Origin: Methanosarcinales archaeon | GTDB taxonomy: Bacteria; Omnitrophota; Gorgyraeia; Duberdicusellales; 4484-171 | Length of the DNA: 64,000 nt | Assembly (NCBI GenBank): GCA_048634245.1 | Contig: JAIWAR010000001.1 | Coordinates: 13,889 to 77,888 of the forward strand | Direction of reading: 5' to 3' | Part shown: one piece after another, positions 1 to 64,000 of the stretch | How positions within the stretch are numbered: position 1 is the first letter of the stretch | How the letters are laid out: each line of letters opens with the position of its first letter | Notes under the pieces: generated by a model | Told to the model about the DNA's origin: nothing | The model's database searches: none | Seen by the model: the letters and a program-made list of their open reading frames with translations, nothing else | Position numbers and translations under genes: made by a program

Positions 1-40
1 CTTTTGCCGATTTTTCAGATAAATTTAGGAATGTAAATTA

Positions 41-61
41 GTCCATAGTCCATAGTCCATG
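41..61 (+). repeat. Tandem heptamer (GTCCATA)x~3 ending in the palindrome GTCCATGGAC, about 30 nt upstream of the gspG start
   Basis: Read directly: gtccata gtccata gtccat g. GTCCATGGAC is self-complementary. Confidence 0.8.
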
Positions 62-87
62 GACGGGGGTTAAAAAAAGGGGGAGAG

Positions 88-525
88 ATGAGAAAAAAAC
101 AAAAGAAGTTATCGATTATCGACTATCGACTATCGACTAAACAGGGGTTTACCTTGATTGAGCTGGTATTGGTAGTAATTATCATCGGAGCTTTGGCTGC
201 GATGATAATGCCCAGGCTTGCCGGCCGTTCAGAACAGGCGAAGGTTGCCGTCGCTAAAACGGATATCAGCGCGAATATGGCTACGGCATTAGACCTTTAT
301 GAATTGGATAATGGCCGGTATCCGGGGAATCTTCAAATGCTTTTAACCGATCCCGGCGGATTAAGCAATTGGAATGGGCCTTATATTAAAAGAAAATCTA
401 TTGATCCTTGGGGACGTGAGTATCAATATAGATATCCTTCGTCTAAAGGCAGGGATTATGATTTGTATTCGTTAGGCCCGGACGGGGTAGAAAGCGGTGA
501 TGATATTACCAATTGGAAAGATTAG
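88..525 (+). CDS. gspG: Major pseudopilin, GspG / type IV pilin-like, with an unusually long 19 aa leader
   Basis: Prepilin N-methylation motif G-FTLIELVLVVIIIGALAA with Glu at +5. C-terminal GspG-like DPWG...Y.Y region. A GGGGGAGAG ribosome-binding site precedes the ATG. Confidence 0.8.
   Translation: MRKKQKKLSIIDYRLSTKQGFTLIELVLVVIIIGALAAMIMPRLAGRSEQAKVAVAKTDISANMATALDLYELDNGRYPGNLQMLLTDPGGLSNWNGPYIKRKSIDPWGREYQYRYPSSKGRDYDLYSLGPDGVESGDDITNWKD
110..139 (+). repeat. In-frame heptanucleotide array (TATCGAC)x4 plus TA inside the gspG leader-peptide coding region
   Basis: tatcgat tatcgac tatcgac tatcgac ta. Encodes LSIIDYRLST. A 29/30-identical copy lies at 35771..35800. Confidence 0.9.
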
Positions 526-958
526 TTTCGTCGCGCGCAAACGCAATACGAAAAACGGGGCTACTTTACTTGAAGTTATGATCAGTATTGTTGTTTTATC
601 AATGGGTTTGGTTTTAATCTTACAAGGATTTCTTTATTGTCTTAATTGTCTGCGAATTTCAGAAGACAATTTAAAGGCTAGCCTGGCGGCCGGAAATAAA
701 ATGGCTCAGGCACGAATACAGGCAAAAGAGGATTGGGATACTTTTGAGAGAGGATTAAACGAACGGTTTAAGTTTGAGGGTTTAAAATGTATCTGGGATA
801 TAGAGGTAGAGCAAGTTATCTGGGATTCAGAAGAGATACCTCAAAGCTATGAATACTTAAATGAGGTTAAAACTTCCTTGTCCTGGGAAGAGGGGAGAAG
901 AAAAGGCGCGATTTTTCTTACTACGTATATGAGGAGTCCCATTGAAGTTAATCCATAG
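497..958 (+). CDS. Minor pseudopilin (GspI/GspH-like); true start probably internal
   Basis: Prepilin cleavage/methylation motif NG-ATLLEVMISIVVLSMG followed by a hydrophobic helix. Confidence 0.55.
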   Translation: MMILPIGKISFVARKRNTKNGATLLEVMISIVVLSMGLVLILQGFLYCLNCLRISEDNLKASLAAGNKMAQARIQAKEDWDTFERGLNERFKFEGLKCIWDIEVEQVIWDSEEIPQSYEYLNEVKTSLSWEEGRRKGAIFLTTYMRSPIEVNP

Positions 959-1679
959 TTTAGAGTGTAGAGCCCGTCGAGAAAGAAAACTGTCGATTAA
1001 ACGAAGTTTTACACTAATAGAACTTCTTATAAGTATAACGATTTTTGCTTTAGCCGGTACGGCTGTTTATTCGGTTTTTGCCAGCGGCATGATTGCCTGG
1101 CGTAGAGGGAATAAAGATAAGACTTATGTGCGGAAGGTAAGGATTGCGGCCGAGTCAATGGAGAGAGACCTAAAAAATACTTTTGATTTTTCTGAGATTG
1201 CATTTGAGGGTAGAGAGGATTCGGTGCGGTTCACCGCTTTAATATCTAATGAATTTGATTCGGAGGGCGATGAGAGTGAAATATATTATGAGGTAGGCAG
1301 AATGGCATACTTTTACGACAAAGAGAAAGGGGCCTTATGCAAGGAAGAAAAAAATTTTCCTGATATTAGCCGGAAGAAAGAAGATAGTAGCATTGATTGG
1401 GGAGGGGAAGAAGATGGAAAGGTAAAAATTTTATTTGATAATCTTCGTGAATTAGAATTTAGCTATTGCTATCTTGATAATGTAACTGGTAGCTATAAAT
1501 GGAAAGATGATTGGAAAAAAGAAGAGCAAGACAGTATTCCTATAGCGGTGAAAATCCTGATGGTTTTTAAAAAAGAAATGAATCAAGGAGATTTTGAAAA
1601 GTTAGTATTTATTCCAATCGGTACCGGCGAGCAAAAAATAGAGATAGGCAGCGCAGTAAGGCAGGCAGAAACTAAATAA
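942..1679 (+). CDS. Minor pseudopilin (GspJ-like)
   Basis: N-terminal RS-FTLIELLISITIFALAG prepilin motif. Its size (245 aa) and position after the G and I genes fit GspJ. Confidence 0.55.
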   Translation: MKLIHSLECRARRERKLSIKRSFTLIELLISITIFALAGTAVYSVFASGMIAWRRGNKDKTYVRKVRIAAESMERDLKNTFDFSEIAFEGREDSVRFTALISNEFDSEGDESEIYYEVGRMAYFYDKEKGALCKEEKNFPDISRKKEDSSIDWGGEEDGKVKILFDNLRELEFSYCYLDNVTGSYKWKDDWKKEEQDSIPIAVKILMVFKKEMNQGDFEKLVFIPIGTGEQKIEIGSAVRQAETK

Positions 1680-1741
1680 AATCGCCGTGCGTTAAAAATC
1701 TTTTCACGCAATATGCAATACGATATACGCAATACGGAAAA

Positions 1742-2698
1742 ATGAAGTATAGAAAGGCAAGTATATTAATTCTTACACTTTGGGTATTAAGTTTTTTAGC
1801 TGTGTTTGCCGTTGGCCTTAGCCGTAGTGTTTCGGCTCAGCTGCGTTTGGCGGCCCATTTTCAGAATAGGTTGAAGATGTATTACTTGGCAAATGCCGGC
1901 ATAGAAAGGGCAATTGTTGAATTAAGAGCGGATGAGGACCTTGGGTGTGATAATCTAAGTGAAAAATGGGCAAATAGCGAGGAATTTGAAGAGATACCTC
2001 TTGGTGACGGGTATTTAGTGTTATCCATAGAGGATGAAGCCGGTAAGATAAATATAAATAAGGTGTCGTTGTCGGTACTCAAACGCGTATTAGAAAGTAC
2101 CGGTGGAATAGAGCCGGATGCAGCGGCCGATATTGCTAATGCTATTGTTGACTGGAGGGATGCGGATATTATTATTTCAACGGGGGGCGCAGAGAATGAT
2201 TATTATGAACATCTCCAGGCGCCTTATCCATGCAAGAATGGTGCGTTCCAAATTCCTGAGGAGGTATTATTAGTTAAAGGAATGACTCCTCAGATTTATT
2301 CGAAAATTGCGGGCGTAATTACAGTTTATGGCGGCGGGAAAGTTAATGTCAATACTGTTGATGCGGGCGTATTAGGGGCTTTGGGTTTAAGCGGTGAACT
2401 TGCTAATCGAATAGTTGAATTCCGCCGGGGTGATGATAAAATTGAAGGAACCGATGATGATAATGTTTTTAAGACGCCGGCTGAGATAAGAAATGTAGGC
2501 CCTTTGTTTACAGAAGAGGCTATAGAGATAAATCGCCTTACTTCCGGCAATGTACTTACTGTAAGGTCAAATACTTTTAGGATTTTTTCCACCGGCATTA
2601 TCAAAAAGGGCAAATATGATTTGCAAAGAAGTATTACTTGTGTTGTCCAAAGATTGGCGGATAAGCCTTTTGGAAAATTATATTGGCATGAAGATTAA
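1742..2698 (+). CDS. GspK-like minor pseudopilin
   Basis: N-terminal ASILILTLWVLSFLAVFAVGL hydrophobic segment typical of GspK, at 318 aa. It follows the G/I/J-like genes. Confidence 0.6.
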   Translation: MKYRKASILILTLWVLSFLAVFAVGLSRSVSAQLRLAAHFQNRLKMYYLANAGIERAIVELRADEDLGCDNLSEKWANSEEFEEIPLGDGYLVLSIEDEAGKININKVSLSVLKRVLESTGGIEPDAAADIANAIVDWRDADIIISTGGAENDYYEHLQAPYPCKNGAFQIPEEVLLVKGMTPQIYSKIAGVITVYGGGKVNVNTVDAGVLGALGLSGELANRIVEFRRGDDKIEGTDDDNVFKTPAEIRNVGPLFTEEAIEINRLTSGNVLTVRSNTFRIFSTGIIKKGKYDLQRSITCVVQRLADKPFGKLYWHED

Positions 2699-2703
2699 AT
2701 AAG

Positions 2704-4212
2704 ATGAAATTTTTATTTAAGTTTAAACACGAACTAAAAATGATTACGGTTTTGGAGATAAGCGGCGATTGGCTGAAAATAGTGCAAGCTCAATTTTCAG
2801 CAAAGGCATGGAAAATTCATAGAGTTATAGTAGAAGATGTGGCTTGTTTTCGGGATGCTCAGGATGAGAAAATTTCCGAACGAATCAGACGCTTACTTAA
2901 GGGTTTAAAGGTAGATCCCAGTACACTTATGGTTGTTATACCTTATCAAGTTGTAGCTATTAGAAATTTAGAATTCCCTTCTACAAATCCTGATGAGATA
3001 AAAAATATGGTAGAGCTGCAGATAGGCAAGCAAACGCCTTTTTCAATAGATGAAATGATTTATGATTACACGATTTTGAATATTGACGCGGAGGGATATA
3101 GCCGGGTGATGCTGGCTGTTGTGCATCAGGATGTCATCAGGCGGTATTTTAAAATATTAAAGGCTGCGAGATTAAAGGTGGAGAGGGTGGCTTTGAGTCC
3201 TGAAGGGTTACTCGCTTGGTATCGTTTTGCTCACAAAGAAAGCGTAAGCGATGAGTCGCATGTTTTAATTGATGTAGATTGCGGCAAAAGTAATTTTGCG
3301 GTCATTTCTAAAGACAAAGTAATATTTTATAGAAACCTTTCTGCTGGAAGCGCTAAGCCTTTAAACGAGATAGAAGGTTGGCAAGAAAAGTTTGTTAACG
3401 CGGTAAAGCATTCTATATATGCTTATCAAAATGAGAGTGAAATGGCTAATAAAGAGATAGACAAAATTGTTATTACCGGGGCAGAGAGTGTTCTTGAGTC
3501 GTTAGATCGAACTGCTTTAGAAGATAAGCTCGGCTTAGATATAGAGATTATATCTCAATTCAAAGATATTTCTGACGATGCGGACTTTTTAGCTCAGGAT
3601 AATAATAATGTTGTAAAAAGCACATCCGTCGCTCCTCTTTTGGGTTTCGCGCTTGCTCCGGCTGAGCAGAAGATCAATCTTATTCCTTTGCAGCTGCGGT
3701 TAGAGAAAGGAATGAGAGAGAGAGGAAAAGATTTGTATATGTGCGGTATATATTTAGCCGTTATCCTAATAACCATTTCAAGCATTTTTTTTGGAAAGGC
3801 CTATACCAAAAAGCAATATCTCACCCGGCTAAAAGAAGAGGCGTCTAAGGTTTCCGAGAAAGTTGATAAGTTAAGCGGCATGCTGGAAGAAATAGCGGGA
3901 GTGAGAGAACGTATTTTTAAAAGAGATTTTGCGCTTAATTTCATATATGAGATACACAAAGCAATTTTTCCTGAAATTTACCTGACATTGATTAATTTTG
4001 ACGGGGGGGATCAAGTAGTTTTACGCGGAGTATCCAGTGTTATGTCCGAAGTCTTCGAATTTATTAATGCCTTAGAAAAATCGGAATGTTTCCAAAATGT
4101 TAAGACAAAGTTTGTAACTACCCGCAAAATAAGGAATAAGGATTTGACAGAATTTGAGATAGTGTGCCCTATAGAGTCAGATTTCAAAAAGGAGAGGGCA
4201 GAGGATAAATGA
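2704..4212 (+). CDS. GspL-like assembly protein (cytoplasmic actin-like PilM domain + TM + periplasmic PilN-like domain)
   Basis: ITVLEISGDWLKIV resembles the PilM/FtsA N-terminal phosphate-1 loop. A single TM helix (IYLAVILITISSIFF) sits near residue 340, followed by a periplasmic domain. Confidence 0.6.
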   Translation: MKFLFKFKHELKMITVLEISGDWLKIVQAQFSAKAWKIHRVIVEDVACFRDAQDEKISERIRRLLKGLKVDPSTLMVVIPYQVVAIRNLEFPSTNPDEIKNMVELQIGKQTPFSIDEMIYDYTILNIDAEGYSRVMLAVVHQDVIRRYFKILKAARLKVERVALSPEGLLAWYRFAHKESVSDESHVLIDVDCGKSNFAVISKDKVIFYRNLSAGSAKPLNEIEGWQEKFVNAVKHSIYAYQNESEMANKEIDKIVITGAESVLESLDRTALEDKLGLDIEIISQFKDISDDADFLAQDNNNVVKSTSVAPLLGFALAPAEQKINLIPLQLRLEKGMRERGKDLYMCGIYLAVILITISSIFFGKAYTKKQYLTRLKEEASKVSEKVDKLSGMLEEIAGVRERIFKRDFALNFIYEIHKAIFPEIYLTLINFDGGDQVVLRGVSSVMSEVFEFINALEKSECFQNVKTKFVTTRKIRNKDLTEFEIVCPIESDFKKERAEDK

Positions 4213-4763
4213 GACATATTTTTTTCCGGATATTCCAATTGTCTAAGAGGAAGCGGTATACGTTTTATATTATAATAGTGATTCTTGTGGCTGTTTTTCT
4301 TGATAAGGTAGTTTTCCAGGCAGTTATGGGAAGAATGGATGAGTTAAACAGCGCAATTCTTGTCCAAGAGCGAAAGATGCAAAAGACTTTAGGCATCCTG
4401 TCAATGGAGGATTTAATTACCGAAGAGTATGCGAAATGTATTGAAGGTGTGGGGCGAAAGTATTCGGAGGAAGAAGAAAAATCGAAACTGCTTAGCGAAA
4501 TAGAAAGGCTGGCAAGAAGCTCCTTGGTTTCTCTTAAGAATATAAAACCGGGAGCAATAAAAAAAATAGGACCTTACGAAGAGTACACTATCAAAATAGA
4601 AGTGGAAGCGAAGATGAATTATTTAGTGGATTTTATTTATAAACTGGAAAGATCTTCCTGCTTGCTGAGAATGGAGAGTTTTCAATTAAGGACCAAGGAT
4701 AAGAAATCCCCAATTTTAAGGGGCCAGATGACAATTACAGAGATTTTAATTGGAAAAAAGTGA
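4209..4763 (+). CDS. GspM / PilO-like inner-membrane assembly protein
   Basis: N-terminal TM helix, coiled-coil region, C-terminal alpha/beta domain. Overlaps the upstream gene by 4 nt. Confidence 0.45.
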   Translation: MRHIFFRIFQLSKRKRYTFYIIIVILVAVFLDKVVFQAVMGRMDELNSAILVQERKMQKTLGILSMEDLITEEYAKCIEGVGRKYSEEEEKSKLLSEIERLARSSLVSLKNIKPGAIKKIGPYEEYTIKIEVEAKMNYLVDFIYKLERSSCLLRMESFQLRTKDKKSPILRGQMTITEILIGKK

Positions 4764-5247
4764 CATGAAAAAACTTTTAGTTTCTTTTCTCATCGTAATA
4801 CTTAGTTTAACTTCGGGCTGCCATAACATTCGAAAGAAGTTTATAAGAAAAAAGAGGTATGAGAAAGAAGTTCCGGTTTATGTAAACTTCAAAGAGTATC
4901 CTGCCAAATCTTCGCAGAAGGCGTATATTAATTACTATCTTTTTGTAAGAGGCTGGCTTGATGATTTAACGCAAGCCCTGAAGAAGGGTATTAGTCATAA
5001 AAGACAAAAAAGAGCAATTAACGAAGCAGTAATGAATTTAGAACAGATAATTACTTTTTATGACATTGAGGGAAAAGATAAGATTTATCCTCTTTATGAA
5101 GAGATGCAGGGCGTAAGAAGCGCGATACAAAAAGCCCCTAATATGAGTGAGATTAAGCGGAATTCTCTTATACGCAAGGTTGAACGGCTTAAGAGGAGGT
5201 TTGAGAAAGAGTTCAACTACATTGACGCGGAAAAATGGATGAGTTAA
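4750..5247 (+). CDS. Lipoprotein (possible PilP-like); start probably at MKKLL
   Basis: Signal peptide with lipobox LTSGC. At 165 aa, with no other recognisable motif. Confidence 0.4.
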   Translation: MEKSDMKKLLVSFLIVILSLTSGCHNIRKKFIRKKRYEKEVPVYVNFKEYPAKSSQKAYINYYLFVRGWLDDLTQALKKGISHKRQKRAINEAVMNLEQIITFYDIEGKDKIYPLYEEMQGVRSAIQKAPNMSEIKRNSLIRKVERLKRRFEKEFNYIDAEKWMS

Positions 5248-5870
5248 GTATAAAAACCTTTTGCCTGGGGGATCTTTTTAACAATTGTTACCTTATTTTT
5301 CATAAACAATCAAAGAAAGGATTTATGGTTGATGCGCCGGCGCCAACAGATGAAGTTAAAGAGTTCATCCACAGCCAAAATCTAGAAATCGTTTTTATCC
5401 TTTTAACTCACGCCCATTTTGATCATATTGGAGGTTTAGAAGATTATTCTTTTCCTTTTTATATCTACAAGAAAGATTTTCCTTTATTAAAGGATCCTCA
5501 ATTAAACGGTTCAGCATTTTTTAACCACCCAATCATAATTAGAAAAGAACCTTTGTTATATGAGTTAGATAAACCTCTATATTTTAATAGCTATTTGTGC
5601 CCTTTAGGGTATCCGATTGAGGTAATCCATACTCCCGGGCATACTCCGGGGTCAGTATCGTTAAAGCTGAATAAATGGCTTTTTAGCGGGGATACATTAT
5701 TTTTGGATTCAATAGGAAGAACTGACATTCCTCAAGCATCCCGGGAGACGCTTGTTAAATCAATAAAAGAGAATTTATTGATTTTGCCGCCGAATACATC
5801 TGTTTACCCGGGGCATGGCGCTTCGACTACTATAGCTAGAGAAGCTAAGTCAAATCCTTTTTTACGATAG
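5235..5870 (+). CDS. MBL-fold metallo-hydrolase
   Basis: THAHFDHIGG (HxHxDH) motif and a later TPGHTPG motif. Confidence 0.7.
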   Translation: MDELSIKTFCLGDLFNNCYLIFHKQSKKGFMVDAPAPTDEVKEFIHSQNLEIVFILLTHAHFDHIGGLEDYSFPFYIYKKDFPLLKDPQLNGSAFFNHPIIIRKEPLLYELDKPLYFNSYLCPLGYPIEVIHTPGHTPGSVSLKLNKWLFSGDTLFLDSIGRTDIPQASRETLVKSIKENLLILPPNTSVYPGHGASTTIAREAKSNPFLR

Positions 5871-5879
5871 TTAATCCAG

Positions 5880-6767
5880 ATGAAAGTTTATTTAGAAGCA
5901 TTCATTGATTATTTAAGGGTAGAGAAGGGCTTGGCGTCTAATTCCATTTGCGCTTATAGCGCGGATTTAAAAAAGTACGCAAAGTATCTAAAGAAGAGGG
6001 GGTTGAATGATCTCGGGAGCATAGCCCGCAAAGATATCATTGATTTTTTGTTTTTTATGCGCAAAAAGATATTACCCGTAAGTATTGCCCGGATTCTCTC
6101 GGCGATTAAAAGCTTTCATAAGTTTTTATTGAGAGAAAAAATAACTTCTCATGACCCTTCAGAGCTTATCGAAACACCAAAATTGGAGAAAAAAATACCC
6201 GATTTTTTGACTACTGATGAAGTAACCAGGATTTTAAGAGCGCCTAATTTGAAAAAGCTTCAGGGAATAAGAGAGAGAGCCATTTTAGAGCTGTTGTATG
6301 CGACCGGCCTGCGGGTTTCAGAGTTAGTAGGACTTAGAAGCTCAGATATAAATTTAGATGTAGGGTTTATTAAATGTAAGGGGAAAGGGTCTAAAGAGAG
6401 GATAGTCCCAATAGGGAAAATTGCCGGGCATTTTCTGAAAAAATATTTTGAAGAGGCTAGAAATAAACTTTTAGGTAAAAAAGTGAGCTCTTATATATTT
6501 CTTGCTCAAGGCGGCAGAGCCTTAAGCCGTCAGAGTGTATGGAAGATGATTAATAAAATGGTAAGCAAATCTCATATTAAAAAGCAAGTTAGCCCGCATA
6601 CGTTAAGGCATTCTTTTGCTACTCATCTTCTTGAGGGCGGAGCTAACTTAAGAAGCGTTCAGGAAATGTTGGGACATGCCAGTATAACCACTACTCAGAT
6701 TTATACCCACATCAATCAGAGTAGGTTAAAAAAGATTCATAGTCAATTTCATCCTCGGGCTAAATAA
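5880..6767 (+). CDS. Tyrosine site-specific recombinase, XerC/XerD family
   Basis: C-terminal catalytic region RHSFATHLLEGGANLRSVQEMLGHASITTTQIYTHI with the R..H..R..Y motifs. Confidence 0.85.
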   Translation: MKVYLEAFIDYLRVEKGLASNSICAYSADLKKYAKYLKKRGLNDLGSIARKDIIDFLFFMRKKILPVSIARILSAIKSFHKFLLREKITSHDPSELIETPKLEKKIPDFLTTDEVTRILRAPNLKKLQGIRERAILELLYATGLRVSELVGLRSSDINLDVGFIKCKGKGSKERIVPIGKIAGHFLKKYFEEARNKLLGKKVSSYIFLAQGGRALSRQSVWKMINKMVSKSHIKKQVSPHTLRHSFATHLLEGGANLRSVQEMLGHASITTTQIYTHINQSRLKKIHSQFHPRAK

Positions 6768-6831
6768 TTAAATGATGCTATGGCGATATTACAAAATAAA
6801 AAAGAAGCACGGGAATGACAAATACTAAATT

Positions 6832-8109
6832 ATGATAAACAGGTTAAAAAAATTATCCCCACAGTTTAGAAAGATTTTAAAGGTTTCTTCCGCGCTGGCC
6901 GATTCTTTAGGGTGCAGTATATATTTGATAGGAGGGGTAGTAAGAGATTTGATTTTGCGAAAAACCGTCTTTGATTTAGATATTGTTGTAGAAAATAACG
7001 CAATTGTTTTTACTGAGAAGTTAGCTAATCAGCTGGGGGTAAAGTTTGACCGGCATCATAGATTTGGCACAGCGACTCTATATTTTGACGGGCACAAAAT
7101 TGATTTTGCGACTGCCCGTACCGAAAAATATACTCATTGGGGGGCCTTGCCTAAGGTTAGATCCTCCTCTTTGTCTAAAGATCTTTTTCGCCGCGATTTT
7201 TCCATAAATGCCATGGCTATAAGTTTGAATAAGGCTGACTACGGGGTCCTTATTGATCTATATAATGGATTAGATGATTTAAAAAAAGGTTTAATCCGGA
7301 TTTTACATGCAAAGAGCTTTCAGGATGATCCTACCCGGATTCTAAGAGCTATAAGGTTTGAACAGAGGTTTTCTTTTAAGATTGATCCGAAAACTTTAGA
7401 ATTAATGAAAGAGGCTTTGAGGGTCCAGTCCTTAGAACTCGTTGGCCCCCATAGGCTTAGAGACGAGATTATTCTTACTCTGAAAGAGCCCAAGCCTTGC
7501 CGTTACATCAGGAGAATTAAAAGGTTATCCGGGTTTTCTTTTTTGGATAAAGGGATAAAGATAAATGAAGAAAGTTTGCGTCTTTTTTTCAGAATTGAAA
7601 AAGCTTGCTGTTATTATAAAAAGAGGTTTCAAAAGCGGAAAGAGCCGGAAACTTGGCTCTTGTATTTGGCAGCACTTTTGATTAAACTTCCTTCTTCAAA
7701 ATTAAATAAGTTTTTTCATGAGTTTGGATTTCGGAAAAAAGAGAGAGCTGTAATCTACTCCATAAGAGGGAATATTACGAAGATAAAAAAATTGAATAAA
7801 CAAACCAAAGCCAGCGCTATTTACCGGGCCCTGAGGCCTTATAGCTTCGAAAGCATCATTTTCTTTCATGCTTATCATCAGAATAAAAAGGTAAGAAAGA
7901 ATATCGAGTATTTTTTAGATGAGTTAGCAGATATCAGTTTGGAAATTAAGGGGAGAGACCTAATGAGAATGGGCTTAGAACCTTATAGCCTATACAGCAA
8001 AGTTCTTCTTCAAACTCTTTACTCCAAGATCGATAAAAAGTTAAAGGGTAAGCGTAAGGAAATTGAAGAGGCAAAGCGTATTTTTAAGTGTTACAACAAA
8101 AATGTTTGA
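6832..8109 (+). CDS. cca: CCA tRNA nucleotidyltransferase / poly(A) polymerase family (class II NTase)
   Basis: GGVVRDLIL...DLDIVV head-domain motif, and RRDFSINAMA. Confidence 0.7.
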   Translation: MINRLKKLSPQFRKILKVSSALADSLGCSIYLIGGVVRDLILRKTVFDLDIVVENNAIVFTEKLANQLGVKFDRHHRFGTATLYFDGHKIDFATARTEKYTHWGALPKVRSSSLSKDLFRRDFSINAMAISLNKADYGVLIDLYNGLDDLKKGLIRILHAKSFQDDPTRILRAIRFEQRFSFKIDPKTLELMKEALRVQSLELVGPHRLRDEIILTLKEPKPCRYIRRIKRLSGFSFLDKGIKINEESLRLFFRIEKACCYYKKRFQKRKEPETWLLYLAALLIKLPSSKLNKFFHEFGFRKKERAVIYSIRGNITKIKKLNKQTKASAIYRALRPYSFESIIFFHAYHQNKKVRKNIEYFLDELADISLEIKGRDLMRMGLEPYSLYSKVLLQTLYSKIDKKLKGKRKEIEEAKRIFKCYNKNV

Positions 8110-8172
8110 CATTTATCGGAAAGTTGATAAATTGCCATATTATCAGATTGGTAAATTAATAAAACTATAGGA

Positions 8173-8556
8173 TTGAAGATGTCATTACGAATGAAAAAAG
8201 TTAATCGCGAGTTACGAAAACAGATCATGGCGATAATCCAGAGAGAGGTTGATGATCCGGTAATGGATTTTTTATCAATAACCCGGGTGGAGACAACTAA
8301 AGATTTGCAGGAGAGTAAGGTTTATTATAGCCTGCTTAATGAAAATAATTATCTCAAGGCTAAAGAGGTATTGGCCCGGATGCGGGGATTTATCAGGGCA
8401 AAACTAGCTCGAGAAATAAGGTTAAAGACTTTGCCTCAATTAAACTTTGTGCCTGATGAATCGATGAGATATAGTGTTGATATTTATAAAAAAATCGATA
8501 AGATAAAAAAATCCGGTGAGGAAAATGAGAAAGAGATTGCTGAAGAGGATAGTTGA
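8173..8556 (+). CDS. rbfA: Ribosome-binding factor A
   Basis: RbfA-like sequence of 127 aa. Sits in an rbfA-nrnA-truB-ribF neighbourhood. Confidence 0.85.
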   Translation: MKMSLRMKKVNRELRKQIMAIIQREVDDPVMDFLSITRVETTKDLQESKVYYSLLNENNYLKAKEVLARMRGFIRAKLAREIRLKTLPQLNFVPDESMRYSVDIYKKIDKIKKSGEENEKEIAEEDS

Positions 8557-9502
8557 GAAGATAAAGGACGGCAAGAGTTTTTTAATTACCGCCCATATGA
8601 ATTTGGAGGGTGACGCATTGGGTTCGGAATTAGCCACCTATGCTTTGCTTAAGAAGCTTAAGAAAAGAGTGGTTATTTACAATAACGATCCTACGCCCGG
8701 TATTTATAAGTTTTTCCCTTTTAGCGGAGTTATAAAAAATACTTTAAAAGGAGAAAAGTTTGATGTAGCTTTGGTCTTAGATTGCTCTGATGCCTCCCGG
8801 GCCGGTAAGGTTAAAGATAGCCTGAGTAAAATTGACTGTGTTATCAATATCGACCATCACATTAGTAATACGTATTTTGGTGATATAAACTGGGTAGAAC
8901 CGACTTCATCCTCAGCAGCCCAGATGATTTATTCGCTTTGTGAGAAATTTAAGATTATGGATAAGAATATCGCTCTTTGCCTGTATACGGGGATTTTTAC
9001 CGATACAGGTAATTTTACTTACGCTAATACTGATAGCCAGACTCATAAAGTAGTCGCGAGTTTGATGAAATATGATCTTCAGCCGCATAAACTTTATGAT
9101 AGTATACATAGTTTATGTAAACCTGTTGACTTAAACTGTATTGGTAAAATTATTTCTTCTTTAAAGTACGATTCTTGCAGAAAAATATCCTGGGCAGCTA
9201 TAACTAACTGGCAGGATAAAGAGTATGACCTTACCGAAGTGGTTTTTTCTATAATGAGGTTGCTAAAAGATCCCGAAGTTTTTCTTTTTTTTAAACAAGT
9301 TGATAAGTGTAAGACCAGGGTCAACTTCCGTTCCCGGGGCCGGATTGATGTAAACAGAATCGCGAAATTCTTCGGCGGCGGCGGGCATAAAAATGCAAGC
9401 GGAGCTACCATTGAAGAACCCCTGAAGAAAGCTGAGAAAATGGTAATCTCTTTTATAAGAAGGCGCACCAACGGTATAAGAAAAGAGAAGGGGAGAGGAT
9501 GA
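8516..9502 (+). CDS. nrnA: DHH-family phosphoesterase (NrnA-like oligoribonuclease / pAp phosphatase)
   Basis: DHH motif (NIDHHISN) and GGGH motif. Located between rbfA and truB. Confidence 0.7.
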   Translation: MRKMRKRLLKRIVEKIKDGKSFLITAHMNLEGDALGSELATYALLKKLKKRVVIYNNDPTPGIYKFFPFSGVIKNTLKGEKFDVALVLDCSDASRAGKVKDSLSKIDCVINIDHHISNTYFGDINWVEPTSSSAAQMIYSLCEKFKIMDKNIALCLYTGIFTDTGNFTYANTDSQTHKVVASLMKYDLQPHKLYDSIHSLCKPVDLNCIGKIISSLKYDSCRKISWAAITNWQDKEYDLTEVVFSIMRLLKDPEVFLFFKQVDKCKTRVNFRSRGRIDVNRIAKFFGGGGHKNASGATIEEPLKKAEKMVISFIRRRTNGIRKEKGRG

Positions 9503-10167
9503 AGAGGGAAGGGATTATTCTTGTAGATAAACCTAAGGGGATTACCTCGCATGATGTAGTTGATATTGTGCGGAGGCGCCTTAAGATTAAAAAAGTAGGC
9601 CATGCAGGGACTCTTGATCCATTAGCTCAAGGGTTATTAATTATTCTGGTGGGTAAGTGTACGAAGCTATTTTCTAAATTTTCCGGTTTAGACAAAGAAT
9701 ATTCCGGAGTATTAAAGCTGGGGGAAGTTACGACCACAGGAGATTCTCAAGGGGAAGTTACCCAAAAGAAGGAGTGGGCTCAGATTAGCGAGGATAGGAT
9801 AAGGGAGGCATTTTCTTTGTTCATCGGCGAGACAAAGCAGGTTCCTCCTATGGTTAGCGCTTTAAGAGTAGGAGGTAAGAGGCTTTATAAGTTAGCCCGT
9901 CGCGGTATCGTGGTAGAAAGAACTCCTCGAAAAATAAAAATATATTCTTTGGAGATATTAAAGATAGATCTTCCTTTTGTTGAGTTTCGTCTCCATTGTT
10001 CTAAGGGGACATATGTAAGAAAGTTAGCTGAGGATATCGGTGAGAAATTGGGGTGCGGAGCTCATATGGTGAAAATATTACGCCTGAGCATAGGTTCTTT
10101 TGAACTGGGCAAGGCAATAGCTTTGGATGATATCAATGAAAGTCATCTCCAGCAGATTACCTTTTAA
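9499..10167 (+). CDS. truB: tRNA pseudouridine(55) synthase
   Basis: KPKGITSHDVVDIVRRRLKIKKVGHAGTLDPLAQGLL catalytic motif. Confidence 0.9.
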   Translation: MKREGIILVDKPKGITSHDVVDIVRRRLKIKKVGHAGTLDPLAQGLLIILVGKCTKLFSKFSGLDKEYSGVLKLGEVTTTGDSQGEVTQKKEWAQISEDRIREAFSLFIGETKQVPPMVSALRVGGKRLYKLARRGIVVERTPRKIKIYSLEILKIDLPFVEFRLHCSKGTYVRKLAEDIGEKLGCGAHMVKILRLSIGSFELGKAIALDDINESHLQQITF

Positions 10168-11152
10168 GAGGGTAAAGTGTGTAGCAACCGTAGGTGTTTT
10201 TGACGGAATTCATCTCGGGCATCAGTTTATTCTGAGAAAAGTAAAAGAGGCTGCCAAAAAAAAAGGAGTAGCTTCTTTAGTCATTACTTTTGATATTCCG
10301 CCTCAGCGATTCCTAGCTAAGAAAAACCTTACTTCGCATTGCCGGCCCAAAAAAGCATTTATCGGAGCCATAACCGATGCAGATGACAAAGCCGTTTTAA
10401 TAGGCGCATTAGGTATAGACTATCTTTGGTTTTTAAAAACCAGGGAATCTCTTTTGCGGCTATCAGCCCAGGGTTTTATAAGTTATATCCAGAGATATTT
10501 TAAAATAGAAGGGCTTATTGTTGGTCGTGATTTTCGTTTTGGACATCGGGGAGGAGGGGATCTAAGGGATTTGAAAAATCTAAGCAGTAAGCATAAATTT
10601 GAGTTATCAATAATAGGAAAGAAAAATAAAAATAAGCAAGTAGTGAGCAGTTCTTTGATCCGGCAGTTTATCCGGTGTGGGCAACTAAAGGAAGCGGAAC
10701 AGTTTTTAGGCCGAAGTTTTTCTTTAAAAGGAAAAGTATTTAAGGGGAGAGGCTTAGGGCTACAGTTTGGTTTCCCTACAGCGAACATCAAAGCCGATAA
10801 CTACGTTATTCCGATGCGGGGAGTATATGCGGCCTATGTGGTTTTAGGAAGAAAAGTATATCTCGCTGCGGTTAATGTGGGGTTGAGGCCTACTTGTGCC
10901 CGCAAGGGTGCCTGTGCCCGTCAGGGTACTTTTTCTGGAGTTATTGGCCCGGTTATAGAAGCTCATATTTTAAATCTGAAAAAAAATATTCTTGGAAAAA
11001 CCATTAAGATTATCTTTTTGGAAAAGATAAGAGAAGAGAAAAAGTTTTCTTCATTCGAGGCTTTAAAGAGTGCTATTGGTAAAGATATTGTCTGCCTGAC
11101 CTCAAAATATAGTGCTTCCCAGCTCCCACATCCACAACCCCTTGTGGTATAA
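10127..11152 (+). CDS. ribF: Bifunctional riboflavin kinase / FAD synthetase
   Basis: VGVFDGIHLGHQ nucleotidyltransferase motif plus a C-terminal riboflavin kinase domain. Confidence 0.9.
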   Translation: MISMKVISSRLPFKRVKCVATVGVFDGIHLGHQFILRKVKEAAKKKGVASLVITFDIPPQRFLAKKNLTSHCRPKKAFIGAITDADDKAVLIGALGIDYLWFLKTRESLLRLSAQGFISYIQRYFKIEGLIVGRDFRFGHRGGGDLRDLKNLSSKHKFELSIIGKKNKNKQVVSSSLIRQFIRCGQLKEAEQFLGRSFSLKGKVFKGRGLGLQFGFPTANIKADNYVIPMRGVYAAYVVLGRKVYLAAVNVGLRPTCARKGACARQGTFSGVIGPVIEAHILNLKKNILGKTIKIIFLEKIREEKKFSSFEALKSAIGKDIVCLTSKYSASQLPHPQPLVV

Positions 11153-11173
11153 GCATTTATTCATCAAAAATTC

Positions 11174-11202
11174 TTGACAACGGGTAAATTTTGTTCTATA
11201 TT
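11174..11202 (+). promoter_or_regulatory. Sigma70-type promoter of the dcw cluster (TTGACA - 17 nt - TATATT)
   Basis: -35 element at 11174..11179, 17 nt spacer, -10 element at 11197..11202. Confidence 0.6.
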
Positions 11203-11209
11203 CTTATTG

Positions 11210-11234
11210 TGGAGCAAAATGGAGTAAAGTGGAA
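11210..11234 (+). promoter_or_regulatory. MraZ operator: three TGGAR direct repeats with exact 10 bp periodicity
   Basis: TGGAG at 11210, TGGAG at 11220, TGGAA at 11230. They lie between the -10 element and the mraZ ATG, matching the MraZ box architecture known from E. coli. Confidence 0.55.
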
Positions 11235-11671
11235 TGTGGTATGGTGAATATATACACAAATTAGACGATAAGGATAGGTTTATCTTACCGGCTAAGTTTC
11301 GGGAAAAGATAAAAACTCTAAAAGAAAAGAAATTTTTTATTACCCGAGGCCTTGACGGTTGTCTTTTTCTGGTTCCTCAAGAAGCCTGGAAAAGATTAGA
11401 GGATAAATTAAGATCACTTCCCTTTACTAAAAAACAGTCAAGAACTTTTAACCGGCTATATTTTAGCGGGGCTTCAGAAATTGATATTGATACTCAGGGC
11501 CGGATAATCCTTCCTGAATATTTGAAAGAATTCGCCCGGATTCAAAGAGAAATAGTAATCATCGGGGTGGCCGATAGAATCGAGATCTGGGGTAAAGAAG
11601 GCTGGGATAGATTTTACCAGGAAAGCAAAAAGAGATTTGAAGAAATGGCTGAGAATCTTTTTGAAGAATAA
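11234..11671 (+). CDS. mraZ: Transcriptional regulator MraZ
   Basis: Duplicated MraZ/SpoVT-AbrB domains (DDKDRFILPAKFR and DTQGRIILP). Confidence 0.9.
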   Translation: MWYGEYIHKLDDKDRFILPAKFREKIKTLKEKKFFITRGLDGCLFLVPQEAWKRLEDKLRSLPFTKKQSRTFNRLYFSGASEIDIDTQGRIILPEYLKEFARIQREIVIIGVADRIEIWGKEGWDRFYQESKKRFEEMAENLFEE

Positions 11672-11707
11672 TTGAGGTGAATAACCTCTAAAAACAAGGG
11701 GGGGCTA

Positions 11708-11896
11708 ATGACAAGAGTAGTTGCCGGAACTCAAAAAGCTTCTTCAAGAACAAGAAAAGGCAATCTTTCAGGGTTATCTGTAGTTAGCTTATCAGGATTT
11801 CATATTTGCCAGATGGTTGATAAAAAACCCTTAAAAACCTCCCTGGCTGAGCGAAAAATATTAAAAGAGATAGTTTGGCCTAAGAAAAAAAGATGA
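11708..11896 (+). CDS. Small hypothetical protein (62 aa) between mraZ and rsmH
   Basis: G-rich ribosome-binding site. Its stop overlaps the rsmH ATG (ATGA). No recognisable motif. Confidence 0.25.
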   Translation: MTRVVAGTQKASSRTRKGNLSGLSVVSLSGFHICQMVDKKPLKTSLAERKILKEIVWPKKKR

Positions 11897-12816
11897 TTAT
11901 TTCCCAGGATCTTCCTATGATGATGAAAGAAGCGTATCACTATCCGGTTATGTATCGAGAAGTTTTAAGGTTTCTTGAGATAGAGACAAAGCGGATTGTT
12001 GTTGACTGTACTGTTGGCATTGGGTCTCATGCTTTGGGGCTGCTGGAGTCAGCGGCAGAAGACGCTTTTCTCATAGGTATTGACCGGGATCAAGATTCTC
12101 TGGATCTTGCTAAGGCGCGTCTTGAACCTTTTAGGGGAAGATTTATTCTTATTAAAGATAATTTTGCGAATTTAGACCGGATATTAGGGAAATTAGACAT
12201 AGAGGGAGTAGACGCTTTATTGTTCGATTTAGGGATTTCTACCTATCAATTAGGTAATCCCGCCCGGGGTTTTAGTTTCTTAAAAGAAGGGCCTTTGGAT
12301 ATGCGTATGGATAAGGATTCTTTTCTCTCAGCATATGATTTGGTAAATAATCTAAGTGAGATTGAGTTAGGGAATATTTTTAAGAAGTTTGGAGAAGAAC
12401 GTTATTCTCGAAGGGTGGCCCACTCTTTAGTTGAGTCAAGAAAGAATGAACCGATTTCTACGACTGTCCAGCTTGCAGATTTAATTATACGCTGTATTCC
12501 CGGTGAAGCTCGGTGGGGAAGGATTCATCCGGCAACGAGGATATTTCAGGCTTTAAGGATTGCTGTTAATAGAGAGCTGGAAGCTCTAAGAACGGCTCTC
12601 GTTCAGGCGATATCACACCTTAAATCCGGAGGAAGGATAGGGGTTATTTCTTTTCACTCTTTAGAAGACAGAATCGTTAAGCATACATATAAGGATTATT
12701 TTTCTAAGGGTATATTAAAAATTGTTACCAAGAAACCTCTTACTCCGACCGAAGAGGAGAAAAATGAAAATCCGCCGTCCCGTTCAGCTAAATTGCGGGT
12801 AGCGGAAAAGATTTAA
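11893..12816 (+). CDS. rsmH: 16S rRNA (cytosine1402-N4)-methyltransferase
   Basis: DCTVGIGSHALG SAM-binding motif. RsmH-like throughout. Confidence 0.9.
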   Translation: MIISQDLPMMMKEAYHYPVMYREVLRFLEIETKRIVVDCTVGIGSHALGLLESAAEDAFLIGIDRDQDSLDLAKARLEPFRGRFILIKDNFANLDRILGKLDIEGVDALLFDLGISTYQLGNPARGFSFLKEGPLDMRMDKDSFLSAYDLVNNLSEIELGNIFKKFGEERYSRRVAHSLVESRKNEPISTTVQLADLIIRCIPGEARWGRIHPATRIFQALRIAVNRELEALRTALVQAISHLKSGGRIGVISFHSLEDRIVKHTYKDYFSKGILKIVTKKPLTPTEEEKNENPPSRSAKLRVAEKI

Positions 12817-12826
12817 TATTTATCTT

Positions 12827-13282
12827 ATGAACTTCGTTAGAAATTTTGTTTTATCAAGCGGACAGAGCGGTATTCCTAATAAGGTAAAACCCGCTGGAGT
12901 TGCAATCTCTAACGGGATGAAAAAGCTGCTACCTTTAATTTTACCGGTTATTATATTCCTTTTCACATTGCTATATCTGCATCAAAAAGTCCAGCTTTAC
13001 GTTGAGGCCTATCGGTTGAGTAATACTTTTTATTGCCATAAGGAACTTATTGATAAGAGGGATTACTTGATGTATAATTTTGCCAAGGAAGCAACTCTGG
13101 CTAAAGTTAACCAATGGGCGATTCGAAAAGATTTTACTCCTATAGATAAAAACAGGGTAATGGCTTTGAATACGAAGAGGCAAGCACAGAGCATTAGTAA
13201 TAGCAGAGTAGCTTTATTACTTAGCCGAATCTTAAAAGCCTCAACGCCTACTTCAACCGCCTTGGCTGAAGAGAAAAGATAA
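12827..13282 (+). CDS. ftsL: Cell division protein FtsL (start probably at the internal MKKLLPL)
   Basis: Single TM helix plus a coiled-coil region. Located between rsmH and ftsI. Confidence 0.6.
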   Translation: MNFVRNFVLSSGQSGIPNKVKPAGVAISNGMKKLLPLILPVIIFLFTLLYLHQKVQLYVEAYRLSNTFYCHKELIDKRDYLMYNFAKEATLAKVNQWAIRKDFTPIDKNRVMALNTKRQAQSISNSRVALLLSRILKASTPTSTALAEEKR

Positions 13283-13319
13283 GGTTTCTTTCCGGAATCT
13301 TTAAAATTAAAAGCGAGAA

Positions 13320-14990
13320 GTGCGCAGAAAATATAATCAAAGAATAACCGGTGTATATTTTTTCTTCCTTATTTTGTTCTTTGGTATAGCTTTAAGAATC
13401 TTTTATTTACAGGTATTTAGAAGCAATTTTTTCCAGAGTTTAGCTCAAAACCAGCGTTATCGGCTCATAAATCTTCAAGGCAAAAGAGGCGATATCTTTG
13501 ATCGTCAAAAAAGGATTTTGGCTACCGGTATAAGTTGTTACTCTGTTTTTGCGGATCCGGCTTTGGTTAAAGAGCCTAATTCAACCGCAGAAATTCTTTC
13601 CGCTACTTTAAATTTGTCTAGAGAAAATTTACTTTCCAGGTTAAAGAGAAAAAAGAGGTTTATCTGGTTAAAAAGGAAAATTTCTTGGGCAGATAAAGAA
13701 AAGGTAAAATCGCATAAATTAGAAGGTATAGGTTTTATAAGGGAAGAGAGGCGATTTTATCCTCAAGATGATTTGGCCGCGGCAGTTACCGGTATTGTTA
13801 ATATCGACAACAAAGGCCTGGAGGGGCTGGAGCTGGTTTACAATGATTATTTGCACGGTAAAGATGGTTGGGTGAGAATTCTTCAGGATTCAGCTTCTCG
13901 GGAAATTATTCTTTCTTCGCAAATAATAACTCCTCAAGCAGGCGCTGATATCATCCTAAGCCTGGATGCTCAAATACAATATTGGGCTGAGGAGTATTTG
14001 GGGAGGACTGTTAAGGATTTTAAAGCGGTTTCCGGGGGCGTAGTGATAATGGATTCATCAAACGGAGAGATATTAGCTCTGGCTAATTACCCCGGCTTTA
14101 ACCCTAATGAGTTAGGAAGTATTTTACCACAGCAGATGCGTAATCGTACAGTATCAGACATGTTTGAGCCTGGCTCAGTATTTAAAGTAGCAACCCTTTT
14201 AGCCGCGGTTAATGAGAATAAAATTTCCAATGAAGATAAGTTTTTTTGTGAAAATGGTAAATTTAAAATTCCCGGTACGACTCTTCATGACTGGAAGCCT
14301 TACGGTGAGTTGACCTTTGAAGAGGTTTTTATGAAGTCAAGCAATATTGGTGTGGCAAAAATTGTTCAACTATTAGGCCCGGACATATTTTCCGGTTATT
14401 TGAAGCGGTTGGGGTTTGGCCGTTTAAGCGGTATTGATTTACCCGGAGAAGCAAAAGGTTTGGTTAAATCACTAGATAAGTGGTCGAGGACATCGGCCTA
14501 TATTATACCTATTGGCCAGGAGGTGGGGGTAAACCTTTTACAATTGGTACGTGCATTTGCCGCTGTTGTTAATGGCGGTTATTTAGTTAAGCCACATTTA
14601 GTAAAGAGTATTTGTTCTCAGGATTTTTGTGAGGAGAGTACTTTTACGAGTAAAAAGCGAATATTTCCGAAATCCAGCGCCGACAGGGCAAAAGACATTC
14701 TTATTGCTGTAGTGAGCGAAGGCACCGGAAAGCGAGCTCAAGTAAAGGGGCGCAAGATTGGCGGTAAAACCGGTACTGCTCAGAAATATGACACTAAGCT
14801 AAAGAGATATTCATCTTCGAAGTATCGAGCGACATTTGTCGGCTTTATTGCTGATTTAAATCCGCCTTTGGTAATTGGGGTTACTATAGATGAGCCTCAG
14901 CGTTCTCATTTTGGCGGAGTTGTGGCGGCGCCGGTTTTTAAAAATATTGCCCAGAAGGTTATTAAGTATATAGAAGGAGCGGGAAATTGA
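13320..14990 (+). CDS. ftsI: Peptidoglycan D,D-transpeptidase FtsI (class B PBP)
   Basis: N-terminal TM helix, then the SVFK (SxxK), SSN and KTGT motifs. Confidence 0.85.
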   Translation: MRRKYNQRITGVYFFFLILFFGIALRIFYLQVFRSNFFQSLAQNQRYRLINLQGKRGDIFDRQKRILATGISCYSVFADPALVKEPNSTAEILSATLNLSRENLLSRLKRKKRFIWLKRKISWADKEKVKSHKLEGIGFIREERRFYPQDDLAAAVTGIVNIDNKGLEGLELVYNDYLHGKDGWVRILQDSASREIILSSQIITPQAGADIILSLDAQIQYWAEEYLGRTVKDFKAVSGGVVIMDSSNGEILALANYPGFNPNELGSILPQQMRNRTVSDMFEPGSVFKVATLLAAVNENKISNEDKFFCENGKFKIPGTTLHDWKPYGELTFEEVFMKSSNIGVAKIVQLLGPDIFSGYLKRLGFGRLSGIDLPGEAKGLVKSLDKWSRTSAYIIPIGQEVGVNLLQLVRAFAAVVNGGYLVKPHLVKSICSQDFCEESTFTSKKRIFPKSSADRAKDILIAVVSEGTGKRAQVKGRKIGGKTGTAQKYDTKLKRYSSSKYRATFVGFIADLNPPLVIGVTIDEPQRSHFGGVVAAPVFKNIAQKVIKYIEGAGN

Positions 14991-16135
14991 AGAATCTAAA
15001 AATTATCGGTATTACCGGTACTAACGGCAAGACTACTACCGTATTTCTTGCTTATCACCTGCTTAAGGAAATGGGCCAGAAATCTTCATTAATAGGCACA
15101 ATAAAATATATTATTGGTTCAAAAGTATACAAAGCAAATCTTACTACTCCGGGTTTTATTGATCTTGGCAAGCTTTTAAAAAAAGCCGAAGATTCGGGCA
15201 GCCGCTTTGTGGTTATGGAAGTTTCATCTCACGCTCTTGCTCAAGGAAGGGTTAAGGGGCTAAAATTTTCTCGCTGTGTATTTACTAATTTAAGCCGAGA
15301 TCACCTTGATTACCATAAGACTTTAAATAATTATTTTAATACTAAAAAAAAGCTATTCTTTTCTCAAGGAACCCCATTTTCACTAATAAACGTTGACGAC
15401 CGATATGGGAAGAAGATATTTAAAAAAATAAAGCGGGGGTTGAGTTTTTCAATTGCAGAGCAATCTGACTTTAAGGCTGAGAATATAGTTTTAGGCAAGA
15501 GAGGTTCTTGTTTTGACCTGATCTTTTCGGGGAAGTCTTATCCGGTAAAAACCCGGCTCTGCGGGCGGCATAATGTTTTAAATATTTTAGGAGCTATAAG
15601 CCTGGTTTTTACTTTAGGTTTTTCTCTTCCAAAGTTAGTAAGAGCTGTAAGCAATTTTAAACCGGTGGAAGGAAGGTTAGAGCCGGCAGCTTCCGATATA
15701 TTTATTGACTATGCTCATACTCCCGATGCCTTGGATAATGCATTGAAAAGCCTGCGTGAGGCCGGTTACGAGAAGATTATTTGTGTTTTTGGCTGCGGTG
15801 GAGACAGGGATAAAGGTAAGCGGAGAGCAATGGGGCAAATAGCCGCGTATGAGGCGGATTTTACTTTTATCACCTCAGATAACCCTCGCAGTGAAGAACC
15901 GGGTAAGATTTGTTCTCAGGTAGAAAAAGGGTTTAAGAAGAATAACTATTTAATTATTGTTGATAGGCGCAAGGCAATAAGAGAAGCGATAAAAGTTTTT
16001 CTTAAAAATAAGGAGGGCAAATCCTGTCTTTTGATAGCGGGAAAAGGCCATGAGAATTATCAAATTATCAAGGATAAAAAGATACGATTTAGTGATAAAC
16101 GGGTAGTAAAAGAACTTTTAAACATGAAGCTATGA
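14987..16135 (+). CDS. murE: UDP-MurNAc-L-Ala-D-Glu:meso-DAP ligase lacking the usual N-terminal domain
   Basis: Starts directly at GITGTNGKTTT. Carries the MurE-specific DNPR motif. At 382 aa it is about 100 aa shorter than typical MurE. Overlaps the ftsI stop. Confidence 0.8.
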   Translation: MKNLKIIGITGTNGKTTTVFLAYHLLKEMGQKSSLIGTIKYIIGSKVYKANLTTPGFIDLGKLLKKAEDSGSRFVVMEVSSHALAQGRVKGLKFSRCVFTNLSRDHLDYHKTLNNYFNTKKKLFFSQGTPFSLINVDDRYGKKIFKKIKRGLSFSIAEQSDFKAENIVLGKRGSCFDLIFSGKSYPVKTRLCGRHNVLNILGAISLVFTLGFSLPKLVRAVSNFKPVEGRLEPAASDIFIDYAHTPDALDNALKSLREAGYEKIICVFGCGGDRDKGKRRAMGQIAAYEADFTFITSDNPRSEEPGKICSQVEKGFKKNNYLIIVDRRKAIREAIKVFLKNKEGKSCLLIAGKGHENYQIIKDKKIRFSDKRVVKELLNMKL

Positions 16136-16198
16136 TAAAATACTGTTTTTTCTCTTCCGGCACGATTTTCCCCTTCGGGTCGTCAAAAATTACCTAAA

Positions 16199-16235
16199 AA
16201 ACGCCTCCTAGCCTAACGGACTCGGCGTTTTTCTT
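16199..16235 (+). terminator. Hairpin plus T-run in the murE-murF gap (possible terminator or attenuator)
   Basis: AAACGCC...GGCGTTT forms a 7 bp stem with an 18 nt loop, followed by TTTTTC. A C(UUCG)G-type tetraloop hairpin lies just upstream at ~16170..16179. Confidence 0.3.
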
Positions 16236-16312
16236 AACGGTATTTTTTGACTAAAATCGTGGGTTGTTCAAAAACAGTATTTTATCATTGCGCTAAATAT
16301 AATATACAAAAA

Positions 16313-17680
16313 ATGATTATTTCAGATTTTAAAATTTTAGAGCGGCTCCTGAAGCCAAGCCAGATTTATAACCTCTATCATTTTAAATCTGTAAAAGGGT
16401 TTTCGCTTGACTCCCGCTCAATAGCCGGGGGTGAGGGTTTTGTGGCTGTCCGGGGTAAATACCACGATGGCCACGCTTTTATCAAAAAAGCTATAGCTAA
16501 AGGAGCCTCGTTTATTGTTGCCGAAGAGTATATACCGGTTAAGCCCAAAATTCCTTTTTTTGTTGTTGACGATACTTATCAGGCCTTAAGGTCAATTGCC
16601 GTCTATATACGTAAGAAAAAAAAGCCTTTTGTTTATGCGATTACCGGTTCGCTTGGTAAGACTACCACCAAGGAGATGCTTGGTTTTCTTCTTTCCCCTT
16701 ATTTCAAAGTTTTAACCAATAAAGGGACAGAAAATAATCTTCTCGGGGTGGTAAAGACAATTTTTTCACTTAGAGATGAGGAGATAATGATTTTGGAATT
16801 AGGAACAAATATGAAAGGAGAAATCGAGTCTTTAGCCGGGATTGCTCTTCCTGATGTAGGGGTAATTACCTTCATAAAGCCTGTCCATCTGGAAGGGCTG
16901 GGGAGTTTAAAGGGAGTTTTTAGTGAAAAAATTTCCTTGCTTAATGTTAATCCTAAGATGAAAGTTATTTTAAACCGTGATGACCCCTATTTGGCCGGGG
17001 TTAAAATGAACAAAATCTCTAACCGGGTTTATTGGTTTGGTAAAAAACGCGATAATCATCTTTTTGGGCGGCCAAGCAAAGGAATAAGCCGGAGTTCGAC
17101 TTTTCTCATTCAAGATAAGTATGAGTTAACTCTTCCTCGTTACTGCGAGGGATTTATTACTAATGTTTTAGCAGCGTTGCTTGCGGCAAGGATTGCCGGT
17201 ATTCCTTTAAAAGCGTTAGTTGAGAGAATGAATCATTTTCAGAATTTTTTGCCTTTAAGGATGCAGATAGATAAAATTAAAGGGTTTTCTATCCTAAATG
17301 ATGCTTATAATGCCAACCCTTATTCTTTTCAAGCGGCTTTTGAGAATTTGAAAAAGTGTTCTTTGAAAAAAGTAGCTGTAATCGGGGATATGTTGGAGTT
17401 GGGCAAAAGAAACAGGTATTATCATGAGCTTTTAGCCGGGCAGATTTTAAATTGTGAATTTAGCTATTGCTTAACTCTGGGAAAGCATACTTTATATTTA
17501 AACAAAAAGCTTCGAGGTTTAGGATATAAAAAAGCCTTCCATTTTATGTCTCAGGAGGCTATTGCTCAATTTATTAATAAGAGGATTGGCGTAAGCCCTC
17601 AAAACAAGAAAAGATATTTGATTTTTCTTAAAGGTTCGCGTAAGATGGAAACAGAGAAAATAATTAAATATTTAAGATGA
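16313..17680 (+). CDS. murF: UDP-MurNAc-tripeptide:D-Ala-D-Ala ligase (the ORF track starts at 16247; the conserved N-terminus begins at MIISDF)
   Basis: SLDSR...GEGFVAV and ITGSLGKTTTKEM motifs. Confidence 0.85.
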   Translation: MIISDFKILERLLKPSQIYNLYHFKSVKGFSLDSRSIAGGEGFVAVRGKYHDGHAFIKKAIAKGASFIVAEEYIPVKPKIPFFVVDDTYQALRSIAVYIRKKKKPFVYAITGSLGKTTTKEMLGFLLSPYFKVLTNKGTENNLLGVVKTIFSLRDEEIMILELGTNMKGEIESLAGIALPDVGVITFIKPVHLEGLGSLKGVFSEKISLLNVNPKMKVILNRDDPYLAGVKMNKISNRVYWFGKKRDNHLFGRPSKGISRSSTFLIQDKYELTLPRYCEGFITNVLAALLAARIAGIPLKALVERMNHFQNFLPLRMQIDKIKGFSILNDAYNANPYSFQAAFENLKKCSLKKVAVIGDMLELGKRNRYYHELLAGQILNCEFSYCLTLGKHTLYLNKKLRGLGYKKAFHFMSQEAIAQFINKRIGVSPQNKKRYLIFLKGSRKMETEKIIKYLR

Positions 17681-18759
17681 TTTATCACCTTCTTTACCCC
17701 CTAACCGAGTATTTTTCTATCTTTAATCTTACTAAATATATCACTTTCCGCAGCGGGTGCGCTTTTGTTACTTCTTTTATTGTTGTAATGATGCTTTGGA
17801 AAGTTACCTTAAAGAGATTGAAGAAACTAAAGATAGTAGAGAAAATAGATATGTACGGCCACGTTCATTTGGAAGCTCTTCATGAAGAGAAAAAAGGGAC
17901 TCCTACTATGGGTGGAGTTTTGATTCTTTTTGCAGTTTTGGTAACTACTCTTCTTTGGGGCAGATGGGATAATCATTTTATTTGGCTGGTTATCCTGGTC
18001 ACTATTTCTTTAGGCAGTTTGGGGTTATGCGATGATTTTCTAAAGGTTAAGCGGGGTAAAGGCCTAAGCCGGGGTAAGAAGCTATTTTGGCAGAGTTTAA
18101 TCGGAGTGTTGCTGGGGGTATTGATCGTAGCCAGCAAAAACTTTCCCACCACCTGGAGTTTTCCTTTTCTAAAGAAAGTGGTAGTCGATTTGGGTTATTT
18201 TTATATTTTCTGGGCCGCGCTTATGGTTGTGGCTGCCTCTAATGCGGTTAATTTTACTGACGGCCTTGACGGCCTGGCAATCGGAGCCTTAATCGGAAAC
18301 TTTTTAATTTTTGGATTTTTAAGTTATATTGTCGGGCATATGAAGTTTGCCGATTATCTCTTTATTCCTTACATAAAGGGCGCCGGGGAGTTAACTGTTT
18401 TTTGTTTTTCTCTGATGGGGGCCGGCTTAGCTTTCCTGTGGTTTAATTCTTATCCTGCCGAGGTTTTTATGGGGGATGTTGGCGCTTTAGCTTTAGGCGG
18501 AGCTATCGGGGCGATAGCCCTGCTAATAAAACAAGAATTTCTTCTTTTTATAAGCGGGGGATTATTTGTAATTGAGGCTTTAAGTGTTATTTTGCAGATG
18601 TTATCGGTAAAATTTAGAGGCAAGAGACTATTCAAAGCTGCTCCTTTGCACCATCATTTTCAAGTAGTGGGCTGGAAAGAGCCCAAGATAATTATTCGTT
18701 TTTGGATTGTTTCAATTCTGTGTGCAGTCATAGCTTTAATTACCCTTAAAGTACGGTGA
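17677..18759 (+). CDS. mraY: Phospho-N-acetylmuramoyl-pentapeptide transferase
   Basis: Polytopic membrane protein with the MraY motifs (GTPTMGG, NAVNFTDGLDGLA). Confidence 0.9.
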   Translation: MIYHLLYPLTEYFSIFNLTKYITFRSGCAFVTSFIVVMMLWKVTLKRLKKLKIVEKIDMYGHVHLEALHEEKKGTPTMGGVLILFAVLVTTLLWGRWDNHFIWLVILVTISLGSLGLCDDFLKVKRGKGLSRGKKLFWQSLIGVLLGVLIVASKNFPTTWSFPFLKKVVVDLGYFYIFWAALMVVAASNAVNFTDGLDGLAIGALIGNFLIFGFLSYIVGHMKFADYLFIPYIKGAGELTVFCFSLMGAGLAFLWFNSYPAEVFMGDVGALALGGAIGAIALLIKQEFLLFISGGLFVIEALSVILQMLSVKFRGKRLFKAAPLHHHFQVVGWKEPKIIIRFWIVSILCAVIALITLKVR

Positions 18760-20024
18760 GAATCGACGATTTTAAAGAGATCTGCGTTGTCGGTTGGGGG
18801 AGGAGTGGAATTTCCCTTTGCAATCTGCTTTTAAGATTGGGGAAAAAAGTGCGGATTAGTGAGATAGCAGAGGCCGGTTCTTTTCCCGATCAGCTGATTA
18901 ATGATTTTATTAAAAAAGGGGTAAAGGTTGAATTTGGCGGCCATAGCGAAAAGTTTATAAAAGCGGCCAAATTATTAGTTTTAAGCCCCGGAGTAAATCC
19001 GGATCGTTCTCCGCTTTCAGAGATTGCCCAAACCCACAATATACCTTGTGTAGGGGAGATAGAGTTTTCTTCCTGGTTAACCCGGGCAAAGCTAATAGCG
19101 ATTACAGGCACTAACGGCAAGACTACCACAGCCCATCTGATTTACCAGTTGCTTAAACAGAGGAAAAAACGGGTTTTTCTCGGAGGCAATATCGGCATTC
19201 CTTTTTCCTCTTTTGTCTTAGATGCTAAAAAAGGAGATTTTATCGTTTTAGAAGTGAGTTCTTTTCAACTGGAGACTATAGTTGAATTTAGGCCTTATGT
19301 GGCTGCCTTTTTGAATATTGAACCTGACCATCTTGATCGTTATCCGGATTTCAGGGATTATTTTCAGGCCAAGCTAAATATATTTAAAAATCAAGAAAAA
19401 GGCGATTGGGCTATCCTGAATAAAAATATGGATTTTTGTACGCAGGTTAAGAAAGCTGTAAAATGTCAAACAGTTTATTTTTCCGAAGAGTTTCCCAATG
19501 AAAATTTTTCCTGTGCTTATAGAATTGCCGCTGTTTTTGGTCTAGGAAAGGCTGACTGCGGCAGCATCTTCTCTCATTTTTTGGGCCTTCCACATCGCCT
19601 GCAGCAAATTCGGCAGATAAACAAAGTAACTTTTATTAATGATTCTAAAGCCACAAACCCTTCTTCTACAGCCTGGGCTCTTTCTAATACCAAGGCTCCG
19701 ATAATCCTTCTCGCCGGAGGCCGCGACAAGGGGTTAGATTACTCTTTAATCCCGTCCTTCTTAAAGAAGATAAAAAAGGTAAATCTTTTTGGAGAAGCTT
19801 CAGTCAAGATAAAAGAGGCTTTGGGCTTTAAGATAGAGGTTGAGATTTTTCCATCATTAGAGGAAGCGGTTTTGTCTTCTCACCGGGAAGCAGTGCCCGG
19901 AGATACGATTCTTCTTTCTCCCATGTGTGCCAGCTTTGATATGTTTTCCGATTACGAAGATAGAGGCAATAAGTTTACAGAAATCGTGAATAACCTTCCT
20001 TGCACCCCCGAGGTGCAAGGATAA
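18756..20024 (+). CDS. murD: UDP-MurNAc-L-Ala:D-Glu ligase
   Basis: N-terminal Rossmann motif VVGWGRSG and the ITGTNGKTTT motif. Confidence 0.9.
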   Translation: MRIDDFKEICVVGWGRSGISLCNLLLRLGKKVRISEIAEAGSFPDQLINDFIKKGVKVEFGGHSEKFIKAAKLLVLSPGVNPDRSPLSEIAQTHNIPCVGEIEFSSWLTRAKLIAITGTNGKTTTAHLIYQLLKQRKKRVFLGGNIGIPFSSFVLDAKKGDFIVLEVSSFQLETIVEFRPYVAAFLNIEPDHLDRYPDFRDYFQAKLNIFKNQEKGDWAILNKNMDFCTQVKKAVKCQTVYFSEEFPNENFSCAYRIAAVFGLGKADCGSIFSHFLGLPHRLQQIRQINKVTFINDSKATNPSSTAWALSNTKAPIILLAGGRDKGLDYSLIPSFLKKIKKVNLFGEASVKIKEALGFKIEVEIFPSLEEAVLSSHREAVPGDTILLSPMCASFDMFSDYEDRGNKFTEIVNNLPCTPEVQG

Positions 20025-20032
20025 TTTAAGTT

Positions 20033-21136
20033 ATGGTGGGTTTAAAGAGAGAGAGAAGATTTTTGGCTATAGCATTTCTGGCTTTAACTCTTTTTGGTAT
20101 TCTTATGATTTACGAATCATCAAGTGTATACGCGTTTAAGGCTGAAAAAGATGCCGCTTATTTTTTTAAACGGCAGTTTCTTTTCTTTCTTGTGGGCGTA
20201 TTTTTCTTCTTTATTACACTTTTAGCCGATTTAGAATTTTTAAGGCGGCATAGCAAGGAGTTTTTGCTTTTTACTTTCTTTTGCCTGGTGCTGATTATTT
20301 TTATTGGGAAGAAAGCCGGGGGAGCAAAGAGGTGGCTGCAATTAGGATCGTTTGGTTTTCAGCCTTCGGAAATGCTAAAGATTTCTTTTCTGCTTTATTG
20401 CGCGGATTATTGCCGAAGAAAACGAAGCCTTATAAAGAATGTTAGGCTGGGACTTTTTCCTTTGGGGATTGTTTTGTCCGCGGTATGCATTTTGCTTATT
20501 GTACAGCCGGATTTAGGAACAGCTGTTTTTTGGGTTCTTTGGACCATTCTTTTTCTTTTTCTCTTTGGTGCCCGGAAAAAGCATTTAGTTTTTGTTATTT
20601 TGACCGGAGCGACTATATCTTTTTTTCTTATAAAACTATATCCCTATCGTTTGAACCGAATCGTTGCTTATCTTAACCCCTTTGATGATCCCAGGGGGGC
20701 AGGGTTTCAATTGATTCAGTCTCAGATTGCTTATGGAGTTGGAGGTGTTTGGGGAGTGGGGTTAGGTGAAGGCTTGCAGAAGTTGCTTTTTTTGCCGGCG
20801 GCTCATACTGATTTTATTTTTTCAATTATTGCTGAGGAGTTTGGCCTTTGGGGTTCATTGGGTTTAATCTTTATCTTTTTTCTGATATTTCATAAGATGT
20901 CTAAAATCGCGGAATCTTCCCAGGATAGTTTTCGCAGGGGCCTTTTATGGGGCATAATCCTTATTTTTTTTCTAGAGATAGCGATAAATATTGGGGTTAG
21001 TTGCGGCCTTTTTCCTACCAAAGGGCTGCCTTTGCCTTTTATGAGCTACGGGGGAAGTAATTTAGTTGTTCACTGTATTCTTCTAGGCTTATTTTTTAAC
21101 GCTTCCCGCATTGACAAACCCAATACCGCTTATTGA
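20033..21136 (+). CDS. ftsW: SEDS-family peptidoglycan polymerase FtsW
   Basis: Ten-TM SEDS topology. Conserved FtsW/RodA motifs (PDLGTA, HTDFIFS, GLFPTKGLPLPF). Confidence 0.9.
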   Translation: MVGLKRERRFLAIAFLALTLFGILMIYESSSVYAFKAEKDAAYFFKRQFLFFLVGVFFFFITLLADLEFLRRHSKEFLLFTFFCLVLIIFIGKKAGGAKRWLQLGSFGFQPSEMLKISFLLYCADYCRRKRSLIKNVRLGLFPLGIVLSAVCILLIVQPDLGTAVFWVLWTILFLFLFGARKKHLVFVILTGATISFFLIKLYPYRLNRIVAYLNPFDDPRGAGFQLIQSQIAYGVGGVWGVGLGEGLQKLLFLPAAHTDFIFSIIAEEFGLWGSLGLIFIFFLIFHKMSKIAESSQDSFRRGLLWGIILIFFLEIAINIGVSCGLFPTKGLPLPFMSYGGSNLVVHCILLGLFFNASRIDKPNTAY

Positions 21137-21142
21137 GAATTT

Positions 21143-21167
21143 TTGATCAAAGCCAGGCTTTGATCAA
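21143..21167. promoter_or_regulatory. Perfect 25 bp palindrome TTGATCAAAGCC-A-GGCTTTGATCAA, 7 nt after the ftsW stop
   Basis: The 12 bp arms are exact reverse complements. A related copy lies at 39199..39223. Confidence 0.7.
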
Positions 21168-21198
21168 GATAAAAACAACTATAGCGTTAAAATAACCC

Positions 21199-21227
21199 TT
21201 GAACGAGGGCTACAATTTCTTTATAAT
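21199..21227 (+). promoter_or_regulatory. Putative internal sigma70-type promoter upstream of murG (TTGAAC - 17 nt - TATAAT)
   Basis: -35 element at 21199..21204, -10 element at 21222..21227. Confidence 0.45.
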
Positions 21228-21282
21228 ATTAAATACAGGTTCAATTTATCCCCGTAAAATAAGAGTTATTTTTGAAAGATAA

Positions 21283-22299
21283 ATGAAAGTATTATTAGCT
21301 TGCGAGAGAAGTGCCGGCCATATTTTTCCGGCTTTAGCGCTGGGTGAGAAAATAGAAAAAAAATCTAATATTTATTTTTTTGCTACTTCACCCTTTCTTA
21401 AAAAATACATCGAAAAACAAGGGTTTAATTGTTTTGGCAAGAGCTTAGTTTTCCGAAACTTAATTATTGAGGGTACCTGGCGTTTATTTGAGTCTATATA
21501 CCTTATTCTAAAATTGAGGCCGGAGAAAGTTATTGGATTCGGCGGCCGGGATTCATTTTTTCTGGTTTTATTCAGCTCTTTATTAAGGATAAGAACCGTT
21601 ATCTATGAGCCTAATATAAAGCTGGGAAAGGCAAACAGATTTCTTATGCCTTTTGTGGATGAGGTGTTGCGCGGTTTTGAAGGGGGAAGGGGTAAAAAGG
21701 GCAGAACTATCGGTATTCCTTTACGGAAAAATATAAAGAAAATAGATAAGTGCCAGGCTCGGAAGATTTTGAATTTTAAGGAGGAACCGGTTATCTTTTG
21801 TCTCGGAGGTAGTCAAGGTTCGTCTTTTCTTAATCATGTATTTGTAAGGTTTATCCAGAATTTTAAAGGGAATTGCCAGGTAATCCATCTTACCGGAAAG
21901 GATGAGTATCCGGAGATGCTATCCCGATATGCTGAAATAAAGAACAGGAGCTTTGTCAAAGATTTTTATTACCAGGTAGAGGTTTTATACAGCGCTGCTG
22001 ACTTAGTGGTTTCCCGGGCCGGAGCGGTTACTTTGGGAGAAATTTCATTTTATGGACTGCCGGTTATTTTGCTGCCTCATTTTAAGGCTGGCAGCCATCA
22101 GGTGGAAAATGCTTTGTATTTCGAAAGAAAAGGGGCAGCTAAGGTGTATTCGCAGGATGAGTTTTCTTTTGAAGATTTTAGCCGTTCGCTCAATAGGCTT
22201 ATCGAGGATAAGTGTTTGCGCCAAACTATGAAGGATAATTTAGGGAGGATAAAATTAGGGGTTAGCTATGAGGATTTTAATAATAGCAATTATTTTTAG
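21283..22299 (+). CDS. murG: Undecaprenyldiphospho-muramoylpentapeptide beta-N-acetylglucosaminyltransferase
   Basis: GT28 fold. N-terminal ERSAGHIFPALAL motif. Confidence 0.85.
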   Translation: MKVLLACERSAGHIFPALALGEKIEKKSNIYFFATSPFLKKYIEKQGFNCFGKSLVFRNLIIEGTWRLFESIYLILKLRPEKVIGFGGRDSFFLVLFSSLLRIRTVIYEPNIKLGKANRFLMPFVDEVLRGFEGGRGKKGRTIGIPLRKNIKKIDKCQARKILNFKEEPVIFCLGGSQGSSFLNHVFVRFIQNFKGNCQVIHLTGKDEYPEMLSRYAEIKNRSFVKDFYYQVEVLYSAADLVVSRAGAVTLGEISFYGLPVILLPHFKAGSHQVENALYFERKGAAKVYSQDEFSFEDFSRSLNRLIEDKCLRQTMKDNLGRIKLGVSYEDFNNSNYF

Positions 22300-23086
22300 T
22301 ATACTTACCAGTAGTTTCGGTTTCCGGAGAGAAGAAGGCGGGTGTGTTTTTGCAAAACAGAAAGAATTTAATCAGTTGCGCTCTGAACATTTTATAATTA
22401 GCTATAGAGAAGGTGTTGATAAATCATATGTTAGAAAGATAAAGAATATAGCTGAGAAGTATTATCGGATTATAACCCAGGCTTTTAATTTTCACCGGGA
22501 TGAATTCTGGATATGGGAGAATCGGGCTAAGGTTTTTATAGCTAATGACAGGGACGATTACTTAAATAGTTTTAGCTGCGCTCCCTGGTCAACCGCTTGT
22601 GTTCATCATCGCGTGAAGAAAATTTATATTTATCCCGACCAAAAGAATTTTGCCCCCGTTTTTATTCACGAGCTGACTCATATAATTTTTCGTGAACATA
22701 TAGGAGAAGGTGATTTTCCTCTTTGGCTGGATGAGGGGGTTGCTTGTTATATGGAAGATAAGTATGGAGATGGAAATTATAAGAGGGCGCTTAATTTTCT
22801 AAAGAGAAAAATAAAAGATGATACTTATATAAAATTTTCCCAACTAAATAAAGGGACAAGTGATAATTTAGGAGGGAAAGGTGAAGAATATATTAATCTT
22901 TTTTACCTGGAGTCGTTTTCCATAATTAATTTTATTATGAAAAGATATGGGAAGTATAGATTTTCCAGCTTCCTTCGTTTATTGAAGAAGGGGAAAAGAA
23001 TAGAAGAAGCAATGGCTAAGGTTTTTTACGATTTTAAGGATCTCGATAAGTTGGAGGCTAAGTGGAAGGATTACTATCTAAAGTAA
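22268..23086 (+). CDS. Secreted putative zinc metalloprotease (HExxH) inserted between murG and murC
   Basis: Signal peptide. HELTHIIF...EG gluzincin-like motif. No close family recognised. Confidence 0.45.
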   Translation: MRILIIAIIFSILTSSFGFRREEGGCVFAKQKEFNQLRSEHFIISYREGVDKSYVRKIKNIAEKYYRIITQAFNFHRDEFWIWENRAKVFIANDRDDYLNSFSCAPWSTACVHHRVKKIYIYPDQKNFAPVFIHELTHIIFREHIGEGDFPLWLDEGVACYMEDKYGDGNYKRALNFLKRKIKDDTYIKFSQLNKGTSDNLGGKGEEYINLFYLESFSIINFIMKRYGKYRFSSFLRLLKKGKRIEEAMAKVFYDFKDLDKLEAKWKDYYLK

Positions 23087-24459
23087 AGAATATTTATCTG
23101 GTAGGTATCGGCGGAATAGGTATGAGCGGTTTGGCTCTTCTTCTTAAAGATAGAGGCTTTCAGGTTAGAGGCTCAGATAGCAAGGATTCAACAAACGTAA
23201 GAATGTTAAGAGACCGGGGTATCAAAGTTTTTATCGGCCATAGAGAGAGCCAGGTTAGTCGTGATATTGATATTTTAGGCTATTCTTCGGCGGTAGATGA
23301 AGAGAACCCCGAGATCATTCAGGCAAAGAAAAAAGGTTTAAATATTTTTAAGAGAGCCGAACTTTTAGCTGAGCTTTGCAGGGGGAGAAAAACAATTGCT
23401 ATCTCCGGCAGTCACGGGAAGACTACTACTACTTCGTTATTAGGGTATCTTCTTACTTCTTTGGGATATAAGCCGGCAGTATTTGTAGGAGGAATATCTC
23501 TTAATTACTCCCGGGGGGCCTGGTGGGGAGATGATTATTTTGTTATTGAGGCTGATGAGAGTGACGGGAGTTATCTTTGTTTTGACCCCTGGGTGTCTAT
23601 AATTACTAATGTTGACCGTGAACACCTTGATTACTATGGGAGTTTAGAAAAGTTAAGAAAAAGCTTTTTAAAATTTGCTAAAGAAACTCGAGGTAAGGTT
23701 ATAGTTTTCGGTGATGACCCTCATTTAGCAGAAATTTTTTCAGGTATAGATATAGACGGAATTACTTTTGGCTGGGGGAAACAGAATACTTTAGGGGGGA
23801 TGAATTTTAGATTCGATGGTGAATTTAGCTGTTTTGATTTATATATAAAGGAAAAGTTTATTACTTCAGTCAAAACTCCTCTTGTAGGCAGGTACAATTG
23901 CCTTAACACCCTGGCTGTTTTTGCTTTTTTCTATTATTTAGGCGAAGATTTAGAGAAAGTCAAGCAAGCTCTTTTAGATTTTAAGGGAACGAAAAGGCGC
24001 TTTGAAGTAAAGGGGAAAATCAAAGGCGTGACTTTTATTGATGATTATGCTCATCATCCTACAGAAATCAAAGCGGTTTTAAGCGCCGGCAGGCTTTTAA
24101 ACCCTAAGCGTTTATTCGTAATTTTTCAGCCTCATCGTTTCTCGCGGGTTAGTTCATTAAGGCCTGAATTTGTCCAATGCTTTTTTGAAACAGACCACTT
24201 GGTGGTAACTGACATTTATACAGCCTCAGAAGAGAATACATTTGGGGTTAGTGCCAAGAAGCTGGCAGAAGAGACGGGTAAATGTTCAGCTGTTAAGGCA
24301 GAATATATTCCTAAGAATGAACTTATTGCCGGTATTACTTCCCGGCTTAAAGATGGGGATCTTGTATTGGCTTTAGGCGCCGGAGATATAAATATTATGA
24401 TGGAGGATATTCGCAGGTGTTTTCACGAAAGAACGGGTTTAAAAAAGACGTTGATTTAA
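23062..24459 (+). CDS. murC: UDP-N-acetylmuramate:L-alanine ligase
   Basis: GIGGIGMSGLA and ISGSHGKTTTT motifs. Confidence 0.9.
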   Translation: MEGLLSKVKNIYLVGIGGIGMSGLALLLKDRGFQVRGSDSKDSTNVRMLRDRGIKVFIGHRESQVSRDIDILGYSSAVDEENPEIIQAKKKGLNIFKRAELLAELCRGRKTIAISGSHGKTTTTSLLGYLLTSLGYKPAVFVGGISLNYSRGAWWGDDYFVIEADESDGSYLCFDPWVSIITNVDREHLDYYGSLEKLRKSFLKFAKETRGKVIVFGDDPHLAEIFSGIDIDGITFGWGKQNTLGGMNFRFDGEFSCFDLYIKEKFITSVKTPLVGRYNCLNTLAVFAFFYYLGEDLEKVKQALLDFKGTKRRFEVKGKIKGVTFIDDYAHHPTEIKAVLSAGRLLNPKRLFVIFQPHRFSRVSSLRPEFVQCFFETDHLVVTDIYTASEENTFGVSAKKLAEETGKCSAVKAEYIPKNELIAGITSRLKDGDLVLALGAGDINIMMEDIRRCFHERTGLKKTLI

Positions 24460-25271
24460 GAAATTACACTTCAATAAAGATAGGAGGCAGGGCAAAGTAT
24501 TTTTATACTGCCCTGGACCTTGATTGTTTGCGTAGGATTGTTCAGGATATCGGCTCAGATTTTTACCTTTTAGGTAAGGGATCTAATCTTCTTATAAAGG
24601 ATTGTCTGATCTGGAATCCGATAATAAAATTAGGAGATAATTTCAGTTTTATAAAAAAAAAAGGTAACTATTTAGAAGTAGGCGCTTCGACTCCCCTTTC
24701 TTCTTTAATTAAATATTGCCTGGAAAAAGATCTCTTAGGGTTAGAGAATTTAGCGGGTATCCCGGCTACGGTAGGGGGCCTTTTAGCTATGAATGCTGCT
24801 TCTTTTGGCAGAAGTATTTCCGCGGTTGTTGAAGAAGTTACTGTTATGAGCCGGGAGAGTGATATCAAGAAACTTAAAAGTTCGGAGATTTCCTTTGGGT
24901 ATAGGTCTTCAACTCTCGAGAAGTATATTGTTTTAGAGGCCAAATTTAAATTATTTTCAGGAAAAAATTTAAAGCAAAAGGTAGGTGAATTGCTGGCGAG
25001 GCGCCTTGGTCTACAAGACTTTGATTCTCCCAACTGCGGATGTATTTTTAAAAATACTCCGGAGTTTAGCGCGGGTTTTCTTGTTGATTCCTGTCATCTT
25101 AAGGGGCAGCGATGCGGTGGTGCCCAAATTTCTCCGCGGCACGCTAATTTTATTATTAATTTAGGTTCAGCTAAATATAAAGATGTTGCGTATCTGATTC
25201 AAAAGATTAAAGACCAAGTTTATAAAAAGCATAGTATAATCTTACAGGAAGAAATTAAACGCTGGAAATAA
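24417..25271 (+). CDS. murB: UDP-N-acetylenolpyruvoylglucosamine reductase
   Basis: FAD-binding N-terminus (NYTSIKIGGRAKYF). MurB-like C-terminus. Confidence 0.85.
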   Translation: MFSRKNGFKKDVDLRNYTSIKIGGRAKYFYTALDLDCLRRIVQDIGSDFYLLGKGSNLLIKDCLIWNPIIKLGDNFSFIKKKGNYLEVGASTPLSSLIKYCLEKDLLGLENLAGIPATVGGLLAMNAASFGRSISAVVEEVTVMSRESDIKKLKSSEISFGYRSSTLEKYIVLEAKFKLFSGKNLKQKVGELLARRLGLQDFDSPNCGCIFKNTPEFSAGFLVDSCHLKGQRCGGAQISPRHANFIINLGSAKYKDVAYLIQKIKDQVYKKHSIILQEEIKRWK

Positions 25272-25298
25272 AAGAGTTCATAGTACATAGAGCTAATT

Positions 25299-26225
25299 AT
25301 GAAGATAGGAATTTTAGGCGGAGGCATATCAACGGAGAGAGAGATTTCACTTACTTCGGCAAAACAAGCTTATGAAGCTTTGGTCAATAAAGGCCTGAAT
25401 GTTGTTTTTGTTGATATTTTTACTAAAGAGGAAAACGAAGTTAAAAAACTTATCCGCAGCCTAAATATTGATTTAGCTTTTATTGCTCTTCACGGAGAAT
25501 TTGGCGAAGATGGCCGGGTCCAGGAGATTTTAGAAAGTTTAGGTGTTGCTTATACCGGTTCAGGGCCGCGGGCGAGCGCTTTGGCAATGGACAAAATTTG
25601 CTCTAAAGAAGCCTTCAAAGCCAAGAAGGTTCCTAACCCCAATTTTTCAATTTGTTTGAAAGGAGAAAGCATTTGGGCAAAGATTGATTATCCGCTGGTG
25701 GTAAAACCCTGTTCCTCCGGTTCCAGTATAGGCGTTTCTATCGTAAGAGATAGGAGTTTTTTTAAACCGGCGCTTGAGCTGGCTTTTTCTTATTCGGACA
25801 GAGTGATTTTAGAGGAGTATATTGAAGGTAGAGAATTGACGGTTGGGATTTTGGATGATCAGCCTTTAACAATAGTTGAAATTCTTCCTAAAAAAGAACA
25901 TTTTGATTTTGATGCTAAATATAGCAAAGGGATGTGTGATTTTATTGCTCCGGCTTCCTTAGATGAGAGTCTCAGCAGCCAAATCAAGAGTGTAGGTTTA
26001 GCTGCTTATAAGGCTTTGGGGTGCCGGCATTTTTCCCGCGTAGATATCCGTTTAGACAAAAACAACTCTCCCTTTGTTTTAGAGGTTAATACGATACCAG
26101 GGCTGACTCTTCACAGTCTTTTTCCGCTGGCAGCTAAGTGTGCGGGAATCAATTTTGATAATTTAATTCTTAAAATGGTAGAGTTAGCTTTACCCCGTTA
26201 CAAATTAGGAGCGGTAACGGGGTAA
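25299..26225 (+). CDS. ddl: D-alanine--D-alanine ligase
   Basis: ATP-grasp fold. Ddl motifs (HGEFGEDG, VKP...GSSIGV). Confidence 0.9.
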   Translation: MKIGILGGGISTEREISLTSAKQAYEALVNKGLNVVFVDIFTKEENEVKKLIRSLNIDLAFIALHGEFGEDGRVQEILESLGVAYTGSGPRASALAMDKICSKEAFKAKKVPNPNFSICLKGESIWAKIDYPLVVKPCSSGSSIGVSIVRDRSFFKPALELAFSYSDRVILEEYIEGRELTVGILDDQPLTIVEILPKKEHFDFDAKYSKGMCDFIAPASLDESLSSQIKSVGLAAYKALGCRHFSRVDIRLDKNNSPFVLEVNTIPGLTLHSLFPLAAKCAGINFDNLILKMVELALPRYKLGAVTG

Positions 26226-26250
26226 GTTTGATATTTGTAACGGAGGTTGC

Positions 26251-27051
26251 ATGAGAAGAAAGAAGCGCAAAAGGTTTAAGCAATTTAATTTTCATTTAGA
26301 TCCTAAACTAAGCCGATGGGGGAGCCTGGCCTTTTGTTGCCTTATCCTTCTTATCGGAATAGGGTATGCTATCTATACCTCCGGTGTTTTCAAAATAAAA
26401 AAAGAAGATATAAAATCTAACCTTTTTTTGAGTAGGAGCTTAAAAGAAAAAATAAAGGGTAAATCTTTATTCGATGTAGATATTAAATCGCTTTCTTCAA
26501 CCTTCGTAAGAGCGCACCCCGAATATAAAGAAGTCTATGTTTATCGGGTGTTTCCTTCTTGTTTAAAAATTGACGGAGTCGAGAGAATACCTTTTGCCCA
26601 GATAAAAGATAGAAGATTTTACCCGGTAGATAAGGAAGCGATTGTATTAAATGAAGGCAGCCGCCAACTCCTGGATAATCTTATTTTAATAGAGATTGGC
26701 AGTAATAGCCGTAGCCTTAAAAAAGGAAGTAGTGTCAAAAGCAGGAGATTAGAGTATGCTTTTGATTTAATTGAAGCCATAAATGAAGAGGATTTTCTTA
26801 ATGAAGGCCGGGTTGCGCTGATAAACGCCAGTAGCTTAGAGGCTATTGATTTTATCTTTATCCGGAAAAGTTGTGATGCCGGAGACGGCCTTAGCTGTAG
26901 CGGAATAAGGGTAAAAGTGGGCAGGGGTGATTTCAAGCGGAAACTCAAGCTCTTTAAAAACCTTATGGATGATGAGTTAGAAGGCAAGATGTCCTTACTT
27001 AAGTATATAGACCTAAGGTTTAAGAAAGTATATATGGATTTTAAAAGATGA
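26251..27051 (+). CDS. ftsQ: Cell division protein FtsQ/DivIB
   Basis: N-terminal TM helix plus POTRA-like region. Located between ddl and ftsA. Confidence 0.7.
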   Translation: MRRKKRKRFKQFNFHLDPKLSRWGSLAFCCLILLIGIGYAIYTSGVFKIKKEDIKSNLFLSRSLKEKIKGKSLFDVDIKSLSSTFVRAHPEYKEVYVYRVFPSCLKIDGVERIPFAQIKDRRFYPVDKEAIVLNEGSRQLLDNLILIEIGSNSRSLKKGSSVKSRRLEYAFDLIEAINEEDFLNEGRVALINASSLEAIDFIFIRKSCDAGDGLSCSGIRVKVGRGDFKRKLKLFKNLMDDELEGKMSLLKYIDLRFKKVYMDFKR

Positions 27052-28193
27052 GAGGAGTTTGTGCTATTGCTCTAGACAGAGATAAAACTTTTATCTCTTT
27101 TGCGCGCCTCAAGCGAGGTCAGCTTACTTTTCTTGAAGAATCAGAAATTCCTGTTGTAAATTCCGGCGACGATATCGTTTTTTTCTTAAAAGAGAATTTT
27201 GAAACTTTAGATCGAAGGATAAAAGAAGTCGAAGGGAAGTATTCTTGCCGGTGTGAGAAGATTTTTTTAGAATTACCCTGGGAGGCCGCTAAGAGCAAAA
27301 TTGTTGAAGAGACAGTTACTTTAAAGGCACGAAAGAAAATTACTTCCGGGGATATCTCGCGGGCCAAAAAGTACATTGAAGACAAATTTCTCAGCTGGGA
27401 TGATTTTTGTATTCATAATATTGTTATAAACTATGGAATAGAGGACCTTAACTACGAGAAGCCCCCTTTAGGAGTATGGGCAAAGAAGATTAAATTGCAA
27501 TTACTTCTGGTTTGGATTAAAGATAAGATACAAAGGGAGACCGAAGATATTTTTGATAATTTAGATAGAAAATTTGGTGCTATGATTGCTCCCCAAATTA
27601 GTAGATTTTCTTCTGTTTTCACCGGTAAGGATAAAGGGCAGGGTGTGGTTAGCATTGATTACGACCAAAGCCGATTTATAGCCAGAAGCAAAAATAATTT
27701 TATTTTTGGCAAAGGATTCAGTTTTTCTTTTCGCGGAGTAATTGAGCAATTGGCAAAGAGATTTATCCTGGGAACTTCTTTGGCTGAGGAAATATTCCAG
27801 CGCTATATCTCCTTTAAAGAGATACCGTATTTTAAGGAGATAACAGTTAAAGACGCATCCGGCTATGTAAATCTAAGTATTCAGGCTCTCAATTCGTTTA
27901 TTAAAAATTATATTAAGGGTGAAATTTGTTACATCTTGCAAGAAATAAGAGAAGATGTTACCAACGATGATTTTACGATTTCATTCGTTGGCAGATTAAA
28001 CGCTAAAGAGGGGTTTTATGGGTTTTTAAAAAATCACATTCCCTACCCTTTTAAAACTCCGCTTCAGAGATTAACAATTTCGTCTTCTTACGGATGCTTA
28101 CGCTACGGGGTATCTCGTTTTTTAGAAGTTGATCATAAAAATAATGGGTCAGGGTTTCGCCGCATTTTGGATATATATCGTGAATATTTTTAA
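27048..28193 (+). CDS. ftsA: FtsA-like actin-fold protein with degenerate nucleotide-binding motifs
   Basis: CAIALDRDKT resembles the phosphate-1 loop. The region matching phosphate-2 (DIGGGTTD in canonical FtsA) reads VVSIDYDQSRF. C-terminal FSFRGVIEQLAKRFILGTSLAEEIFQRY matches the FtsA adenosine motif region. Confidence 0.55.
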   Translation: MRGVCAIALDRDKTFISFARLKRGQLTFLEESEIPVVNSGDDIVFFLKENFETLDRRIKEVEGKYSCRCEKIFLELPWEAAKSKIVEETVTLKARKKITSGDISRAKKYIEDKFLSWDDFCIHNIVINYGIEDLNYEKPPLGVWAKKIKLQLLLVWIKDKIQRETEDIFDNLDRKFGAMIAPQISRFSSVFTGKDKGQGVVSIDYDQSRFIARSKNNFIFGKGFSFSFRGVIEQLAKRFILGTSLAEEIFQRYISFKEIPYFKEITVKDASGYVNLSIQALNSFIKNYIKGEICYILQEIREDVTNDDFTISFVGRLNAKEGFYGFLKNHIPYPFKTPLQRLTISSSYGCLRYGVSRFLEVDHKNNGSGFRRILDIYREYF

Positions 28194-28213
28194 TATAGAG
28201 ACACACAGATTTT

Positions 28214-30148
28214 ATGGCTAATAAGAATAATATTTATGGTAATTTTTTAAAGGGCCTTCAGGTAGCTCTTACCAATACTTCGGTCTATTTTAAAGAACAC
28301 CCTTTTTTTGTAAGGTCTGTAGAGAACTTACGAAAGAATATTGATGAGCTTTTATTGTCAGTAAATCCTTTAATAATGGGTGTTACCTCAGATTCTTTAT
28401 CCTTTGGTGAGGAATATTTAAAAGGAGAAAAAGTATACGAAAAAATAGCTGTTTTTTTTCACCGCCGAAAGGTAAAGGTGATAAGGTTTAATCAAGGAGT
28501 GCGCAACGAGGAATTAATTACTTTTCTTACCAACGCGAATTTATCACCTAAAGATATTTTGTTAAGGGGAGGGCTAAGCAGTATTTTAAGAGAAGCCCGT
28601 CTTGAGCACATTGTAGTTGAAGATTTGGATTATTCACAGCTTTTAAAGGGTAATGATGGGGAAGAATCTAGCGATATCTGGTTATATTTACTGAAGAAGA
28701 GCCTTACCCAGGGTGATTTTAAGAAAATAGACGAGCTGGCTGACGGTTTTCAAAAAGTATTAACGGGGTTTCAAGTCAAAGATTTGGCGGATAGCGAAGA
28801 GATAAAAGGGAATATCAATGAACTTTTCAGTTATCTTAAAAATAAAGATAAGAGCAGGTTTTCTCAATGTTCAAAGGCTTTAACAAGGGCGATTTTAAAG
28901 AGTGGAGGCCGATTAAAAAAAGGTGAGGTTGATAAGTTGAGAATATTCTTGAAGGATTTAAACGCGGAAGATATTTCCAGTGTTTTACTGGAGCAATTTC
29001 AGGGTAAAGGTGAATTAGATCCTTTAAGCCTTAATTTATTTTCCAAACTCATTAACAAAGGAAAGCATGAAGAAGTTGCCGTGTCTTTAGCCAAGAGTTT
29101 AGAAGATGATGAGAGGTTAACGAAAAATACCAAGGTAGCAGCCGGTATTAGAGAGCTGATCTTTTTGCCGGATTCCTCAACCTACGAATCAAAAATTTAC
29201 CATGACCGCCTGGCTTCGATTTTAGGAAATATTACTCTGGGTGCGGGTTTATCTTTTGACCGCAGCCATGTTGAAGGAAACTACCGTCTTATTCTCCTTG
29301 ATTTATTTATCTTAGAACTAAGCTCAAAGAGGCTGGGGCTGGTTCTAGATAGCATTTTGCATGAGCTTGATAAGGTGCCGGAAGAGGCAAGCCCGGAATA
29401 TGTGGAAAGTTTCATAAAAGCGTTGAAGGAAAAGAAGAAAAAAACACCGGAATTTAATTCTCTTTTTCCGGAAGTAAATAAACACATAGCTGCTTTTGCG
29501 GAAAAAGTCATCCTTAGCCAAGATCGCTTTTCGGATCCGGAGGCCTTAATAGATATTATAGATTCCAGCAGCGAGGGAGCAGAATTTTATCTGGATAAAA
29601 TATTTAAGGAAGATAAAGTTAGTCCTTATATTCTAAAATTATTTTTTAAGCTTTTCCCGGACCAACTACCGCTTTTCTGCCAAAATTTTGACAAAAAGAT
29701 TTCTAATATCCGGTTTGTTGAAAAAATTATGGAAAATTTGTTTACTCTGAAGCCGGCTTTGAGCCTTGAGATTCTTAAGCACATCTTTTCTTTGTCCAAT
29801 GGCTTTTTAAAGGTAGAGGCTTTGAAAAAAATGAAAGAATTACATTTAGAGGACGAGGGACTTTTGCTTTCTGTTCTTGATAAAGGAGATTTTTTGCAGC
29901 GCAAGCAAGCCCTTTTAGCTATGCTTGGTAATTCTTTTTTGCTCTCTAAAGCCGCCGGAATGCTTCTGGCCATTTCCAATCCTTTGGGATTGAAGAGCAA
30001 GGTTATTGAAAAAAATTTAAAGCTTATAGGCGAAATTCCTTTTTCCCAAGCCAAGGTGTATTTACATGCGTTAAGTAAATATAAGTTTTTTTGGAATAGG
30101 AGTATAAGAAGAAAGGCTAAAAAGATTTTAGAGAAAAATGGAATTTGA
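28214..30148 (+). CDS. Alpha-helical repeat protein with an N-terminal domain paralogous to that of the downstream HD-GYP protein; function unknown
   Basis: N-terminal ~100 aa alignable with the N-terminus of 30138..31475 (FLK.L......Y..EH..F..S...). The remainder is helical and Leu/Lys-rich. Overlaps the next gene by 11 nt. Confidence 0.5.
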   Translation: MANKNNIYGNFLKGLQVALTNTSVYFKEHPFFVRSVENLRKNIDELLLSVNPLIMGVTSDSLSFGEEYLKGEKVYEKIAVFFHRRKVKVIRFNQGVRNEELITFLTNANLSPKDILLRGGLSSILREARLEHIVVEDLDYSQLLKGNDGEESSDIWLYLLKKSLTQGDFKKIDELADGFQKVLTGFQVKDLADSEEIKGNINELFSYLKNKDKSRFSQCSKALTRAILKSGGRLKKGEVDKLRIFLKDLNAEDISSVLLEQFQGKGELDPLSLNLFSKLINKGKHEEVAVSLAKSLEDDERLTKNTKVAAGIRELIFLPDSSTYESKIYHDRLASILGNITLGAGLSFDRSHVEGNYRLILLDLFILELSSKRLGLVLDSILHELDKVPEEASPEYVESFIKALKEKKKKTPEFNSLFPEVNKHIAAFAEKVILSQDRFSDPEALIDIIDSSSEGAEFYLDKIFKEDKVSPYILKLFFKLFPDQLPLFCQNFDKKISNIRFVEKIMENLFTLKPALSLEILKHIFSLSNGFLKVEALKKMKELHLEDEGLLLSVLDKGDFLQRKQALLAMLGNSFLLSKAAGMLLAISNPLGLKSKVIEKNLKLIGEIPFSQAKVYLHALSKYKFFWNRSIRRKAKKILEKNGI

Positions 30149-31475
30149 AAGGATTGAACTTTTTTTAAAGAATCTAATGTCTTCCTGGGGGGCGGCTCGG
30201 GTGTACGGCACTGAACACAAGCTGTTCATAGGGTCTCTTGATGCGGTTTGTGATAGCTTAACGGCTGAATTGGCTGATAAAGATGAGCTGGTTATAGGCA
30301 TATTGGGCCAGGAGTTAGCTAGTGGTGAGAATATATTTTTTGAATTAAGTAAAAAAACAGTTCAGTCTGTTGAACACCTAAAGAAGATAAATATTGAGAA
30401 AATAACCTTTCATAGGGGTATAACCAAAGAAGAGTTAAGCAAATTTATTTCTTTTCTCATCACTCCGGCAGAAAAAATACAATCTGCGCCTCAAGAGTAT
30501 TCGTTAGCATTAGGAATAAGAAATATTGAGGTGAATAAAATTAAAGCTCCCGCAGAGAGTTCTTTTGGCCGGAGCGAAGCAGAAAAAATCGAATTTGTAT
30601 GCTATAAAAATTGCCTGCAAAAGCTTTCTCAGTCTTTCGAAGCCTTAGTTAGCGATGATGCGGTTGATAATTTGAGTTTAAGATTTATTGTTAAGGATAT
30701 TATGGAAAACTTAAGCGGTAAGTATCAGATTTTTTCTAAACTTAGGCAGACAAAGAGCTATGATATGAGTACTTTTATGCACCTTTTAAATGTAAGCATT
30801 CTTTCAATTTATTTTTCGCATGAACTGGGGTTTTCCCGTGATGATTGTCTGAGTATTGGTATTGCCGGGTTATTCCATGATATTGGTAAGCTTTATATTG
30901 CTAAGAAAATACTTCAGAAAAAGGATAAATTAAGCGAAGAAGAGTTTGATAGAGTGAAGAACCACTCCACCCTCGGCGCAGAAATTCTCTTGAGGCATGT
31001 AGATACTTTAACAACTCTGCCGGTAGTGGTTGCTTTTGAGCATCATTTGAGGTACGATTTAGGAGGTTATCCTAAGCTGTTTTTTCGGCATAAACTCCAC
31101 ATAGCTTCTTCAATTATTACGATATGTGATGTTTATGATGCCCTTACGTTGAGAAGGTCTTATAAGCGGGATTATTCTCCCGAGAGGATTTATGAGATAA
31201 TGATGAAAGATAAGGGTAAGAGGTTTGACCCTCGTCTTTTGGATAAATTTTTTAAGGTAATGGGAGTTTGGCCTATAGGGACAATCGTTGAGCTTACAGA
31301 CACAAGGGTAGGGATTGTAAGAAGCCAGAATGAAGATGATATGTTTTCTCCGGTGGTCGAGACGGTTAACGGAGTTAAAGATGAGCACATAAATTTGAAG
31401 ATTAAAAAAGAGATAAAGATAAAACACTCGCTTAATCCCTTAGGAAAAGGTAAAGAGTACCTTAATTTGATTTAG
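30138..31475 (+). CDS. HD-GYP domain phosphodiesterase (c-di-GMP family) with an N-terminal domain of unknown function
   Basis: HD motif (LFHDIGK) and HHLRYDLGGYPK (the HD-GYP signature). Confidence 0.8.
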   Translation: MEFERIELFLKNLMSSWGAARVYGTEHKLFIGSLDAVCDSLTAELADKDELVIGILGQELASGENIFFELSKKTVQSVEHLKKINIEKITFHRGITKEELSKFISFLITPAEKIQSAPQEYSLALGIRNIEVNKIKAPAESSFGRSEAEKIEFVCYKNCLQKLSQSFEALVSDDAVDNLSLRFIVKDIMENLSGKYQIFSKLRQTKSYDMSTFMHLLNVSILSIYFSHELGFSRDDCLSIGIAGLFHDIGKLYIAKKILQKKDKLSEEEFDRVKNHSTLGAEILLRHVDTLTTLPVVVAFEHHLRYDLGGYPKLFFRHKLHIASSIITICDVYDALTLRRSYKRDYSPERIYEIMMKDKGKRFDPRLLDKFFKVMGVWPIGTIVELTDTRVGIVRSQNEDDMFSPVVETVNGVKDEHINLKIKKEIKIKHSLNPLGKGKEYLNLI

Positions 31476-31479
31476 GTAA

Positions 31480-32598
31480 ATGAAAAAGAAAGTTCATATT
31501 TTTCATATTTCGGAATTTGGGGGACATAACAAAGCGGCCCAAAATTTGAAAGAAGCTCTTCTTTATAAGAATCCTCAAATAGATGTTTTAAGCCTAAACG
31601 GATTAGGCTATTTTTACCCCCGGGGGGAGAAAGTAGTCAACTCTATTTATACTACAGTCATAAAACACTTTCCATATCTTTGGGGCAGCATTTATGACCG
31701 TCGCAAAGTGATAAAGACCCTGACTCCTTACCGTAAATTAATAAATAGATTTGCTTTTTCCCGATTCAGTAAGCTTATATCCCGATATCCGCCGGATTGT
31801 TTTGTGGCTACTCAGGCTTTTCCTTGCGGTTTGATTGCTGATTTTAAAGAGAGGGAGGCTTTGGACATTCCTTTAGTCGCGATAGTAACCGATTACCATC
31901 CTCATCGTTTCTGGGTTCATCCTTGCGTTGACCGGTATATTGTTGCCTGCGGCGAGGCAAAAGATGTTTTGATCAGGGAAGGCGTGGATAAAGAAAAGAT
32001 AAAAATACTGGGAATACCCATATCAGTAAAATTTTTAACCACTTATCCTAAGAAGCAGATAGCTCAGGAATTAGGTTTTGTGAGTGGTTTAGATTCTGTA
32101 TTGATAATGGGGGGTGGATTAGGCATCGGGCCAATAAAAAGTATTGCTAAAAAATTAGATTCCCTTTCGCATAGTTTTCAGATTATAGTAGTGTGCGGCC
32201 AAAATGAAAAACTTCGTAAGTGGTTTATTAAAAACAAGGCAAAATTCAAAAAACCGATTTTTGTTTTTGGGTATACGGAAAATATTCATAAAATAATGGA
32301 TTTTTCAGATATGATTATTACTAAAGGCGGAGGCATAACAATTTCGGAGGCTTTAGCTAAAGGTTTATGTATAATTGTTACTCACCCAATTCCCGGCCAA
32401 GAAGAAAGAAACCTCACCTATCTTTCTAAAATGCAGGCAGTGGTAGATGTCAAGCTTGCTAAAGATATAGGGGGGATTGTCGATTGGTTACTTCAAAATA
32501 AGAAAAAAATGTATTTTTTAAGAGAAAAGGCTAAAGAAAACTCTTTTATTGATTCTTCTTTGAGAATAGTTGATTTGATTTTAGAATTAATAAGTTAA
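31480..32598 (+). CDS. MGDG-synthase-like (GT28) diacylglycerol glycosyltransferase
   Basis: N-terminal HIFHISEFGGHNKAAQNLKEAL (MGDG_synth motif) plus a C-terminal GT28 domain. Confidence 0.75.
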   Translation: MKKKVHIFHISEFGGHNKAAQNLKEALLYKNPQIDVLSLNGLGYFYPRGEKVVNSIYTTVIKHFPYLWGSIYDRRKVIKTLTPYRKLINRFAFSRFSKLISRYPPDCFVATQAFPCGLIADFKEREALDIPLVAIVTDYHPHRFWVHPCVDRYIVACGEAKDVLIREGVDKEKIKILGIPISVKFLTTYPKKQIAQELGFVSGLDSVLIMGGGLGIGPIKSIAKKLDSLSHSFQIIVVCGQNEKLRKWFIKNKAKFKKPIFVFGYTENIHKIMDFSDMIITKGGGITISEALAKGLCIIVTHPIPGQEERNLTYLSKMQAVVDVKLAKDIGGIVDWLLQNKKKMYFLREKAKENSFIDSSLRIVDLILELIS

Positions 32599-33446
32599 TG
32601 TATTATCTCTATCTCTTCGGCAAAGCAATAACTTCAATTCTTCCCCGAAATTTTTGTTATCTATCTGCCAGATTTATCGCGGTAGCTCATTATTATCTTT
32701 CCAAAAAGGACCGTGAAGCGGTAATTTATAATCTTTCTCCAGTGGTTGAGGATAAGAGTAAATTAAAAAATTATGCCCGGAATGTATTTGTCAACTTTGC
32801 TTATTACCTGGTAGATTTTTTTCGCTATTCAAAGCTAAACCGGAATTTTATAAAAAGATATGTAAAGATAAGCGGCCGCCAGAATCTGGAAATGGCTTTA
32901 GGAAAGGGAAAGGGAGTTATTGTCCTTGCCGCTCATTTAGGAAATTATGAACTAGCCGGAGCAATTTTGGCTCTTTTAGGTTACCCTCTTTCGGTAGTCG
33001 CGCTTTCACATAAAGATAAGCGAATAAATAGATTTTTTGATAACCAGCGTCAAAGAACGGGGATAAAAGTAATTCCTACAGGAGCAGCTATCCGCGGCTG
33101 CTTTTCTGCTCTTAAACGGGGAGACATGCTTGCTCTTTTAGGGGATAAGAATTTTTCCGGCCAGGGCGTAAAGCTCGAAATGTTTTCTAAATATGCTTAT
33201 TTTCCCCGGGGAATATCCTTTTTCGCTTTAAAAGCTAAAGCACCTATTGTTTCTATTGTTTTAGTTCGTGAGAATAAGTATTTTTATCATCTGATTATCA
33301 GCGAAGCTATTCCTTACAGTTTGGATGAACAAGATGAGACAGTCGTAATTAAGCAATGCAACAAGGTGTTAGAAAAATACATAAAAAAATATCCTCAGCA
33401 GTGGTATATGTTTCAGAAGCACTGGCTAGACAAGGAGAAAAGGTAA
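32598..33446 (+). CDS. Lysophospholipid / lipid A-type acyltransferase (LPLAT, HtrB-like)
   Basis: AHLGNYELAG HX4D-like acyltransferase motif. N-terminal membrane anchor. Confidence 0.7.
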   Translation: MYYLYLFGKAITSILPRNFCYLSARFIAVAHYYLSKKDREAVIYNLSPVVEDKSKLKNYARNVFVNFAYYLVDFFRYSKLNRNFIKRYVKISGRQNLEMALGKGKGVIVLAAHLGNYELAGAILALLGYPLSVVALSHKDKRINRFFDNQRQRTGIKVIPTGAAIRGCFSALKRGDMLALLGDKNFSGQGVKLEMFSKYAYFPRGISFFALKAKAPIVSIVLVRENKYFYHLIISEAIPYSLDEQDETVVIKQCNKVLEKYIKKYPQQWYMFQKHWLDKEKR

Positions 33447-33449
33447 AGA

Positions 33450-34133
33450 ATGAAGGATGATGCGGAGGGAATGAGAGTCTGGGTGATAATTCCCGCTTAC
33501 AATGAGAGATTTAGTTTAGCTGGTATTTTGGAAGAACTAAAGAACAAGAATCTTTCCGTTTTGGTAGTGGATGATGGCTCAATAGATAATACCTACGAAG
33601 TAGCCAAAAACAAGGCTGATTCTGTTATTAGGAATGATAAGAATTTAGGCAAAGGGGTATCCTTGAAAAAAGGAGTTGAGTATCTTCTCAAAAAAACTAA
33701 CTTTGAGTATTTAATTACCATGGATGCTGATGGCCAGCACTCACCTTCAGATTTAGATGAATTTTTTCAGCAAGCATCCTCCGGAGCGCATTTTGTTGTT
33801 GGCAACCGGATGTCTAACCATTTGGGGATGCCGGGATTACGGGTTATCACTAATAAGTTTATGTCTTGGTTTATTTCCCGGATATCCGGGCAGAGGATAC
33901 CGGATACTCAGTGTGGTTTCCGTCTGATTAAGAGAGAAGTTTTGGAGAAGATAAGAATAAATACGAATAATTTTGAGATTGAATCCGAAATTCTTATAAA
34001 AGCTGCCCGGTTGGGTTTTTCCATAAAGAGCATACCGGTAAAGAGTATTTATTTTAAAAGTTTGCGCAGCAGAATAAATCCTTTTGTGGATACAATAAGG
34101 TTTATAAAATTTATTTTACAATTAAAGAAATGA
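33450..34133 (+). CDS. Family 2 glycosyltransferase (Dpm1-like)
   Basis: VVDDGSIDNT and DADGQH motifs. Confidence 0.8.
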   Translation: MKDDAEGMRVWVIIPAYNERFSLAGILEELKNKNLSVLVVDDGSIDNTYEVAKNKADSVIRNDKNLGKGVSLKKGVEYLLKKTNFEYLITMDADGQHSPSDLDEFFQQASSGAHFVVGNRMSNHLGMPGLRVITNKFMSWFISRISGQRIPDTQCGFRLIKREVLEKIRINTNNFEIESEILIKAARLGFSIKSIPVKSIYFKSLRSRINPFVDTIRFIKFILQLKK

Positions 34134-34780
34134 AAAAAGATTCTTTTGCCGGTTTAAGAGAAGAAATGGTTTCTTATCAAATTCTTAACCGGGGAATTAA
34201 TGATGAGAAGGTTTTGGAAGCTTTTCGGAATATCCCTCGTCATCTTTTTGTTCCTGAAGATCAAAAGAGGCTTTCCTATAGTGATTCACCTCTTCCTGTT
34301 GGCTGCGGTCAGACTATTTCTCAGCCCTACATGGTGGCTTTAATGACTTTGCATTTAAACCTCAGCCCGGGGATGTCAGTTTTAGAGATAGGAACCGGCA
34401 GCGGCTATCAGGCGGCAATCCTTGCTTTTTTAGGAGCTCAGGTTTATACTGTGGAAAGGTTTTCTTCTTTGGCGAAAAAAGCAAAGAAAGTCCTGAATTC
34501 TTTAAGTATAGAGGTTGAGATGAAAGTTGGGGACGGGACTTTAGGCTGGCTTGAACATTCTCCTTATGACCGAATAATTGTTACTGCCGGCTCTCCCCGG
34601 ATACCGGCACCGTTTATCGAACAGCTTAAGATAGGGGGAAGGATGATAATTCCAAAGGGTGTGAGATTCCATCAGAATTTAATTGTAGCAGATAAGATTT
34701 CTCAAGATAAAATAAATGAAAAGCAGGTTTGTGAATGTATATTTGTTCCTTTAATAGGTGAGCATGGTTGGGGTGAATGA
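34130..34780 (+). CDS. pcm: Protein-L-isoaspartate O-methyltransferase
   Basis: VLEIGTGSGYQAAILA SAM-binding motif. PIMT family length. Confidence 0.9.
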   Translation: MKKDSFAGLREEMVSYQILNRGINDEKVLEAFRNIPRHLFVPEDQKRLSYSDSPLPVGCGQTISQPYMVALMTLHLNLSPGMSVLEIGTGSGYQAAILAFLGAQVYTVERFSSLAKKAKKVLNSLSIEVEMKVGDGTLGWLEHSPYDRIIVTAGSPRIPAPFIEQLKIGGRMIIPKGVRFHQNLIVADKISQDKINEKQVCECIFVPLIGEHGWGE

Positions 34781-35225
34781 GCTTAAAGTAATTGGGGTAG
34801 CGGCTTTACCCATTTTTGAGCTGCGCGGTGCTATTCCTCTGGGAGTGTCTTTAGGTATGCCCTTAGGACGTATCTACTTTTTGTCTCTTTTAGGTAATTT
34901 AATTCCCGTTCTACCTTTATTATTACTCTTTAAATATTTTTTTCATCATTTACAGAATATAAAATTCGTCGGTAAGTTTTTTGAGTGGTGGTTTTACAGG
35001 GTAGAGAAAAAGTCAAAGCTTGTTGAGCGTTGGGGTTTTTGGGGTTTAGTCCTTTTTGTGGCAATACCAATGCCGGTAACCGGAGCCTGGACCGGAACGG
35101 CAGCGGCAACGTTATTTGAGCTGTCAACGAGAAAAGCCTTTTTGGCGATCTTAATAGGTGTTGCTATCGCCGGGATAATAGTAAGTTTAGTGGCTAATTG
35201 CGCGGGGGCATTGATAGCCGGGTGA
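34758..35225 (+). CDS. Small polytopic membrane protein (COG2426-like)
   Basis: Four predicted TM helices. PIFELRGAIPLG motif. Confidence 0.5.
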   Translation: MSMVGVNELKVIGVAALPIFELRGAIPLGVSLGMPLGRIYFLSLLGNLIPVLPLLLLFKYFFHHLQNIKFVGKFFEWWFYRVEKKSKLVERWGFWGLVLFVAIPMPVTGAWTGTAAATLFELSTRKAFLAILIGVAIAGIIVSLVANCAGALIAG

Positions 35226-36073
35226 ATTGTAAAATGGCAGAAATAGTAGAGAAAAGAATCTTAGTCGATAGTTTAGGGGTAAGAATTATCCAATTGAAGG
35301 TAAGAGCTCCTTCTATTGCTGAAAAAGCAAAACCAGGCCAGTTTGTGGTTCTGATGACGGGCGAGGAAGGAGAAAGGATACCGTTAACTGTGGTTGAGGG
35401 GGACACAAAGAAGGGTGTTATTACCTTAATTGTTCAAGAAGCGGGGTTAACTACCAAGCTTTTAGGCGCTTTAGAGGTGGGAAAATCCCTTTACGCTTTA
35501 GTCGGCCCCCTAGGACATGCCACTGAGATGAAAAAATACGGAAAAGTAATTTTGGTGGGAGGCGGAGTTGGCATTGCCGAGATTTATCCCGTAGCAAAAG
35601 GGCTGAATAAAGCTGGAAATCACATAACTACTATATTAGGAGCAAGGACAAAAGATCTGTTAATTCTGGAAGAAGAGTTAGGGGCGATATCCGATCAGTT
35701 GCTTATTGCTACCGATGATGGTTCTTATGGGCAAAAAGGCTTTACCACTGATATCCTGAAGAATCTTCTCTATCGACTATCGACTATCGACTATCGACTA
35801 ATTTACGCTGTCGGCCCTATTCCCATGATGAGAAATGTCTCTTTAGTTACTAAAGATTCAGGGATAAAAACTTTGGTATCTTTAAATTCTTTAATGGTTG
35901 ATGCTACCGGTATGTGCGGAAGCTGCCGGGTTACTGTGGGCGGTGAGGTTAAATTTACTTGCGTAGACGGTCCGGAATTTGACGCTTCTTTAGTTGATTG
36001 GGATGAATTAACCAAGAGAAATAAAATATACGCTGAAAAAGAAAAACATATCTGTAATCTTTATAAATTATGA
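35198..36073 (+). CDS. nfnA: NfnA / sulfide dehydrogenase beta-like (PyrK-family FAD/[2Fe-2S] subunit); start probably at MAEIVEK (35233)
   Basis: FNR-like fold with a C-terminal CGSC...C cluster motif. Paired with the downstream GltD-like gene. Contains the heptamer array at 35771..35800. Confidence 0.75.
   Translation: MRGGIDSRVNCKMAEIVEKRILVDSLGVRIIQLKVRAPSIAEKAKPGQFVVLMTGEEGERIPLTVVEGDTKKGVITLIVQEAGLTTKLLGALEVGKSLYALVGPLGHATEMKKYGKVILVGGGVGIAEIYPVAKGLNKAGNHITTILGARTKDLLILEEELGAISDQLLIATDDGSYGQKGFTTDILKNLLYRLSTIDYRLIYAVGPIPMMRNVSLVTKDSGIKTLVSLNSLMVDATGMCGSCRVTVGGEVKFTCVDGPEFDASLVDWDELTKRNKIYAEKEKHICNLYKL
35771..35800 (+). repeat. In-frame heptanucleotide array (TATCGAC)x4 plus TA inside nfnA
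   Basis: 29/30 identical to 110..139. Encodes YRLSTIDYRL in the same codon phase. Confidence 0.9.
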
Positions 36074-37491
36074 GAAAAGAACCGGTAAAAGTAAAAGAAG
36101 TAGATCCGGGCCTTCGGGTGGGCAATTTTGACGAGGTTGTCTTAGGCTACAGCGAGGAAGATGCTCTTATCGAAGCTAACCGGTGTATTCAGTGCAAGAA
36201 TCCTACTTGTATTGCCGGTTGTCCCGTGGCTATTGATATAAAAAAATTTATCTATCAAATTACTCAAAAAGACTATACCGGTGCTTACTTTACAATTAGA
36301 GAAAGGAATGATTTTCCTTCTATTTGCGGAAGGATTTGTCCGGCTGAATATCAATGCCGTAAAGCCTGTGTATTTAGCAAAAAGGGCCAGCCTTTTGCCT
36401 CTAAAGAAGCAATAAATATTCATTTGCTAGAGCGGTTTATTGGCGATTATGGGATAAAGCATTGTAGCCAGGCTCAACACTCAACGACTAACGCTCAACA
36501 TAACAAGAAAGTAGCAATCGTAGGTTCCGGGCCGGCTGGTTTGTGTGTAGCCGGAGAGCTAGGCCGTCAAGGTATAAAATCAATTATTTTTGAAGGACTG
36601 CATAAGACCGGAGGAGTTCTCAGATATGGTATACCGCCTTTTAGGCTGCCCCGGGATATTTTGGATTTTGAGATAGATTATCTTAAAAAGCTAGGGGTTG
36701 AATTTGCGCTTAATGTTATTATAGGGAGGACGAAGACTTTGGACGAACTCTTCTTGGATAATTTTTCAGCTGTGTTTCTAGGCTTGGGTGCCGGGGTGCC
36801 GTCTTTTTTAAAGATAAAGGGCGAGAACTTATGTAATGTTTATTCGGCTAATGAGTTTTTAACCCGCAATAATCTTATGTCGGCATATAAATTTCCTCAA
36901 TTTCATACTCCGATTAATGTCGGTGAGCATATAATTGTTATTGGCGGAGGCAATACCGCCATGGATGCGGCCAGAGTTGCTCTTCGTTTGCAGAAGATAA
37001 GAGGAATTAAACCGAATACTACAGTTTTTTACCGGCGTACTGAGACGGAGATGCCGGCAAGGCGCTTGGAAATAGAGCATGCTAAGGAAGAAGGTATAAA
37101 CTTTAAATTTTTAGTTCAGCCAAGAGGGTTTATTGGCGATGAGTCGGGATTTGTAAGGAAAATAGAGTGCTTAGAGTGCTATTTGGGCGAAGAAGATTCG
37201 TCGGGGAGAAGAAGGCCTGTGCCTATTGAGGGAAGTGAATTTATAAAAGATTGCGATGTGGCTATTGTAGCAGTTGGTTTGGGTGCAAATACTATTCTTA
37301 CCGGTGTTACTCCTCAATTGAAGGTTGATAAATATTCGGATTTAATAGTTGATTCTAAGACTATGCAGACTTCGCTTAAAGGTGTTTATGCCGGGGGAGA
37401 TATAGTTGGTGGTGAAGGCACTGTTATTGAAGCAATGGGCATGGCTAAGATTGCAGCCAAAAGTATTATCGGTTATCTTTTAAATAAATAA
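36070..37491 (+). CDS. nfnB: NfnB / glutamate synthase small-chain-like NADPH oxidoreductase (2x[4Fe-4S], FAD)
   Basis: CIQCKNPTCIAGCP ferredoxin-like cysteines. VAIVGSGPAGL dinucleotide-binding motif. GltD/SudA family. Confidence 0.8.
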   Translation: MRKEPVKVKEVDPGLRVGNFDEVVLGYSEEDALIEANRCIQCKNPTCIAGCPVAIDIKKFIYQITQKDYTGAYFTIRERNDFPSICGRICPAEYQCRKACVFSKKGQPFASKEAINIHLLERFIGDYGIKHCSQAQHSTTNAQHNKKVAIVGSGPAGLCVAGELGRQGIKSIIFEGLHKTGGVLRYGIPPFRLPRDILDFEIDYLKKLGVEFALNVIIGRTKTLDELFLDNFSAVFLGLGAGVPSFLKIKGENLCNVYSANEFLTRNNLMSAYKFPQFHTPINVGEHIIVIGGGNTAMDAARVALRLQKIRGIKPNTTVFYRRTETEMPARRLEIEHAKEEGINFKFLVQPRGFIGDESGFVRKIECLECYLGEEDSSGRRRPVPIEGSEFIKDCDVAIVAVGLGANTILTGVTPQLKVDKYSDLIVDSKTMQTSLKGVYAGGDIVGGEGTVIEAMGMAKIAAKSIIGYLLNK

Positions 37492-37511
37492 TAAAATAAA
37501 AGGTCTCCTTT

Positions 37512-39047
37512 TTAGAGCAGGGGGAGGTATTTTTTAAGTTCGTGCTGAGTGATCTGGATTCGATACTCTTCCCACTCTTTCTTTTTATTGAATAGAAATC
37601 TGCTAAAGATATGTTCACCAAGAGTATCACGTACAAACTTGCTATTTTCAGTTTCCGTGATAGCTTCAAGAAGATTCCCCGGTAAAGACGTAAGCCCTCT
37701 TCTTTCTCTTTCTTCCATAGCCATATGGTAGATATTAGGTTCAACCGGCGGGGTAAGCTTATATTTTTTTTCTATGCCTTCTAGCCCGGCAGCCAGCATT
37801 ACAGCAAAGGCAAGATAGGGGTTGCAAGCCGGATCCGGACATCTTAGTTCTACCCGGGTTGCTTTTTCATTTCCCGGCCGATATGAGGGAACGCGAAGCA
37901 GGGCAGTGCGGTTTTTTTGAGCCCAAGAAGCGTATACCGGAGCTTCAAAACCCGTAACCAGCCGTTTGTAGGAGTTTACCCACTGAGCAGTCAAAGAACA
38001 AATTTCCCGGGCATGTTTTAACTGTCCGGCAATAAAGCTTTTAGCAATTGTTGATAAGTGATGTTTGTCTTTTTTGTCGAAAAAAGCATTTTGCTTTTTC
38101 GTAAATAGAGATTGATGGACATGCATTCCTGAACCATTCACTCCAAAGAGGGGTTTTGGCATAAAAGTAGCGTATACGCCATTCTGCTGAGCGATTTCTT
38201 TAATTACGTATTTACTGGTTATTACAGCATCAGCCATGGTAAGGGCATCGTTATATTTAAGGTCGATTTCATGCTGGGATGGCGCAACTTCGTGGTGGCT
38301 TGCTTCCATAGGTATGCCTAGCTGTTCTAAGGTTCTTACGGTTCTATTTCTTAAGGTATTGGCTAAATCATTAGGTATTAATTCAAAATAAGAACCTTCA
38401 TCAATAATTTCCGGTTTTTTGTCAGATTTAAAATAAAAATATTCTATTTCCGGCCCCACATAGAATGTAAGGCCCATTTTTTCAGTCCTTGCCATTATCC
38501 GTTTTAAAACATGGCGGGGGTCACCGGCATAAGGAGTGTGGTCAGGATTGAGTATGTCGCAGAACATTCTGACAATTGGGTCTGTTTCTGTTGTCCAGGG
38601 TAATATTTTAAAAGTAGTTGGGTCCGGTAAGGCAATGATATCAGATTCTTGAGCTTCGGCAAACCCGGTAACTGAAGAACCATCAAAGCCTTTTCCGTGT
38701 TCTAAGGCATCCTTTAATTCCCCTTGAGTGATAGAGACGCACTTTAGAGTTCCTAAGATGTCTGCGAACCAAAGCTGTATTATTTTTATGTCGCTTCTAT
38801 ACACTTTCTCCAAGACTTCTTTTATAGCTTCTTTTCTGGGTTTTTTATCCGAAAGAACAAGCTGTGTTTGAGAGTATTTTTCTGTTTTGATTTCTCTTTC
38901 TGAATGAACCTGGTTTTTAGGTATTATGTATCGGTTTCCTACTTTTTCAGCATACAGATTTCCGTTTTTTATACGCTCTACAACAGCTTGACGGGAAATC
39001 CTTAAGATCTTTGCGGCTTGGGCCGGGCTTAAATATTCTTGTTCCAT
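37512..39047 (-). CDS. glnA: Glutamine synthetase catalytic protein fused to an N-terminal excisionase/MerR-type HTH
   Basis: N-terminus LSPAQAAKILRISRQAVVERIKNGNL (HTH). GS signature KPLFGVNGSGMHVHQSLF and a beta-grasp region. It is the only minus-strand gene in the window. Confidence 0.85.
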   Translation of the reverse strand: MEQEYLSPAQAAKILRISRQAVVERIKNGNLYAEKVGNRYIIPKNQVHSEREIKTEKYSQTQLVLSDKKPRKEAIKEVLEKVYRSDIKIIQLWFADILGTLKCVSITQGELKDALEHGKGFDGSSVTGFAEAQESDIIALPDPTTFKILPWTTETDPIVRMFCDILNPDHTPYAGDPRHVLKRIMARTEKMGLTFYVGPEIEYFYFKSDKKPEIIDEGSYFELIPNDLANTLRNRTVRTLEQLGIPMEASHHEVAPSQHEIDLKYNDALTMADAVITSKYVIKEIAQQNGVYATFMPKPLFGVNGSGMHVHQSLFTKKQNAFFDKKDKHHLSTIAKSFIAGQLKHAREICSLTAQWVNSYKRLVTGFEAPVYASWAQKNRTALLRVPSYRPGNEKATRVELRCPDPACNPYLAFAVMLAAGLEGIEKKYKLTPPVEPNIYHMAMEERERRGLTSLPGNLLEAITETENSKFVRDTLGEHIFSRFLFNKKKEWEEYRIQITQHELKKYLPLL

Positions 39048-39101
39048 CTCTTAATCTCCTTTGTAAAGTAAAATATAGTAATACATTACAAGTGTAAAGC
39101 A

Positions 39102-39120
39102 TAATTTTACATTTGTCAAG
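39102..39120. promoter_or_regulatory. Inverted repeat TGTAAA-N7-TTTACA in the glnA/carB divergent region
   Basis: Resembles the TnrA/GlnR-type TGTNA-N7-TNACA nitrogen operators. Further TGTAAA/TTTACA copies lie at 39062, 39146, and the palindrome GTAAT-AC-ATTAC at 39078..39089. Confidence 0.4.
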
Positions 39121-39198
39121 TATTTTTTATAGTTTTTTTACATTTTGCTAAAATAGAAGCAAATATTAGCCTTTTTAAGGGTTTTTAAGGAAAAACTG

Positions 39199-39223
39199 TT
39201 GATTAAAGCCTGGCTTTGACCAG
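39199..39223. promoter_or_regulatory. Second, imperfect copy of the AAAGCCWGGCTTT-core palindrome
   Basis: TTGATTAAAGCC-T-GGCTTTGACCAG, with 9/12 arm matches, followed by GATAAAGA as at 21168. Confidence 0.6.
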
Positions 39224-39266
39224 GATAAAGAGTTTATGAGGTGGGTGTTATAAAGATAATATTTTT

Positions 39267-39295
39267 CTTGACTGAATGGTAAAAATGTTGGATAA
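39267..39295 (+). promoter_or_regulatory. Putative carB promoter (TTGACT - 17 nt - GATAAT)
   Basis: -35 element at 39267..39272, -10 element at 39290..39295. Confidence 0.4.
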
Positions 39296-39315
39296 TCATT
39301 TCCAATGTGGATAAA

Positions 39316-39365
39316 GGCGTCCTTTCTGCTTACAATGAAGTAGAAGGGGCGCTTTTTCTGTTTTT
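39316..39365 (+). terminator. Terminator-like hairpin plus T-run inside the carB 5' leader (candidate attenuator)
   Basis: GGCGTCCTTTCT - 14 nt loop - AGAAGGGGCGCT (a 12 bp stem including 3 G-U pairs), followed by TTTTTCTGTTTTT. Lies ~35 nt before the carB ribosome-binding site. Confidence 0.45.
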
Positions 39366-39397
39366 AGGAAAATATATTTTATTATGGAGGGAAAGCT

Positions 39398-42300
39398 ATG
39401 CCGCGATATGAAGATATTAAGAAAATTTTAATTATTGGTTCTGGGCCGATAATAATCGGACAAGCTTGCGAGTTTGATTATTCCGGCACCCAGGCCTGCA
39501 AAGCTTTGAAAGAGGAAGGGTATGAGGTTGTTTTGGTTAATTCCAATCCTGCCACCATTATGACTGACCCGGGTATGGCTGATAAAACTTATATTGAGCC
39601 GCTTACTATCGAAAGCTTAGAAATGATTATTGAGAAAGAGAGGCCTGATGCGCTTCTTCCTAATTTAGGCGGCCAGACCGCCCTTAATCTAACTTCTGGC
39701 CTTCACAAGGCGGGAATTTTAGAGAAATACGGAGTTAAAATTATTGGCGTTGCGGTTGATGCTATTGAACGCGGAGAAGATCGTCTTGCTTTTAAAGAGA
39801 CAATGAATGAACTAAATATCCCTCTTCCGAAATCTGAAATCAGCCATTCTGTTGAGGAGGCTGAAGCTATAGCGCAAGATATAGGGTATCCGGTAGTCTT
39901 GCGGCCGGCTTATACAATGGGAGGAACCGGCGGAGGAATTGTTTATAACGTAGAAGAGTTAAGAACCATTGCGACTAGAGGATTGGCTGTAAGCCTTGTT
40001 CATCAAATTTTAGTTGAAGAAGCGGTTATAGGGTGGGAAGAGTTAGAGTTGGAAGTTGTACGGGATCACAAGAATCAGAAGATTACCGTATGCTTTATTG
40101 AGAATATTGATGCTATGGGTGTGCATACCGGGGATAGCTTTTGTTCGGCCCCTATGCTTACTGTAAAAGAAGAGATACAGAAGAAATTGCAAGAATATTC
40201 TTACCGAATAGTTGACGCAATCGGCGTTGTCGGCGGAACAAATGTTCAATTTGCCCACAATCCTAAGGATGATAGGTTGGTAGTTATAGAGATTAATCCC
40301 AGGACATCCCGTTCTTCAGCCCTTGCCTCAAAAGCAACCGGTTTTCCTATAGCGCGTATTTCGGCAAAGTTAGCTGTTGGGATATCAATGGATGAAATTC
40401 CTTATTGGAAGGAAGGAACGCTGGAGAAGTATGAACCCGGTGGTGATTATGTTGTTATTAAATTTGCCCGCTGGGCGTTTGAGAAGTTTCCTAAAGCAAA
40501 GGATGTTTTGGGAACACAAATGAAGGCTGTTGGCGAGGTAATGAGTATTGGAAAAACATTTAAGGAAGCATTTCAGAAGGCCATTCGTTCTTTGGAGATA
40601 GGCCGGTATGGTTTAGGGGTTGAAAAATTCAAAGCTCTTTCTCTGGGAAAATTAAAAGAAAGGTTAAGCGTACCTTCAAGTGAGCGGATATTCTTGATGT
40701 ATGAAGCCTTGCGTAAAGGTGTTTCTGTTGATGAGTTACACAAAGTTACCCATATTCATCCTTGGTTTATTCAGGAGATGAAGGATCTTGTTGATTTTGA
40801 AGAAGAGATAGCTAAAGATGGATGGAAGGGGTTATCTGATAAAAGGTTAATCAAGGCAAAGGAGTGGGGATTTTCAGATAAGTATTTAGCCGGTTTTTTT
40901 AAGATAAAAGAGAAAGAGGTAAGAGAAAGGAGGACAGGGCTTGGAAAGATTTCTCACTACAATGCGGTTCCGGTTAGCGGGGTAAAAAATGCGGCTTATT
41001 ATTACTCTAGCTATAGTGGAGAAGATGAGGTGCCGGTATCACGGAATAAGAAAATATTAATTTTGGGCGGCGGGCCTAACCGAATTGGCCAGGGTATAGA
41101 GTTTGATTATACTTGTGTCCACGCGGCCTTTGCTTTACGGGATGAGGGGTATGAATCAGTCATGGTAAATTGTAATCCTGAGACGGTATCTACCGATTAT
41201 GATACTTCCAGCAAACTTTACTTTGAACCTCTGACAGTAGAAGATGTGTTGACTATTTACGAAAAAGAAAAACCTGACGGGGTAATTGTCCAATTTGGCG
41301 GACAAACGCCTTTAAATATTGCTCAAGAGCTAGAAGATAACGGTGTAAAAATTTTAGGCACAACGCCGAAGAATATTCGTTTAGCAGAAGACAGAGAATA
41401 TTTTAAGGAGAGGATGATTGCTCTTGATATTCTTCAGCCTGAGAGCGGCATAGCGCGGTCATTGGATGAGGCTGTAGAAATCGCCGGGGAAATCGGTTAC
41501 CCTCTTATGGTACGTCCTTCTTTTGTTTTAGGGGGGAGGGGCATGGAAATTATTTATAATGAGGGAATGCTGCGAAAATATGCCGAACGCGCCATTAAGG
41601 TAAATCCGGAATTCCCCATGCTTATTGATAGATTTCTCGAGCATGCCATTGAGGCGGAAGTCGATGCTCTTTCTGATGGAGAGGATGTACACGTTGCTGC
41701 CGTGATGGAACATATAGAGTTTGCCGGGGTTCATTCCGGTGATTCTGCTTGTGCTATTCCGACCAGGACCATAAAGCAAAAGCATCTAAAGATTATTGAG
41801 GAATATACTGTTAAAATAGCCAAAGAGCTTAGGGTTGCCGGGCTTATGAATATCCAGTATGCTATATGCGATGATAAAGTTTATGTATTGGAAGCTAATC
41901 CCAGAGCATCCCGGACAGTGCCTTTGGTTTCAAAAATTATGGGGCTTTCTATGGCACGCATAGCAACGCAGTTGATGCTTGGTAAAAAAATAAAAGATTT
42001 CCCGGAGCTTAAAAAACCTCGTAAGATTCCTTATGTAGGCGTTAAAGAAGCAGTTTTTCCTTTTAATATGTTTCCTGAAGTTGACCCCTTGTTGGGGCCC
42101 GAGATGAGGGCTACGGGAGAGGTTATGGGAATTGCTGATACTTTTGGGCTCGCTTTTTATAAAGCTCAGGTAGCCGCAAATTTAAAGCTTCCCCTGGAGG
42201 GAAATATCCTGTTTACCGTAACTGATAAAGATAAACCTGAAGTACTTCATGTAGCTAAAGGGTTTAATAAGCTGGGATTTAATATTTACGCTACAGAAGG

Positions 42301-42604
42301 AACCAGCCGTTTTCTTAAAGAAAACGGAATAAGCAATATAGAGGTAAAAAAACTTCACCAGGGAAGACCTAATCTTGCTGATATGATTAAAAACGGAGAT
42401 ATTCATCTTGTGATAAATACGCCTATTGGAAGTAATAGTAAATATGATGATAGCTATATTCGTATTATGGCTATACAGCAGAAGATTCCTTATATAACAT
42501 CCATGGCTGCCGCTCTTGCCAGTCTTGAGGGCGTGGAGGCTCTTAGAAAGGAAAAAACTTTACCAAAGTCTCTTCAGGAATATCATAAAGAGATTAAGGA
42601 TTAA
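39398..42604 (+). CDS. carB: Carbamoyl-phosphate synthase large subunit
   Basis: Two ATP-grasp halves and an MGS-like C-terminal domain over 1068 aa. No carA is adjacent. Confidence 0.95.
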   Translation: MPRYEDIKKILIIGSGPIIIGQACEFDYSGTQACKALKEEGYEVVLVNSNPATIMTDPGMADKTYIEPLTIESLEMIIEKERPDALLPNLGGQTALNLTSGLHKAGILEKYGVKIIGVAVDAIERGEDRLAFKETMNELNIPLPKSEISHSVEEAEAIAQDIGYPVVLRPAYTMGGTGGGIVYNVEELRTIATRGLAVSLVHQILVEEAVIGWEELELEVVRDHKNQKITVCFIENIDAMGVHTGDSFCSAPMLTVKEEIQKKLQEYSYRIVDAIGVVGGTNVQFAHNPKDDRLVVIEINPRTSRSSALASKATGFPIARISAKLAVGISMDEIPYWKEGTLEKYEPGGDYVVIKFARWAFEKFPKAKDVLGTQMKAVGEVMSIGKTFKEAFQKAIRSLEIGRYGLGVEKFKALSLGKLKERLSVPSSERIFLMYEALRKGVSVDELHKVTHIHPWFIQEMKDLVDFEEEIAKDGWKGLSDKRLIKAKEWGFSDKYLAGFFKIKEKEVRERRTGLGKISHYNAVPVSGVKNAAYYYSSYSGEDEVPVSRNKKILILGGGPNRIGQGIEFDYTCVHAAFALRDEGYESVMVNCNPETVSTDYDTSSKLYFEPLTVEDVLTIYEKEKPDGVIVQFGGQTPLNIAQELEDNGVKILGTTPKNIRLAEDREYFKERMIALDILQPESGIARSLDEAVEIAGEIGYPLMVRPSFVLGGRGMEIIYNEGMLRKYAERAIKVNPEFPMLIDRFLEHAIEAEVDALSDGEDVHVAAVMEHIEFAGVHSGDSACAIPTRTIKQKHLKIIEEYTVKIAKELRVAGLMNIQYAICDDKVYVLEANPRASRTVPLVSKIMGLSMARIATQLMLGKKIKDFPELKKPRKIPYVGVKEAVFPFNMFPEVDPLLGPEMRATGEVMGIADTFGLAFYKAQVAANLKLPLEGNILFTVTDKDKPEVLHVAKGFNKLGFNIYATEGTSRFLKENGISNIEVKKLHQGRPNLADMIKNGDIHLVINTPIGSNSKYDDSYIRIMAIQQKIPYITSMAAALASLEGVEALRKEKTLPKSLQEYHKEIKD

Positions 42605-42616
42605 GGAGGAATAGTA

Positions 42617-44134
42617 ATGGCTAGACGGATAGGTTTTGATAATCAAAAGTACCTTAACGAACAAACAGAAGCTATACTGGAGAGAGTAGGGAGATTCAAC
42701 AATAAGCTTTACCTTGAATTCGGGGGTAAGATTATTTTTGACTATCATGCTTCAAGAGTCCTGCCGGGTTTTAATCACAATGTGAAGATGATGCTTTTAC
42801 AAAAACTAAAGGATAAAGCTGATATTATCCTTTGTATATATGCCGGTGATATTGCCCGAAGAAAAGTTAGGGCGGATTTCGGAATTACTTATGATGCAGA
42901 TACTTTAAAACTGATTGATGATTTGCGGAGCTGGGGCATTAATATGGCCGCGGTGGTAATAACCCGTTTTGATAACCAGCCGGCAGCTGAAATATTTAAA
43001 AACAAATTAGAACGCAGAGGCGTAAAGGTTTATACTCATTCTTTTACAAAAGGCTATCCTACTGATGTGGATTTGATTGTAAGCGATGAAGGTTATGGGA
43101 TAAATACTTACATCGAAACTGAAAAGCCTTTAGTTGTAGTTACCGGCCCCGGCCCGGGAAGCGGAAAACTTGCTACTTGCCTTTGCCAGCTTTATCATGA
43201 ATATAAAAGAGGAGTAAAGGCGGGGTATGCAAAGTTTGAAACTTTTCCTATTTGGAATATCCCTCTTAAGCACCCGGTTAATATAGCTTATGAAGCGGCT
43301 ACAGCTGATTTAAGAGATTTTAATCTTGTTGATCCTTTTCATCTGGAAACTTACCAGAAAACGGCAATTAATTATAACCGGGATGTTGAGGCTTTTCCTC
43401 TTGTTGAACGTATATTGGGAAAAATTACCGGGATTGGGAAAATGTATAAATCTCCTACGGATATGGGGGTGAATAAGGCCGGTTTTGGGATTATAGATGA
43501 TGATGTAGTAAAAGATGCCGCAAAACAGGAGATCATTCGCAGGTTTTTTAGGTATAAGTGTGAATACGCAATGGGTCTTTGTGATAAAGGGACAGTCCAG
43601 CGGGTAGAGCTGATTATGAAAGAACTCGGCCTTCAATCTGAAGATCGCTGCGTGGTCAAACCGGCCAATGATGCTCTTTGTGAGGCTGAGAAAAAAAATA
43701 AAGGGCATGAAGGTGTTTTTTGCGGTGCTGCCATAGAGCTTGAAAACAGTTCTGTAATTACAGGAAAGAACTCAGACCTTATGCATGCAGCAGCTAGTCT
43801 TGTGTTTAATGCTATAAAGAAGTTAGCCGGGATACCGGACAAGATTCATCTTTTGTCTCCGGCCATAATAGAGTCAATAGGAAACTTGAAGAAAAATATT
43901 TCAGGTGTAAAAACAATAAGTTTGGATTTAGAAGAGGCTTTGATCGCTTTAAGTATCAGTGCTACTACAAATCCAACAGCCCAATTGGCTATGGAGAAAC
44001 TTAAAGAACTTGGGGGGTGTGAGGTTCATACTACTCATATGCCTACTTCCGGTGATGAAGCCGGCCTGCGTAAGCTGGGAGTCAATCTTACTAGTGCGCC
44101 GAATTTTTCTTCCAAAAGTCTTTTTATAGTATAA
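42617..44134 (+). CDS. Conserved hypothetical protein (505 aa) with a glycine-rich GPGPGSGK loop
   Basis: No confident family assignment by eye. Tightly linked (12 nt gap) to carB. Confidence 0.5.
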
Positions 44135-44230
44135 ATAAAAAAGGGGAGGCTTCTATTTTTTTTAAAAAGATAATCGTAGACGCAAAAAAACAGAAACGTC
44201 CCCTTTTTTTCAAATGATGGAGGTAACAAG

Positions 44231-45655
44231 ATGAGCGGAATGTTTGGTGTGGTTTCAAAGGATGACTGTGCGGATCTTTTGTTTTATTCTACAGATTATC
44301 ACTCCCACTTGGGAACTGAATATGGGGGCTTGGCGATTCTTGGAGACGAATTTGAGCGGCAGATACATAAAATATCTCAGAGTCAATTTAAATCGAAATT
44401 CTATGATGACTATAAGCAGATGAAAGGGAATAAAGGTATTGGCGTTATCAGCGCTCTTGAAGAACAGCCGATATATTTAAATTCTAAATTTGGCCCGTTC
44501 TGTATAGTTACCAATGGGTTTATCGAGAATGCTGAAGAATTAGTAGAAGGCCTTTTTAAAAAAGGGATTTCTTTTGCGGAGGTAATTAAAGGCGGAGTCA
44601 ATACAACAGAACTCATAGCAAAGCTTATTGGCCAGGGAGATAGCATAATAGATGGCATAGAGAAGATGTTCTGCCGGATAAAAGGATCTTGCTCTCTTTT
44701 ATTGCTGAATAAAGACGGGGTATATGCGGCAAGAGACAGATTCGGGTATACGCCTCTTGTAGTCGGAAAACGTGATGGCGTTTTCGCTGTTACTTCTGAA
44801 ACTTGCGCTTTTCCAAATAATGATATTAAGATAACCAAATACGTAGAACCGGGTGAAATAATTTTGATAAGCGAAAGGGGTATAGAGCAGAAAAAATCCG
44901 GCGGAGATGTAAGCCAAATTTGCGCGTTTTTGTGGATTTATGCTGGATTTCCGGCATCAAGCTATGAAGGAATAAATACCGAAGTTGTAAGGGAAAGATG
45001 CGGACATCTTTTGGCTAAACGTGATAAAGATATAAAAGCGGATGTAGTTTCCGGGGTTCCGGATTCAGGAACGGCCCATGCAATAGGATATGCTATTGAG
45101 AGCCGTAGCCCTTACAGAAGGCCGTTGGTAAAATATACTCCCGGGTATGGTAGAAGCTATACTCCACCCTCTCAGGAGACGCGCGACTTGATCGCTAAAA
45201 TGAAGCTTATCGCGATAAAAGAGATAATTGACGGCAATAGAATTATCGTTTGTGATGACTCTGTGGTAAGAGGGACCCAGCTTAAGAATTTTACTGTAAA
45301 GAAGCTTTGGGAGTCAGGTGCCAAAGAAGTTCACGTAAGGCCTGCTTGTCCGCCTTTAATGTTTCCTTGTAAATTCAATTTATCTACGCGCAGCATTCAG
45401 GAACTTGCCGCCAGAAGAGCTATTCGGAATATCGAAGGAGATGATTTAGAAGATGTTTCTGAATACGTTGACTGCGGTTCTGAAAAATATAAAAAAATGG
45501 TAGAGTGGATTGCTAATGATTTAGGAGTTACTACGCTTAGATATCAAACAGTGGATGATATGGTTGAGGCGATCGGCCTGCCTAAAGAGAAACTTTGTCT
45601 TTACTGCTGGACCGGGAAATGTTCAAGGACAACAAAACGCGCGAAAGAGAAGTAA
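44231..45655 (+). CDS. PurF-like Ntn amidotransferase-PRTase with Ser in place of the canonical N-terminal Cys
   Basis: N-terminus MSGMFGV (canonical PurF is MCGIVG). Type I PRTase motif IIVCDDSVVRGTQ. C-terminal CxxC cysteines. Confidence 0.65.
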   Translation: MSGMFGVVSKDDCADLLFYSTDYHSHLGTEYGGLAILGDEFERQIHKISQSQFKSKFYDDYKQMKGNKGIGVISALEEQPIYLNSKFGPFCIVTNGFIENAEELVEGLFKKGISFAEVIKGGVNTTELIAKLIGQGDSIIDGIEKMFCRIKGSCSLLLLNKDGVYAARDRFGYTPLVVGKRDGVFAVTSETCAFPNNDIKITKYVEPGEIILISERGIEQKKSGGDVSQICAFLWIYAGFPASSYEGINTEVVRERCGHLLAKRDKDIKADVVSGVPDSGTAHAIGYAIESRSPYRRPLVKYTPGYGRSYTPPSQETRDLIAKMKLIAIKEIIDGNRIIVCDDSVVRGTQLKNFTVKKLWESGAKEVHVRPACPPLMFPCKFNLSTRSIQELAARRAIRNIEGDDLEDVSEYVDCGSEKYKKMVEWIANDLGVTTLRYQTVDDMVEAIGLPKEKLCLYCWTGKCSRTTKRAKEK

Positions 45656-45679
45656 AAAGGATCTTAGTGGATATTTTTC

Positions 45680-45708
45680 TTTACAAGTTAATGTTGGTAT
45701 TGTATAAT
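45680..45708 (+). promoter_or_regulatory. Strong sigma70-type promoter upstream of hisG (TTTACA - 17 nt - TATAAT)
   Basis: -35 element at 45680..45685, -10 element at 45703..45708, with TG immediately upstream of the -10. Confidence 0.55.
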
Positions 45709-45729
45709 TTGGTTCGCTAAGGATTAAAA

Positions 45730-46605
45730 ATGAAGACATTAAAGTTAGGAATACCTAAAGGGAGTTTGCAGGAGAAGACCTTAGAGCTTTTTCGTATGGG
45801 GGGCTTTAATATCTATCTGAGCCCAAGGTCTTATTTTCCTTCTATCGATGATAGTGAGATCAAAATTGTGCTTATACGGGCTCAGGAGATGTCACGCTAT
45901 GTTGAAGAAGGGGTTTTAGATTGCGGGATTACCGGTGAGGATTGGATTTTAGAGAATGGTTCAAGTGTTTTAAAAGTAGCCCAGCTGTCTTATGCTAAAA
46001 GAACCCTTAATCCGGTAAAATGGGTGGTGGCGGTAAGAGAGGACTCTCGGATAAAGAAATTAAAAGATTTAAAAGGAAAGAGAGTGGCGACAGAGCTGCT
46101 AAAGTACACCAAAAGGTTTTTTAAAGCTAAAAAGATAAATGTGGAAGTGGAATTTAGCTGGGGCGCTACTGAGGTTAAGGTAAAAAGCGGCCTTGTGGAT
46201 GCAATAGTCGAGCTTACCGAAACCGGAGAAAGCCTGAAGGCTAATGGTTTGAAGGTAATTGATGTGGTGTGCTCTTCAACTACACAATTTATCGCTAATA
46301 AGTCTTCTTATAAGAATAATTGGAAGAAGAAAAAAATACAGCAAATTTTGCTGCTGCTTAAAGGAGCTCTGGAAGCCAGGGCTAAAGTCGGCCTTAAACT
46401 GAATATAAAAGAAGAAAGTTTGACTAAGATTTTAGCTATTCTTCCGGCCTTGAAGAAGCCGACGATTTCCCATTTGACTCTAAAGAATTGGGTTGCTTGT
46501 GAGGTTGTTGTGGAAGAGAGCCAGGTGCGTAAAATTTTGCCTTTGTTGAAAGAAAATGGGGCTCAAGGAATAATAGAGTACCCTTTGAATAAAGTAATAT
46601 ATTAG
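45730..46605 (+). CDS. hisG: ATP phosphoribosyltransferase, long form
   Basis: LKLGIPKGSL and DCGITGED motifs. C-terminal regulatory domain. 291 aa. Confidence 0.8.
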   Translation: MKTLKLGIPKGSLQEKTLELFRMGGFNIYLSPRSYFPSIDDSEIKIVLIRAQEMSRYVEEGVLDCGITGEDWILENGSSVLKVAQLSYAKRTLNPVKWVVAVREDSRIKKLKDLKGKRVATELLKYTKRFFKAKKINVEVEFSWGATEVKVKSGLVDAIVELTETGESLKANGLKVIDVVCSSTTQFIANKSSYKNNWKKKKIQQILLLLKGALEARAKVGLKLNIKEESLTKILAILPALKKPTISHLTLKNWVACEVVVEESQVRKILPLLKENGAQGIIEYPLNKVIY

Positions 46606-46655
46606 TAGGGGTTAGTTCTTGTACCGGCCCGGATCAATCATCTTTTGGAGATAAT

Positions 46656-46745
46656 ATGCCTTGCGGGAAGAAAAAAAAATTAAAGAAAGTAAAAAGACAC
46701 TGGTTTAAAAAGAGAAGAAAACAGCAAAGACATAAGGCGAAATAA
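46656..46745 (+). CDS. Unannotated 29 aa highly basic peptide (MPCGKKKKLKKVKRHWFKKRRKQQRHKAK)
   Basis: GGAG ribosome-binding site 6 nt upstream of the ATG. Absent from the ORF track because of its length. Ribosomal-protein-like composition. Confidence 0.3.
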   Translation: MPCGKKKKLKKVKRHWFKKRRKQQRHKAK

Positions 46746-46751
46746 TCAGTA

Positions 46752-47720
46752 ATGAGATTTTTTCTGATATTAATTATTTCCTGCTTCATTACTCCTTTAT
46801 CCTTTTCTCAAAGTCAAAGGCCTCTCACCGTTCTTTACAGCCATTATTTAAAAGGCCTGGTTTATGTCGAAAAAGGGGAATATCTTCAGGGATTAAAAGA
46901 ATTGGAAATTGCCAAAGCCCAAGACCCTAAATCTGCCCATATTCGTTTAAAAATAGCCTCGGTTTTAATTCGTCTGAATCGCCTTGAGCAAGCCGAAATA
47001 GTTCTAAAGGAAGCTAAAGCAATTGATCCTGATAACCTGGATATTCCTTTAGCTTTAATTTTGGTTTACTCTTACGGAGAAAAGAATGAAGAGCTGGAGG
47101 AGGAATATGAAGAATTTCTAAGTAAAGCTCATGAAAAGAAACCCGAAGACATAGGTATATCCGAATATTTAGCTCAATTTTATTTTTATAAAAAAAGGCC
47201 TCAAGAAGCGATTAAAGCATATGAGAAAATCTTAGAAATTAATCCTAATTATGTGGAAGCGTTTTTTTGGCTGGGTTTTCTTTATGATGAGTGCGGCCAA
47301 CACGAAAAAGCCTTAAAGACCTGGGAAAGAGGCAGGGATATTGATCCTTCTTTTGCTCCCATTTTAAATTGCTTAGGTTATGCTTATGCTCAGGCGGGGA
47401 TAAATCTGGATGAAGCTTTAGGGATGGTAAAAAAAGCCCTGGAAAAAGAGCCGAAAAACGGGGCTTACCTAGACAGCTTAGGGTGGGTGTATTTCAAAAA
47501 AGGGGAATTGGAGAAAGCCAAAAAGTATATTATTGAAGCTCTGGATTTGGTTAAGGATCCTGATATTTATGAACACCTGGGAGATATTTATATTGAGATG
47601 GGTGATAGGGAGACAGGGGTTGATTATTATAAAAAAGGGCTTTTGCAATTCTCTGATTCTGAAGATTTAAAATTAAAAGTCAAAAGATATGAAAAAGAAG
47701 ATAAACCTTCTGAAGAGTAA
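46752..47720 (+). CDS. Secreted TPR-repeat protein
   Basis: Signal peptide followed by multiple 34-aa TPR repeats. Confidence 0.7.
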   Translation: MRFFLILIISCFITPLSFSQSQRPLTVLYSHYLKGLVYVEKGEYLQGLKELEIAKAQDPKSAHIRLKIASVLIRLNRLEQAEIVLKEAKAIDPDNLDIPLALILVYSYGEKNEELEEEYEEFLSKAHEKKPEDIGISEYLAQFYFYKKRPQEAIKAYEKILEINPNYVEAFFWLGFLYDECGQHEKALKTWERGRDIDPSFAPILNCLGYAYAQAGINLDEALGMVKKALEKEPKNGAYLDSLGWVYFKKGELEKAKKYIIEALDLVKDPDIYEHLGDIYIEMGDRETGVDYYKKGLLQFSDSEDLKLKVKRYEKEDKPSEE

Positions 47721-48522
47721 AGCCAATATAATCAGAAAGTCGATTATCAAGATGCTAGCTGAGGCTAAGAGCGGGCATCCCGGAGGATCTCTTTCCGCGA
47801 CCGAAATTGTTACTTGTCTTTATTTTGAAATTATGAATCACAGGCCTAAGGAACCGGATTGGCCGGATAGAGACCGGTTTCATCTTTCTAAAGGGCATTG
47901 CTGTCCTGTTGTTTATTCGGCTTTAGCATTGAGCGGGTATTTTTCTGCTGATAAGCTGATGAGTTTGCGAAAACTTGGTTGTCTTCTCCAGGGCCATCCT
48001 GACCGAAATACTCCCGGTATAGAAGCAGCCAGCGGTTCTTTGGGCCAAGGTTTATCTATTGCTTCGGGTATGAGCTTAGCAGCTAAGATTGATAAGAGAG
48101 ATTATCGTGTTTATTGCCTCATGGGGGATGGCGAACTTCAGGAAGGGAATATTTGGGAAGCAGCGATGTCAGCAGCTCATTTTAAATTAGATAATCTTTG
48201 CGGAATTGTGGATTATAATCACTTTCAGATTGATGGAAGAATTGAAGAGATAATGGAGTTAGCGCCGTTGGTAGATAAATGGGAATCTTTTGGCTGGTAT
48301 GTTATTCAGTGTGATGGACATAATATAGAAGAATTACTTAAGGCGTTTGCAAAAGCAAAAACTATTAAGCAAAAACCTACGGTAATTATTGCCGATACGA
48401 TCAAGGGTAAGGGGGTATCGTTTATGGAAGGCGTGGTTGATTTTCACGGGAGAGCTCCCACTGAAGAAGAAAAAAGCATTGCTTTAGGCGAGTTGGACAA
48501 AAACGATAAAGAGGAAGAGTAA
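47689..48522 (+). CDS. Transketolase, N-terminal (TPP-binding) subunit
   Basis: GHPGGSLS and GDGELQEGN TPP motifs. Split-gene form. Confidence 0.9.
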   Translation: MKKKINLLKSKANIIRKSIIKMLAEAKSGHPGGSLSATEIVTCLYFEIMNHRPKEPDWPDRDRFHLSKGHCCPVVYSALALSGYFSADKLMSLRKLGCLLQGHPDRNTPGIEAASGSLGQGLSIASGMSLAAKIDKRDYRVYCLMGDGELQEGNIWEAAMSAAHFKLDNLCGIVDYNHFQIDGRIEEIMELAPLVDKWESFGWYVIQCDGHNIEELLKAFAKAKTIKQKPTVIIADTIKGKGVSFMEGVVDFHGRAPTEEEKSIALGELDKNDKEEE

Positions 48523-49448
48523 TGGAAAAGGTATATTCTCGTGATACTTACGGAAAAACGCTTCTGGAATTGGGTAAAAAAGATAAGGACGTAATAGTTT
48601 TAGATGCTGATCTTTCCGGCTCAACGCGTACTTCTTTTTTTCGTCGAGAATTTCCTGAGAGATTTTTTAATTTTGGCGTTGCTGAACAAAATATGATGGC
48701 TACCGCCGCCGGTCTGGCTAGTTGCGGTAAGATTGTTTTTGTTTCTACATTTGCCATGTTCGCTACAGCCAGAGCCTTAGATCAGGTAAGGAATTCAATC
48801 TGTTATAATAATTTTAATGTTAAAATTGTAGCTACACATAGCGGAATAACTGTAGGTGAAGACGGTGCGTCACATCAGGCCTTAGAAGATATTAATTTTG
48901 TCAGGGCAATCCCCAATATAAAGATAATTGTTCCTGCTGATGCTCCTCAGGCCAAAGATGCAGTTATTGCCGCGTATGAAAACCCCGGGCCGTTTTATAT
49001 TCGTTTAGGCCGTTCAAAGATTCCTACGCTTAAGATAAAGGATAAGTTTATTTGTGGAAAGGGACAGGTAATCGAAGAGGGTAAAGAATTAGCAATAATT
49101 GCCTGCGGTATTATGGTCTATGAAGCGCTAAAGGCGCGGGAAATTTTAAAAGAAAAAGGAATATCAGCAACAGTAGTGAATCTTCATACCATAAAGCCGA
49201 TTGACGAGGATTTACTTGTAAATATCGCTGCTTCGCATAAGAAGATTCTTGTTTGTGAAGAGCATCAGGTTACCGGCGGCCTTTTTTCAGCTGTATCTGA
49301 GGTGTTGATTCGCAAGCGTCCGACACAGATTGAGCGTATCGGGATAGAGGATGAATTTGGCCAATCCGGTTCACCTCAGGAGTTGATGGATTTTTATGGC
49401 CTCTCCGCTAATTGTATCGCTGAGAAAGCACAAAAATTTTTGCGGTAG
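48522..49448 (+). CDS. Transketolase, C-terminal subunit
   Basis: Pyrimidine-binding and C-terminal transketolase domains. Contiguous with the N-terminal subunit gene. Confidence 0.9.
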   Translation: MEKVYSRDTYGKTLLELGKKDKDVIVLDADLSGSTRTSFFRREFPERFFNFGVAEQNMMATAAGLASCGKIVFVSTFAMFATARALDQVRNSICYNNFNVKIVATHSGITVGEDGASHQALEDINFVRAIPNIKIIVPADAPQAKDAVIAAYENPGPFYIRLGRSKIPTLKIKDKFICGKGQVIEEGKELAIIACGIMVYEALKAREILKEKGISATVVNLHTIKPIDEDLLVNIAASHKKILVCEEHQVTGGLFSAVSEVLIRKRPTQIERIGIEDEFGQSGSPQELMDFYGLSANCIAEKAQKFLR

Positions 49449-50400
49449 CAAAATCAAGATTCTAAGCCCTGCTAAAATAAACCTCTACCTTAATATAAGA
49501 GGAAAATATCCCGGTGGATTCTGTCGCCTAGAAAGTATCGTTGAGCGTATTTCTTTATGCGATGAGATTTCAATTATAGTAAAATCTCCTTCTGCGATAA
49601 ATATATCCTCAAACGATAAAAACTTAGAAACCAGCGAGAATCTTGCGTTTAAGGCAGCCTATCTTCTAAAACGGCGGCTTAAGATTCCTTTTGGTTTTGA
49701 TATTTTTCTTAAAAAAAATATCCCCATAGGTTCAGGATTGGGAGGCGGTTCTTCCAATGCCGCCAGTACTCTTTTGGGGTTGAATGAATTGCTTAATTTA
49801 GAGTTGGGAAAACAAGAACTCTATTCTTTAGGCGCTAAATTAGGCAGCGATGTTAATTTTTTCCTTTCCCAGAGTCAATTCGCTTTTCTAGAGGGAAGAG
49901 GTGAAAAAATAACTCCTTTTAGGGTAAAGAATAAATTTCATCATTTTATTATCTGGCCGGGAATAGCTATATCTACAAAAAAGGTCTATGCCGCTTTGAA
50001 AGTAAACCTTGCCGGAAGTATCTCGCTCGCCAATAAAAAGAGTAAACTTTGTAACGGGGCAAAATTGACAAAATTTTTTAATAATGATAAGATATTGAGG
50101 TATGCTCTTAAGAAAGGGGATATTTTTTTGATTAAAAAAAATATCTATAATACTTTAGAAAAAAAGGCTTTTGGCTTAAGCGGGAAGTTAAGGAAGGCGA
50201 AAACATTCTTAAAGAGGCAGGGTGTATTTTCAAAAGTAACCGGTTCAGGAAGTGCGCTTTATACGGTCGGCAATGTTATTTCTTTATCTAAGATAAACCC
50301 CGTTAGAGATGGGGTGTCTTTAGACGGCCGTTTATCTCTAAGCGGGGTAAAAAGATTGGTACCCAAAAAGTGGGTTGTATTTGAAGTTATAACTTTTTAA
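49396..50400 (+). CDS. ispE: 4-diphosphocytidyl-2-C-methyl-D-erythritol kinase (start uncertain; possibly an internal non-ATG codon)
   Basis: PAKINLYLNI and GHMP motif PIGSGLGGGSSNAAS. Confidence 0.8.
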   Translation: MASPLIVSLRKHKNFCGSKIKILSPAKINLYLNIRGKYPGGFCRLESIVERISLCDEISIIVKSPSAINISSNDKNLETSENLAFKAAYLLKRRLKIPFGFDIFLKKNIPIGSGLGGGSSNAASTLLGLNELLNLELGKQELYSLGAKLGSDVNFFLSQSQFAFLEGRGEKITPFRVKNKFHHFIIWPGIAISTKKVYAALKVNLAGSISLANKKSKLCNGAKLTKFFNNDKILRYALKKGDIFLIKKNIYNTLEKKAFGLSGKLRKAKTFLKRQGVFSKVTGSGSALYTVGNVISLSKINPVRDGVSLDGRLSLSGVKRLVPKKWVVFEVITF

Positions 50401-50415
50401 CTGGAGGTCAATTCT

Positions 50416-50823
50416 ATGGAGATTACAGAAGTCAGGGTTTCTCTTCGAGAAAGTGAAGGCAAAAGGCTTAAAGCTTATGCGACAATTACCTTTGATAATT
50501 CTTTTGTAGTAAGAAATATCAAGGTTATTGAAGGCAACAACGGTTTATTTGTCGCAATGCCGGCAAGAAAATTAAAACAATTCTGTCCTCGGTGTGGCAA
50601 GAAGGTCGATGTGGGCGGCCAGTATTGTAGCCATTGCGGAGTGCAATTACCTCCCTCTTCTCCTTCCCGGGATACTGAAGACAGCCGGCACGCAACGCAT
50701 CAAGATTTAGCGCATCCTATTAATCAGGAATTTCGTGATTATTTGCAGAGTAAAGTTTTAGATGCTTACCATAACGAAAAATCATCATCGAAAAGTGAGC
50801 CTGCAAATGAAGAGGCCGCATAG
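50416..50823 (+). CDS. spoVG: SpoVG-family protein carrying an inserted C4 zinc ribbon
   Basis: N-terminus MEITEVRV...FVVRNIKVIEGNNGLFVAMP and C-terminal LAHPINQEFRDYLQSKVLDAYHNE are canonical SpoVG. Between them lies CPRCGKK...CSHCG. Confidence 0.8.
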   Translation: MEITEVRVSLRESEGKRLKAYATITFDNSFVVRNIKVIEGNNGLFVAMPARKLKQFCPRCGKKVDVGGQYCSHCGVQLPPSSPSRDTEDSRHATHQDLAHPINQEFRDYLQSKVLDAYHNEKSSSKSEPANEEAA

Positions 50824-50843
50824 CTTATAGTTTAAAAACAAGC

Positions 50844-50918
50844 TGCCCGGTGGTGTAATCGGTAACACATCAGGTTTTGGATCTGAGTTTCCTGGTTCGA
50901 GTCCAGGCCGGGCAACCA
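50844..50918 (+). tRNA. tRNA-Gln (anticodon UUG), CCA encoded
   Basis: Manual fold: acceptor stem TGCCCGG/CCGGGCA, D-arm GTGT/ACAC, anticodon stem TCAGG/TCTGA with loop TTTTGGA, T-arm CCTGG-TTCGAGT-CCAGG, discriminator A, then CCA. Confidence 0.85.
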
Positions 50919-50969
50919 ATTTCTTACTTTTTTTAGTAGTTGATTTTGTGAATAAAAAGCAAAATAATT

Positions 50970-51105
50970 TTCCCGGTGGTGTAATCGGTAACACATCAGG
51001 TTTTGGATCTGAGTTTCCTGGTTGAGCGACCGAGCGACGTGCGATAAAAGAAGGCGAGTTAAGCGAGGGAGTGCCGGGTAATCTCGGCGCCAGGCCCGGC
51101 AACCA
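50970..51105 (+). pseudogene. Second tRNA-Gln(UUG) copy disrupted by a ~68 nt replacement inside the T-loop, with two acceptor-stem mismatches
   Basis: The 5' end through the anticodon arm and the T-stem 5' half is identical to the upstream tRNA. After CCTGGTT the sequence diverges (GAGCGACCGAGCGACG...) before rejoining at CAGGCCCGGCAACCA. Confidence 0.5.
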
Positions 51106-51148
51106 TTTTTTTACCTACACTATAATACCCTCCAATGAAAAAATAGAG

Positions 51149-52975
51149 ATGAGTGTATTAATTAATCAAGATAAACAGCAAATATACAGGCTCTTACATA
51201 AGTACTGGGGGTATAACTCATTTCTTCCTTTACAGGAAGAAACGATTTTATCCATATTACAGGGTGAAGATAGCTTGACCTTGCTGCCTACAGGCGGCGG
51301 TAAATCTTTGTGTTTTCAATTACCGGCTTTATTAAAGAAAGGCATGGCTGTGGTTGTTTCTCCTTTGATTTCTCTGATGAAGGATCAGGTAGATAATCTT
51401 AAAAGTATGGGAGTAGCTTCGGTCTATTTAAATTCCAGTTTATCTTACGAGCAGCAAGCATTAGCTATGGAACAAATTTATCAAGGGAAGATAAAGCTTT
51501 TATATATTTCTCCTGAACGGTTACAAAATGAGCTGACTATAGAATTACTGGAATCTACCGCGCTTTCTTTTTTTGTAATTGATGAAGCTCATTGCGTAAG
51601 CCATTGGGGGCATGATTTCAGAGCGGACTATCGAAACCTTAAGACGATCAAAGAAAAATTTAACTCTGTAAGCGTCCACGCTTTTACTGCTACTGCAGTT
51701 CGGGAAGTGCAGGTTGATATTATAGAGCAATTAAAGTTTATCAATCCCAAAATTCATATTGGCCGGGTGGACCGTCCTAATTTAGTTTATAGAGTATTAC
51801 CGCGTAAGCAAATATTAAAACAGATAATCGATGTTTTAAATAAACACCGTGATGAAGCCGGTATTATATATTGTTTGCGGCGCAAAGATGTAGATAGCAT
51901 TTCAGGTGATTTAAAAAATCTTGGGATTAAAAATGTCAGCTATCATGCCGGCATGTCAGATAAAGAACGCCATATGGCTCAGGAGAAATTTGCCCGTGAA
52001 GAGATAAATATAATTGTAGCTACAATAGCCTTTGGTATGGGGATTGACCGTTCTAATATTCGTTTTATTATTCATACCGGTATGCCCAAGAGCATTGAGC
52101 ACTATCAACAGGAGACAGGACGGGCCGGAAGGGATGGCCTTTTGGCTTCTTGTTATTTGTTTTACGGCGGAGGGGATTATCGATTATGGAGTTTTTTTGC
52201 TGAAGAATCTTCTGAGCGGAAAGTGTTGATAGAAAAGTTACGTTCTATGTATAATTTTTGCACTCAGCCCCAATGCCGGCACAGAGTATTGGTGAATTAT
52301 TTTAATCAGAGTTATAATAAACATTCTTGTTGTGCGTGTGATTATTGCTTAAATGAGCTTGAGATGGTTGATAACGCGCTTGTTATAGGACAGAAAGTAT
52401 TATCTTGTGTGACTGATGTAAGATATGAGCATTATGGTTTTGGCGCAGGTTATGTGACAGATGTATTAAAAGGCAAACTTACTGAGAAGATAAAATATGC
52501 AGGGCATCATAATCTATCAGTTTTCGGCACAATGCAAGAAGAGTCAGAACCTTTTATCCGGTATATGATTGAACAATTAACCGGCCAGGGCTTTTTATCT
52601 AAAGAAAGGGAGTTTTCCACGCTCCTGGTAACTGATACAGGAAAACAATTGTTAAACGGGGAGCTGCTTCCGATGCTGGCTAAGCCTTTGCTGAGAACTA
52701 AGAAAAAAGAGACTACAAAAAAGAGTAGGGAAAAACGGGAGATAGAATGGAGCGGGGTAGATCAGGAGTTATTCCAAATATTACGCGAAAAAAGAACAGA
52801 ACTTGCCAAAAAAAAAGGTGTTCCGGCATATATTATATTCGGTGATAAACCACTAAGAGATATGGCGGCAAAAAAGCCTTTAACCAAAGAAGCTTTTTCT
52901 GGTATTTACGGTGTAGGCGAGAATAAATTAAAATCTTACGCCGATATATTTATTAAAATCATTAGAGATTATTAG
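51149..52975 (+). CDS. recQ: ATP-dependent DNA helicase RecQ (the ORF track start at 51071 overlaps the tRNA relic; M at 51149 is preferred)
   Basis: Motif I LPTGGGKSLCFQLPAL, DEAH box (VIDEAHCVSHWGHDFR), RecQ zinc-binding cysteines, and a C-terminal HRDC domain. Confidence 0.85.
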   Translation: MSVLINQDKQQIYRLLHKYWGYNSFLPLQEETILSILQGEDSLTLLPTGGGKSLCFQLPALLKKGMAVVVSPLISLMKDQVDNLKSMGVASVYLNSSLSYEQQALAMEQIYQGKIKLLYISPERLQNELTIELLESTALSFFVIDEAHCVSHWGHDFRADYRNLKTIKEKFNSVSVHAFTATAVREVQVDIIEQLKFINPKIHIGRVDRPNLVYRVLPRKQILKQIIDVLNKHRDEAGIIYCLRRKDVDSISGDLKNLGIKNVSYHAGMSDKERHMAQEKFAREEINIIVATIAFGMGIDRSNIRFIIHTGMPKSIEHYQQETGRAGRDGLLASCYLFYGGGDYRLWSFFAEESSERKVLIEKLRSMYNFCTQPQCRHRVLVNYFNQSYNKHSCCACDYCLNELEMVDNALVIGQKVLSCVTDVRYEHYGFGAGYVTDVLKGKLTEKIKYAGHHNLSVFGTMQEESEPFIRYMIEQLTGQGFLSKEREFSTLLVTDTGKQLLNGELLPMLAKPLLRTKKKETTKKSREKREIEWSGVDQELFQILREKRTELAKKKGVPAYIIFGDKPLRDMAAKKPLTKEAFSGIYGVGENKLKSYADIFIKIIRDY

Positions 52976-53053
52976 TATTATTTACGAAGCGTGATTGATG
53001 TCTGTTTCTTTTTCTTGCAATTAGGGGTGGTAGTGGGTAGAATTTAGGTAAGT

Positions 53054-54349
53054 ATGGAAAATTTTACAGCGATAATTTTAGCCGGCGGAGAGGGTAAGAG
53101 GATGAAGTCAACTTCTGCCAAAGCTCTTTATGATTTGATGGGCCAGCCGTTAATCTATTATCCCTTAAAAGAAGCATTGAGGTTAAAGAAATATATTAAA
53201 GAGATAATTGTTGTAACAGGACATGAGGCTGCGCTGGTTGAGGAGAAAGTAAGAAAATGCTTTTTGGGCAAGGGTAAAATAAAATTTGTCTATCAACCCC
53301 AAAGATTAGGGACCGCTAATGCTTTGGAGATAGCTTACAAAAAAGCAAAGTATCAGAACACTTTGGTTCTTTGCGTAGATACTCCTTTGATAAGGGCTCA
53401 GACTCTTAGGGCATTTATGCTGTCTTTTTTAAAGCAGAAATCATCTTGCTCAGTGCTTACTGCTGATATGGTTTCAGAAAATTCGCTTGGGGTTATTTTA
53501 AAAGGTGAGAAGGGAGAGCTAAGGGCTATTAGAGAAAAAATTTCGTCTAATTTTAAAGCAGAAAAAAGCGGTTTAAAGGATATTAGCGAAGAGGTGAATA
53601 GCGGAATATATTGCTTTAAGCGTAAGGCGTTAAAAAAGAATATATTTCGGATAAAAAAGAATAAAGTGAAGAACGAATATTTTCTCACTGATATAGTGGA
53701 AATTCTTTATAAGCAAGGGGAGAAGCCGGATACTTATTTTTTAGATAATTTTGAGGAAATTTCAGGTATAAATACTCAAAAAGACCTTTGGAAAGCAGCT
53801 AAAGCGATGCGTTACAGGCTGTTAGAAGAATTTGCAGCCTCGGGAGTTAAGATTATTGACCCGGAAACTACTTTTGTTGAGACTGGGGTGGTAATCGGGA
53901 AAAATACCATAATTTACCCCTTTACCTTCATTGAAAAAGGTGTTATAATTGGCAGCAATTGTTCCCTGGGTCCATATATACGGTTACGAGGAGGCAGCTT
54001 TATTGGGAATGATACTCAGGTGGGCAACTTTCTGGAAATAAACCGTACCCGAATAGGAAGAAAAGTGAAGGTAAAGCACTTTGGTTATTTGGGGGATACA
54101 CAAATAGCTGAGGGAGTTAATATTGGTGCCGGAACAGTAGTAGCTAACTACGACGGTAAATCAAAACAAAAGACCAAAATTAACAAAGGCGCTTTTATCG
54201 GGTCCGATACTGTTTTAGTGGCGCCGGTTAAAGTGGGTGAAGGCGCGGTTACCGGAGCCGGGAGTGTGGTAATTAAAGATATTAAGCCTAATACGATAGT
54301 AGTGGGTGTTCCGGCAAAGAAGTTAAGAAAAAAGGGAAAAAGAGGGTAG
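53054..54349 (+). CDS. glmU: Bifunctional GlcNAc-1-P uridyltransferase / GlcN-1-P acetyltransferase
   Basis: AIILAGGEGKRMKS pyrophosphorylase motif. C-terminal left-handed beta-helix hexapeptide repeats. Confidence 0.85.
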   Translation: MENFTAIILAGGEGKRMKSTSAKALYDLMGQPLIYYPLKEALRLKKYIKEIIVVTGHEAALVEEKVRKCFLGKGKIKFVYQPQRLGTANALEIAYKKAKYQNTLVLCVDTPLIRAQTLRAFMLSFLKQKSSCSVLTADMVSENSLGVILKGEKGELRAIREKISSNFKAEKSGLKDISEEVNSGIYCFKRKALKKNIFRIKKNKVKNEYFLTDIVEILYKQGEKPDTYFLDNFEEISGINTQKDLWKAAKAMRYRLLEEFAASGVKIIDPETTFVETGVVIGKNTIIYPFTFIEKGVIIGSNCSLGPYIRLRGGSFIGNDTQVGNFLEINRTRIGRKVKVKHFGYLGDTQIAEGVNIGAGTVVANYDGKSKQKTKINKGAFIGSDTVLVAPVKVGEGAVTGAGSVVIKDIKPNTIVVGVPAKKLRKKGKRG

Positions 54350-54352
54350 GAT

Positions 54353-55291
54353 ATGGATAAGATGGTAGTTTTTAGCGGTACAGCCAATAAGAAATTAGCT
54401 GAGAAGATTTCTAAGAGTTTAAAGGTCAAACTGGGAAAATTAGCTGTTTCCCGCTTTAGCGATGGAGAAGTCGGGGTAAAGGTTTATGAGAACGTAAGAG
54501 GAAAAGATGTTTTTATTATCCAGTCTACTTGTACGCCGGTAAATGAAAATTTAATGGAGTTGTTAATTATTCTTGATGCTTTGCGCCGGGCTTCTGCTTC
54601 CAGAATAACCGTAGTAATTCCTTACTTTGGCTATGCTCGCCAAGATAGAAAAGACCAGCCCAGGGTTCCGATTACCGCTAAGCTGGTAGCTAATATTTTA
54701 GATAGTGCCGGAGCGAATCGAGTATTAACTTTGGATTTACACGCCGGGCAGATTCAGGGTTTTTTTGATATCCCCGTGGATCATCTCTACGGAATTAATA
54801 CTATTGTGGATTATTTTCGGAGAATAAAGATTAATAATTTAACAATTGTTTCTCCTGATGTGGGAGGAATAAAGATGGCCCGGGCTTATGCTAAAAGATT
54901 TCGGGCCGGGTTGGCGATTGTTGATAAGAGAAGGAATACTCCCGAAGCTACAGAGGTTATGCATATATTAGGAGAGGTTGAAGGCAAGAATGTTATTATA
55001 GTTGATGATATAGTCGCTACCGGTTCATCTTTAATCGAGGCGGCTAAAGCTTTAAAGAAATCCGGAGCAAAGAAGATATTTGCCGCTATTACTCACGGCA
55101 TTTTGTCTAACGGCGCGGCAGATAAAATAGATAAATCTTGCATTGATTCGTTGATAATCACCGATTCTATTCCTTTGGACGGGAGTAAGAAGTCTAAAAA
55201 GATAAAGGTTGTTTCCGTAGGCAGTCTTTTTGCCGAGGCAATAAAGAGAATCCATTTTGAAAAATCAATAAGTGTACTTTTTGATCAATAG
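54353..55291 (+). CDS. prs: Ribose-phosphate pyrophosphokinase
   Basis: Prs family. PRPP-binding loop DDIVATGSSL. Confidence 0.9.
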   Translation: MDKMVVFSGTANKKLAEKISKSLKVKLGKLAVSRFSDGEVGVKVYENVRGKDVFIIQSTCTPVNENLMELLIILDALRRASASRITVVIPYFGYARQDRKDQPRVPITAKLVANILDSAGANRVLTLDLHAGQIQGFFDIPVDHLYGINTIVDYFRRIKINNLTIVSPDVGGIKMARAYAKRFRAGLAIVDKRRNTPEATEVMHILGEVEGKNVIIVDDIVATGSSLIEAAKALKKSGAKKIFAAITHGILSNGAADKIDKSCIDSLIITDSIPLDGSKKSKKIKVVSVGSLFAEAIKRIHFEKSISVLFDQ

Positions 55292-55303
55292 GGAGATAAT
55301 ATT

Positions 55304-55993
55304 ATGGAAAGGGTAAAAATTAAGGTTGAGAAGAGAGAAATAACAGGTAAGGGAGGCGTAAAAAGATTACGCGGACAAAATCTTTTACCGGCGGTAGTGT
55401 ATAGTGAGGATATTAATATTATTTTGACTATTTCCGTAGACAGCTTAAAAATTTTGCGAAGAATGCATTTTTCTGAGAGCACTGTAATTGATATGGAAAT
55501 AGCCGGCGATAAGAAGCTTAAACCCCTTCAGGTTCTTATCAAAGACATCCAATATCACCCTCTTACTGAAAAAATTATCCATATTGATTTTTTAAAGGTT
55601 TCTTTAAAGGAAAAGATAAAAGTGCATGTTTCTATAGTTCTTAAAGGAGAACCAAAAGGAGTTAAGGAAGAGGGGGGAGTCCTGGAGCAGACTTTAAGAG
55701 AGCTAGAGGTAGAAGGTTTGCCTTTAGATATTCCTGAAAAAATAGAGCTGGATGTTTCAGAATTAGGCATTGGGCATTCACTGCATGTTTCTGATTTGGC
55801 TATTTCCGGCAATATAACAGTTATAACTGACCCTCAGTCACCGGTAGTTACAGCTTTAGCGAAGAAAGAAGAAGTTGAGGAAGAGGTTTTGGCTGAAGAA
55901 GGAGAACCTGTTGCGGAACCCGAAGTCATTAAGGAGAAAAAAGAAACCCCGGGGCAGGAATCCGGTAAAGAAGAGGAAAAGAAAAAAGAATAA
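55304..55993 (+). CDS. rplY: Ribosomal protein L25 / general stress protein Ctc
   Basis: L25/Ctc N-terminal and C-terminal domains followed by an acidic tail. Located in a prs-ctc-pth neighbourhood. Confidence 0.85.
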   Translation: MERVKIKVEKREITGKGGVKRLRGQNLLPAVVYSEDINIILTISVDSLKILRRMHFSESTVIDMEIAGDKKLKPLQVLIKDIQYHPLTEKIIHIDFLKVSLKEKIKVHVSIVLKGEPKGVKEEGGVLEQTLRELEVEGLPLDIPEKIELDVSELGIGHSLHVSDLAISGNITVITDPQSPVVTALAKKEEVEEEVLAEEGEPVAEPEVIKEKKETPGQESGKEEEKKKE

Positions 55994-55995
55994 TT

Positions 55996-56583
55996 TTGCA
56001 TAGAGTGAAGATTATCTTTGGCTTAGGCAATCCCGGCTCCAAATATAAGAATAATCGGCATAATGTTGGCTATATGGTTGTTGATAGCCTGGCGGTTAGC
56101 CAGGGTATAGCGTTTAAAAAAAGCTTTAACGCGAAAGCCTATATAGCTAAGAAAAAAGAGCCTCAAGGCTGGATTTTTTTGGTTAAACCCCGTACTTTTA
56201 TGAATAATTCGGGGTTATGCGTAAAGAAAGTTTTAGATAAATATAAGGTTTTAAAGGAAGATGTTTTGATAATTTACGATGATGCTGACTTGTCTCTGGG
56301 AATGATTCGTCTTAGGGCTTGCGGTTCTTGCGCCGGGCATCGAGGCATGACATCGATAAAAGATGAACTTGGGAGTGAGGAGATTAGCAGATTAAGAATA
56401 GGCATCGGCAACTCTAAGAATATTGAATTATCCGATCATGTTCTTTCTGACTTTTTTCCATCAGAAAAAGGGATTTTAAAGAGTGCTGTTCAGGAAGCGG
56501 TATCCGCGACCGGGGATTGGATTGATAATGGAATTGATTTTGTAATGAGAAAATACAATAAGCGAGGAGGAAATAGTGAATAG
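55996..56583 (+). CDS. pth: Peptidyl-tRNA hydrolase
   Basis: IFGLGNPGSKYKNNRHNVG N-terminal motif. Confidence 0.9.
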   Translation: MHRVKIIFGLGNPGSKYKNNRHNVGYMVVDSLAVSQGIAFKKSFNAKAYIAKKKEPQGWIFLVKPRTFMNNSGLCVKKVLDKYKVLKEDVLIIYDDADLSLGMIRLRACGSCAGHRGMTSIKDELGSEEISRLRIGIGNSKNIELSDHVLSDFFPSEKGILKSAVQEAVSATGDWIDNGIDFVMRKYNKRGGNSE

Positions 56584-56914
56584 GGATTACGAGAGTATGA
56601 TGATTGTAGGGCCGGATCTGGAAGATCAAGCACGGGAAGATATTTTCGCTAAAATTACCAAACAAATTAAGGATTTAGGCGGAGAAATTTTAGCTTCTAA
56701 AATATGGGCTAAGGAGAGAAAATTTTATTATTTTTTACAAGGAAGAGACGCTGAGAAAAAGAAGTACGACAAAGGTTGTTATTGGCTTATTAATTTTGCC
56801 CTGGACAAAGATAAGCTTTTAGAGTTAAAGGAAACGATAAGGTTAGAGGAGAGAATATTGCGAAACCTTATTATAAATCGGGAAGGTAAAATTAAGTCCG
56901 AAATTATTAGTTAG
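56576..56914 (+). CDS. rpsF: 30S ribosomal protein S6
   Basis: MNRDYESMMIV N-terminus. Sits in rpsF-ssb-rpsR-rplI order. Confidence 0.85.
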   Translation: MNRDYESMMIVGPDLEDQAREDIFAKITKQIKDLGGEILASKIWAKERKFYYFLQGRDAEKKKYDKGCYWLINFALDKDKLLELKETIRLEERILRNLIINREGKIKSEIIS

Positions 56915-56932
56915 TTTAGGTAGGGGGCAGAA

Positions 56933-57358
56933 ATGGTTGAACTTAATAAGGTACTGTTAATAGGGAATCTGACTCGGGATCCAGAGTTAAGGTATACACC
57001 GCAAGGCACAGCAGTTACAACTATTGGGATGGCCTTGAATAGTTCGTTTAAAGATAAAAGCGGCCAGATGCAAAAGGATACTTGTTTTATTAATGTTGTT
57101 GTCTGGGCGTATTTGGCTGAAGTTTGTAATCAATATTTGCAAAAAGGAAGGCTTATTTTTGTTGAAGGAAGGCTTAAATCAAGAAGCTGGCAAAATAACG
57201 AAGGTAAAAACAGAAGTGTTTTGGAAGTGGTGGCTTCAAGAGTGCAATTTATGTCCCAAGGCGTAAAGCAAGAGGCCCAGGAGGTAGATTTGGGAGAAGA
57301 ACCTCAAGAGCCGGTAAGTTTAGAAAACAACAGTGAAAAAATAGGAGAGGCGATTTAA
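56933..57358 (+). CDS. ssb: Single-stranded DNA-binding protein
   Basis: OB-fold N-terminus ([21 protein letters not shown]) and an acidic C-terminal tail. Confidence 0.9.
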
Positions 57359-57359
57359 A

Positions 57360-57629
57360 ATGTTAAGGAAAAAACCAAAAGAGGGTAAAAGAGCTCCCCG
57401 AAGAGATAGCAGGGTTAAAGTTAAGAAGGATTGTGTTTTTTGCAAAAATGATTTAGATATAGATTACAAAAATATCGAACTTCTTGAACGCTATATTTCT
57501 TCTCGAGGGAAGATTCTTTCCCGGAATATTAGCGGTAATTGCGCTAAGCACCAGCGGAAAGTAGCCCGGGAAGTTAAACGGGCGAGATTTCTTAACTTGA
57601 TCCCTTATACCGGGAGAGTTTTCTCTTAA
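57360..57629 (+). CDS. rpsR: 30S ribosomal protein S18
   Basis: [30 protein letters not shown]18 motif. Confidence 0.9.
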
Positions 57630-57671
57630 AATATTGGTTGAAGCCGGGGCTCAATCAAGGGGGCGTAGAGG

Positions 57672-58115
57672 ATGAAGGTAATTCTTCTTAAAGATTCAAA
57701 AAAACTGGGTAAAGTTGGGGATACGGTAAAGGTTAAAGATGGCTATGGCCGCAATTACCTTATCCCTCAAGGGTTAGCTCTTACGGCTATAGAGAAAAAT
57801 TTCAAACGGACTGAAGAGTTAAAAAGAGTCAAAGCCAAGTCAGAAGATAAGAAAAAACAAGGGTTCCTTGAGCTAAAAGAGAAGATTGGAAAAATTTCTT
57901 TAACTATTGCCGCTGAGGTAAAAGATGATGAAAGGCTTTACGGAACTATTGGCGAGCCTCAAATTTTAAAACTTTTGCAGTCTGAAGGGGTAGAGTTAAA
58001 TAAGAATACCTTAATAATAGAGGAGCCGATAAATAAGCTGGGAGTTTATAATTTAAAAGTAAACCTTTATCTTGGGGTAGAGGCGGTTTTGCGCGTTTGG
58101 ATTGTGAAAAAGTAA
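57672..58115 (+). CDS. rplI: 50S ribosomal protein L9
   Basis: MKVILLKDSKKLGKVGDTVKVKDGYGRNYLIPQGLA. Confidence 0.9.
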   Translation: MKVILLKDSKKLGKVGDTVKVKDGYGRNYLIPQGLALTAIEKNFKRTEELKRVKAKSEDKKKQGFLELKEKIGKISLTIAAEVKDDERLYGTIGEPQILKLLQSEGVELNKNTLIIEEPINKLGVYNLKVNLYLGVEAVLRVWIVKK

Positions 58116-58176
58116 TTAACCTGTAAGATATATATTTTAGTCAAAAAATTGAGTAAATATAAGAAAAACTTACAAG

Positions 58177-59529
58177 ATGAGTGTAGATAGTCCCACCCGG
58201 CACTTAGATAAAATTCCGCCTCAAAATATTGAAGCAGAGATGGCTACTTTGGGGGCAATGCTTCTTGATGAAAAAATTATAGCAGAAGTTCTTGAGTTTA
58301 TCGATGAAGAGTCTTTTTATAAAACAGAACACCAGATAATTTTCAAAACCATTCTTTCCCTCTTTGATACCCGTAAAAAAATAGATATCCTAACGGTTTC
58401 CGAAGCCTTAAGCAAAAAGAAGGTATTGGAGAAAGTGGGGGGCAGCGTTTATTTAGCTACTCTAGCCGATTTTGTTCCCACCTCTGCTAATGCCGCTCAT
58501 TACGCGCGTATTATTAAAGAAAAAGGAATTTTACGTTCTTTGATAGATAGCGCCAATAAAATCGCTTCCTCTGTTTATAAGGAGCAGGAAGATGTCAGTA
58601 GTATTTTAGATAGGGCCGAGAAACTGATTTTTGAAATAAGCGATCGCCGGGTAGAAGGCAGCTACGTTCATATAAAGGATATAATTAAAGATGGTATAGA
58701 ACTTATTGAGTCTCTTTATCATAAAAAATCACGGGTGACAGGAGTGCCTACGGGATTTAAAGATTTTGACTTAAAGACCGCCGGCTTACAAAAAGGTGAT
58801 TTGATAATTGCCGCCGGCAGGCCTTCAATGGGTAAAAGTGCCTTTGTCACTTCTATTGCCGGTTATGTTGCCATAGAAGAAAAAATACCGGTAGCTATTT
58901 TTAGCTTAGAGATGTCTAAGGAGCAGCTTATGCAGCGCTTTTTATGCGCGGAGGCAAAGGTTGAGATTAACCGGGTTAGAACCGGATTTCTTGCTCCTTC
59001 AGAGTGGCCCATTTTAACTAATGCTGCCGGAAAATTATCTGAGGCTCCTATCTACATTGATGATACCCCGGCTATGAATATTTTTGAAATAAGAGCAAAG
59101 GCAAGGCGATTAAAGGCGCACCATAATATTCAACTTCTCCTTGTAGATTATCTGCAGTTAATTAGAGGTACGCGCAAGGGCGATAATCGCCAGCAGGAAA
59201 TATCAGATATCTCTCAGAGCCTGAAAGCCTTAGCCAAAGAACTGAATCTTCCGGTGATTGCTGTAAGCCAGTTATCACGGGCTGTTGAGTCACGGGAAGG
59301 CCATCGTCCTAAACTATCGGATTTAAGAGAATCGGGAGCGATTGAGCAAGATGCCGATGTAGTTGTTCTTTTGTTTAGAGAGGAATATTATAAGCCTACT
59401 GATGAAAATATTGGCGTAGCAGATGTTAACATTGCCAAACAGAGAAATGGGCCGGTGGGAACCATTAAATTGACTTTTTTGAAGGAGTATACCAAGTTTG
59501 CTGATATGGCCAGAGAAAAGGAGGATTGA
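58177..59529 (+). CDS. dnaB: Replicative DNA helicase
   Basis: N-terminal DnaB domain and RecA-like C-terminus with a Walker A motif (GRPSMGKSAF). Confidence 0.9.
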   Translation: MSVDSPTRHLDKIPPQNIEAEMATLGAMLLDEKIIAEVLEFIDEESFYKTEHQIIFKTILSLFDTRKKIDILTVSEALSKKKVLEKVGGSVYLATLADFVPTSANAAHYARIIKEKGILRSLIDSANKIASSVYKEQEDVSSILDRAEKLIFEISDRRVEGSYVHIKDIIKDGIELIESLYHKKSRVTGVPTGFKDFDLKTAGLQKGDLIIAAGRPSMGKSAFVTSIAGYVAIEEKIPVAIFSLEMSKEQLMQRFLCAEAKVEINRVRTGFLAPSEWPILTNAAGKLSEAPIYIDDTPAMNIFEIRAKARRLKAHHNIQLLLVDYLQLIRGTRKGDNRQQEISDISQSLKALAKELNLPVIAVSQLSRAVESREGHRPKLSDLRESGAIEQDADVVVLLFREEYYKPTDENIGVADVNIAKQRNGPVGTIKLTFLKEYTKFADMAREKED

Positions 59530-61835
59530 CTTTGATAAATAATATCTTTATAATAGTTAAAATGATTCGAAAATTCCTTTTATTCTTACTGCTTTTTTGT
59601 TTTGCTTTAACAGCATACCCCAATGACTTTATACTTCGTATTGATATTGAGGGAAATGAGCTTGTCAGCGATGCTACCATTATTTCTAAAATCAAGATTC
59701 GCGCCAGCCAAATCTACAATGAAAATGTGATTAATGAAGATGTAAAAAATCTTTATACTACGGGTTTTTTCGAAACCGTAGAGGCCCAGAAAGAAGATAC
59801 TTCGGAAGGGGTTGTTGTTCTTTTCAAGGTTAGAGAGAAGCCCCTTCTCAAAGGTATAAGTATTGAAGGGATGCGTTTTATTCGTAAGAATAAGATTTTG
59901 GATTCGCTGGATATAAAAGAAGGGTCTTTTATTGACGAATATAAGGTGAGGGAGTCGGTAAGGAAAATAAAAGATCTTTATAGTGCTAGAGGTTTTTCTC
60001 AGGCTGAAGTTGTTTATCAAATAATTCCTCTAAAGGATGAGAATAAAGTTACAGTAAAGCTGGTTATTAGCGAGAAAGGAGTTTTAAAAGTCAGAAGTGT
60101 AAAAGTTAGAGGGAATAAGAGCCTAACTGCGCGTAGAATTATAAAATTAATGAAAACCAGAAAAGCCTGGTTATTCAATCGGGGAGTTTTCAAGGAAGAA
60201 GTTTTAAAAGATGATAAAAGAAGGATAACCGATTTTTATAAATTAAAAGGGTTCAGCGATATGCTTGTGGATATTGATATTGAATATTTACCCAAAGGGG
60301 TATACCTTACTGTTAATGTTGACGAAGGCAGGTGTTATCGCGTAGGGCAGATAAGCATAGAGGGCGTAAGAGAGATTTCCCTTGAAAGCGTAGTTTCAGC
60401 TATGGAATTAAAAAAAGAAAGCATTTTTAGCGAACAAGCTGTCTACATAGACTCTTCACTCATAAGAGAGGTCTACGTAAATAAGGGCTATATATTTTCT
60501 CAGGTTGATTCTATTAGCTTCTTTAACCCCGAAACCGAAAGAGTGGATATTACTTATAAGGTTATTGAAAATGATATTGCTTATATTGAGGATATAAATA
60601 TTAAGGGAAATATTAAGACTAAAGATAAGGTGATTCGGAGAGAATTAAGGGTTTATCCCGGAGAAAGGTTTGATGGTGAGAGGGTAAGAAAGAGCAAGGA
60701 AAGATTGGAGAATTTAGGTTTTTTTGAAGAAATAAGATTTGGTACCGAACCGGGGTCGCAGCCCAATAATGTTGATTTAGTTGTTGATGTGAAAGAAGCA
60801 AAAACAGGATATTTTAGTTTTGGGGGAGGGTATAGTTCTATTGATGAGTTTATGGGATTTATAGAAGTACGGCAGCGTAATTTTGACTATAGAAATTTTT
60901 CTACTTTTACCGGAGCCGGCCAGGATTTAAGTATAATGTTTAGTATGGGAACTTTGACTGAACGCTATCAATTAAGCTTTACCAATCCCTGGATATTTGA
61001 TAAACCGGTTTCATTTGGGTTTGATGTGTATAAGCGTGGGCATAAGCAGGATGATAATGTCGGTTATGCTTATGATGAAGAGATAAAGGGTGGAGCATTG
61101 CGCTTGGGTAAAGAATTTAACGATTATTGGAGGGGTGGGATTGCTTACAGGTTTGAAGAAGTTACGATTAGCGATCTCGTCGAAGATGCCTCTTTGGGGC
61201 TTAGAGCTGAGGTTGGGACTACTGACTTAAGCAGCGGCGAAACATATATAAGTTATGATAACCGTGATAATGTTTTTTCTCCTTTAAAAGGAATTTATAC
61301 GCGAAATACTTTTCAGCTTTTCGGAGGGCCTTTTGGCGGGGACAAGGATTTTCTTAAATGCTTTGGACGGATAAGTTTTTATATTCCCGTGCCCAATAAA
61401 GCGGTAGTAGAGCTAAGGCTTCGAGGTGGCATTGCCGAATATTTTGGTGATACCAAAGAAATACCTATTTACGAGAGGTTTTTTGCCGGCGGCGCTTCCA
61501 CTGTTCGCGGCTATCGGGAGAGAAAAGTGGGGCCTGTCTATACGGACAGTTTAGATCCGGCCGGCGGCGACAGGATGATTATAGCTAACGTCGAGTATAC
61601 TTATCCTTTGGCTGACTTTCTTAAAGTTGCTACTTTCTTTGATAGCGGAAAAGTTTGGGGAAATAAAAGCAGTGGTGTTGAGGATGGCGAATTTAAATCC
61701 AGCATTGGTTTAGGTTTTCGGGTAAAGACTCCTATAGGGCCGGTAAGTGTTGATTATGGATGGCCTCTGGATAAGGAACAAGGCGAAGAAGGTAAAGAGG
61801 GAAGGTTTCATTTTAATGTAAGCAGAGCATTTTAG
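59526..61835 (+). CDS. bamA: Outer membrane protein assembly factor BamA
   Basis: Signal peptide, repeated POTRA domains, a C-terminal 16-strand barrel region ending in an aromatic residue (F). Confidence 0.85.
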   Translation: MTLINNIFIIVKMIRKFLLFLLLFCFALTAYPNDFILRIDIEGNELVSDATIISKIKIRASQIYNENVINEDVKNLYTTGFFETVEAQKEDTSEGVVVLFKVREKPLLKGISIEGMRFIRKNKILDSLDIKEGSFIDEYKVRESVRKIKDLYSARGFSQAEVVYQIIPLKDENKVTVKLVISEKGVLKVRSVKVRGNKSLTARRIIKLMKTRKAWLFNRGVFKEEVLKDDKRRITDFYKLKGFSDMLVDIDIEYLPKGVYLTVNVDEGRCYRVGQISIEGVREISLESVVSAMELKKESIFSEQAVYIDSSLIREVYVNKGYIFSQVDSISFFNPETERVDITYKVIENDIAYIEDINIKGNIKTKDKVIRRELRVYPGERFDGERVRKSKERLENLGFFEEIRFGTEPGSQPNNVDLVVDVKEAKTGYFSFGGGYSSIDEFMGFIEVRQRNFDYRNFSTFTGAGQDLSIMFSMGTLTERYQLSFTNPWIFDKPVSFGFDVYKRGHKQDDNVGYAYDEEIKGGALRLGKEFNDYWRGGIAYRFEEVTISDLVEDASLGLRAEVGTTDLSSGETYISYDNRDNVFSPLKGIYTRNTFQLFGGPFGGDKDFLKCFGRISFYIPVPNKAVVELRLRGGIAEYFGDTKEIPIYERFFAGGASTVRGYRERKVGPVYTDSLDPAGGDRMIIANVEYTYPLADFLKVATFFDSGKVWGNKSSGVEDGEFKSSIGLGFRVKTPIGPVSVDYGWPLDKEQGEEGKEGRFHFNVSRAF

Positions 61836-61901
61836 ACCCCTCGGAATACTCGGGGTTAATTTTCTCAATTTGGCAATTTCGAAAACTAAGGAGGTATAAA
61901 T

Positions 61902-62411
61902 ATGAAAAAGATTTTTGGTTGTTTATTAGTTTTTGCAGTGATAATGTCATTTTCTTCTACCTGTTTTTCTAAGGATTTAAAAATCGGATATGTGGATATA
62001 TTTAAGGTTTTTAATGATTATGAAAAGACTAAAGATTACGATAAAAAATTAGAGAAGAAGAAAAATGATGTTGAAAAAAACCTAGAGGCGAAAAAAACGG
62101 TTATCGAAAAGCTGCAGAATAAAATGAGCTTGCTTAAAGAGAATAAAAAAGCCAAGGAAGAAGAAAAACTTAAAAAAGAGATTCAAGAATATCGGGAGGT
62201 AGAAAGAGAAGCATTTACTGATATAAAGAAAGAAAGAGACGAGAAAATGAAGAATATAGTCGAGGATATTGATAAAATAATCGAGGATTACGCTAAGAAG
62301 AACGATTTTGACTTAGTGGTTAATTCAAATGCTATTCTTTATGGGGCGAAAACCATGGATATTACTTCGCAAATTCTTAAGATTTCCAACAAGAAATACA
62401 AAGAAAAATAA
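61902..62411 (+). CDS. skp: Periplasmic chaperone Skp (OmpH)
   Basis: Signal peptide, followed by a K/E-rich coiled-coil of ~150 aa. Lies between bamA and lpxD. Confidence 0.75.
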   Translation: MKKIFGCLLVFAVIMSFSSTCFSKDLKIGYVDIFKVFNDYEKTKDYDKKLEKKKNDVEKNLEAKKTVIEKLQNKMSLLKENKKAKEEEKLKKEIQEYREVEREAFTDIKKERDEKMKNIVEDIDKIIEDYAKKNDFDLVVNSNAILYGAKTMDITSQILKISNKKYKEK

Positions 62412-62423
62412 GCTTAAGAAAAG

Positions 62424-63467
62424 ATGAAATTTACTCTTAAAGAAATCGCGCGCTTAGTCGGCGGAGAAGTAGTTGGCGATCCCAATATCGTTATTACCGG
62501 TATTTCGGGAATCACAGAAGCTAAAGGCGGGGATATAACTTTTTTGGCTAATTCCAAGTATTTTCCTTTAGCAAAAACAACCGAGGCAACGGCAATAATC
62601 ACTTCCCGGGAGGATATCGAAATTACCAAACCCGTGATTAAGGTTGATGATCCTTCAATGGCTTTTACTAAGGTAGTCGGCCTAGCCGCTTCAAATGGGA
62701 TCAAACATCCTCAGGGGATTCATCCTACCGCGGTAATTTCTTCCGGCGCTCATATTGCAAAGGATGTAGCTATTGGTGCTTATGCGGTTATCGCCGAAGG
62801 TGTTGAAATAGGGCAGGGAACAATTATTTATGGCGGATGCTATCTTGGTGCTCATACTAAAGTAGGTAGAGATTGCCTTATTTACCCTCATGTAACTTTG
62901 CGAGAACAGACAGAGGTTGGTAATCGAGTGATTATTCATTCAGGAGCTGTAATCGGCAGCGATGGGTTTGGGTTTGCTATAGTGGAGGGAGTGCAGGAGA
63001 AGATACCGCAAATCGGAATTGTTTTTATAGAGGATGATGTAGAAATCGGCGCGAATGTTACCATTGATAGGGCTAGGTTTGATAAGACCCTTATCGGTAA
63101 AGGTACTAAAATAGACAATCTTGTTCAAATCGCCCACAATGTAGTTACCGGAGAGCATTGTATTATTGTTGCTCAAGCCGGTATTTCAGGAAGTACTGTT
63201 TTAGGTAAAGGAGTAATTTTAGCCGGGCAAGCCGGAATAGTAGGGCATATTCGTATTGGCGATAAAGCGGTTGTGGCAGCTCAGGCCGGAGTAACGAAAT
63301 CTGTTGCTGCCGGTGTCAAAGTTTCCGGATATCCGGCAAAGCCCCATGAGGCGGCACTAAGGGTGAATGCTTGTTTGCAGCGCTTGCCCGAACTTTATAA
63401 GAAAATAAAAGAACTCGAAAAAAAGGTAAAAAGCTTAGAGGGAGACTTAAAGAATGCCAACGGATAG
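62424..63467 (+). CDS. lpxD: UDP-3-O-acylglucosamine N-acyltransferase
   Basis: LpxD N-terminal domain followed by left-handed beta-helix hexapeptide repeats. Confidence 0.9.
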   Translation: MKFTLKEIARLVGGEVVGDPNIVITGISGITEAKGGDITFLANSKYFPLAKTTEATAIITSREDIEITKPVIKVDDPSMAFTKVVGLAASNGIKHPQGIHPTAVISSGAHIAKDVAIGAYAVIAEGVEIGQGTIIYGGCYLGAHTKVGRDCLIYPHVTLREQTEVGNRVIIHSGAVIGSDGFGFAIVEGVQEKIPQIGIVFIEDDVEIGANVTIDRARFDKTLIGKGTKIDNLVQIAHNVVTGEHCIIVAQAGISGSTVLGKGVILAGQAGIVGHIRIGDKAVVAAQAGVTKSVAAGVKVSGYPAKPHEAALRVNACLQRLPELYKKIKELEKKVKSLEGDLKNANG

Positions 63468-64000
63468 ACAAAGAACGATTAAAGGTAAAATATTATTAGA
63501 GGGCGTTGGCCTTCATACCGGGAAAAAAACTAAGTTAGAACTTTTGCCGGCATCCGCGGATACAGGAATAACTTTCTTAAGGAAGGACATTGAATCTTCT
63601 TTTTTGATTAAAGCCAATTCTTATTCTGTTTTAGACCCTAACGCATTCCCCCGGCGTACTTCTATAGGCGTAAATGGAATGAACGTGCATACTGTGGAGC
63701 ATTTGATGGCAGCTTTGCATCTTTTAGGTATTGATAATATACAGATAAATATTTGGGGAGAGGAAATCCCCGGCTTAGATGGTAGTGCTAAAGATTTTGT
63801 AGAAAAGATAAGAGAAGTTGGCTGGCAGGATCAGGAACCTTCGCGTAACCGCTTAATGGTAAGAGAACCTCTATGGGTTGAAGAAGATTCCGGCAGTATT
63901 GTTATTTTGCCTTATCATAGTCTGCGTATATCTTATGTTTTAAACTATGATAATCCGGTAGTTGGTGCCGGTTATATCGATGTAACAATTAAAGATGACT
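63464..64000 (+). CDS. lpxC: UDP-3-O-acyl-GlcNAc deacetylase, 5' partial (runs off the window)
   Basis: TIKGKILLEGVGLHTGK and HTVEHLMAAL motifs. In frame to the window end. Not in the ORF track because it has no stop codon. Confidence 0.85.

Follow-up and report, generated by a model that had tools for sequence, protein, structure and literature searches.

HD-GYP phosphodiesterases are far less understood than EAL enzymes. Their signature motif is HHExh[D/N]GxGYP and, according to a census of the family, most members have undefined N-terminal regions (10.1101/2021.11.05.467447). For PmGH, the GAF-HD-GYP protein of Persephonella marina (PDB entry 4mcw), residue roles have been assigned and are used here as the reference: the metal ligands are E185, H189, H221, D222, H250, H276, H277 and D305, and D183 and K225 are considered in addition (PMC4159591). 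HD-GYP proteins without an E185-type carboxylate form a separate subgroup, and the E185A mutant of PmGH retained some activity (PMC4159591). Bd1817 and PA4108 (DUF3391-HD-GYP) share their overall plan with the enzyme described below, namely an N-terminal domain of ∼120–140 residues, a helical linker and an HD-GYP domain.

We analysed a pair of overlapping genes in a 64,000-nucleotide stretch of DNA (the window) from a Candidatus Omnitrophota genome. Both open reading frames are on the + strand, and their features are as follows.

28214–30148, + strand: X644 (644 residues), shared N-terminal domain followed by an all-α HEAT/ARM-like solenoid
28214–28648, + strand: shared N-terminal domain of X644, residues 1–145 (AF2 model, invariant columns, hhalign)
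28661–30145, + strand: predicted α-solenoid (HEAT/ARM-like), X644 residues 150–644, with a strongly conserved C-terminal motif F-F-W-N-R-x-I-R-x-K-A
30138–30148, + strand: overlap of the X644 stop and the HD-GYP start, 11 nucleotides, ATGGAATTTGA, read directly from the sequence
30138–31475, + strand: HD-GYP phosphodiesterase (445 residues) with the shared N-terminal domain (HD_5, PmGH match)
30138–30548, + strand: shared N-terminal domain of the HD-GYP protein, residues 1–137 (Y23 and H27 invariant)
30723–31262, + strand: HD-GYP catalytic domain, residues ∼196–375 (aligned to PmGH residues 178–354)
31263–31472, + strand: conserved C-terminal extension, ∼70 residues after the HD-GYP domain (residue conservation)

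The two open reading frames and the 11-nucleotide overlap reported by the initial annotation were recovered exactly, the overlap reading ATGGAATTTGA at 30138–30148. Among 80 related loci, 74 show overlapping genes (the overlap is 11 nucleotides in 33 and 17 in 19, counted with each ORF start set mechanically at the first start codon). An 11-nucleotide overlap suggests translational coupling of X644 and the HD-GYP gene, and we infer coupled and roughly equal output of the two proteins. An HD-GYP gene lies directly after X644, usually overlapping it, in all 76 species loci that have downstream DNA. When HD-GYP homologues were taken as the starting point, all three examined had an overlapping gene of ∼640 residues upstream without a Pfam match. 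The pair was found in Omnitrophota and also in sequence records bearing the label Aminicenantes, and across the species loci the conserved unit is the pair itself.

The N-termini of X644 and the 445-residue protein are homologous. BLASTP aligns residues 11–106 of the former with residues 9–105 of the latter (25% identity, E = 8e-7), and profile–profile comparison of the two families with hhalign gives 97.5% probability and an E value of 7e-12 over 142 columns (1–145 versus 1–143). Searched with the X644-family profile, essentially all related loci show a match at the N-terminus of their HD-GYP protein, with E values from 1e-5 to 5e-15, and the joint alignment of the domain contains a single indel of one residue. 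Together these results extend the shared region to ∼140 residues, beyond the ∼100 residues of similarity first proposed, and the similarity is significant. A Tyr-x3-His motif is invariant in both families (Y25/H29 in X644 and Y23/H27 in the HD-GYP protein); the Tyr and His are placed at the turn between helices 1 and 2, and E99, L100 and F103 are nearly invariant. Each family also keeps invariant features of its own (H83, R85, K86, K88 and an LDYSQLL motif in X644; G54, E59, F68 and F91 in the HD-GYP family), so the two copies are not interchangeable.

Structural statements here are based on AF2 models rather than solved structures. The modelled topology of the N-terminal domain of X644 is helix–helix–strand–strand–strand–helix–strand–helix–helix–helix–strand, with block pLDDT values of ∼86–95 over residues 11–140. 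The domain had not been recognized by the initial annotation and it is indeed undescribed in the libraries searched, with neither Pfam nor the PDB containing a relative: no whole-domain structural match of any kind was obtained in the PDB, and the N-domain profile matched only a designed protein and noise among PDB sequences. DUF3391 (PF11871) did not match either window protein at E values of up to 0.1, and was absent among the 25 listed of the 37 families that matched 55 N-domain sequences at E values of up to 10. Its topology, four strands and then two long helices (10.1101/2021.11.05.467447), also differs from that of our model, which opens with two long helices and places the strands after them. 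GAF and PAS have neither Pfam support nor a structural match, and STAS matched one of the 55 sequences (E = 0.029), likewise without a structural match. When only residues 1–190 of the HD-GYP protein served as query, the homologue search yielded four fragments. The N-domain profile matched ∼5,200 representative proteins, of 1.84 billion searched, at E values of up to 0.001; the best 150 of these are almost all X644-like proteins or fragments.

The remaining ∼500 residues of X644 are predicted to fold as a solenoid of stacked helical hairpins of the HEAT/ARM-like type. The Pfam HEAT profile did not match X644 of the window; a divergent X644 paralogue (L021:12597-14459) matches HEAT_2 with an E value of 5.7e-16. 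This paralogue belongs to a second pair with the same layout, the N-domain and HEAT_2 in the first protein and the N-domain and HD_5 in the next. The likeness to the PP2A A subunit, a HEAT scaffold, is a match of general fold with 12% identity and no sequence relationship; X644 differs from it in adding an N-terminal α/β domain and in having as its enzyme partner a member of an unrelated phosphohydrolase family. The PADLOC defence models did not match X644 and gave only weak Cas3-HD matches to the HD core of its partner.

The assignment of the 445-residue protein to the HD-GYP family proved correct. It matches Pfam HD_5 (E = 1.3e-17, 64.5 bits against a cutoff of 27.2) and HD (E = 2.8e-9) and, in the PDB, PmGH (4mcw, E = 4e-26 over 177 residues of the HD-GYP domain), V-cGAP3 (5z7c, E = 5e-15) and a PA4781-type structure (4r8z, E = 4.5e-12), and its catalytic residues are intact. 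H215, H247, D248, K251, H276, H302, H303, D334 and R340 show no variation among 113 sequences of the family, and G310, Y311, P312, D331 and K343 are kept in 110–111 of them. Compared with PmGH, in whose numbering H189, H221, D222, K225, H250, H276, H277, D305, D308, GYP, R314 and K317 are all conserved in the window protein, seven of the eight metal ligands are kept: six are invariant and the D305 equivalent is present in 110 of 113 sequences. The equivalents of K225, D308 and R314 are invariant; 111 of the 113 sequences retain GYP and K317, and 106 the D183 equivalent. The exception is the E185 ligand of the third iron, whose equivalent varies across the family and is S211 here. The signature stretch (HHLRYDLGGYP in the window; family consensus EHHLxYDLxGYP) retains HH, D and GYP, with the motif E and first G both replaced by L. 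The protein further differs from PmGH in lacking a GAF domain and in having a dedicated HEAT-repeat partner that bears the same N-domain. In the C-terminal extension W378, P379, V384, D388, R390, V394, N398, P405, E408, D419 and L420, among others, are kept in at least 90% of sequences. Judged by residue conservation, the 445-residue protein is a catalytically competent HD-GYP cyclic-dinucleotide phosphodiesterase, probably with a binuclear metal centre and most likely acting on c-di-GMP or pGpG; because the E185 equivalent is not conserved and the signature deviates, its activity and substrate could differ from those of the characterized enzymes.

Taken together, the homology of the N-domains, the paralogous pair with the same layout, the catalytic residues, the pairing in 76 of 76 species loci and the overlap kept in 74 of 80 point to a two-gene module in which a HEAT scaffold and an HD-GYP phosphodiesterase with the same N-domain are translationally coupled, a reading that we regard as probable, although well short of certain. 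The first gene would encode a soluble scaffold consisting of the ∼140-residue α/β N-domain and the solenoid, and the second the same N-domain fused to a catalytically competent enzyme. The homologous N-domains may pair and so tether the phosphodiesterase to the scaffold or, alternatively, both may use the invariant Tyr-x3-His site to answer one signal. The solenoid could then recruit nucleotide hydrolysis to a partner or localize it there.

The pair lies next to division genes, which are arranged in the window as follows.

11893–27051, + strand: dcw cluster with mraW, a 151-residue ORF, ftsI, murE, murF, mraY, murD, ftsW, murG, a peptidase-MA gene, murC, murB, ddl and ftsQ (Pfam; small gaps)
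27048–28193, + strand: divergent FtsA-like gene, ending 20 nucleotides before X644 (TIGR01174; family profile against the PDB)

A canonical dcw cluster ends with ftsQ-ftsA-ftsZ, and the order here from mraW to ftsQ and the ftsA-like gene is standard. The FtsA homologue, in contrast, is highly divergent: it matches TIGR01174 at 35 bits where the cutoff is 176 (E = 7.8e-9), the profile of its family aligns with FtsA structures of the PDB (E = 2.3e-11), and S-I-D-Y-x-x-S takes the place of the nucleotide-binding motif DIGGGT. Its product is, by sequence, a divergent FtsA homologue and not an equivalog. Also unlike the canonical cluster, no ftsZ follows the ftsA-like gene in any of the 34 related loci with DNA downstream of it. 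A tblastn search of the window with Escherichia coli FtsZ found no ftsZ at E values below 1, and phmmer found none across ∼110 loci. In this lineage ftsZ is not located at the end of the dcw cluster.

Of 71 species-representative loci for which upstream DNA is available, 16 have the pair directly after the FtsA-like gene. One dcw-linked pair (locus L026) is on the complete Omnitrophota chromosome CP070807.1. Among 18 metagenome loci found through the FtsA-like gene it follows in 15 and is missing in three; the latter (L090, L091 and L094) keep ftsQ, the ftsA-like gene and an MGDG synthase gene, and have no ftsZ at this position either. It follows that the pair has not filled a position left empty by ftsZ, and the initial placement of it `where ftsZ normally is' is not supported in that sense. 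Nor did we see evidence that the pair replaces ftsZ; as for X644 standing in for FtsZ or tubulin, its modelled fold is a solenoid and not that of tubulin. Since the pair comes after ftsQ and the ftsA-like gene in many relatives, synteny with ftsA, like the N-terminal similarity, was borne out among them, but it is confined to a minority of the species loci. The proposed co-transcription with division genes agrees with the tight packing on one strand and with the lack of a convincing terminator between the pair and the ftsA-like gene; promoter and terminator scans gave no more signal in the region than in shuffled sequence and do not fix the limits of the transcription unit. In a set of Omnitrophota lineages to which this genome belongs, the module stands at the end of the dcw operon, behind the divergent ftsA-like gene, with which it is probably co-transcribed. 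This placement is lineage-specific and not a defining property of the module. In the remaining loci the neighbours of the pair are unrelated housekeeping genes, for example gltD-like, glutamate dehydrogenase, CTP synthase, carAB and RNase J-like genes.

The initial annotation had tied an HD-GYP signalling module to division, and the enzyme is real, but a specific tie to division is not supported: in 55 of 71 species the pair lies away from dcw genes, in several housekeeping neighbourhoods. A division-coupled module, in which the HEAT scaffold docks on the FtsA-like protein, the HD-GYP enzyme shapes the septal pool of cyclic dinucleotides and ftsZ lies outside the dcw cluster, is consistent with the pair directly following ftsQ and the ftsA-like gene, at gaps of −4 to 94 nucleotides, in 16 species and 15 metagenome loci, with no terminator separating them and no ftsZ found within 8–10 kb of any locus. 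The arrangement persists down to identities with the window of 31% for the FtsA-like protein and ∼30% for X644, and dcw-linked loci fall on several deep branches of a rough neighbour-joining tree, so that the linkage may be old. The three loci that keep ftsQ, the ftsA-like gene and the MGDG synthase gene without the pair argue the other way, as does the mixture of functions in the long operon, with lipid, glycosyltransferase and pcm genes after the pair; operon neighbourhood is by itself weak evidence for a common function, and we consider this role unlikely. A stronger version is very doubtful: the degenerate FtsA-like protein would probably not bind ATP, with no ftsZ after it, and the HEAT and HD-GYP proteins would form a divisome complex in which the scaffold sits on the FtsA-like protein or the membrane and local hydrolysis gates synthesis of the septal envelope. 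In a more modest form of this view, the N-domain would be a new fold serving HD-GYP enzymes as a dedicated heterodimerization or sensing module.

A domain common to neighbouring genes can stem from duplication without the proteins associating. It is conceivable, if quite improbable, that the two proteins do not interact and that a duplicated N-terminal sensor reads the same small-molecule or redox signal for separate outputs, phosphodiesterase activity and protein binding. The invariant Tyr and His and the near-invariant E99, L100 and F103 do resemble a conserved site, beyond what the fold alone would constrain, and the N-terminal domain of an HD-GYP protein is usually a sensor, for example REC, GAF or DUF3391 (10.1101/2021.11.05.467447). 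However, strict adjacency and an overlap kept across ∼30% identity would rather be expected of subunits of a single complex, and the family-specific invariant residues indicate that the N-domain copies are not interchangeable. It is likewise unlikely that the HD-GYP protein is not a c-di-GMP phosphodiesterase and instead acts on 3′3′-cGAMP, pGpG or a cyclic oligonucleotide, or is mainly a receptor. One of the eight PmGH ligands is lost and variable (E185 to S211), the HHE...DG motif deviates, proteins without the E185 carboxylate are a separate subgroup (PMC4159591), the second-best PDB match (5z7c) is a cGAMP-specific enzyme and no GGDEF gene was found within the 64-kb window. Against this, the residues whose mutation abolished PmGH activity are all conserved and E185A is partly active (PMC4159591), and in 11 loci without dcw linkage PAS-GGDEF genes immediately precede the pair.

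One of the undefined N-terminal regions of HD-GYP proteins thus becomes a discrete, confidently modelled domain without a relative in Pfam or the PDB. In all 76 species loci a second copy of it sits on a dedicated HEAT-repeat partner, the product of the adjoining, usually overlapping gene; this offers a specific example, open to testing, of an HD-GYP enzyme that has an obligate scaffold partner. The hosts, Omnitrophota and Aminicenantes, are poorly studied and mostly uncultured lineages. The divisome reading, if true, would place a layer of nucleotide signalling inside a non-canonical division machinery; the recurrence of the pair behind a degenerate ftsA, where the dcw cluster has no ftsZ, gives a lead, short of a proven functional link, on division in some Omnitrophota. 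Downstream of the pair in the window, lipid and glycosyltransferase genes, pcm and further genes continue the operon.

A complete dcw cluster lies on the forward strand of the window (Pfam assignments), with the gene order mraW (11893), a 151-residue ORF, ftsI, murE, murF, mraY, murD, ftsW, murG, a peptidase-MA family gene, murC, murB, ddl and ftsQ. The genes that come next are as follows.

27048–28193: FtsA-like protein, 381 residues, after ftsQ
28214–30148: X644, 644 residues, an N-terminal domain followed by a HEAT/ARM-like α-solenoid
30138–31475: HD-GYP protein, 445 residues, the same N-terminal domain followed by an HD-GYP phosphodiesterase domain
3′ of this pair: MGDG-synthase-like glycosyltransferase, lipid A acyltransferase-like gene, GT2 gene, pcm and others, with intergenic gaps of a few bases throughout

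The initial annotation described the pair as following ftsA directly with an overlap of 11 nt, and the overlap, ATGGAATTTGA, is seen in the sequence itself; the gene before the pair is the FtsA-like one. The 151-residue ORF (12827–13282) occupies the usual ftsL position between mraW and ftsI and matches no Pfam family at E up to 1e-5.

The N-terminal similarity of the two proteins, previously put at ∼100 residues, is real and extends over ∼140 residues. It is detected by pairwise BLASTP (E = 8e-7) and by profile–profile comparison of the X644 (30 sequences) and HD-GYP (37 sequences) alignments, with a probability of 97.5% and E = 7e-12 over 142 columns. The 55 N-termini align jointly with essentially one single-residue indel, and one tyrosine and one histidine four residues apart (Tyr25/His29 in X644 and Tyr23/His27 in the HD-GYP protein) are invariant in both families and across 113 HD-GYP partners. 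The AlphaFold2 model of the domain is confident (pLDDT 91.5, pTM 0.85) and opens with two long helices and a three-stranded meander, continues through a helix and a strand, and closes with more helices and a last strand; the same order recurs in X644, which was modeled independently. As the initial annotation anticipated, the domain is not a recognized one: no Pfam or NCBIfam model matches the window proteins or any of the 55 aligned members, and a Foldseek search of 350 542 PDB chains yielded no hit with E < 1 or a TM-score > 0.28. DUF3391, the N-terminal domain of the Bd1817/PA4108 HD-GYP family, was ruled out because it is built of four strands followed by two helices (10.1101/2021.11.05.467447). 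The domain appears to be new; a search of 1.84 billion representative proteins with its profile gives 5232 matches at E up to 0.001.

The previous HD-GYP assignment of the 445-residue protein is borne out by an HD_5 match above the Pfam cutoff and by a match to Persephonella marina GAF-HD-GYP (PmGH; PDB 4mcw) with E = 4e-26. On the basis of the residue roles in PmGH (PMC4159591), the equivalents of His189, His221, Asp222, Lys225, His250, His276, His277, Asp308 and Arg314 are invariant in 113 sequences, and those of Asp305, the GYP motif and Lys317 are kept in at least 110 of them. Glu185, which in PmGH provides the carboxylate bridging the third iron (PMC4159591), corresponds to a variable position among the HD-GYP partners and is replaced by serine in the window protein. 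Since the catalytic residues are kept and the Glu185 position varies, the protein is predicted to be active, probably with a binuclear metal centre. A conserved extension of ∼70 residues (31263–31472; Trp378, Pro379, Asp388, Arg390, Asn398, Pro405 and others) C-terminal to the catalytic domain has no family match.

The two genes form a conserved unit. When one genome per species was scanned, 115 X644 relatives were recovered; 80 of these loci were kept and analyzed by ORF calling and phmmer. An HD-GYP gene with the N-terminal domain lies directly downstream on the same strand in all 76 loci that have downstream DNA, and an overlap between the genes is seen at 74 of the 80 loci (11 nt long in 33, 17 nt in 19, with ORF starts set mechanically at the first start codon). 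Conversely, three of three HD-GYP homologues are preceded by an overlapping gene of 640–648 residues without a Pfam match. X644 homologues bearing a source name are, with one exception, designated Candidatus Omnitrophota or Omnitrophica, which places the window in that phylum; the locus records are labeled Omnitrophota or Candidatus Aminicenantes or bear placeholder names that group with either of these. In a crude neighbour-joining tree (loci L005–L084, several with placeholder labels), the Aminicenantes X644 sequences form one clade nested among Omnitrophota, which hints at horizontal transfer of the pair between the phyla. In two Aminicenantes loci a second pair of this type sits beside the first. 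That in L021 (12597–15930) is divergent, its first gene joining the N-terminal domain to Pfam HEAT_2 and its second joining the N-terminal domain to HD_5; that in L043 (14893–18218, reverse strand) is on the opposite strand, and its X644-like gene is broken into two ORFs, perhaps by a frameshift.

Beyond the observed domain architectures, intact catalytic residues, strict adjacency and conserved overlap, we infer that X644, as a scaffold, and the enzyme would be translated in a coupled fashion and would associate through their homologous N-terminal domains, with the solenoid providing contact with a putative target; alternatively, both proteins may sense a common signal at the invariant Tyr-x3-His site. 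We regard a module whose components associate as the somewhat favored interpretation. The HD-GYP enzyme class is already known. The N-terminal domain, the second copy of it on a HEAT partner dedicated to the enzyme, and the strict gene pairing appear to be new, being absent from the libraries and literature searched; together they make a clean, testable module. In 11 non-dcw loci (L003, 7561–8490; L041, 3290–4222; and nine others, Aminicenantes-labeled records such as L041 included), the pair is preceded at a distance of ∼2.4 kb by a PAS-GGDEF diguanylate cyclase gene of the same orientation, supporting c-di-GMP as the putative currency; the 64 kb window itself contains no GGDEF gene.

A specific role of the pair in division, as suggested by the initial annotation, is weakly indicated by its neighbours and seems improbable. 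The FtsA-like gene, in full dcw context, is directly upstream in 16 of the 71 species loci for which 1.2 kb or more of upstream DNA is available, and the pair follows it in 15 of 18 metagenome loci with downstream DNA found from the FtsA-like protein; in the other 55 species loci the pair lies among unrelated housekeeping genes in several distinct arrangements. The dcw-linked loci fall on several deep branches of the rough neighbour-joining tree, which would fit an old linkage within Omnitrophota, a point that this tree is too crude to settle. Nor does the pair stand in for ftsZ, whose usual position it had been thought to occupy. No FtsZ-resembling ORF was found in the window or in ∼110 loci, and the MGDG-synthase-like gene directly follows the FtsA-like gene in L090 and L091, where the pair is absent, as does a different HD-GYP gene in L094; the dcw cluster of this Omnitrophota lineage therefore ends at the FtsA-like gene whether or not the pair, often attached there, is present. 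Reports of FtsZ in one of three genomes of the phylum (PMC5147048, 2016) and of highly conserved dcw genes across it (PMC12283558, 2025) are not decisive on the presence of FtsZ. The FtsA-like protein is a homologue of FtsA, its family profile matching PDB FtsA with E = 2e-11, and the protein scores far under the FtsA equivalog cutoff. It has S-I-D-Y-x-x-S in place of the phosphate-binding motif DIGGGT and may be unable to bind ATP; its C-terminus, I-Y-R-E-Y-F, is nearly invariant.

The clusters lacking ftsZ after the FtsA-like gene (window 11893–34780, L001, L004–L014, L016, L022, L024–L026, L069 and L085–L106) run on into the MGDG-synthase-like glycosyltransferase, lipid A acyltransferase-like, GT2 and pcm genes. 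The site before the MGDG-synthase-like gene repeatedly gathers HD-GYP genes: several dcw-linked loci have an extra one between it and the pair, or the FtsA-like gene in L094 (L024, 13784–14944; L026, 13819–14991; L069, 13762–15030; L094, 9848–11002; also L095, L099, L101 and L103), and the one checked with Pfam, from L024, is a GAF-HD-GYP. The peptidase-MA gene (PF13485, E = 3e-14; 22268–23086) overlaps murG on one side and murC on the other, a placement shared by nearly all dcw-linked relatives, with a second copy upstream of murG in some (L024, L099, L101, L103 and L105).

Follow-up and report, generated by a model that had tools for sequence, protein, structure and literature searches.

Can a glutamine synthetase (GS), the central nitrogen-assimilating enzyme, act as the regulator of its own gene? 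The question is raised by a single gene in the stretch of Omnitrophota DNA analysed here (64 kb, called the window below), which encodes a GS joined at its N-terminus to an HTH domain. To our knowledge, the known schemes of GS control all use separate partners: adenylyltransferase/PII/NtrBC, GlnR/TnrA, inactivating factors or sRNAs. We call the gene and its product HTH-GS.

Architecture and translation of HTH-GS

The gene and its parts lie in the window as follows.

37512..39047 (-), HTH-GS gene, 511 amino acids and a stop codon (ORF list, Pfam and NCBIfam domains, full-length homologues with 68-99% identity)
38907..39047 (-), HTH-bearing N-terminal segment
38841..38906 (-), flexible linker, approximately residues 48-69, rich in K, S and T, variable in length and sequence (AlphaFold2 pLDDT, alignment indels)
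37515..38840 (-), type I-alpha GS body, residues 70-511, with the beta-grasp domain at residues 86-168 and the catalytic domain at residues 175-507 (TIGR00653, PDB matches, invariant catalytic residues)

The 511-residue product starts with MEQEYLSPAQAAKILRISRQAVVERIKNGNLYAEKVG and also includes KPLFGVNGSGMHVHQSLF. The first-pass annotation had described it as an HTH of about 50 residues fused to a complete GS, and both profile scores and conservation bore this out. Pfam HTH_17 (PF12728; cut-off 27 bits) matched residues 5-47 with 32.5 bits in the full-length protein and with 36.6 bits when the N-terminus was searched alone. The corresponding scores for the NCBIfam model TIGR01764 'excise' (cut-off 28.8 bits) were 31.9 and 35.8 bits, so the N-terminus scores as an HTH above the curated cut-offs of both collections. 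The rest of the protein matched Gln-synt_N (PF03951; residues 86-168, 90 bits) and Gln-synt_C (PF00120; residues 175-507, 427.6 bits).

The HTH domain, an excisionase-type winged helix, spans residues 4-47. In alignments of the fused sequences, residues 1-43 were strongly conserved, with L15, R19, Q20, A21, I26, A33, G37, Y40 and I41 invariant. There follow about 20-35 residues of variable length and sequence, in which no motif able to dock in the GS active site was conserved; conservation returns at the N-terminal helix of the GS, with its invariant IQLWF. The AlphaFold2 monomer model agreed with this division. It gave a compact MerR-like winged helix of one strand, two helices and a two-strand wing, in that order (pLDDT 77-85 in the full-length protein and 89 alone), then a disordered linker at residues 49-68 (pLDDT 24-37) and a GS body that begins with a helix at residues 68-84. 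Foldseek neighbours of the HTH model included RacA, Xis, RdfS and BldC, and the wHTH domains of BirA and RbkR were weaker matches.

A Shine-Dalgarno sequence, AAGGAG, lies at 39061-39056, 8 nt ahead of the ATG at 39047, and the relatives have one similarly placed before the start of the HTH. The HTH is thus translated as part of the enzyme. The gene had also been called the only one on the minus strand, and among the minus-strand ORFs of 150 amino acids or more in the window it is indeed the only credible one; the other ORF of that size, at 9094-9603, sits beneath plus-strand ORFs. Genes and GC skew in the window otherwise run in one direction.

The convergent neighbour of HTH-GS is an NfnAB/SudAB-like oxidoreductase pair (35198-37491). 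On the divergent side are carB, a gene for a DUF1846 protein, a purF-like amidotransferase gene and hisG. One further feature was found at the 3' end.

37503..37528 (+), hairpin resembling a terminator, where the 3' end of HTH-GS faces the convergent nfnB-like gene (pattern scan only)

Class and catalytic integrity of the GS body

The NCBIfam model for type I GlnA (TIGR00653) scored 501.2 bits, above its equivalog cut-off of 429.15. GSI-alpha structures from archaea and Gram-positive bacteria (8ufj, 8tfb, 7tfa, 4lnf), the B. subtilis GS among them, aligned with the GS body in a single stretch and scored 424-482 bits. GSI-beta structures of the E. coli/Salmonella/Mycobacterium type (1f1h, 2bvc and others) gave about 250 bits in two stretches, and the GSI-beta insertion of about 25 residues is absent from HTH-GS. 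Two other classes were considered and rejected. The score for gamma-glutamylputrescine/polyamine synthetase (GlnA3-4-like; NF045547, GGputSyn) was 283 bits against a cut-off of 650, and that for GS-III (TIGR03105) was 315 bits against 469.6. The expectation that the architecture would be neither that of a canonical GlnA nor that of GS-III therefore held: the body is of the GSI-alpha type and carries a fused HTH. From these profile and structure matches, we assign HTH-GS to GSI-alpha and to the HTH_17/excisionase domain family. The best PDB matches of the body were GSI-alpha dodecamers, and HTH-GS is expected to form a dodecamer with six subunits per ring.

Fifteen residues were invariant in 74 fused sequences. 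D122, S125, E200, E202, E253, E260, G305 and H309 are, as we take it from the surrounding motifs, the counterparts of Salmonella D50, S53, E129, E131, E212, E220, G265 and H269. H311, R362, E368, R380, R385, E400 and R402 presumably correspond, again by motif, to Salmonella H271, R321, E327, R339, R344, E357 and R359. Because all catalytic residues were invariant in these sequences, we read HTH-GS as a catalytically competent enzyme and not as a pseudo-enzyme. None of the eight species-representative genomes with the fusion, which are incomplete MAGs, had a second GSI-alpha locus among the best 80 matches, which hints, weakly, that HTH-GS may be the main GS of these Omnitrophota.

Distribution and origin of the fusion

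A small HTH gene might be joined to glnA by a frameshift or a missed stop codon, in assembly or in annotation. We therefore looked at how widely the fusion occurs and whether its two parts occur separately. A search of about 5.8 billion proteins was carried out and the best 120 clusters were examined. They showed 68-99% identity at 100% coverage, and more than 115 had the same fusion. Nearly all were 495-530 amino acids long with PF12728, PF03951 and PF00120. Those with a named source came from Candidatus Omnitrophota/Omnitrophica, and public annotation calls these proteins only 'type I glutamate--ammonia ligase' or 'glutamine synthetase beta-grasp domain-containing protein'. At the DNA level, the fusion was present at 66 independent genomic or metagenomic loci.

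In contigs from one genome per species, the best 80 loci fell into two sets: eight (L001-L008) matched from residue 1, and the other 72 from about residue 76. An HMM of the HTH matched these eight and the window, each time in frame with the GS. Around the 72 unfused GS genes, out to 5 kb, it found no copy of the HTH. A scan of metagenomes with the HTH alone gave 59 further loci, in which every complete HTH ORF was a GS fusion of 499-523 amino acids. There were three exceptions in the metagenome set, namely a stop codon in the linker, a frameshifted contig and an unrelated weak match. A stand-alone form of this HTH was found neither in the species-representative contigs nor in the metagenome scan. 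Relatives with the HTH as a separate upstream gene, which had been named as a sign of artefact, were thus not seen; the HTH occurred only in frame with a GS. When the HTH profile was searched against representatives clustered at 50% identity, the fusions were absent and tandem-HTH proteins and contig-end fragments were returned; in that set the fusions are probably represented by unfused GS cluster heads.

Two of the exceptions are what an artefact would look like. L090 has one in-frame stop codon in the linker, and L116 has multiple frameshifts across the contig. Against this, more than 115 protein clusters have the ORF without interruption, as do about 60 independent contigs from many studies; the twin contig of L090 (L092) was intact, and no stand-alone homologue of the HTH adjoined any GS examined. 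The same in-frame fusion across loci and the lack of a separate HTH exclude frameshift or mis-assembly as its source, and we consider the chance of an artefact negligible.

In a neighbour-joining (NJ) tree of the GS body, 117 fused sequences formed one clade with no unfused member inside. The unfused L009-L011 were its sister group, and the unfused Omnitrophota sequence L013 came next. Since the fused sequences are monophyletic in this tree (NJ, without support values), it indicates that the fusion arose once.

The promoter of HTH-GS in the window

The following elements were found upstream of the gene.

39106..39119 (-), box 1, TTGACAAATGTAAA, an exact match to TTKACANNTGTMAA; its left half is the -35 TTGACA (39119-39114)
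39085..39098 (-), box 2, TTTACACTTGTAAT, a match with one mismatch; it includes the -10 TACACT (39096-39091)
39137..39142 (-), left-hand outer half-site TGTAAA, 17 nt ahead of box 1
39062..39067 (-), right-hand outer half-site TTTACA, directly next to the Shine-Dalgarno AAGGAG and 17 nt past box 2

The promoter is near consensus, with TTGACA and TACACT separated by a 17-nt spacer (10/12 in a promoter scan). Only three sites with at most one mismatch to the box were present in the whole window, where 0.87 were expected by chance, and two of the three were in this promoter. No known riboswitch or leader RNA was found in the 5' region of the gene; Rfam gave only a tRNA elsewhere.

Conservation of the boxes among fused genes

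We defined the box as the 14-bp near-palindrome TTKACA-NN-TGTMAA and allowed up to two mismatches. Among 61 distinct promoters of fused genes, 59 had at least one box and 56 had at least two, and the DNA flanking the boxes in these 61 non-identical upstream regions could not be aligned. The upstream inverted repeats that the first-pass annotation had mentioned are therefore real, and strongly conserved among the fused genes. The usual arrangement is two boxes, one on the -35 and the other over or beside the -10. In all 54 promoters with two boxes, a TAnnnT -10 was found 16-17 nt past the TTGACA of box 1. Box 2 holds the -10 in the layout with 21 bp between the boxes (16 promoters) and abuts it in the layout with 26-28 bp (36 promoters). 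One locus, L008, has the perfect palindrome TTGACAATTGTCAA.

The 21-bp spacing was common to the 17 unique promoters of the subclade that includes the HTH-GS of the window. In this subclade, 11 of the 17 promoters have TGTAAA ahead of box 1 at a distance of 16-18 nt, and 15 of the 17 have TTTACA past box 2 at a distance of 17-18 nt, as against 0.25% of shuffled flanks in each case. Its promoters thus show six half-sites forming a dyad of about 81 bp. Two departures from the usual arrangement were seen: L088 has a full set of boxes farther upstream, at -238, -217 and -185, and the fused lineage L006/L124 is without boxes.

Outside the fused genes, the boxes were rare. Within a 260-nt window, a match was found at only 4 of 64 unfused GS genes, each time a single one with two mismatches, and the closest unfused sister genes had none. 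In 500,657 nt of fused loci, the 140 nt ahead of the start of HTH-GS accounted for 228 strand-counts of matches with at most one mismatch and all other positions for 12, and 8 of these 12 sat farther upstream in the same intergenic region. Neither the window nor the flanks, about 500 kb in all, contained additional target genes or boxes. The comparison shows the boxes to be associated exclusively with the fusion, on the core promoter. In the window the divergent neighbour is carB, but this arrangement was found in only six nearest relatives, and we rejected general co-regulation of carB for this reason. The boxes are conserved whatever the neighbour, so their general target would be glnA itself.

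Several features limit how closely the boxes can be read. Box 1 has the -35 hexamer as its left half, and its conservation must partly reflect promoter function. With only 8 bp from one half-site centre to the next, there is little room for two HTHs on the same face of the DNA, and for some boxes a reading as direct repeats, TGACAA-n-TGACAA, is just as good. As the spacing between boxes differs by subclade (21 versus 26-28 bp), there is no single rigid geometry. Linker length was considered as a ruler for operator spacing and showed no relation to it (35-49 residues in both layouts).

A self-repressing enzyme as the main reading

Our reading of these observations as a whole, to which we give a probability of about 0.6, is that a competent GSI-alpha enzyme with a tethered wHTH represses its own gene through the boxes in its promoter. 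Given an operator footprint on the promoters of fused genes only, it is likely that the GS itself binds DNA. We infer that the boxes are recognised by the fused HTH, with repression as the outcome and oligomerisation as the source of the affinity. The steps would be as follows. A disordered tether of 20-35 residues links the N-terminus of the GS to a minimal MerR-like winged helix of the BldC/Xis type. Domains of this type have no dimerisation or effector module of their own, and multivalency would come from the GS oligomer. The 14-bp palindromes over the -35 and the -10/+1 of the enzyme's own sigma-70-type promoter would be bound by tethered HTHs in pairs; in the subclade of the window, the two outer half-sites would bring the total to six over about 81 bp. 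Bound HTH-GS would occlude RNA polymerase, so that the enzyme represses its own synthesis and expression falls while assembled GS builds up.

Box and HTH are connected by correlation, and the boxes could instead be bound by an unlinked regulator. They might then be the operator of a separate nitrogen regulator, and the fused HTH might serve in non-specific tethering to the nucleoid, in architectural binding as with RacA or Xis, or in protein-protein contact. It fits this explanation that RacA, Xis and RdfS, among the structural neighbours, are architectural proteins and not classical regulators. We nevertheless think it unlikely. The boxes track the fusion across the clade amid otherwise unalignable flanks, and they are absent from the closest unfused sisters and from 60 of the 64 unfused GS promoters. 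In addition, R19, Q20 and A21 of the recognition helix are invariant together with the core of the box, as expected for a cognate pair.

The position of the boxes also bears on the direction of control. MerR proteins bind in the spacer between the -35 and the -10, the region in which box 1 is placed, and the HTH has a MerR-like fold, so that HTH-GS might activate its own promoter by MerR-style remodelling. MerR activation, however, works on promoters with over-long spacers of 19-20 bp. Here all 54 promoters have a consensus TTGACA and a spacer of optimal length, 16-17 bp. The -10/+1 is covered by box 2, and the domain is without the coiled coil and the effector domain of MerR. Activation of this kind is very unlikely on these grounds, and repression remains our preferred reading.

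Does the state of the enzyme gate DNA binding?

With the same architecture and operator, the ligand or assembly state of the GS might gate the binding of self-repressing HTH-GS to DNA, as a single-chain version of GS-GlnR. Such gating would refine the self-repression proposed above and is compatible with it. Candidate gates are the glutamine-inhibited state, the nucleotide-bound state and a 2-oxoglutarate-dependent oligomerisation that alters the presentation of the HTHs. In its fullest form, the GS oligomer would be both nitrogen sensor and repressor, with the six wHTHs of a hexameric ring on the six-half-site operator of about 81 bp, switched by ligand or assembly.

In Bacillus, feedback-inhibited GS activates GlnR, and Arg62 of the GS stabilises the glutamine-inhibited state and contacts GlnR (PMC9249791). 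The HTH-GS clade differs from the Bacillus GS in having Glu at this position. The same Glu was found in the unfused sisters L009-L011 and in L013, so it is no adaptation to the fusion; other clade-specific GS residues, likewise present in these unfused sequences, were rejected as fusion adaptations too. Also against gating, the linker has no conserved motif for docking as the C-tail of GlnR does, and no sequence feature marks a state-dependent switch. We hold the gated form, including the ring on the operator, as a tentative possibility, and simple concentration-dependent autorepression fits the data equally well as state-gated binding.

Comparison with known systems

The nearest functional parallel is the Bacillus system of GS with GlnR or TnrA. 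There, a separate MerR-like wHTH regulator docks its C-tail into feedback-inhibited GS, while in HTH-GS the DNA-binding domain is covalently fused at the N-terminus; the proposed circuit resembles Bacillus GS and GlnR collapsed into one polypeptide. The operators differ: that of TnrA/GlnR is the 17-bp TGTNA-N7-TNACA, whereas the HTH-GS box is the 14-bp TTKACA-N2-TGTMAA. A reading as TGTAAA-N7-TTTACA is available in the 21-bp subclade only and exceeds the TnrA box by 2 bp. When the HTH profile was aligned by hhalign with an approximate B. subtilis TnrA sequence, the probability was 0.3%. The C-tail motif of the GlnR type, XG(E/D)XSRF (PMC9249791), is absent from HTH-GS. We rejected membership in the GlnR/TnrA family, as there was no Pfam match to MerR or MerR_1 at E<=1 and the tail, topology and operator spacing are different; only the fold class is common.

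The DNA-binding domain itself is closest to BldC, Xis and RdfS (HTH_17/TIGR01764). These are stand-alone proteins of about 55-70 amino acids (about 60-70 in the BldC family) that self-multimerise on DNA, whereas the domain of HTH-GS is attached through its linker to a large oligomeric enzyme. The sites of BldC are direct repeats, which it occupies head-to-tail, in contrast to the mainly inverted repeats of the HTH-GS sites. Strict membership in the BldC family was rejected: the fold matches, yet the domain is fused to a 440-residue enzyme and its sites are mostly inverted repeats. Unlike the excisionases Xis and RdfS, HTH-GS has no recombinase partner and no mobile-element context.

In general design, HTH-GS is like BirA, PutA, NadR and the archaeal RbkR (PMC5397151), which also combine a metabolic enzyme and an N-terminal HTH or wHTH in one chain. 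In both, the promoter of the protein's own pathway gene carries the operator, or, in HTH-GS, operator-like boxes. They differ in the enzyme and in its assembly, a dimer as against the expected 12-mer. For BirA the switch is known (biotinyl-AMP as co-repressor, with dimerisation), while the sequence of HTH-GS shows no switch feature. Trigger enzymes with a fused DNA-binding domain are a functional class and not a homologous family. On comparative evidence, HTH-GS would count among them, as an enzyme with a DNA-binding domain and operator-like boxes on its own promoter. The GSI-beta GlnA of E. coli and Salmonella has the same reaction chemistry and catalytic residues as HTH-GS, but it is controlled by adenylylation and NtrBC and has no counterpart of the fused domain.

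Implications

Our literature searches found no published description of the HTH-GS fusion or of its operator. We regard the conserved pair of boxes on the promoters of fused genes, as recognised by sequence comparison, as a new result. If the main reading is true, no known nitrogen-control circuit would be as compact as a GS that binds DNA at its own promoter, and GS would join the short list of trigger enzymes with fused domains, BirA, PutA, NadR and RbkR. Experimentally, it would provide a clean case in which to study how a 12-mer enzyme turns its ligand state or its oligomeric state into DNA binding. The organisms are uncultured, but the operator is short, well defined and conserved, so the hypothesis can be tested with recombinant protein. 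HTH-GS would be an example of how candidate phyla with reduced genomes economise on regulators. Should the gated form also hold, Omnitrophota with small genomes would control glnA, and possibly a wider regulon, without a dedicated transcription factor.

Strand bias and the carB leader

Strand bias in the window was extreme. HTH-GS, the winged-helix (HTH_17)–glutamine synthetase (GS) fusion gene, was the only inverted gene. The plus strand held every other credible ORF with a length of 150 aa or more, 53 in total, as well as the sole tRNA (50844-50915), and GC skew was positive along the entire window (1-64000). The features on the divergent side of HTH-GS were the following.

39313-39356, plus strand, strong terminator-like hairpin in the carB leader (19 pairs, then a T-run)
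39398-42604, plus strand, carB, 3' of the leader hairpin
42617-44134, plus strand, DUF1846 protein (554 bits), flanked by carB and a gene for a purF-like amidotransferase

Upstream of the leader hairpin, the plus strand has promoter-like sites at 39268-39296 and 39106-39133. The hairpin could be an attenuator of carB. Its sequence is kept in L001, another locus with the fusion, and it matched no Rfam family. Several related loci (L001, L003, L092, L095, L096 and L099) likewise have a DUF1846 gene in the neighbourhood of HTH-GS.

Variant arrangements and related elements

Another GS gene showed a regulator-GS arrangement different from HTH-GS. In JASEHU010000298.1 (locus L024), the ORF that includes a type I-alpha GS (GSI-alpha) at 731-2119 continues in-frame at its N-terminal side for some 260 aa, and this extension scores for GAF (83 bits) and ANTAR (76 bits). 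The ORF may encode an RNA-binding antiterminator fused to GS. The arrangement could instead be an artefact, because it is known from a single 3-kb contig.

In one fused locus (L090, FUWD013093270.1), a single in-frame stop within the linker (..KQKRT*RSNKK.., around locus position 1297) parts the HTH from GS, while HTH-GS is uninterrupted in the near-identical locus L092. The stop may be an error of sequencing, or L090 may hold a pseudogene or a variant that is naturally split.

Two archaeal loci with unfused GS genes, L043 and L052, from Methanomicrobiales / Methanophagales MAGs, had in common a palindrome, GTTACAGCCGTAAC, about 115 nt upstream of GS. This nitrogen-operator-like element differs from the HTH-GS promoter boxes and is possibly archaeal.

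Among the matches to the HTH profile, clusters P0121-P0146 included a protein family built of 3-8 tandem HTH_17 units, the unit being related to the GS-fused HTH. Pfam found 4 and 7 HTH_17 stretches in such array proteins (P0122, 239 aa; P0121, 563 aa). These covalent tandem arrays are a putative alternative route to multivalency for the same minimal wHTH as in HTH-GS.

GS paralogues and putative feedback residues

JBHIAL010000056.1 (locus L009) carries two adjacent, divergent GSI-alpha paralogues.

368-1696, minus strand, GSI-alpha
2228-3553, plus strand, GSI-alpha

One is canonical (GY..IEESD type); the other, of the GFAEAEESD type, falls in the group of unfused enzymes that is sister to the HTH-GS clade. 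This side-by-side occurrence suggests that the lineage leading to the fusion started out as a second GS copy.

In the alignment, fused enzymes and their unfused sister group alike had Glu at the position of Arg62 of B. subtilis GS (GFAEAQESD versus GFVRIEESD) and Asn at that of Arg170; the corresponding residues of HTH-GS in the window are E131 (codon around 38655-38657) and N234. Because Arg62 is linked to feedback inhibition by glutamine and to the binding of GlnR (PMC9249791), the GS lineage of HTH-GS and the unfused sisters may have feedback properties unlike those of B. subtilis GS.

Follow-up and report, generated by a model that had tools for sequence, protein, structure and literature searches.

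A 64,000-nucleotide stretch of the genome of an uncultured bacterium, a Candidatus Omnitrophota MAG, carries a carB that by sequence comparison falls in a separate clade, distinct from canonical CarB and named CarB1 here. This orphan clade, with its fixed changes in the N-terminal half, is the main new point of this report. We read the region as an operon (promoter, leader hairpin, carB1, pyrJ, and a purF-like gene) that lies back to back with glnA and would encode a trio of ammonia-using isozymes, and we give this reading a probability of about 0.45. Nucleotide synthesis has three glutamine-dependent entry steps, and each of the three enzymes would be the NH3-using isozyme for one of them; the evidence below points to ammonia as their direct nitrogen source but falls short of proof. 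In the literature searched, the clustering of three such pathway-entry enzymes appears to have no prior description.

Locus organization

The whole stretch is called the window below; positions are counted from its first nucleotide, and all features are on the + strand except glnA. The order reads glnA (opposite strand), carB, a 505-amino-acid (aa) gene, a Cys-less PurF-like gene, and a long-form hisG. The open reading frames (ORFs) lie where the initial annotation had placed them, the 505-aa ORF beginning after a 12-nt gap 3′ of carB. Gene order is kept in six related species (L009 to L013 and L015; 78 to 90% protein identity), so the neighborhood is conserved in relatives and is not a chance arrangement.

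Divergent from carB is glnA (37512..39047, − strand), a type I glutamine synthetase gene (TIGR00653, 501 bits; Pfam Gln-synt_C, E value of 4.5e-128, and Gln-synt_N) whose product has an N-terminal HTH_17 DNA-binding domain at aa 5 to 47. The same layout is found in L009, L010, L012, and L013, and glnA also adjoins carB1 in L030 and L042. In one relative, gdhA and nfnAB-like genes are close by as well.

A consensus scan placed a promoter-like site for the carB operon at 39268..39296 (TTGACT-17 nt-GATAAT, 10/12 matches), both hexamers of which are kept in five of six aligned relatives. It is followed by a leader hairpin of 19 pairs and a T tract (39313..39366; terminator scan), about 30 nt 5′ of the carB start, which resembles an attenuator or terminator. 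The hairpin is kept in seven genomes; changes in its main stem are one-sided (G-C/G-U), and the three pairs changed on both sides all lie outside the main stem. An Rfam search of the hairpin gave no family match.

The last gene of the series, hisG (45730..46605), encodes a long-form ATP phosphoribosyltransferase (TIGR00070, 179 bits, cut-off 76; TIGR03455, 100 bits, cut-off 40), its Pfam HisG and HisG_C matches representing the catalytic and C-terminal regulatory domains. Just 5′ of it lies the top-scoring promoter-like site of the region scanned (TTTACA-17 nt-TATAAT, 11/12; 45680..45708), which suggests that hisG may be transcribed on its own from this predicted promoter. The initial annotation had tied hisG to the carB and PurF-like chemistry; given its own promoter-like site, and an adjacency limited to the window's lineage (L009, L011 to L013, and L015), it is probably a neighbor outside the mechanism.

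PyrJ

The 505-aa protein (42617..44134) was correctly guessed at the outset to be DUF1846/UPF0371-like. Both Pfam domains matched at full length (N-terminal PF08903, E value of 7.8e-167, profile positions 1 to 332 of 333; C-terminal PF20921, E value of 2.4e-53, positions 2 to 153 of 153), and the protein scored 754 bits against NF010184 (cut-off 631). Its P-loop (Walker A), GPGPGSGK, is at aa 177 to 184 (43145-43168). It aligns end to end (positions 4 to 499) with PDB 7f00 from Streptococcus pneumoniae at 48% identity over 496 aligned residues, and also with 3bh1; S. pneumoniae PyrJ SPD_0310 (7f00) and Corynebacterium diphtheriae DIP2346 (3bh1) have the same two domains, length, and P-loop.

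DUF1846 has been renamed PyrJ, and in S. pneumoniae it is described as a CTP synthase that accepts ammonia only; there, pyrJ is synthetic lethal with pyrG and cytidine rescues, and the purified protein carries out ATP-dependent amination of UTP, using NH3 and not glutamine (bioRxiv 10.1101/2024.09.24.614635). This activity claim rests on one preprint, and the same pneumococcal protein had earlier been termed a hemin binder (PMC9238395). About 31% of genomes with pyrJ are without pyrG. The assignment of the window protein as a putative ammonia-dependent CTP synthase, which would convert UTP, ATP, and NH3 to CTP as shown for its S. pneumoniae homolog, is supported by the 48% identity. The window PyrJ differs from its homologs in two respects: its host belongs to a candidate phylum of Gram-negative bacteria, the family being described as mostly from Firmicutes and Actinobacteria, and its gene is embedded in a carB1/purF-like operon.

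The initial annotation had offered a different role for this protein, as a novel partner standing in for CarA and supplying CarB with nitrogen. The 12-nt spacing fits that idea, as does adjacency to carB1 in 17 of 80 carB1 loci (pyrJ being present in 31 of the 80). [quoted passage not shown]

PurF-like protein

The next gene (44231..45655) encodes a 474-aa PurF paralog whose glutaminase domain is dead and whose PRPP-transferase domain is intact. It scored 206 bits against TIGR01134, under the cut-off of 350; Pfam gives GATase_6/7 only, and the best PDB match is Bacillus subtilis PurF (1ao0, E value of 2.5e-55). By alignment, Cys1 is replaced by Ser (44234-44236; the protein starts MSGMFG), LQHRGQ (R26/G27) by DYHSHLG (44294-44314), and D127 by T (44600-44611), and an 8-aa deletion after 44452 removes the R73/Y74 loop. 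Kept are VPDSG (45056-45070), the flexible K..GRS loop (VKYTPGYGRSY, 45128-45160), the PRPP loop CDDSVVRGT (45251-45277), and the cluster cysteines in ICAFLW (44918-44935), ACPPLMFPC (45344-45370), and CLYCW (45596-45610). Compared with B. subtilis [4Fe-4S] PurF (1ao0, 1gph), the protein has the PRTase core, PRPP loop, flexible loop, and four cluster cysteines in common, and lacks the N-terminal Cys, the glutamine-binding loop, and D127.

The pattern holds across the PurF-like family, whose members lack Cys1, the R73/Y74 loop, and D127 and retain the PRPP loop, the Lys/Arg of the flexible loop, and the four Cys. The absence of a Cys nucleophile, as first annotated, therefore stands; Ser as its substitute does not, because family members carry S, G, T, A, or D where PurF has Cys1. 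With its dead glutaminase half, intact PRPP-transferase half, and Fe-S site, the protein is a plausible ammonia-using isozyme, which would form phosphoribosylamine from PRPP and free NH3.

It might instead not be a phosphoribosylamine synthase at all; it could serve as a pseudoenzyme or regulator, or it could be a PRPP-transferase working with another nucleophile. The score under the PurF equivalog cut-off and the usual presence of canonical PurF alongside (a Cys1 PurF shares the cluster in L038 and L085) fit such a role, and a strongly conserved motif of the remodeled N-domain, TDYHSHLG, together with a family-specific insertion of about 28 aa in the C-terminal part that B. subtilis PurF lacks, hints at ligand binding by the dead domain. 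We nevertheless hold this to be quite unlikely: conservation extends to the PRPP loop, the flexible catalytic loop, and the Fe-S cysteines, and a place in the purine pathway fits the gene's recurrent position beside purM, purL, purS, and purB (neighbors across 80 metagenome loci: purM, 7; carB, 6; purF, 5; purS-purL, 4; purB, 3). In Muribaculaceae, the purF-like gene is directly 3′ of purL.

CarB1 and its relation to CarA

The 1,068-aa product of carB (39398..42604) is a CPS large subunit (NF003671, 1519 bits, cut-off 599; TIGR01369, 1392 bits, cut-off 1027) with a four-domain Pfam architecture (two CPSase_L_D1, two D2, D3, and MGS). It is 51% identical to Escherichia coli CarB, 52% identical to the second Omnitrophota carB product (CarB2), and 62 to 88% identical within its own clade; CarB2 is 60% identical to E. 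coli CarB, versus about 51% for CarB1. Like the large subunit of E. coli CarAB (1jdb, 1bxr), CarB1 is full length, and the two have their catalytic, carbamate-tunnel, ammonia-gate, and allosteric residues in common: all catalytic residues and the allosteric T977, K993, N1015, Y1040, and T1042 are retained, as are the gate and tunnel residues C232 (85/85 sequences), A314 (85/85), and A251 (84/85). Unlike E. coli CarB, it has no carA of its own and carries K214E (signature E214, 40031-40048), Y261Q and R265Q (40169-40192), I352G, and, with a 3-aa deletion, VPVSG in place of VDTCAAEF (40967-40981); a further signature is YEPGGDY (40430-40450).

Counted against 13 canonical CarBs from six phyla, the clade has 11 fixed differences, all in residues 89 to 540 and none in 554 to 1073 (Fisher p = 0.0014), and near-fixed differences number 22 in the N-terminal half versus 2 in the C-terminal half. 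R265Q and the loss of VDTCAAEF are among the fixed ones: position 265 is R in none of 85 CarB1 sequences and in all 13 canonical CarBs, and R265 and VDTCAAEF, both invariant in all sampled CarA-partnered CarBs, are both missing from the window CarB1. We take the N-terminal half to be the ammonia- and CarA-facing half, in which R265 would be structurally meaningful, following work by Raushel and Holden.

No carA was found in the 64-kb window, either as a PF00988 or PF00117 match in 51 of the 55 ORFs of at least 150 aa (the four left out, of 151 to 245 aa, are too short for CarA) or by tblastn of the window with E. coli or Omnitrophota CarA, nor within ±10 kb of carB in the six related species. 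Canonical carA does exist in Omnitrophota, directly 5′ of the E. coli-like carB2; CarA matches in other members of the phylum number at least 120 among the matches listed. The carA gene is directly 5′ of CarB1 in 1 of 68 loci, versus 10 of 11 for CarB2; related genomes hold a true E. coli-like carA-carB2 pair together with CarB1. In 69 of 80 loci CarB1 stands alone at a distance from any carA, and the cultured Monoglobus likewise has a carB of this type in isolation. The initial annotation had treated a carB without neighboring carA as a rarity, for which Leptospira carB is already a counterexample. Of what it had named as speaking against its proposal, about half emerged: the 505-aa protein belongs to a family with a reported function, and the phylum has a canonical carA, beside a different carB, but carB1-pyrJ linkage is widely conserved.

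The two sets of genes meet in several genomes, which have carA-carB2-carB1-purF-pyrJ-(purF-like)-pyrG in one cluster (L085 reads carA-carB2-carB1-purF-pyrJ-purFlike-pyrG). In L025 and L046, pyrJ-carB1 is followed by carA-carB2-purF-pyrG, and in L026 carB2-purF-pyrG and carB1-pyrJ form two separate blocks. Where the sets interleave (carA-carB2-carB1-purF-pyrJ), as in many clusters, CarA could serve both CarBs.

Bacillus has arginine- and pyrimidine-specific CPS isozymes, a model for a second CarB. By analogy, CarB1 could be a second normal glutamine-dependent large subunit, with its CarA encoded next door or elsewhere, in a cluster of co-regulated nitrogen-incorporating nucleotide genes. The contiguity of carA-carB2-carB1 (gaps of 15 to 50 nt) in at least eight loci, and the order carA-carB1-carB2 in L056, favor this reading, as do the full retention of catalytic, tunnel-gate, and allosteric residues, the unlinked carA and carB of Leptospira, and the canonical purF and pyrG in clusters with CarB1. 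Against it are the confinement of the fixed, clade-specific changes to the presumed ammonia- and CarA-facing half, with R265 and VDTCAAEF altered; the distance from carA in most loci and in Monoglobus; and the lack of glutaminase function in CarB1's two commonest companions, demonstrably in PyrJ and evidently in the PurF-like protein. We lean against it while treating it as a serious contender.

Ammonia as the proposed nitrogen source

In the preferred reading, a trio of ammonia-using isozymes, CarB1 would form carbamoyl phosphate from bicarbonate, two ATP, and free NH3 without CarA. This is the weakest step, and the case for CarB1 as an ammonia-using isozyme is only circumstantial. The same chemistry, with free NH3 and no glutamine hydrolysis, is that of human CPS1 (5dot) and Methanobrevibacter smithii CPS. 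In CPS1 a dead glutaminase domain is still covalently attached, activity depends on N-acetylglutamate, and R265 and, presumably, the DT[CL]AAE motif are present; CarB1, unlike CPS1, would stand free as a full-length large subunit from a bacterium. Ammonia has been proposed to enter CPS1 by another route, which follows the subunit interface (PMC4655335), and the M. smithii enzyme is cited as a small ammonia-using CPS in PMC6022934.

The non-canonical nitrogen donation suggested in the initial annotation thus gains from the reported PyrJ activity, the destroyed PurF-like glutaminase site, and the separate CarB1 clade changed in its N-terminal half, and holds in part. In vitro, NH3 can already serve E. 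coli CarB and PurF as a substrate, so the term "ammonia-dependent" may describe a difference of degree. In other Omnitrophota the trio is clustered with its glutamine-dependent counterparts (carA-carB2, purF, and pyrG), from which we propose two parallel nitrogen routes into nucleotides; if this is true, the ammonia route would be useful under plentiful ammonium or scarce glutamine.

A stronger version, which we think rather unlikely, is that CarB1, the PurF-like protein, and PyrJ make up a dedicated glutamine-independent route, a co-regulated module found in Omnitrophota and, sporadically, in other anaerobes (Verrucomicrobiota, Elusimicrobiota, Thermodesulfobacteriota, and some Clostridia), on which alone the window lineage may rely. 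CarB1 would then be free-standing, with no small subunit and with its ammonia entry naturally opened or remodeled. The NadE NAD synthetases are a known case of paired NH3- and glutamine-dependent isozymes. The likeness lies in a lineage carrying amidotransferase-free, NH3-using versions of otherwise glutamine-dependent enzymes; unlike the NadE case, three different pathway-entry enzymes are apparently clustered here.

The four open reading frames (ORFs) were recovered at exactly the coordinates given in the initial annotation. The full-length carB (39398-42604; NF003671, 1519 bits; TIGR01369, 1392 bits) comprised two ATP-grasp halves, an oligomerisation domain and an MGS-like domain in family scans. 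The 505-aa ORF (42617-44134, +) starts 12 nt downstream of it, was covered end to end by both DUF1846 domains and matched NF010184 ("hypothetical protein", 754 bits). These are followed by the 474-aa PurF-like protein (44231-45655; N terminus, MSGMFG; TIGR01134, 206 bits against a cutoff of 350) and a long-form hisG. Six related species (loci L009 to L013 and L015) retain the order glnA (divergent), carB, DUF1846, PurF-like and hisG at 78 to 90% protein identity, and the arrangement is therefore real and selected. Best homologs of both the 505-aa protein and CarB were from "Candidatus Omnitrophota" metagenome-assembled genomes (MAGs). Neither Pfam nor tblastn found carA, a second carB, canonical purF or pyrG within the 64-kb window, the rest of which carries a dcw cluster, pilus genes, recQ, glmU, prs, dnaB, bamA and lpxD. 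Glutamine amidotransferases are the textbook nitrogen entry points into purines and pyrimidines; the best explanation for this locus is an operon of ammonia-using isozymes, a role that is likely for the DUF1846 protein, plausible for the PurF-like protein and circumstantial for CarB.

PyrG was, to our knowledge, long regarded as the sole CTP synthase. [quoted passage not shown] The family fuses a P-loop ATPase domain to a cytidine-deaminase-like fold, and pyrG is absent from approximately 31% of pyrJ genomes (10.1101/2024.09.24.614635). The Clostridioides difficile member is essential. PyrJ itself is already known, and by whole-length alignment with two structures, S. pneumoniae 7f00 (48% identity) and 3bh1, the window protein is a PyrJ ortholog, its GPGPGSGK loop being the Walker A motif. 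Its proposed role as a replacement for CarA was not supported, as pyrJ also occurs apart from carB elsewhere in Omnitrophota, for instance in the kdsB-kdsA gap of CP070807.1 or adjoining nadA. In CP070807.1 (L001:9199-13990), pyrJ lies inside a KDO/LPS cluster (kdsB-pyrJ-kdsA-kdsD-kdsC-lptC-[lptA not called]-lptB); kdsB is a CTP consumer, so this neighborhood fits a CTP synthase.

An exhaustive HMMER search for the PurF-like protein returned 969 cluster representatives (E < 1e-30). The protein was aligned with PurF of E. coli and with the canonical PurFs of Omnitrophota, which have an MCG start, LQHRGEES and FCTACF. The family has lost Cys1, has DYHSHLG in place of LQHRGQ, carries a substituted D127 and lacks the R73/Y74 glutamine loop through an 8-residue deletion; VPDSG, the flexible-loop Lys/Arg and the PRPP loop DDSxVRGT are kept. 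All four cysteines of the Bacillus subtilis-type [4Fe-4S] site are also retained, B. subtilis PurF being the closest solved structure. The simplest reading is that the protein would be a phosphoribosylamine synthase restricted to free ammonia. Full-length relatives start with MSG, MGG, MTG, MAG or MDG, so the residue replacing Cys1 is not conserved, which argues against Ser as the nucleophile. The initial annotation's broader idea of non-canonical nitrogen donation is partly supported: it keeps its ammonia theme and loses both the DUF1846 protein as CarA substitute and the Ser nucleophile. The most frequent neighbors of PurF-like genes in 80 metagenome loci were purM (7), carB (6), canonical purF (5), a LOG-like gene (5), purS-purL (4) and purB (3), and in Muribaculaceae the gene directly follows purL. 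The LOG-like gene recurs just upstream of the PurF-like gene (e.g., in the metagenome locus L123:6534-7223).

The window CarB was scanned against one genome per GTDB species, giving 80 loci onto which CarA, CarB, PyrJ, PurF and PyrG were mapped. Two carB genes are present in many Omnitrophota. One, CarB2, shares 60% identity with E. coli CarB, and carA lies immediately upstream of it in 10 of 11 cases. The other, CarB1, is the window type; it shares 51% identity with E. coli CarB and 52% with CarB2, and carA lies immediately upstream of it in 1 of 68 loci. Identity within the CarB1 clade is 62 to 88%, spanning Omnitrophota, Verrucomicrobiota, Thermodesulfobacteriota, Lachnospiraceae and the cultured Monoglobus. 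In Monoglobus pectinilyticus, a cultured member of the Clostridia, the CarB1-type gene (NZ_OY725726.1, L174:14938-18153; 64% identity, Q265, VSG motif) stands alone between DUF305 and pectinesterase genes. The idea that CarB1 is of the Firmicutes PyrAB type was rejected: Bacillus velezensis PyrAB is 49% identical, retains R265 and VDTCAAEF, and its gene adjoins carA in the pyr operon.

The main rival explanation takes CarB1 to be an ordinary second carbamoyl phosphate synthetase (CPS) large subunit that relies on a CarA which is either shared or unlinked. When 11 CarA sequences from Omnitrophota served as a profile query, at least 120 near-equal matches were obtained, none of those listed lying on contigs of the window's lineage or on the complete genomes. 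Per-domain identity alone did not discriminate between the models; only the analysis of fixed differences did. In the E. coli work of Thoden et al. in 1997 and of Kim and Raushel in 2004, the ammonia site and small-subunit contacts reportedly lie in the N-terminal half, and mutation of R265, as of two other residues, is said to perforate the ammonia tunnel, reportedly abolishing the use of glutamine and not that of ammonia. CarB1 was compared with 13 canonical CarBs (E. coli, eight CarB2, Bacillus, Tsukamurella, Leptospira and Fusobacterium). All 11 fixed differences fell within residues 89 to 540 (11 out of 140 columns invariant in both groups, compared with none out of 112 in residues 554 to 1073; Fisher P = 0.0014), as did 22 near-fixed differences, against 2 in residues 554 to 1073. 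They include R265Q, K214E and F348Y with I352G, and VDTCAAEF is replaced by VPVSG with a 3-residue deletion. Arg was found at position 265 in 0 of 85 CarB1 sequences. Residues of the catalytic sites, the carbamate tunnel and the ammonia gate (C232, A251 and A314) are intact. The CPS1 structure paper confirms the ammonia-gate residues and notes that blocked or perforated E. coli CPS variants stay active with ammonia (PMC4655335).

A conserved three-gene cassette precedes carB1 in three distant Omnitrophota (L006:5537-7871, L007:4109-6553 and L008:5255-7938), encoding a PF27218/MJ0043_C protein, a flavodoxin-like protein and a SLOG/LOG-like protein. For the first of these, the N-terminal motif (MKF[IV]ADFHIHSKYS) alone suggested a putative EndoQ-like PHP repair protein; a Pfam scan gave no match. 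The cassette was rejected as a hidden CarA substitute, as the window holds homologs of none of its three proteins.

Of the 80 loci, 31 have pyrJ no more than 10 kb from CarB1, with the two genes adjacent in 17, and 13 have a PurF-like gene. Several Omnitrophota carry the whole set in a single cluster: the order is carA-carB2-carB1-purF-pyrJ-purFlike-pyrG in L085, and the same order lacking the PurF-like gene was found in L032, L051 and L073. Such clusters pair, for each of three reactions, a glutamine-dependent enzyme with a glutaminase-less paralog or analog, the genes traveling together. An "ammonia set" is physically apart from a "glutamine set" in L025 and L046 (pyrJ-carB1, then carA-carB2-purF-pyrG), L034 (carB1-pyrJ, then carA-carB2-pyrG) and L026 (carB2-purF-pyrG, with a separate carB1-pyrJ); since the sets are interleaved in many other loci, this separation was not counted as strong evidence. 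Only the glutaminase-less trio was seen in the window's lineage, adjoining glnA and, in one relative, gdhA too.

The literature searched yielded nothing relevant on orphan or ammonia-dependent bacterial CarB or on a Cys-less PurF; the CarB1 orphan clade and its N-terminal signature, the PurF family with a dead glutaminase, and the clustering of both with PyrJ were likewise not found there. Should CarB1 and the Cys-less PurF truly be ammonia-using isozymes traveling with PyrJ, nucleotide synthesis in many anaerobes would have a parallel, glutamine-independent route. MAG-based metabolic reconstructions would need revision, since the two genes are at present automatically annotated as ordinary carB and purF, and duplicated calls of these genes would be explained. 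The enzymes would also offer a natural experiment on the opening of ammonia tunnels to bulk solvent, and PyrJ, known so far from one preprint, would gain a conserved genomic context supporting its role.

Upstream of carB, the divergent glnA (37512-39047, -) encodes a glutamine synthetase with an N-terminal HTH_17/excisionase-type DNA-binding domain (aa 5 to 47), a fusion kept in relatives (80 to 81% identity) that may double as a transcription factor acting on the 350-nt intergenic region that glnA and carB share. Beyond glnA lies an NfnAB/SudAB-like pair (35198-37491, +; PRK06222 and a GltD-like protein, TIGR01316), followed by gdhA in the relative L002; together with glnA, these lend the neighborhood an ammonia-assimilation flavor. 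The glnA-carB gap contains a conserved promoter-like site (TTGACT-17-GATAAT, beginning at 39268, +) and, approximately 17 nt past it, a hairpin with a T-run (39313-39366, +) conserved throughout the lineage's seven genomes, across which changes in the main stem are one-sided (G-C/G-U). This hairpin resembles a leader attenuator. No Rfam family matched it, and neither in the leader nor anywhere across the 35- to 47.5-kb region did Rfam identify a riboswitch or a PyrR site (two subthreshold chance matches only). The hisG gene, preceded by its own strong promoter-like site and adjacent only in the window's lineage, was treated as a PRPP-sharing neighbor outside the mechanism.

Elsewhere in the window, the dcw cluster ends (26251-30148, +) with an ftsQ-like gene, a very divergent FtsA-like ORF (381 aa; PDB FtsA, E = 0.07 only), a 644-aa ORF without a Pfam or PDB match at the expected ftsZ position, and an HD_5-domain protein. 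A transketolase (47689-49448, +) is split into an N-terminal TPP-binding gene and a pyrimidine-binding plus C-terminal gene, their reading frames overlapping by 1 nt at the junction. Many loci that are clearly Omnitrophota by sequence (L011 to L014, L017, L024, L027 and others) come from records titled "uncultured Planctomycetia bacterium," probably taxonomic mislabels from MAG submission.

What the first reader, a model, noticed from the sequence alone, without database searches (positions are those of the whole stretch)
50970..51105. Tandem tRNA-Gln genes with the downstream copy disrupted inside the T-loop
The second copy matches the intact tRNA-Gln(UUG) base-for-base from the D-arm through the 5' half of the T-stem. 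It then replaces the T-loop CGAGTC with a ~68 nt segment (GAGCGACCGAGCGACGTGCGATAAAAGAAGGCGAGTTAAGCGAGGGAGTGCCGGGTAATCTCGGCGC) that contains a GAGCGAC direct repeat. It resumes at CAGG plus an acceptor 3' strand and ACCA. The acceptor stem of this copy has two mismatches (G2 to T, G68 to C). Within the replacement, TGCCGGG pairs perfectly with the 3' CCCGGCA, giving an alternative mini-helix followed by ACCATTTTTTT. Bacterial tRNA introns are known only in anticodon loops, so this is either a tRNA pseudogene scarred by an integration or excision event, a novel T-loop intervening sequence, or a tRNA-derived structured RNA/terminator.
Basis: seen in the sequence. Interest (0 to 1): 0.6.

Follow-up and report, generated by a model that had tools for sequence, protein, structure and literature searches.

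The report
Conserved tRNA-Gln-derived structured RNA gene
Next to a normal glutamine tRNA gene, this uncultivated Omnitrophota bacterium keeps a second copy whose T-loop is replaced by a 66-nt two-hairpin insert; the insert is conserved with compensating base changes in distant relatives, so it is probably an undescribed tRNA-derived RNA, not a tRNA, an intron or a plain scar.

Summary
Window 50844-50918 is an intact tRNA-Gln(UUG). Window 50970-51105 repeats its first 52-55 nt exactly, replaces T-loop CGAGU with 66 nt (51024-51089), then resumes with the T-stem and acceptor 3' strands, ACCA and T7.

The copy is not private to this genome. It occurs at the spoVG-tRNA-Gln-glmU locus in at least five Omnitrophota lineages from independent assemblies. 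A sixth lineage has the insert without a recognisable tRNA body.

- **Conservation.** The insert's ends are 42/44 identical between lineages whose four-fold sites are only 54% identical. Its middle 24 nt drifts at about the neutral rate and is deleted in one copy.
- **Structure.** The ends fold only on the tRNA-sense strand (z -2.6 against +0.4). They form a three-way junction on the T-stem: helix P1 with two invariant tandem G·A pairs, and hairpin P2. Three of 12 pairs show double compensatory changes and none is broken.
- **Not a tRNA or intron.** Acceptor stems are decayed in most lineages. No excision could rebuild a T-loop.
- **Body.** The tRNA-derived part tracks the neighbouring functional gene, which indicates gene conversion.
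- **Context.** All four insert-bearing lineages with readable context carry accessory genes here (recQ, Fic, GIY-YIG, zeta toxin). All five lineages without it have none.
- **Databases.** No Rfam family matches, no other copies were found, and no integrase lies nearby.

The function is unknown.

The parts
50844..50918 (+). Intact tRNA-Gln(UUG) with encoded CCA. It is the functional paralogue and the donor that keeps the body of the second copy identical.
   Evidence: ARAGORN. Rfam RF00005 62.2 bits. Orthologous single tRNA-Gln at the same spoVG-glmU position in lineages C, D, G, H and J.
50919..50969 (+). Spacer with a promoter-like element, TTGATT (50940-50945), 17 nt, AATAAT (50963-50968). 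A start site would fall at or just inside the 5' end of the second copy.
   Evidence: Consensus scan. The count in the region is not above shuffles. However, the block TTGATTT...AAAGCAAAACAA recurs upstream of the downstream tRNA-type unit in lineages B, E, F and K.
50970..51023 (+). tRNA-derived body of tRNA-Gln*: acceptor 5' strand (G2 to U), D-arm, anticodon arm (UUG), variable loop, T-stem 5' strand and U54 U55.
   Evidence: 52/52 identity to copy 1. In every lineage it carries the same lineage-specific substitutions as the resident intact tRNA: position 9, anticodon-stem pair 31-39 and position 44. This is concerted evolution.
51024..51089 (+). 66-nt module that replaces T-loop bases 56-60.
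   Evidence: Sequence. Homologous copies occur in lineages B, Ea, Eb, F, I and K. Covariance model R1 scores them 39-93 bits. No Rfam family matches.
51026..51035 (+). P1 5' strand, GCGACCGAGC.
   Evidence: RNAalifold and pair counts. It pairs with 51063-51072 as G·U, C-G, [G·A, A·G], C-G, C-G, [G·A, A·G], G-C, C-G.
51036..51062 (+). Variable tip of P1, A-rich.
   Evidence: Identity is about neutral: 18/24 A-B, 14/24 A-Ea, 16/23 A-F. It is deleted in copy Eb, which keeps P1 closed by a GAA triloop.
51063..51072 (+). P1 3' strand, GCGAGGGAGU.
   Evidence: Double changes are C58-G102 to U-A in Eb, and C62-G98 to U-A in B by way of U·G in Ea.
51073..51088 (+). P2 hairpin, GCCGGG-UAAU-CUCGGC.
   Evidence: The fifth pair is G·U in A, A-U in B, Eb and I, and G-C in Ea and F. 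The other pairs are invariant.
51017..51094 (+). Extended T-arm: the T-stem (51017-51022 with 51089-51094) closes a three-way junction with P1 and P2.
   Evidence: MFE -29.6 kcal/mol, 53% of the ensemble, z -2.61. The reverse strand gives z +0.44. The same fold is the single-sequence MFE in A, A2, B and Ea.
51095..51112 (+). Acceptor 3' strand CCCGGCA (C68 private to this strain), discriminator A, CCA, then T7.
   Evidence: Sequence. L022 has CCGGGCA. This segment is degenerate or missing in Ea and F and lacks CCA in B.
51149..52975 (+). recQ, an accessory insertion at this locus between the tRNA array and glmU (53054).
   Evidence: Pfam DEAD, Helicase_C, RecQ_Zn_bind, RQC and HRDC. It is absent from this position in lineages C, D, F, G, H and J. 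In 17 relatives recQ lies elsewhere without a tRNA.

Best explanation
tRNA-Gln* is a transcribed paralogue of tRNA-Gln that has become a different, tRNA-derived non-coding RNA.

**Origin.** A tandem duplicate of the promoter-plus-tRNA-Gln unit had its T-loop replaced by a module. The module folds, on the sense strand, into a three-way junction on the T-stem. P1 is a 10-position helix with two tandem G·A/A·G pairs and a dispensable tip. P2 is a 6-bp G+C-rich hairpin.

**What is selected.** Selection acts on this module. The tRNA-like body (positions 3-55) stays identical to the neighbouring functional gene by gene conversion. The acceptor stem, at or beyond the edge of the conversion tract, decays. 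The RNA therefore cannot be aminoacylated or spliced into a tRNA.

**Effect on the locus.** The duplicated 52-55-nt identical blocks and their shared promoter spacer make the locus a substrate for homologous recombination. That would explain why the order of intact and disrupted copies varies, and why accessory genes (recQ, Fic, GIY-YIG, zeta toxin) accumulate right at its borders.

**Shown.** Presence, conservation, strand-specific fold, covariation, concerted evolution and the association with accessory genes.

**Inferred.** That it is transcribed, that the module binds a partner (most likely a protein that recognises the tandem G·A helix), and that recombination between the repeats drives cargo turnover.
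For: **Same element in independent assemblies.**
- L022 and L023 are strains of lineage A.
- L026/L027 are lineage B.
- L034 holds two copies, Ea and Eb.
- L039/L040 are lineage F.
- L043/L044 are lineage I.
- L048 is lineage K.

**Constraint.** Four-fold-site identity to the window is 0.68 (B), 0.63 (E), 0.54 (F) and 0.51 (I). The module ends are 41-42/44 identical (binomial p from 7e-5 to 1e-10). The middle is not distinguishable from neutral.

**Structure.**
- RNAalifold gives the cloverleaf body plus T-stem, P1 and P2.
- All 12 Watson-Crick or G·U pairs are intact in all 7 distinct sequences.
- Three pairs have changes on both sides. Only 7 of 500 shuffles do as well, and slid registers pair 27-57% of cells.
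- The four G·A positions are never converted to Watson-Crick pairs.
- All intermediates are G·U on the + strand, which would be C·A on the - strand.
- The + strand gives z -2.61 and the - strand +0.44.
- Copy Eb, not used to build the model, scores 39 bits. Its 32-nt deletion trims P1 to a hairpin while keeping a U-A compensated pair.

**Other points.**
- A promoter-like element is conserved in position across lineages, and a T-run follows.
- Lineage I has the module behind a non-tRNA hairpin, so the module is the conserved unit.
- All four module lineages with known context (A, B, E, F) have accessory genes at the locus. All five without the module (C, D, G, H, J) have none.
Against: - No expression data exist. 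The promoter match is weak (9/12) and not above the shuffle count.
- Only 7 distinct sequences and 3 covarying pairs are available. The shuffle control is not a probability for related sequences.
- Template-switch correction of quasi-palindromes could create some compensating changes without RNA-level selection.
- The upstream-type copies (Ea, F) lack a T-run and an acceptor 3' strand, so the transcript ends are not uniform.
- Strain L046 of lineage K has lost the module, and its tRNA fragment is riddled with palindromic insertions. The element is therefore dispensable at least there.
- No partner or function can be named.
- The perfect association with accessory genes fits a DNA-level recombination role equally well.
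Confidence: 0.5

Rival explanations
1. It is a DNA-level recombination or attachment module. On this view tRNA-Gln* is the docking site (attP-like, or a homology arm plus recombinase-binding site) of small integrase-less or trans-mobilised cassettes that enter at tRNA-Gln. The conserved ends of the insert would be protein-binding or folded single-strand DNA sites, and the accessory genes would be cargo.
For: - Module and accessory genes co-occur perfectly: 4 of 4 lineages with the module against 0 of 5 without.
- Copies flank cassettes in L034: zeta toxin cassette, tRNA*a, tRNA, tRNA*b, GIY-YIG, Fic. A tRNA-Gln 5' fragment plays the same flanking role in L046.
- Cargo differs immediately after the shared T-run.
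- Module-bearing lineages lie in two clades, interleaved with module-less ones.
- The element has conserved ends and a variable, deletable middle, as in att and attC-type sites.
- The left junction GGTTGAGC fits the integron core GTTRRRY.
Against: - No integrase, transposase or IntI lies within about 5-10 kb in any locus (Pfam lists).
- No distal tRNA 3'-fragment repeat occurs after recQ.
- The fold is strongly strand-specific with G·U pairs, and the G·A mismatches are kept. This is unexpected for a duplex protein site.
- The right junction lacks the TT-plus-T-loop remainder that an integron-type G|TT insertion would leave.
- No copy occurs in IMG/VR viral contigs. The pattern hits there lie inside phage coding genes.
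Confidence: 0.25
2. It is a neutral relic. On this view tRNA-Gln* is simply a decaying tandem duplicate whose T-loop captured filler DNA at a break. The break could have been made by a T-loop-cutting GIY-YIG endonuclease, as phage SegB does. The element would have no function of its own.
For: - Acceptor stems are decayed.
- The body is kept only by gene conversion.
- Strain L046 lost the module and accumulated palindromic insertions.
- GIY-YIG genes sit next to the array in lineages E, F and K.
- SegB cleaves tRNA genes at RAWTSGAAC, the T-loop motif, and drives tandem amplification of tRNA segments (PMC13096335).
Against: - The module ends are 42/44 identical where four-fold sites are 54% identical, while the middle drifts. 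This differential rules out both neutrality and recent transfer of the whole unit.
- Compensated pairs and invariant tandem G·A pairs are present.
- A G+C-rich (61%) segment is preserved in a 39% G+C genome.
- The local GIY-YIG proteins are 82-92 aa, domain-only, and do not resemble SegB-type enzymes.
- Lineages A and B have no GIY-YIG gene at the locus.
Confidence: 0.12
3. It is a tRNA gene with a T-loop intron, or a small mobile insertion (MITE or REP-type) sitting in a tRNA pseudogene.
For: - The insert has clean junctions in the T-loop in all lineages.
- Small palindromic insertions do occur in tRNA-Gln fragments of relatives (L046).
- Lineage I shows the module in another sequence context.
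Against: **Against an intron.**
- No excision rebuilds a T-loop. UU+CGGCG would put G at the invariant A58.
- Acceptor stems are broken in most lineages.
- No group I intron hit was found.
- The helix that would bring the junctions together (CCGAG/CUCGG) is mismatched in Ea and F, whereas P2 covaries.

**Against a mobile repeat.**
- Each genome segment has one copy. None lies elsewhere in the 64-kb window or in 293 kb of related DNA.
- There are no terminal inverted repeats.
- JGI metagenome scans found only the same locus.
Confidence: 0.05

Closest known systems
tRNA gene fragments and pseudo-tRNAs at genomic-island borders (tRNA-targeting integrases; see PMC9897764 on tRNA gene fragments in prokaryotes)
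   Same: It is a partial tRNA copy beside an intact tRNA. It lies at a locus where accessory genes are inserted, and tRNA finders do not call it.
   Different: Island scars are 3' fragments that repeat the integrase crossover segment, with an integrase next to the tRNA. Here the whole 5' body is duplicated and the T-loop is replaced by a conserved structured module. No integrase and no distal 3' repeat is present.
tRNA-like domains in other non-coding RNAs (tmRNA, bacterial Y-RNA-like YrlA, mascRNA). This comparison rests on my own knowledge.
   Same: It is an RNA built on part of a tRNA fold, with an added non-tRNA domain and no decoding role.
   Different: Those RNAs keep the acceptor/T-arm elbow and replace the anticodon side. 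This one keeps the D and anticodon arms and destroys the T-loop, and its acceptor stem is not conserved. It has no sequence or covariance-model similarity to any Rfam family.
Archaeal non-canonical tRNA introns (bulge-helix-bulge, including T-loop positions) and bacterial group I tRNA introns
   Same: It is an intervening sequence inside a tRNA gene at a loop.
   Different: No functional tRNA can be regenerated, no group I core is present, bacteria lack the splicing endonuclease, and an intact paralogue is present.
SegB-type GIY-YIG homing endonucleases in phage tRNA clusters (PMC13096335)
   Same: GIY-YIG genes lie beside tRNA genes, a tRNA unit is tandemly duplicated, and the T-loop is the affected site.
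   Different: The local GIY-YIG proteins are 82-92 aa, domain-only and not SegB-like. They are absent in the window's lineage. This is an analogy only.
Integron attC sites
   Same: Both have conserved ends, a variable and deletable central part, a folded single strand with unpaired positions, and an adjoining array of small accessory genes. The left junction reads GTTGAGC (GTTRRRY).
   Different: There is no IntI and no inverse core at the other end. The right junction does not fit G|TT exchange. The sequence, and not only the structure, is conserved. The fold includes G·U pairs on the transcribed strand.

Membership tests
tRNA (Rfam RF00005) | Full cloverleaf scoring above the gathering threshold, with a 7-nt T-loop (T54, Psi55, C56, A58) | tested here: not met
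   It scores 20.3 bits against the 29-bit threshold, over model positions 10-42 only. ARAGORN does not call it. T-loop bases 56-60 are replaced by 66 nt.
tRNA (Rfam RF00005) | A paired 7-bp acceptor stem conserved among orthologues | tested here: not met
   Two mismatches in the window, one in L022, two in Eb and at least three in F. The 3' strand is absent in Ea. Only B is intact.
Intron-containing tRNA gene (group I or bulge-helix-bulge) | Excision regenerates a canonical tRNA, with a group I core or a bulge-helix-bulge motif at the junctions | tested here: not met
   No Rfam intron hit at E up to 10. By inspection no junction choice gives C56/A58. The junction-spanning helix is mismatched in Ea and F. 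No dedicated bulge-helix-bulge scanner was run.
Genomic-island att scar at a tRNA gene | A direct repeat of the tRNA 3' segment at the far end of the island | tested here: not met
   With up to 3 mismatches, the 17-nt 3' segment matches only the two tandem copies and one 3-mismatch site on the opposite strand 29 kb away (22007-22023), not downstream of recQ, where the repeat would lie.
Genomic-island att scar at a tRNA gene | An integrase or recombinase gene adjacent to the tRNA | tested here: not met
   The neighbours are ispE, spoVG, recQ, glmU, prs, L25 and pth in the window. Relatives add Fic, GIY-YIG and zeta toxin.
Dispersed repeat, MITE or REP element | Multiple copies per genome at unrelated sites | tested here: inconclusive
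   One copy lies in the 64-kb window. None lies elsewhere in 293 kb of related loci by nhmmer or the covariance model. Metagenome scans returned only this locus. No complete genome could be searched.
Intrinsic terminator | A G+C-rich hairpin immediately followed by a U-run, conserved | tested here: not met
The scan does not call one at 51070-51112. P2 lies 17 nt from the T-run.
Any described RNA family (Rfam 15) | A covariance-model match to the insert | tested here: not met
   No match to the module at E up to 10 in the window, or up to 1 in four related loci.
Conserved structured non-coding RNA (generic criteria) | Purifying selection above the neutral rate, a strand-specific stable fold, and compensatory changes | tested here: met
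   (42/44 against 0.54 neutral identity). (z -2.61 against +0.44). (3 double-change pairs, no broken pair in 7 sequences).
Conserved structured non-coding RNA (generic criteria) | Evidence of transcription | not testable with these tools
   Only a promoter-like match and a T-run are available. No expression data could be consulted.
Integron attC site | R''/R' core sites (RYYYAAC...GTTRRRY) at both ends, and an IntI integrase in the array | tested here: not met
   GTTGAGC occurs at the left junction only. A second GTTAAGC in the window is GCTAAGC or GCCAAGC in relatives. No integrase was found. No attC-specific model was run.

The most novel reading that the evidence does not exclude
tRNA-Gln* could be the conserved core of an undescribed class of small, integrase-less gene cassettes in Omnitrophota. 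The cassettes would dock at tRNA-Gln through the 55-nt tRNA-identical arm. The three-way-junction RNA, or the same strand as folded DNA, would be the element's own functional part: for example a partner for a trans-acting recombinase or nuclease, or an RNA that protects or regulates the cargo. This would account for the selection on the module, for its perfect association with swapped accessory genes, and for its patchy phylogenetic distribution.
Probability: 0.15. Interest if true: 0.8.

Novelty: new variant of a known kind. Interest (0 to 1): 0.55.

Why it matters
- If it is transcribed, this is a new bacterial RNA family derived from a tRNA by replacing the T-loop with a structured domain. 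That architecture is the opposite of tmRNA or Y-RNA-like tRNA mimics. It occurs in a phylum with almost no experimental RNA biology.
- It gives a clear natural example of gene conversion keeping a non-functional tRNA body identical to its neighbour while a foreign domain is selected.
- It marks a recombination hotspot where recQ, Fic, GIY-YIG and toxin genes are exchanged without any visible integrase.
- In practice, such copies break assemblies and mislead gene callers. Here recQ is called from a GTG inside the RNA.

Tried and rejected
- **recQ synteny.** The 17 relatives have no tRNA and a different context, so they were useless for the locus. They did show that recQ is an insertion here.
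- **First metagenome pattern spanning the junction.** No hits.
- **Viral-contig scans with four patterns.** There were either no hits or hits that the covariance model and inspection place inside phage coding genes such as capsid-like ORFs. They are chance matches.
- **Whole-element fold.** z is about -0.6, which is uninformative. Only the extended T-arm alone is significant.
Not conserved.
- **Module derived from tRNA sequence, or lineage I upstream derived from tRNA.** Local alignments are not above shuffles.
- **Long-range pairing of GCGACCGAG with CUCGGCGC** (intron-like closing helix or attenuator alternative). Mismatched in Ea and F, while P2 covaries.
- **Distal extension of P1.** Not conserved.
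- **Shared 10-mer TAAGCGAGGA** between the module and the tRNA-to-GIY-YIG spacer of lineage F (p about 0.01). Too weak to interpret.
- **Integron core-site resemblance at the left junction.** The right junction and the missing integrase do not fit.
- **Known small ribozymes and SRP Alu-like similarity.** Hammerhead, twister and pistol resemblances were considered by eye. Their Rfam models gave no hit.
- **SegB analogy.** The local GIY-YIG proteins are small and domain-only, occur in only 27 phage records, and have no tRNA neighbour in the one checked.
- **MAFFT alignment A3.** It misaligned the short copy Eb and was not used.
Full report
**1. What is in the window**

ARAGORN finds a single tRNA in the 64 kb, tRNA-Gln(UUG) at 50844-50918. 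Rfam scores it 62 bits.

Fifty-one bases downstream, 50970-51105 repeats it:
- 50972-51023 is 52/52 identical to 50846-50897.
- After CCTGG-TT the T-loop bases CGAGT are replaced by 66 nt (51024-51089).
- The sequence then resumes with CCAGG, the acceptor 3' strand, ACCA and T7.
- Rfam sees only the D and anticodon arms (20 bits, below threshold), and ARAGORN ignores the copy.

**2. Where it sits**

The gene order is transketolase, ispE, spoVG, tRNA-Gln, tRNA-Gln*, recQ, glmU, prs, L25, pth. The organism belongs to Candidatus Omnitrophota.

In 17 relatives recQ has other neighbours and no tRNA. recQ is therefore an insertion into the widespread spoVG-tRNA-Gln-glmU arrangement.

**3. Relatives**

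Syntenic loci were collected through SpoVG homologues, exact-protein look-ups and one metagenome pattern scan.

| Lineage | Loci | Arrangement |
|---|---|---|
| A | window, L022, L023, L024 | spoVG, tRNA, tRNA*, recQ, glmU. L022 is 98.35% identical to the window. |
| B | L026/27/41/42 | tRNA, tRNA*, Fic, recQ, then sensor genes. Acceptor stem intact, no CCA. |
| E | L034 | zeta toxin cassette, tRNA*a (3' strand lost), 230 nt, tRNA, tRNA*b (insert shortened to 34 nt), GIY-YIG, Fic |
| F | L039/40 | spoVG, tRNA*, tRNA, GIY-YIG, glmU |
| I | L043/44 | The insert follows a 7-bp non-tRNA hairpin. The contig ends inside the insert. |
| K | L046-L049 | L048 has tRNA* (contig end). L046 has a tRNA 5' fragment broken by palindromes, then GIY-YIG, tRNA, GIY-YIG, glmU. 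|
| C, D, G, H, J | L025, L028-33, L035-38, L045 | plain spoVG, tRNA-Gln, glmU |

On a four-protein neighbour-joining tree, the module-bearing lineages fall in two clades, interleaved with module-less ones.

**4. It is not a tRNA and not an intron**

- The acceptor stem is intact only in B. It has one or two mismatches in A, two in Eb and at least three in F, and the 3' strand is missing in Ea.
- No choice of excision points restores a 7-nt T-loop with C56 and A58.
- An intact paralogue is adjacent in every lineage where the flanking sequence could be read.
- No intron model matches.

**5. The tRNA body is kept by gene conversion**

Three lineage-specific substitutions appear in both the intact and the disrupted copy of the same genome. 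They are position 9 (G or A), the anticodon-stem pair 31-39 (G·U or C-G) and position 44. Meanwhile the insert's middle has diverged at the neutral rate, so the copies are old. Identity of the body therefore says nothing about its function. Decay at positions 1-2 and in the 16-nt 3' part fits the edges of conversion tracts.

**6. The insert is constrained**

- Four-fold degenerate sites in tktN, tktC, ispE and spoVG are 68% (B), 63% (E), 54% (F) and 51% (I) identical to the window.
- The left 13 nt and right 31 nt of the insert are 41/44 identical with B, 42/44 with Ea, 42/44 with F and 37/43 with I (binomial p from 7e-5 to 1e-10).
- The middle 24 nt is 18/24, 14/24, 16/23 and 12/20 identical, which is not different from neutral.

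This contrast within 67 nt excludes both neutral decay and recent horizontal spread of the whole unit. The segment is 61% G+C in a 39% G+C genome.

**7. The constrained parts form a structure on the sense strand**

RNAalifold gives acceptor, D and anticodon arms, then a T-stem of 5 bp plus U·G that closes a three-way junction.
- **P1** pairs 51026-35 with 51063-72 as G·U, C-G, G·A, A·G, C-G, C-G, G·A, A·G, G-C, C-G.
- **P2** is GCCGGG-UAAU-CUCGGC.

Pair counts and controls:
- In 7 distinct sequences all 12 standard pairs are intact in every sequence.
- C58-G102 becomes U-A in Eb.
- C62-G98 becomes U·G in Ea and U-A in B.
- P2 pair 5 is G·U, A-U or G-C.
- The four G·A positions are never standard pairs.
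- Only 7 of 500 shuffles reach the observed covariation, and slid registers pair 27-57% of cells.

Further support:
- The 32-nt deletion in Eb trims P1 to a hairpin with a GAA triloop.
- The model built without Eb finds it at 39 bits.
- The 78-nt extended T-arm folds into exactly this shape as its MFE (-29.6 kcal/mol, 53% of the ensemble, z -2.61). The reverse strand gives z +0.44.
- Single-sequence MFEs recover the junction in A, A2, B and Ea.
- All wobble intermediates are G·U on the tRNA-sense strand.

Strand specificity and the retained G·A pairs argue for an RNA, or at least a folded + strand, and against a duplex protein site or palindrome homogenisation.

**8. Expression signals**

A TTGATT-17-AATAAT match ends 1 nt before the copy. 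The same block precedes the downstream tRNA-type unit in B, E, F and K. A, B and Eb end in a T-run, while Ea and F run on into the intact tRNA. No expression data could be consulted.

**9. It is not a known family or a dispersed repeat**

- Rfam has nothing for the insert.
- nhmmer and the covariance model find it only at this locus in 293 kb.
- The window has no other tRNA-Gln fragment apart from one weak 3-mismatch match on the opposite strand 29 kb away.
- JGI metagenomes yielded only lineage F.
- IMG/VR hits are chance matches inside phage genes.

**10. Link with accessory genes**

All four module lineages with readable context carry extra genes at the borders of the array: recQ; Fic with recQ; zeta toxin, GIY-YIG and Fic; and GIY-YIG. 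All five module-less lineages carry none. Homology between lineages stops a few bases after the T-run. No integrase is present (and the Pfam lists).

Repeated 52-55-nt blocks with a shared spacer are an obvious substrate for unequal crossing-over and for homology-driven gain and loss. This would also explain the variable order of the copies and the many contigs that end here.

A literature parallel is phage SegB, a GIY-YIG nuclease that cuts tRNA genes at the T-loop motif and drives tandem amplification (PMC13096335). The local GIY-YIG proteins are domain-only and unrelated in architecture, so this remains an analogy.

**11. Verdict**

The best-supported reading (about 0.5) is a tRNA-Gln-derived non-coding RNA gene. 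Its selected part is a three-way-junction module in place of the T-loop, and it is embedded in a recombination-prone tandem array.

The rivals are:
- a DNA-level docking site for cassettes, about 0.25;
- a neutral relic, about 0.12;
- an intron or mobile repeat, about 0.05.

The function is not known. I infer a protein-binding role for the G·A helix. The element is new with respect to Rfam and to the known tRNA-like RNAs, but it belongs to the broad, known kind of tRNA-derived structured RNAs.

Noticed in passing
window 39-60, 110-139 and 35770-35800: Near-perfect to perfect (95-100% matches) heptamer tandem arrays: TAGTCCA x3, and TATCGAC/CTATCGA x4.3-4.4. The same unit recurs 35.6 kb apart. 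Similar TAGT-rich heptamers occur in the spoVG-tRNA spacers of L026 and L034.
   Followed up: no
L046 1131-1250; L028 about 4083-4115: Small palindromes, some perfect and some imperfect, sharing ...GAACC..AAAG..GGTTC... are inserted into a tRNA-Gln 5' fragment (D-loop and anticodon-loop positions) or lie just after the tRNA. They may form a hairpin (REP- or MITE-like) repeat family of these genomes.
   Followed up: partly
window 51071-52975: ORF listing and a public gene call start recQ at GTG 51071, inside the tRNA-like RNA (634 aa). ATG 51149 (608 aa) matches the relatives.
   Followed up: yes
window 50416-50823 and relatives: SpoVG of this Omnitrophota group carries a zinc-ribbon (residues about 52-77) inserted in the SpoVG domain.
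   Followed up: no
L024 and L027 (GCA_023131675.1); L023 and L026 (ERZ23498622): One MAG and one sample each hold two versions of the locus, lineages A and B. The SpoVG proteins of the two versions are 91% identical. The bin therefore mixes two populations.
   Followed up: no
L024, L043, L044, L047, L048, L049: Contigs end inside the tRNA/tRNA* repeat or the module, so the array is a systematic assembly breakpoint.
   Followed up: no
L034 4011-4783; L041 1394-2170; L046 1273-1868: Small accessory genes sit at the array borders: a zeta-toxin-like kinase with a 46-aa partner ORF, Fic with a winged-helix domain, and two domain-only GIY-YIG nucleases flanking the intact tRNA.
   Followed up: partly
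window 49396-50400: The ispE ORF overlaps the end of the transketolase C-terminal-subunit gene by about 50 nt. It is 18 aa longer at the N-terminus than in most relatives (334 against 316 aa).
   Followed up: no
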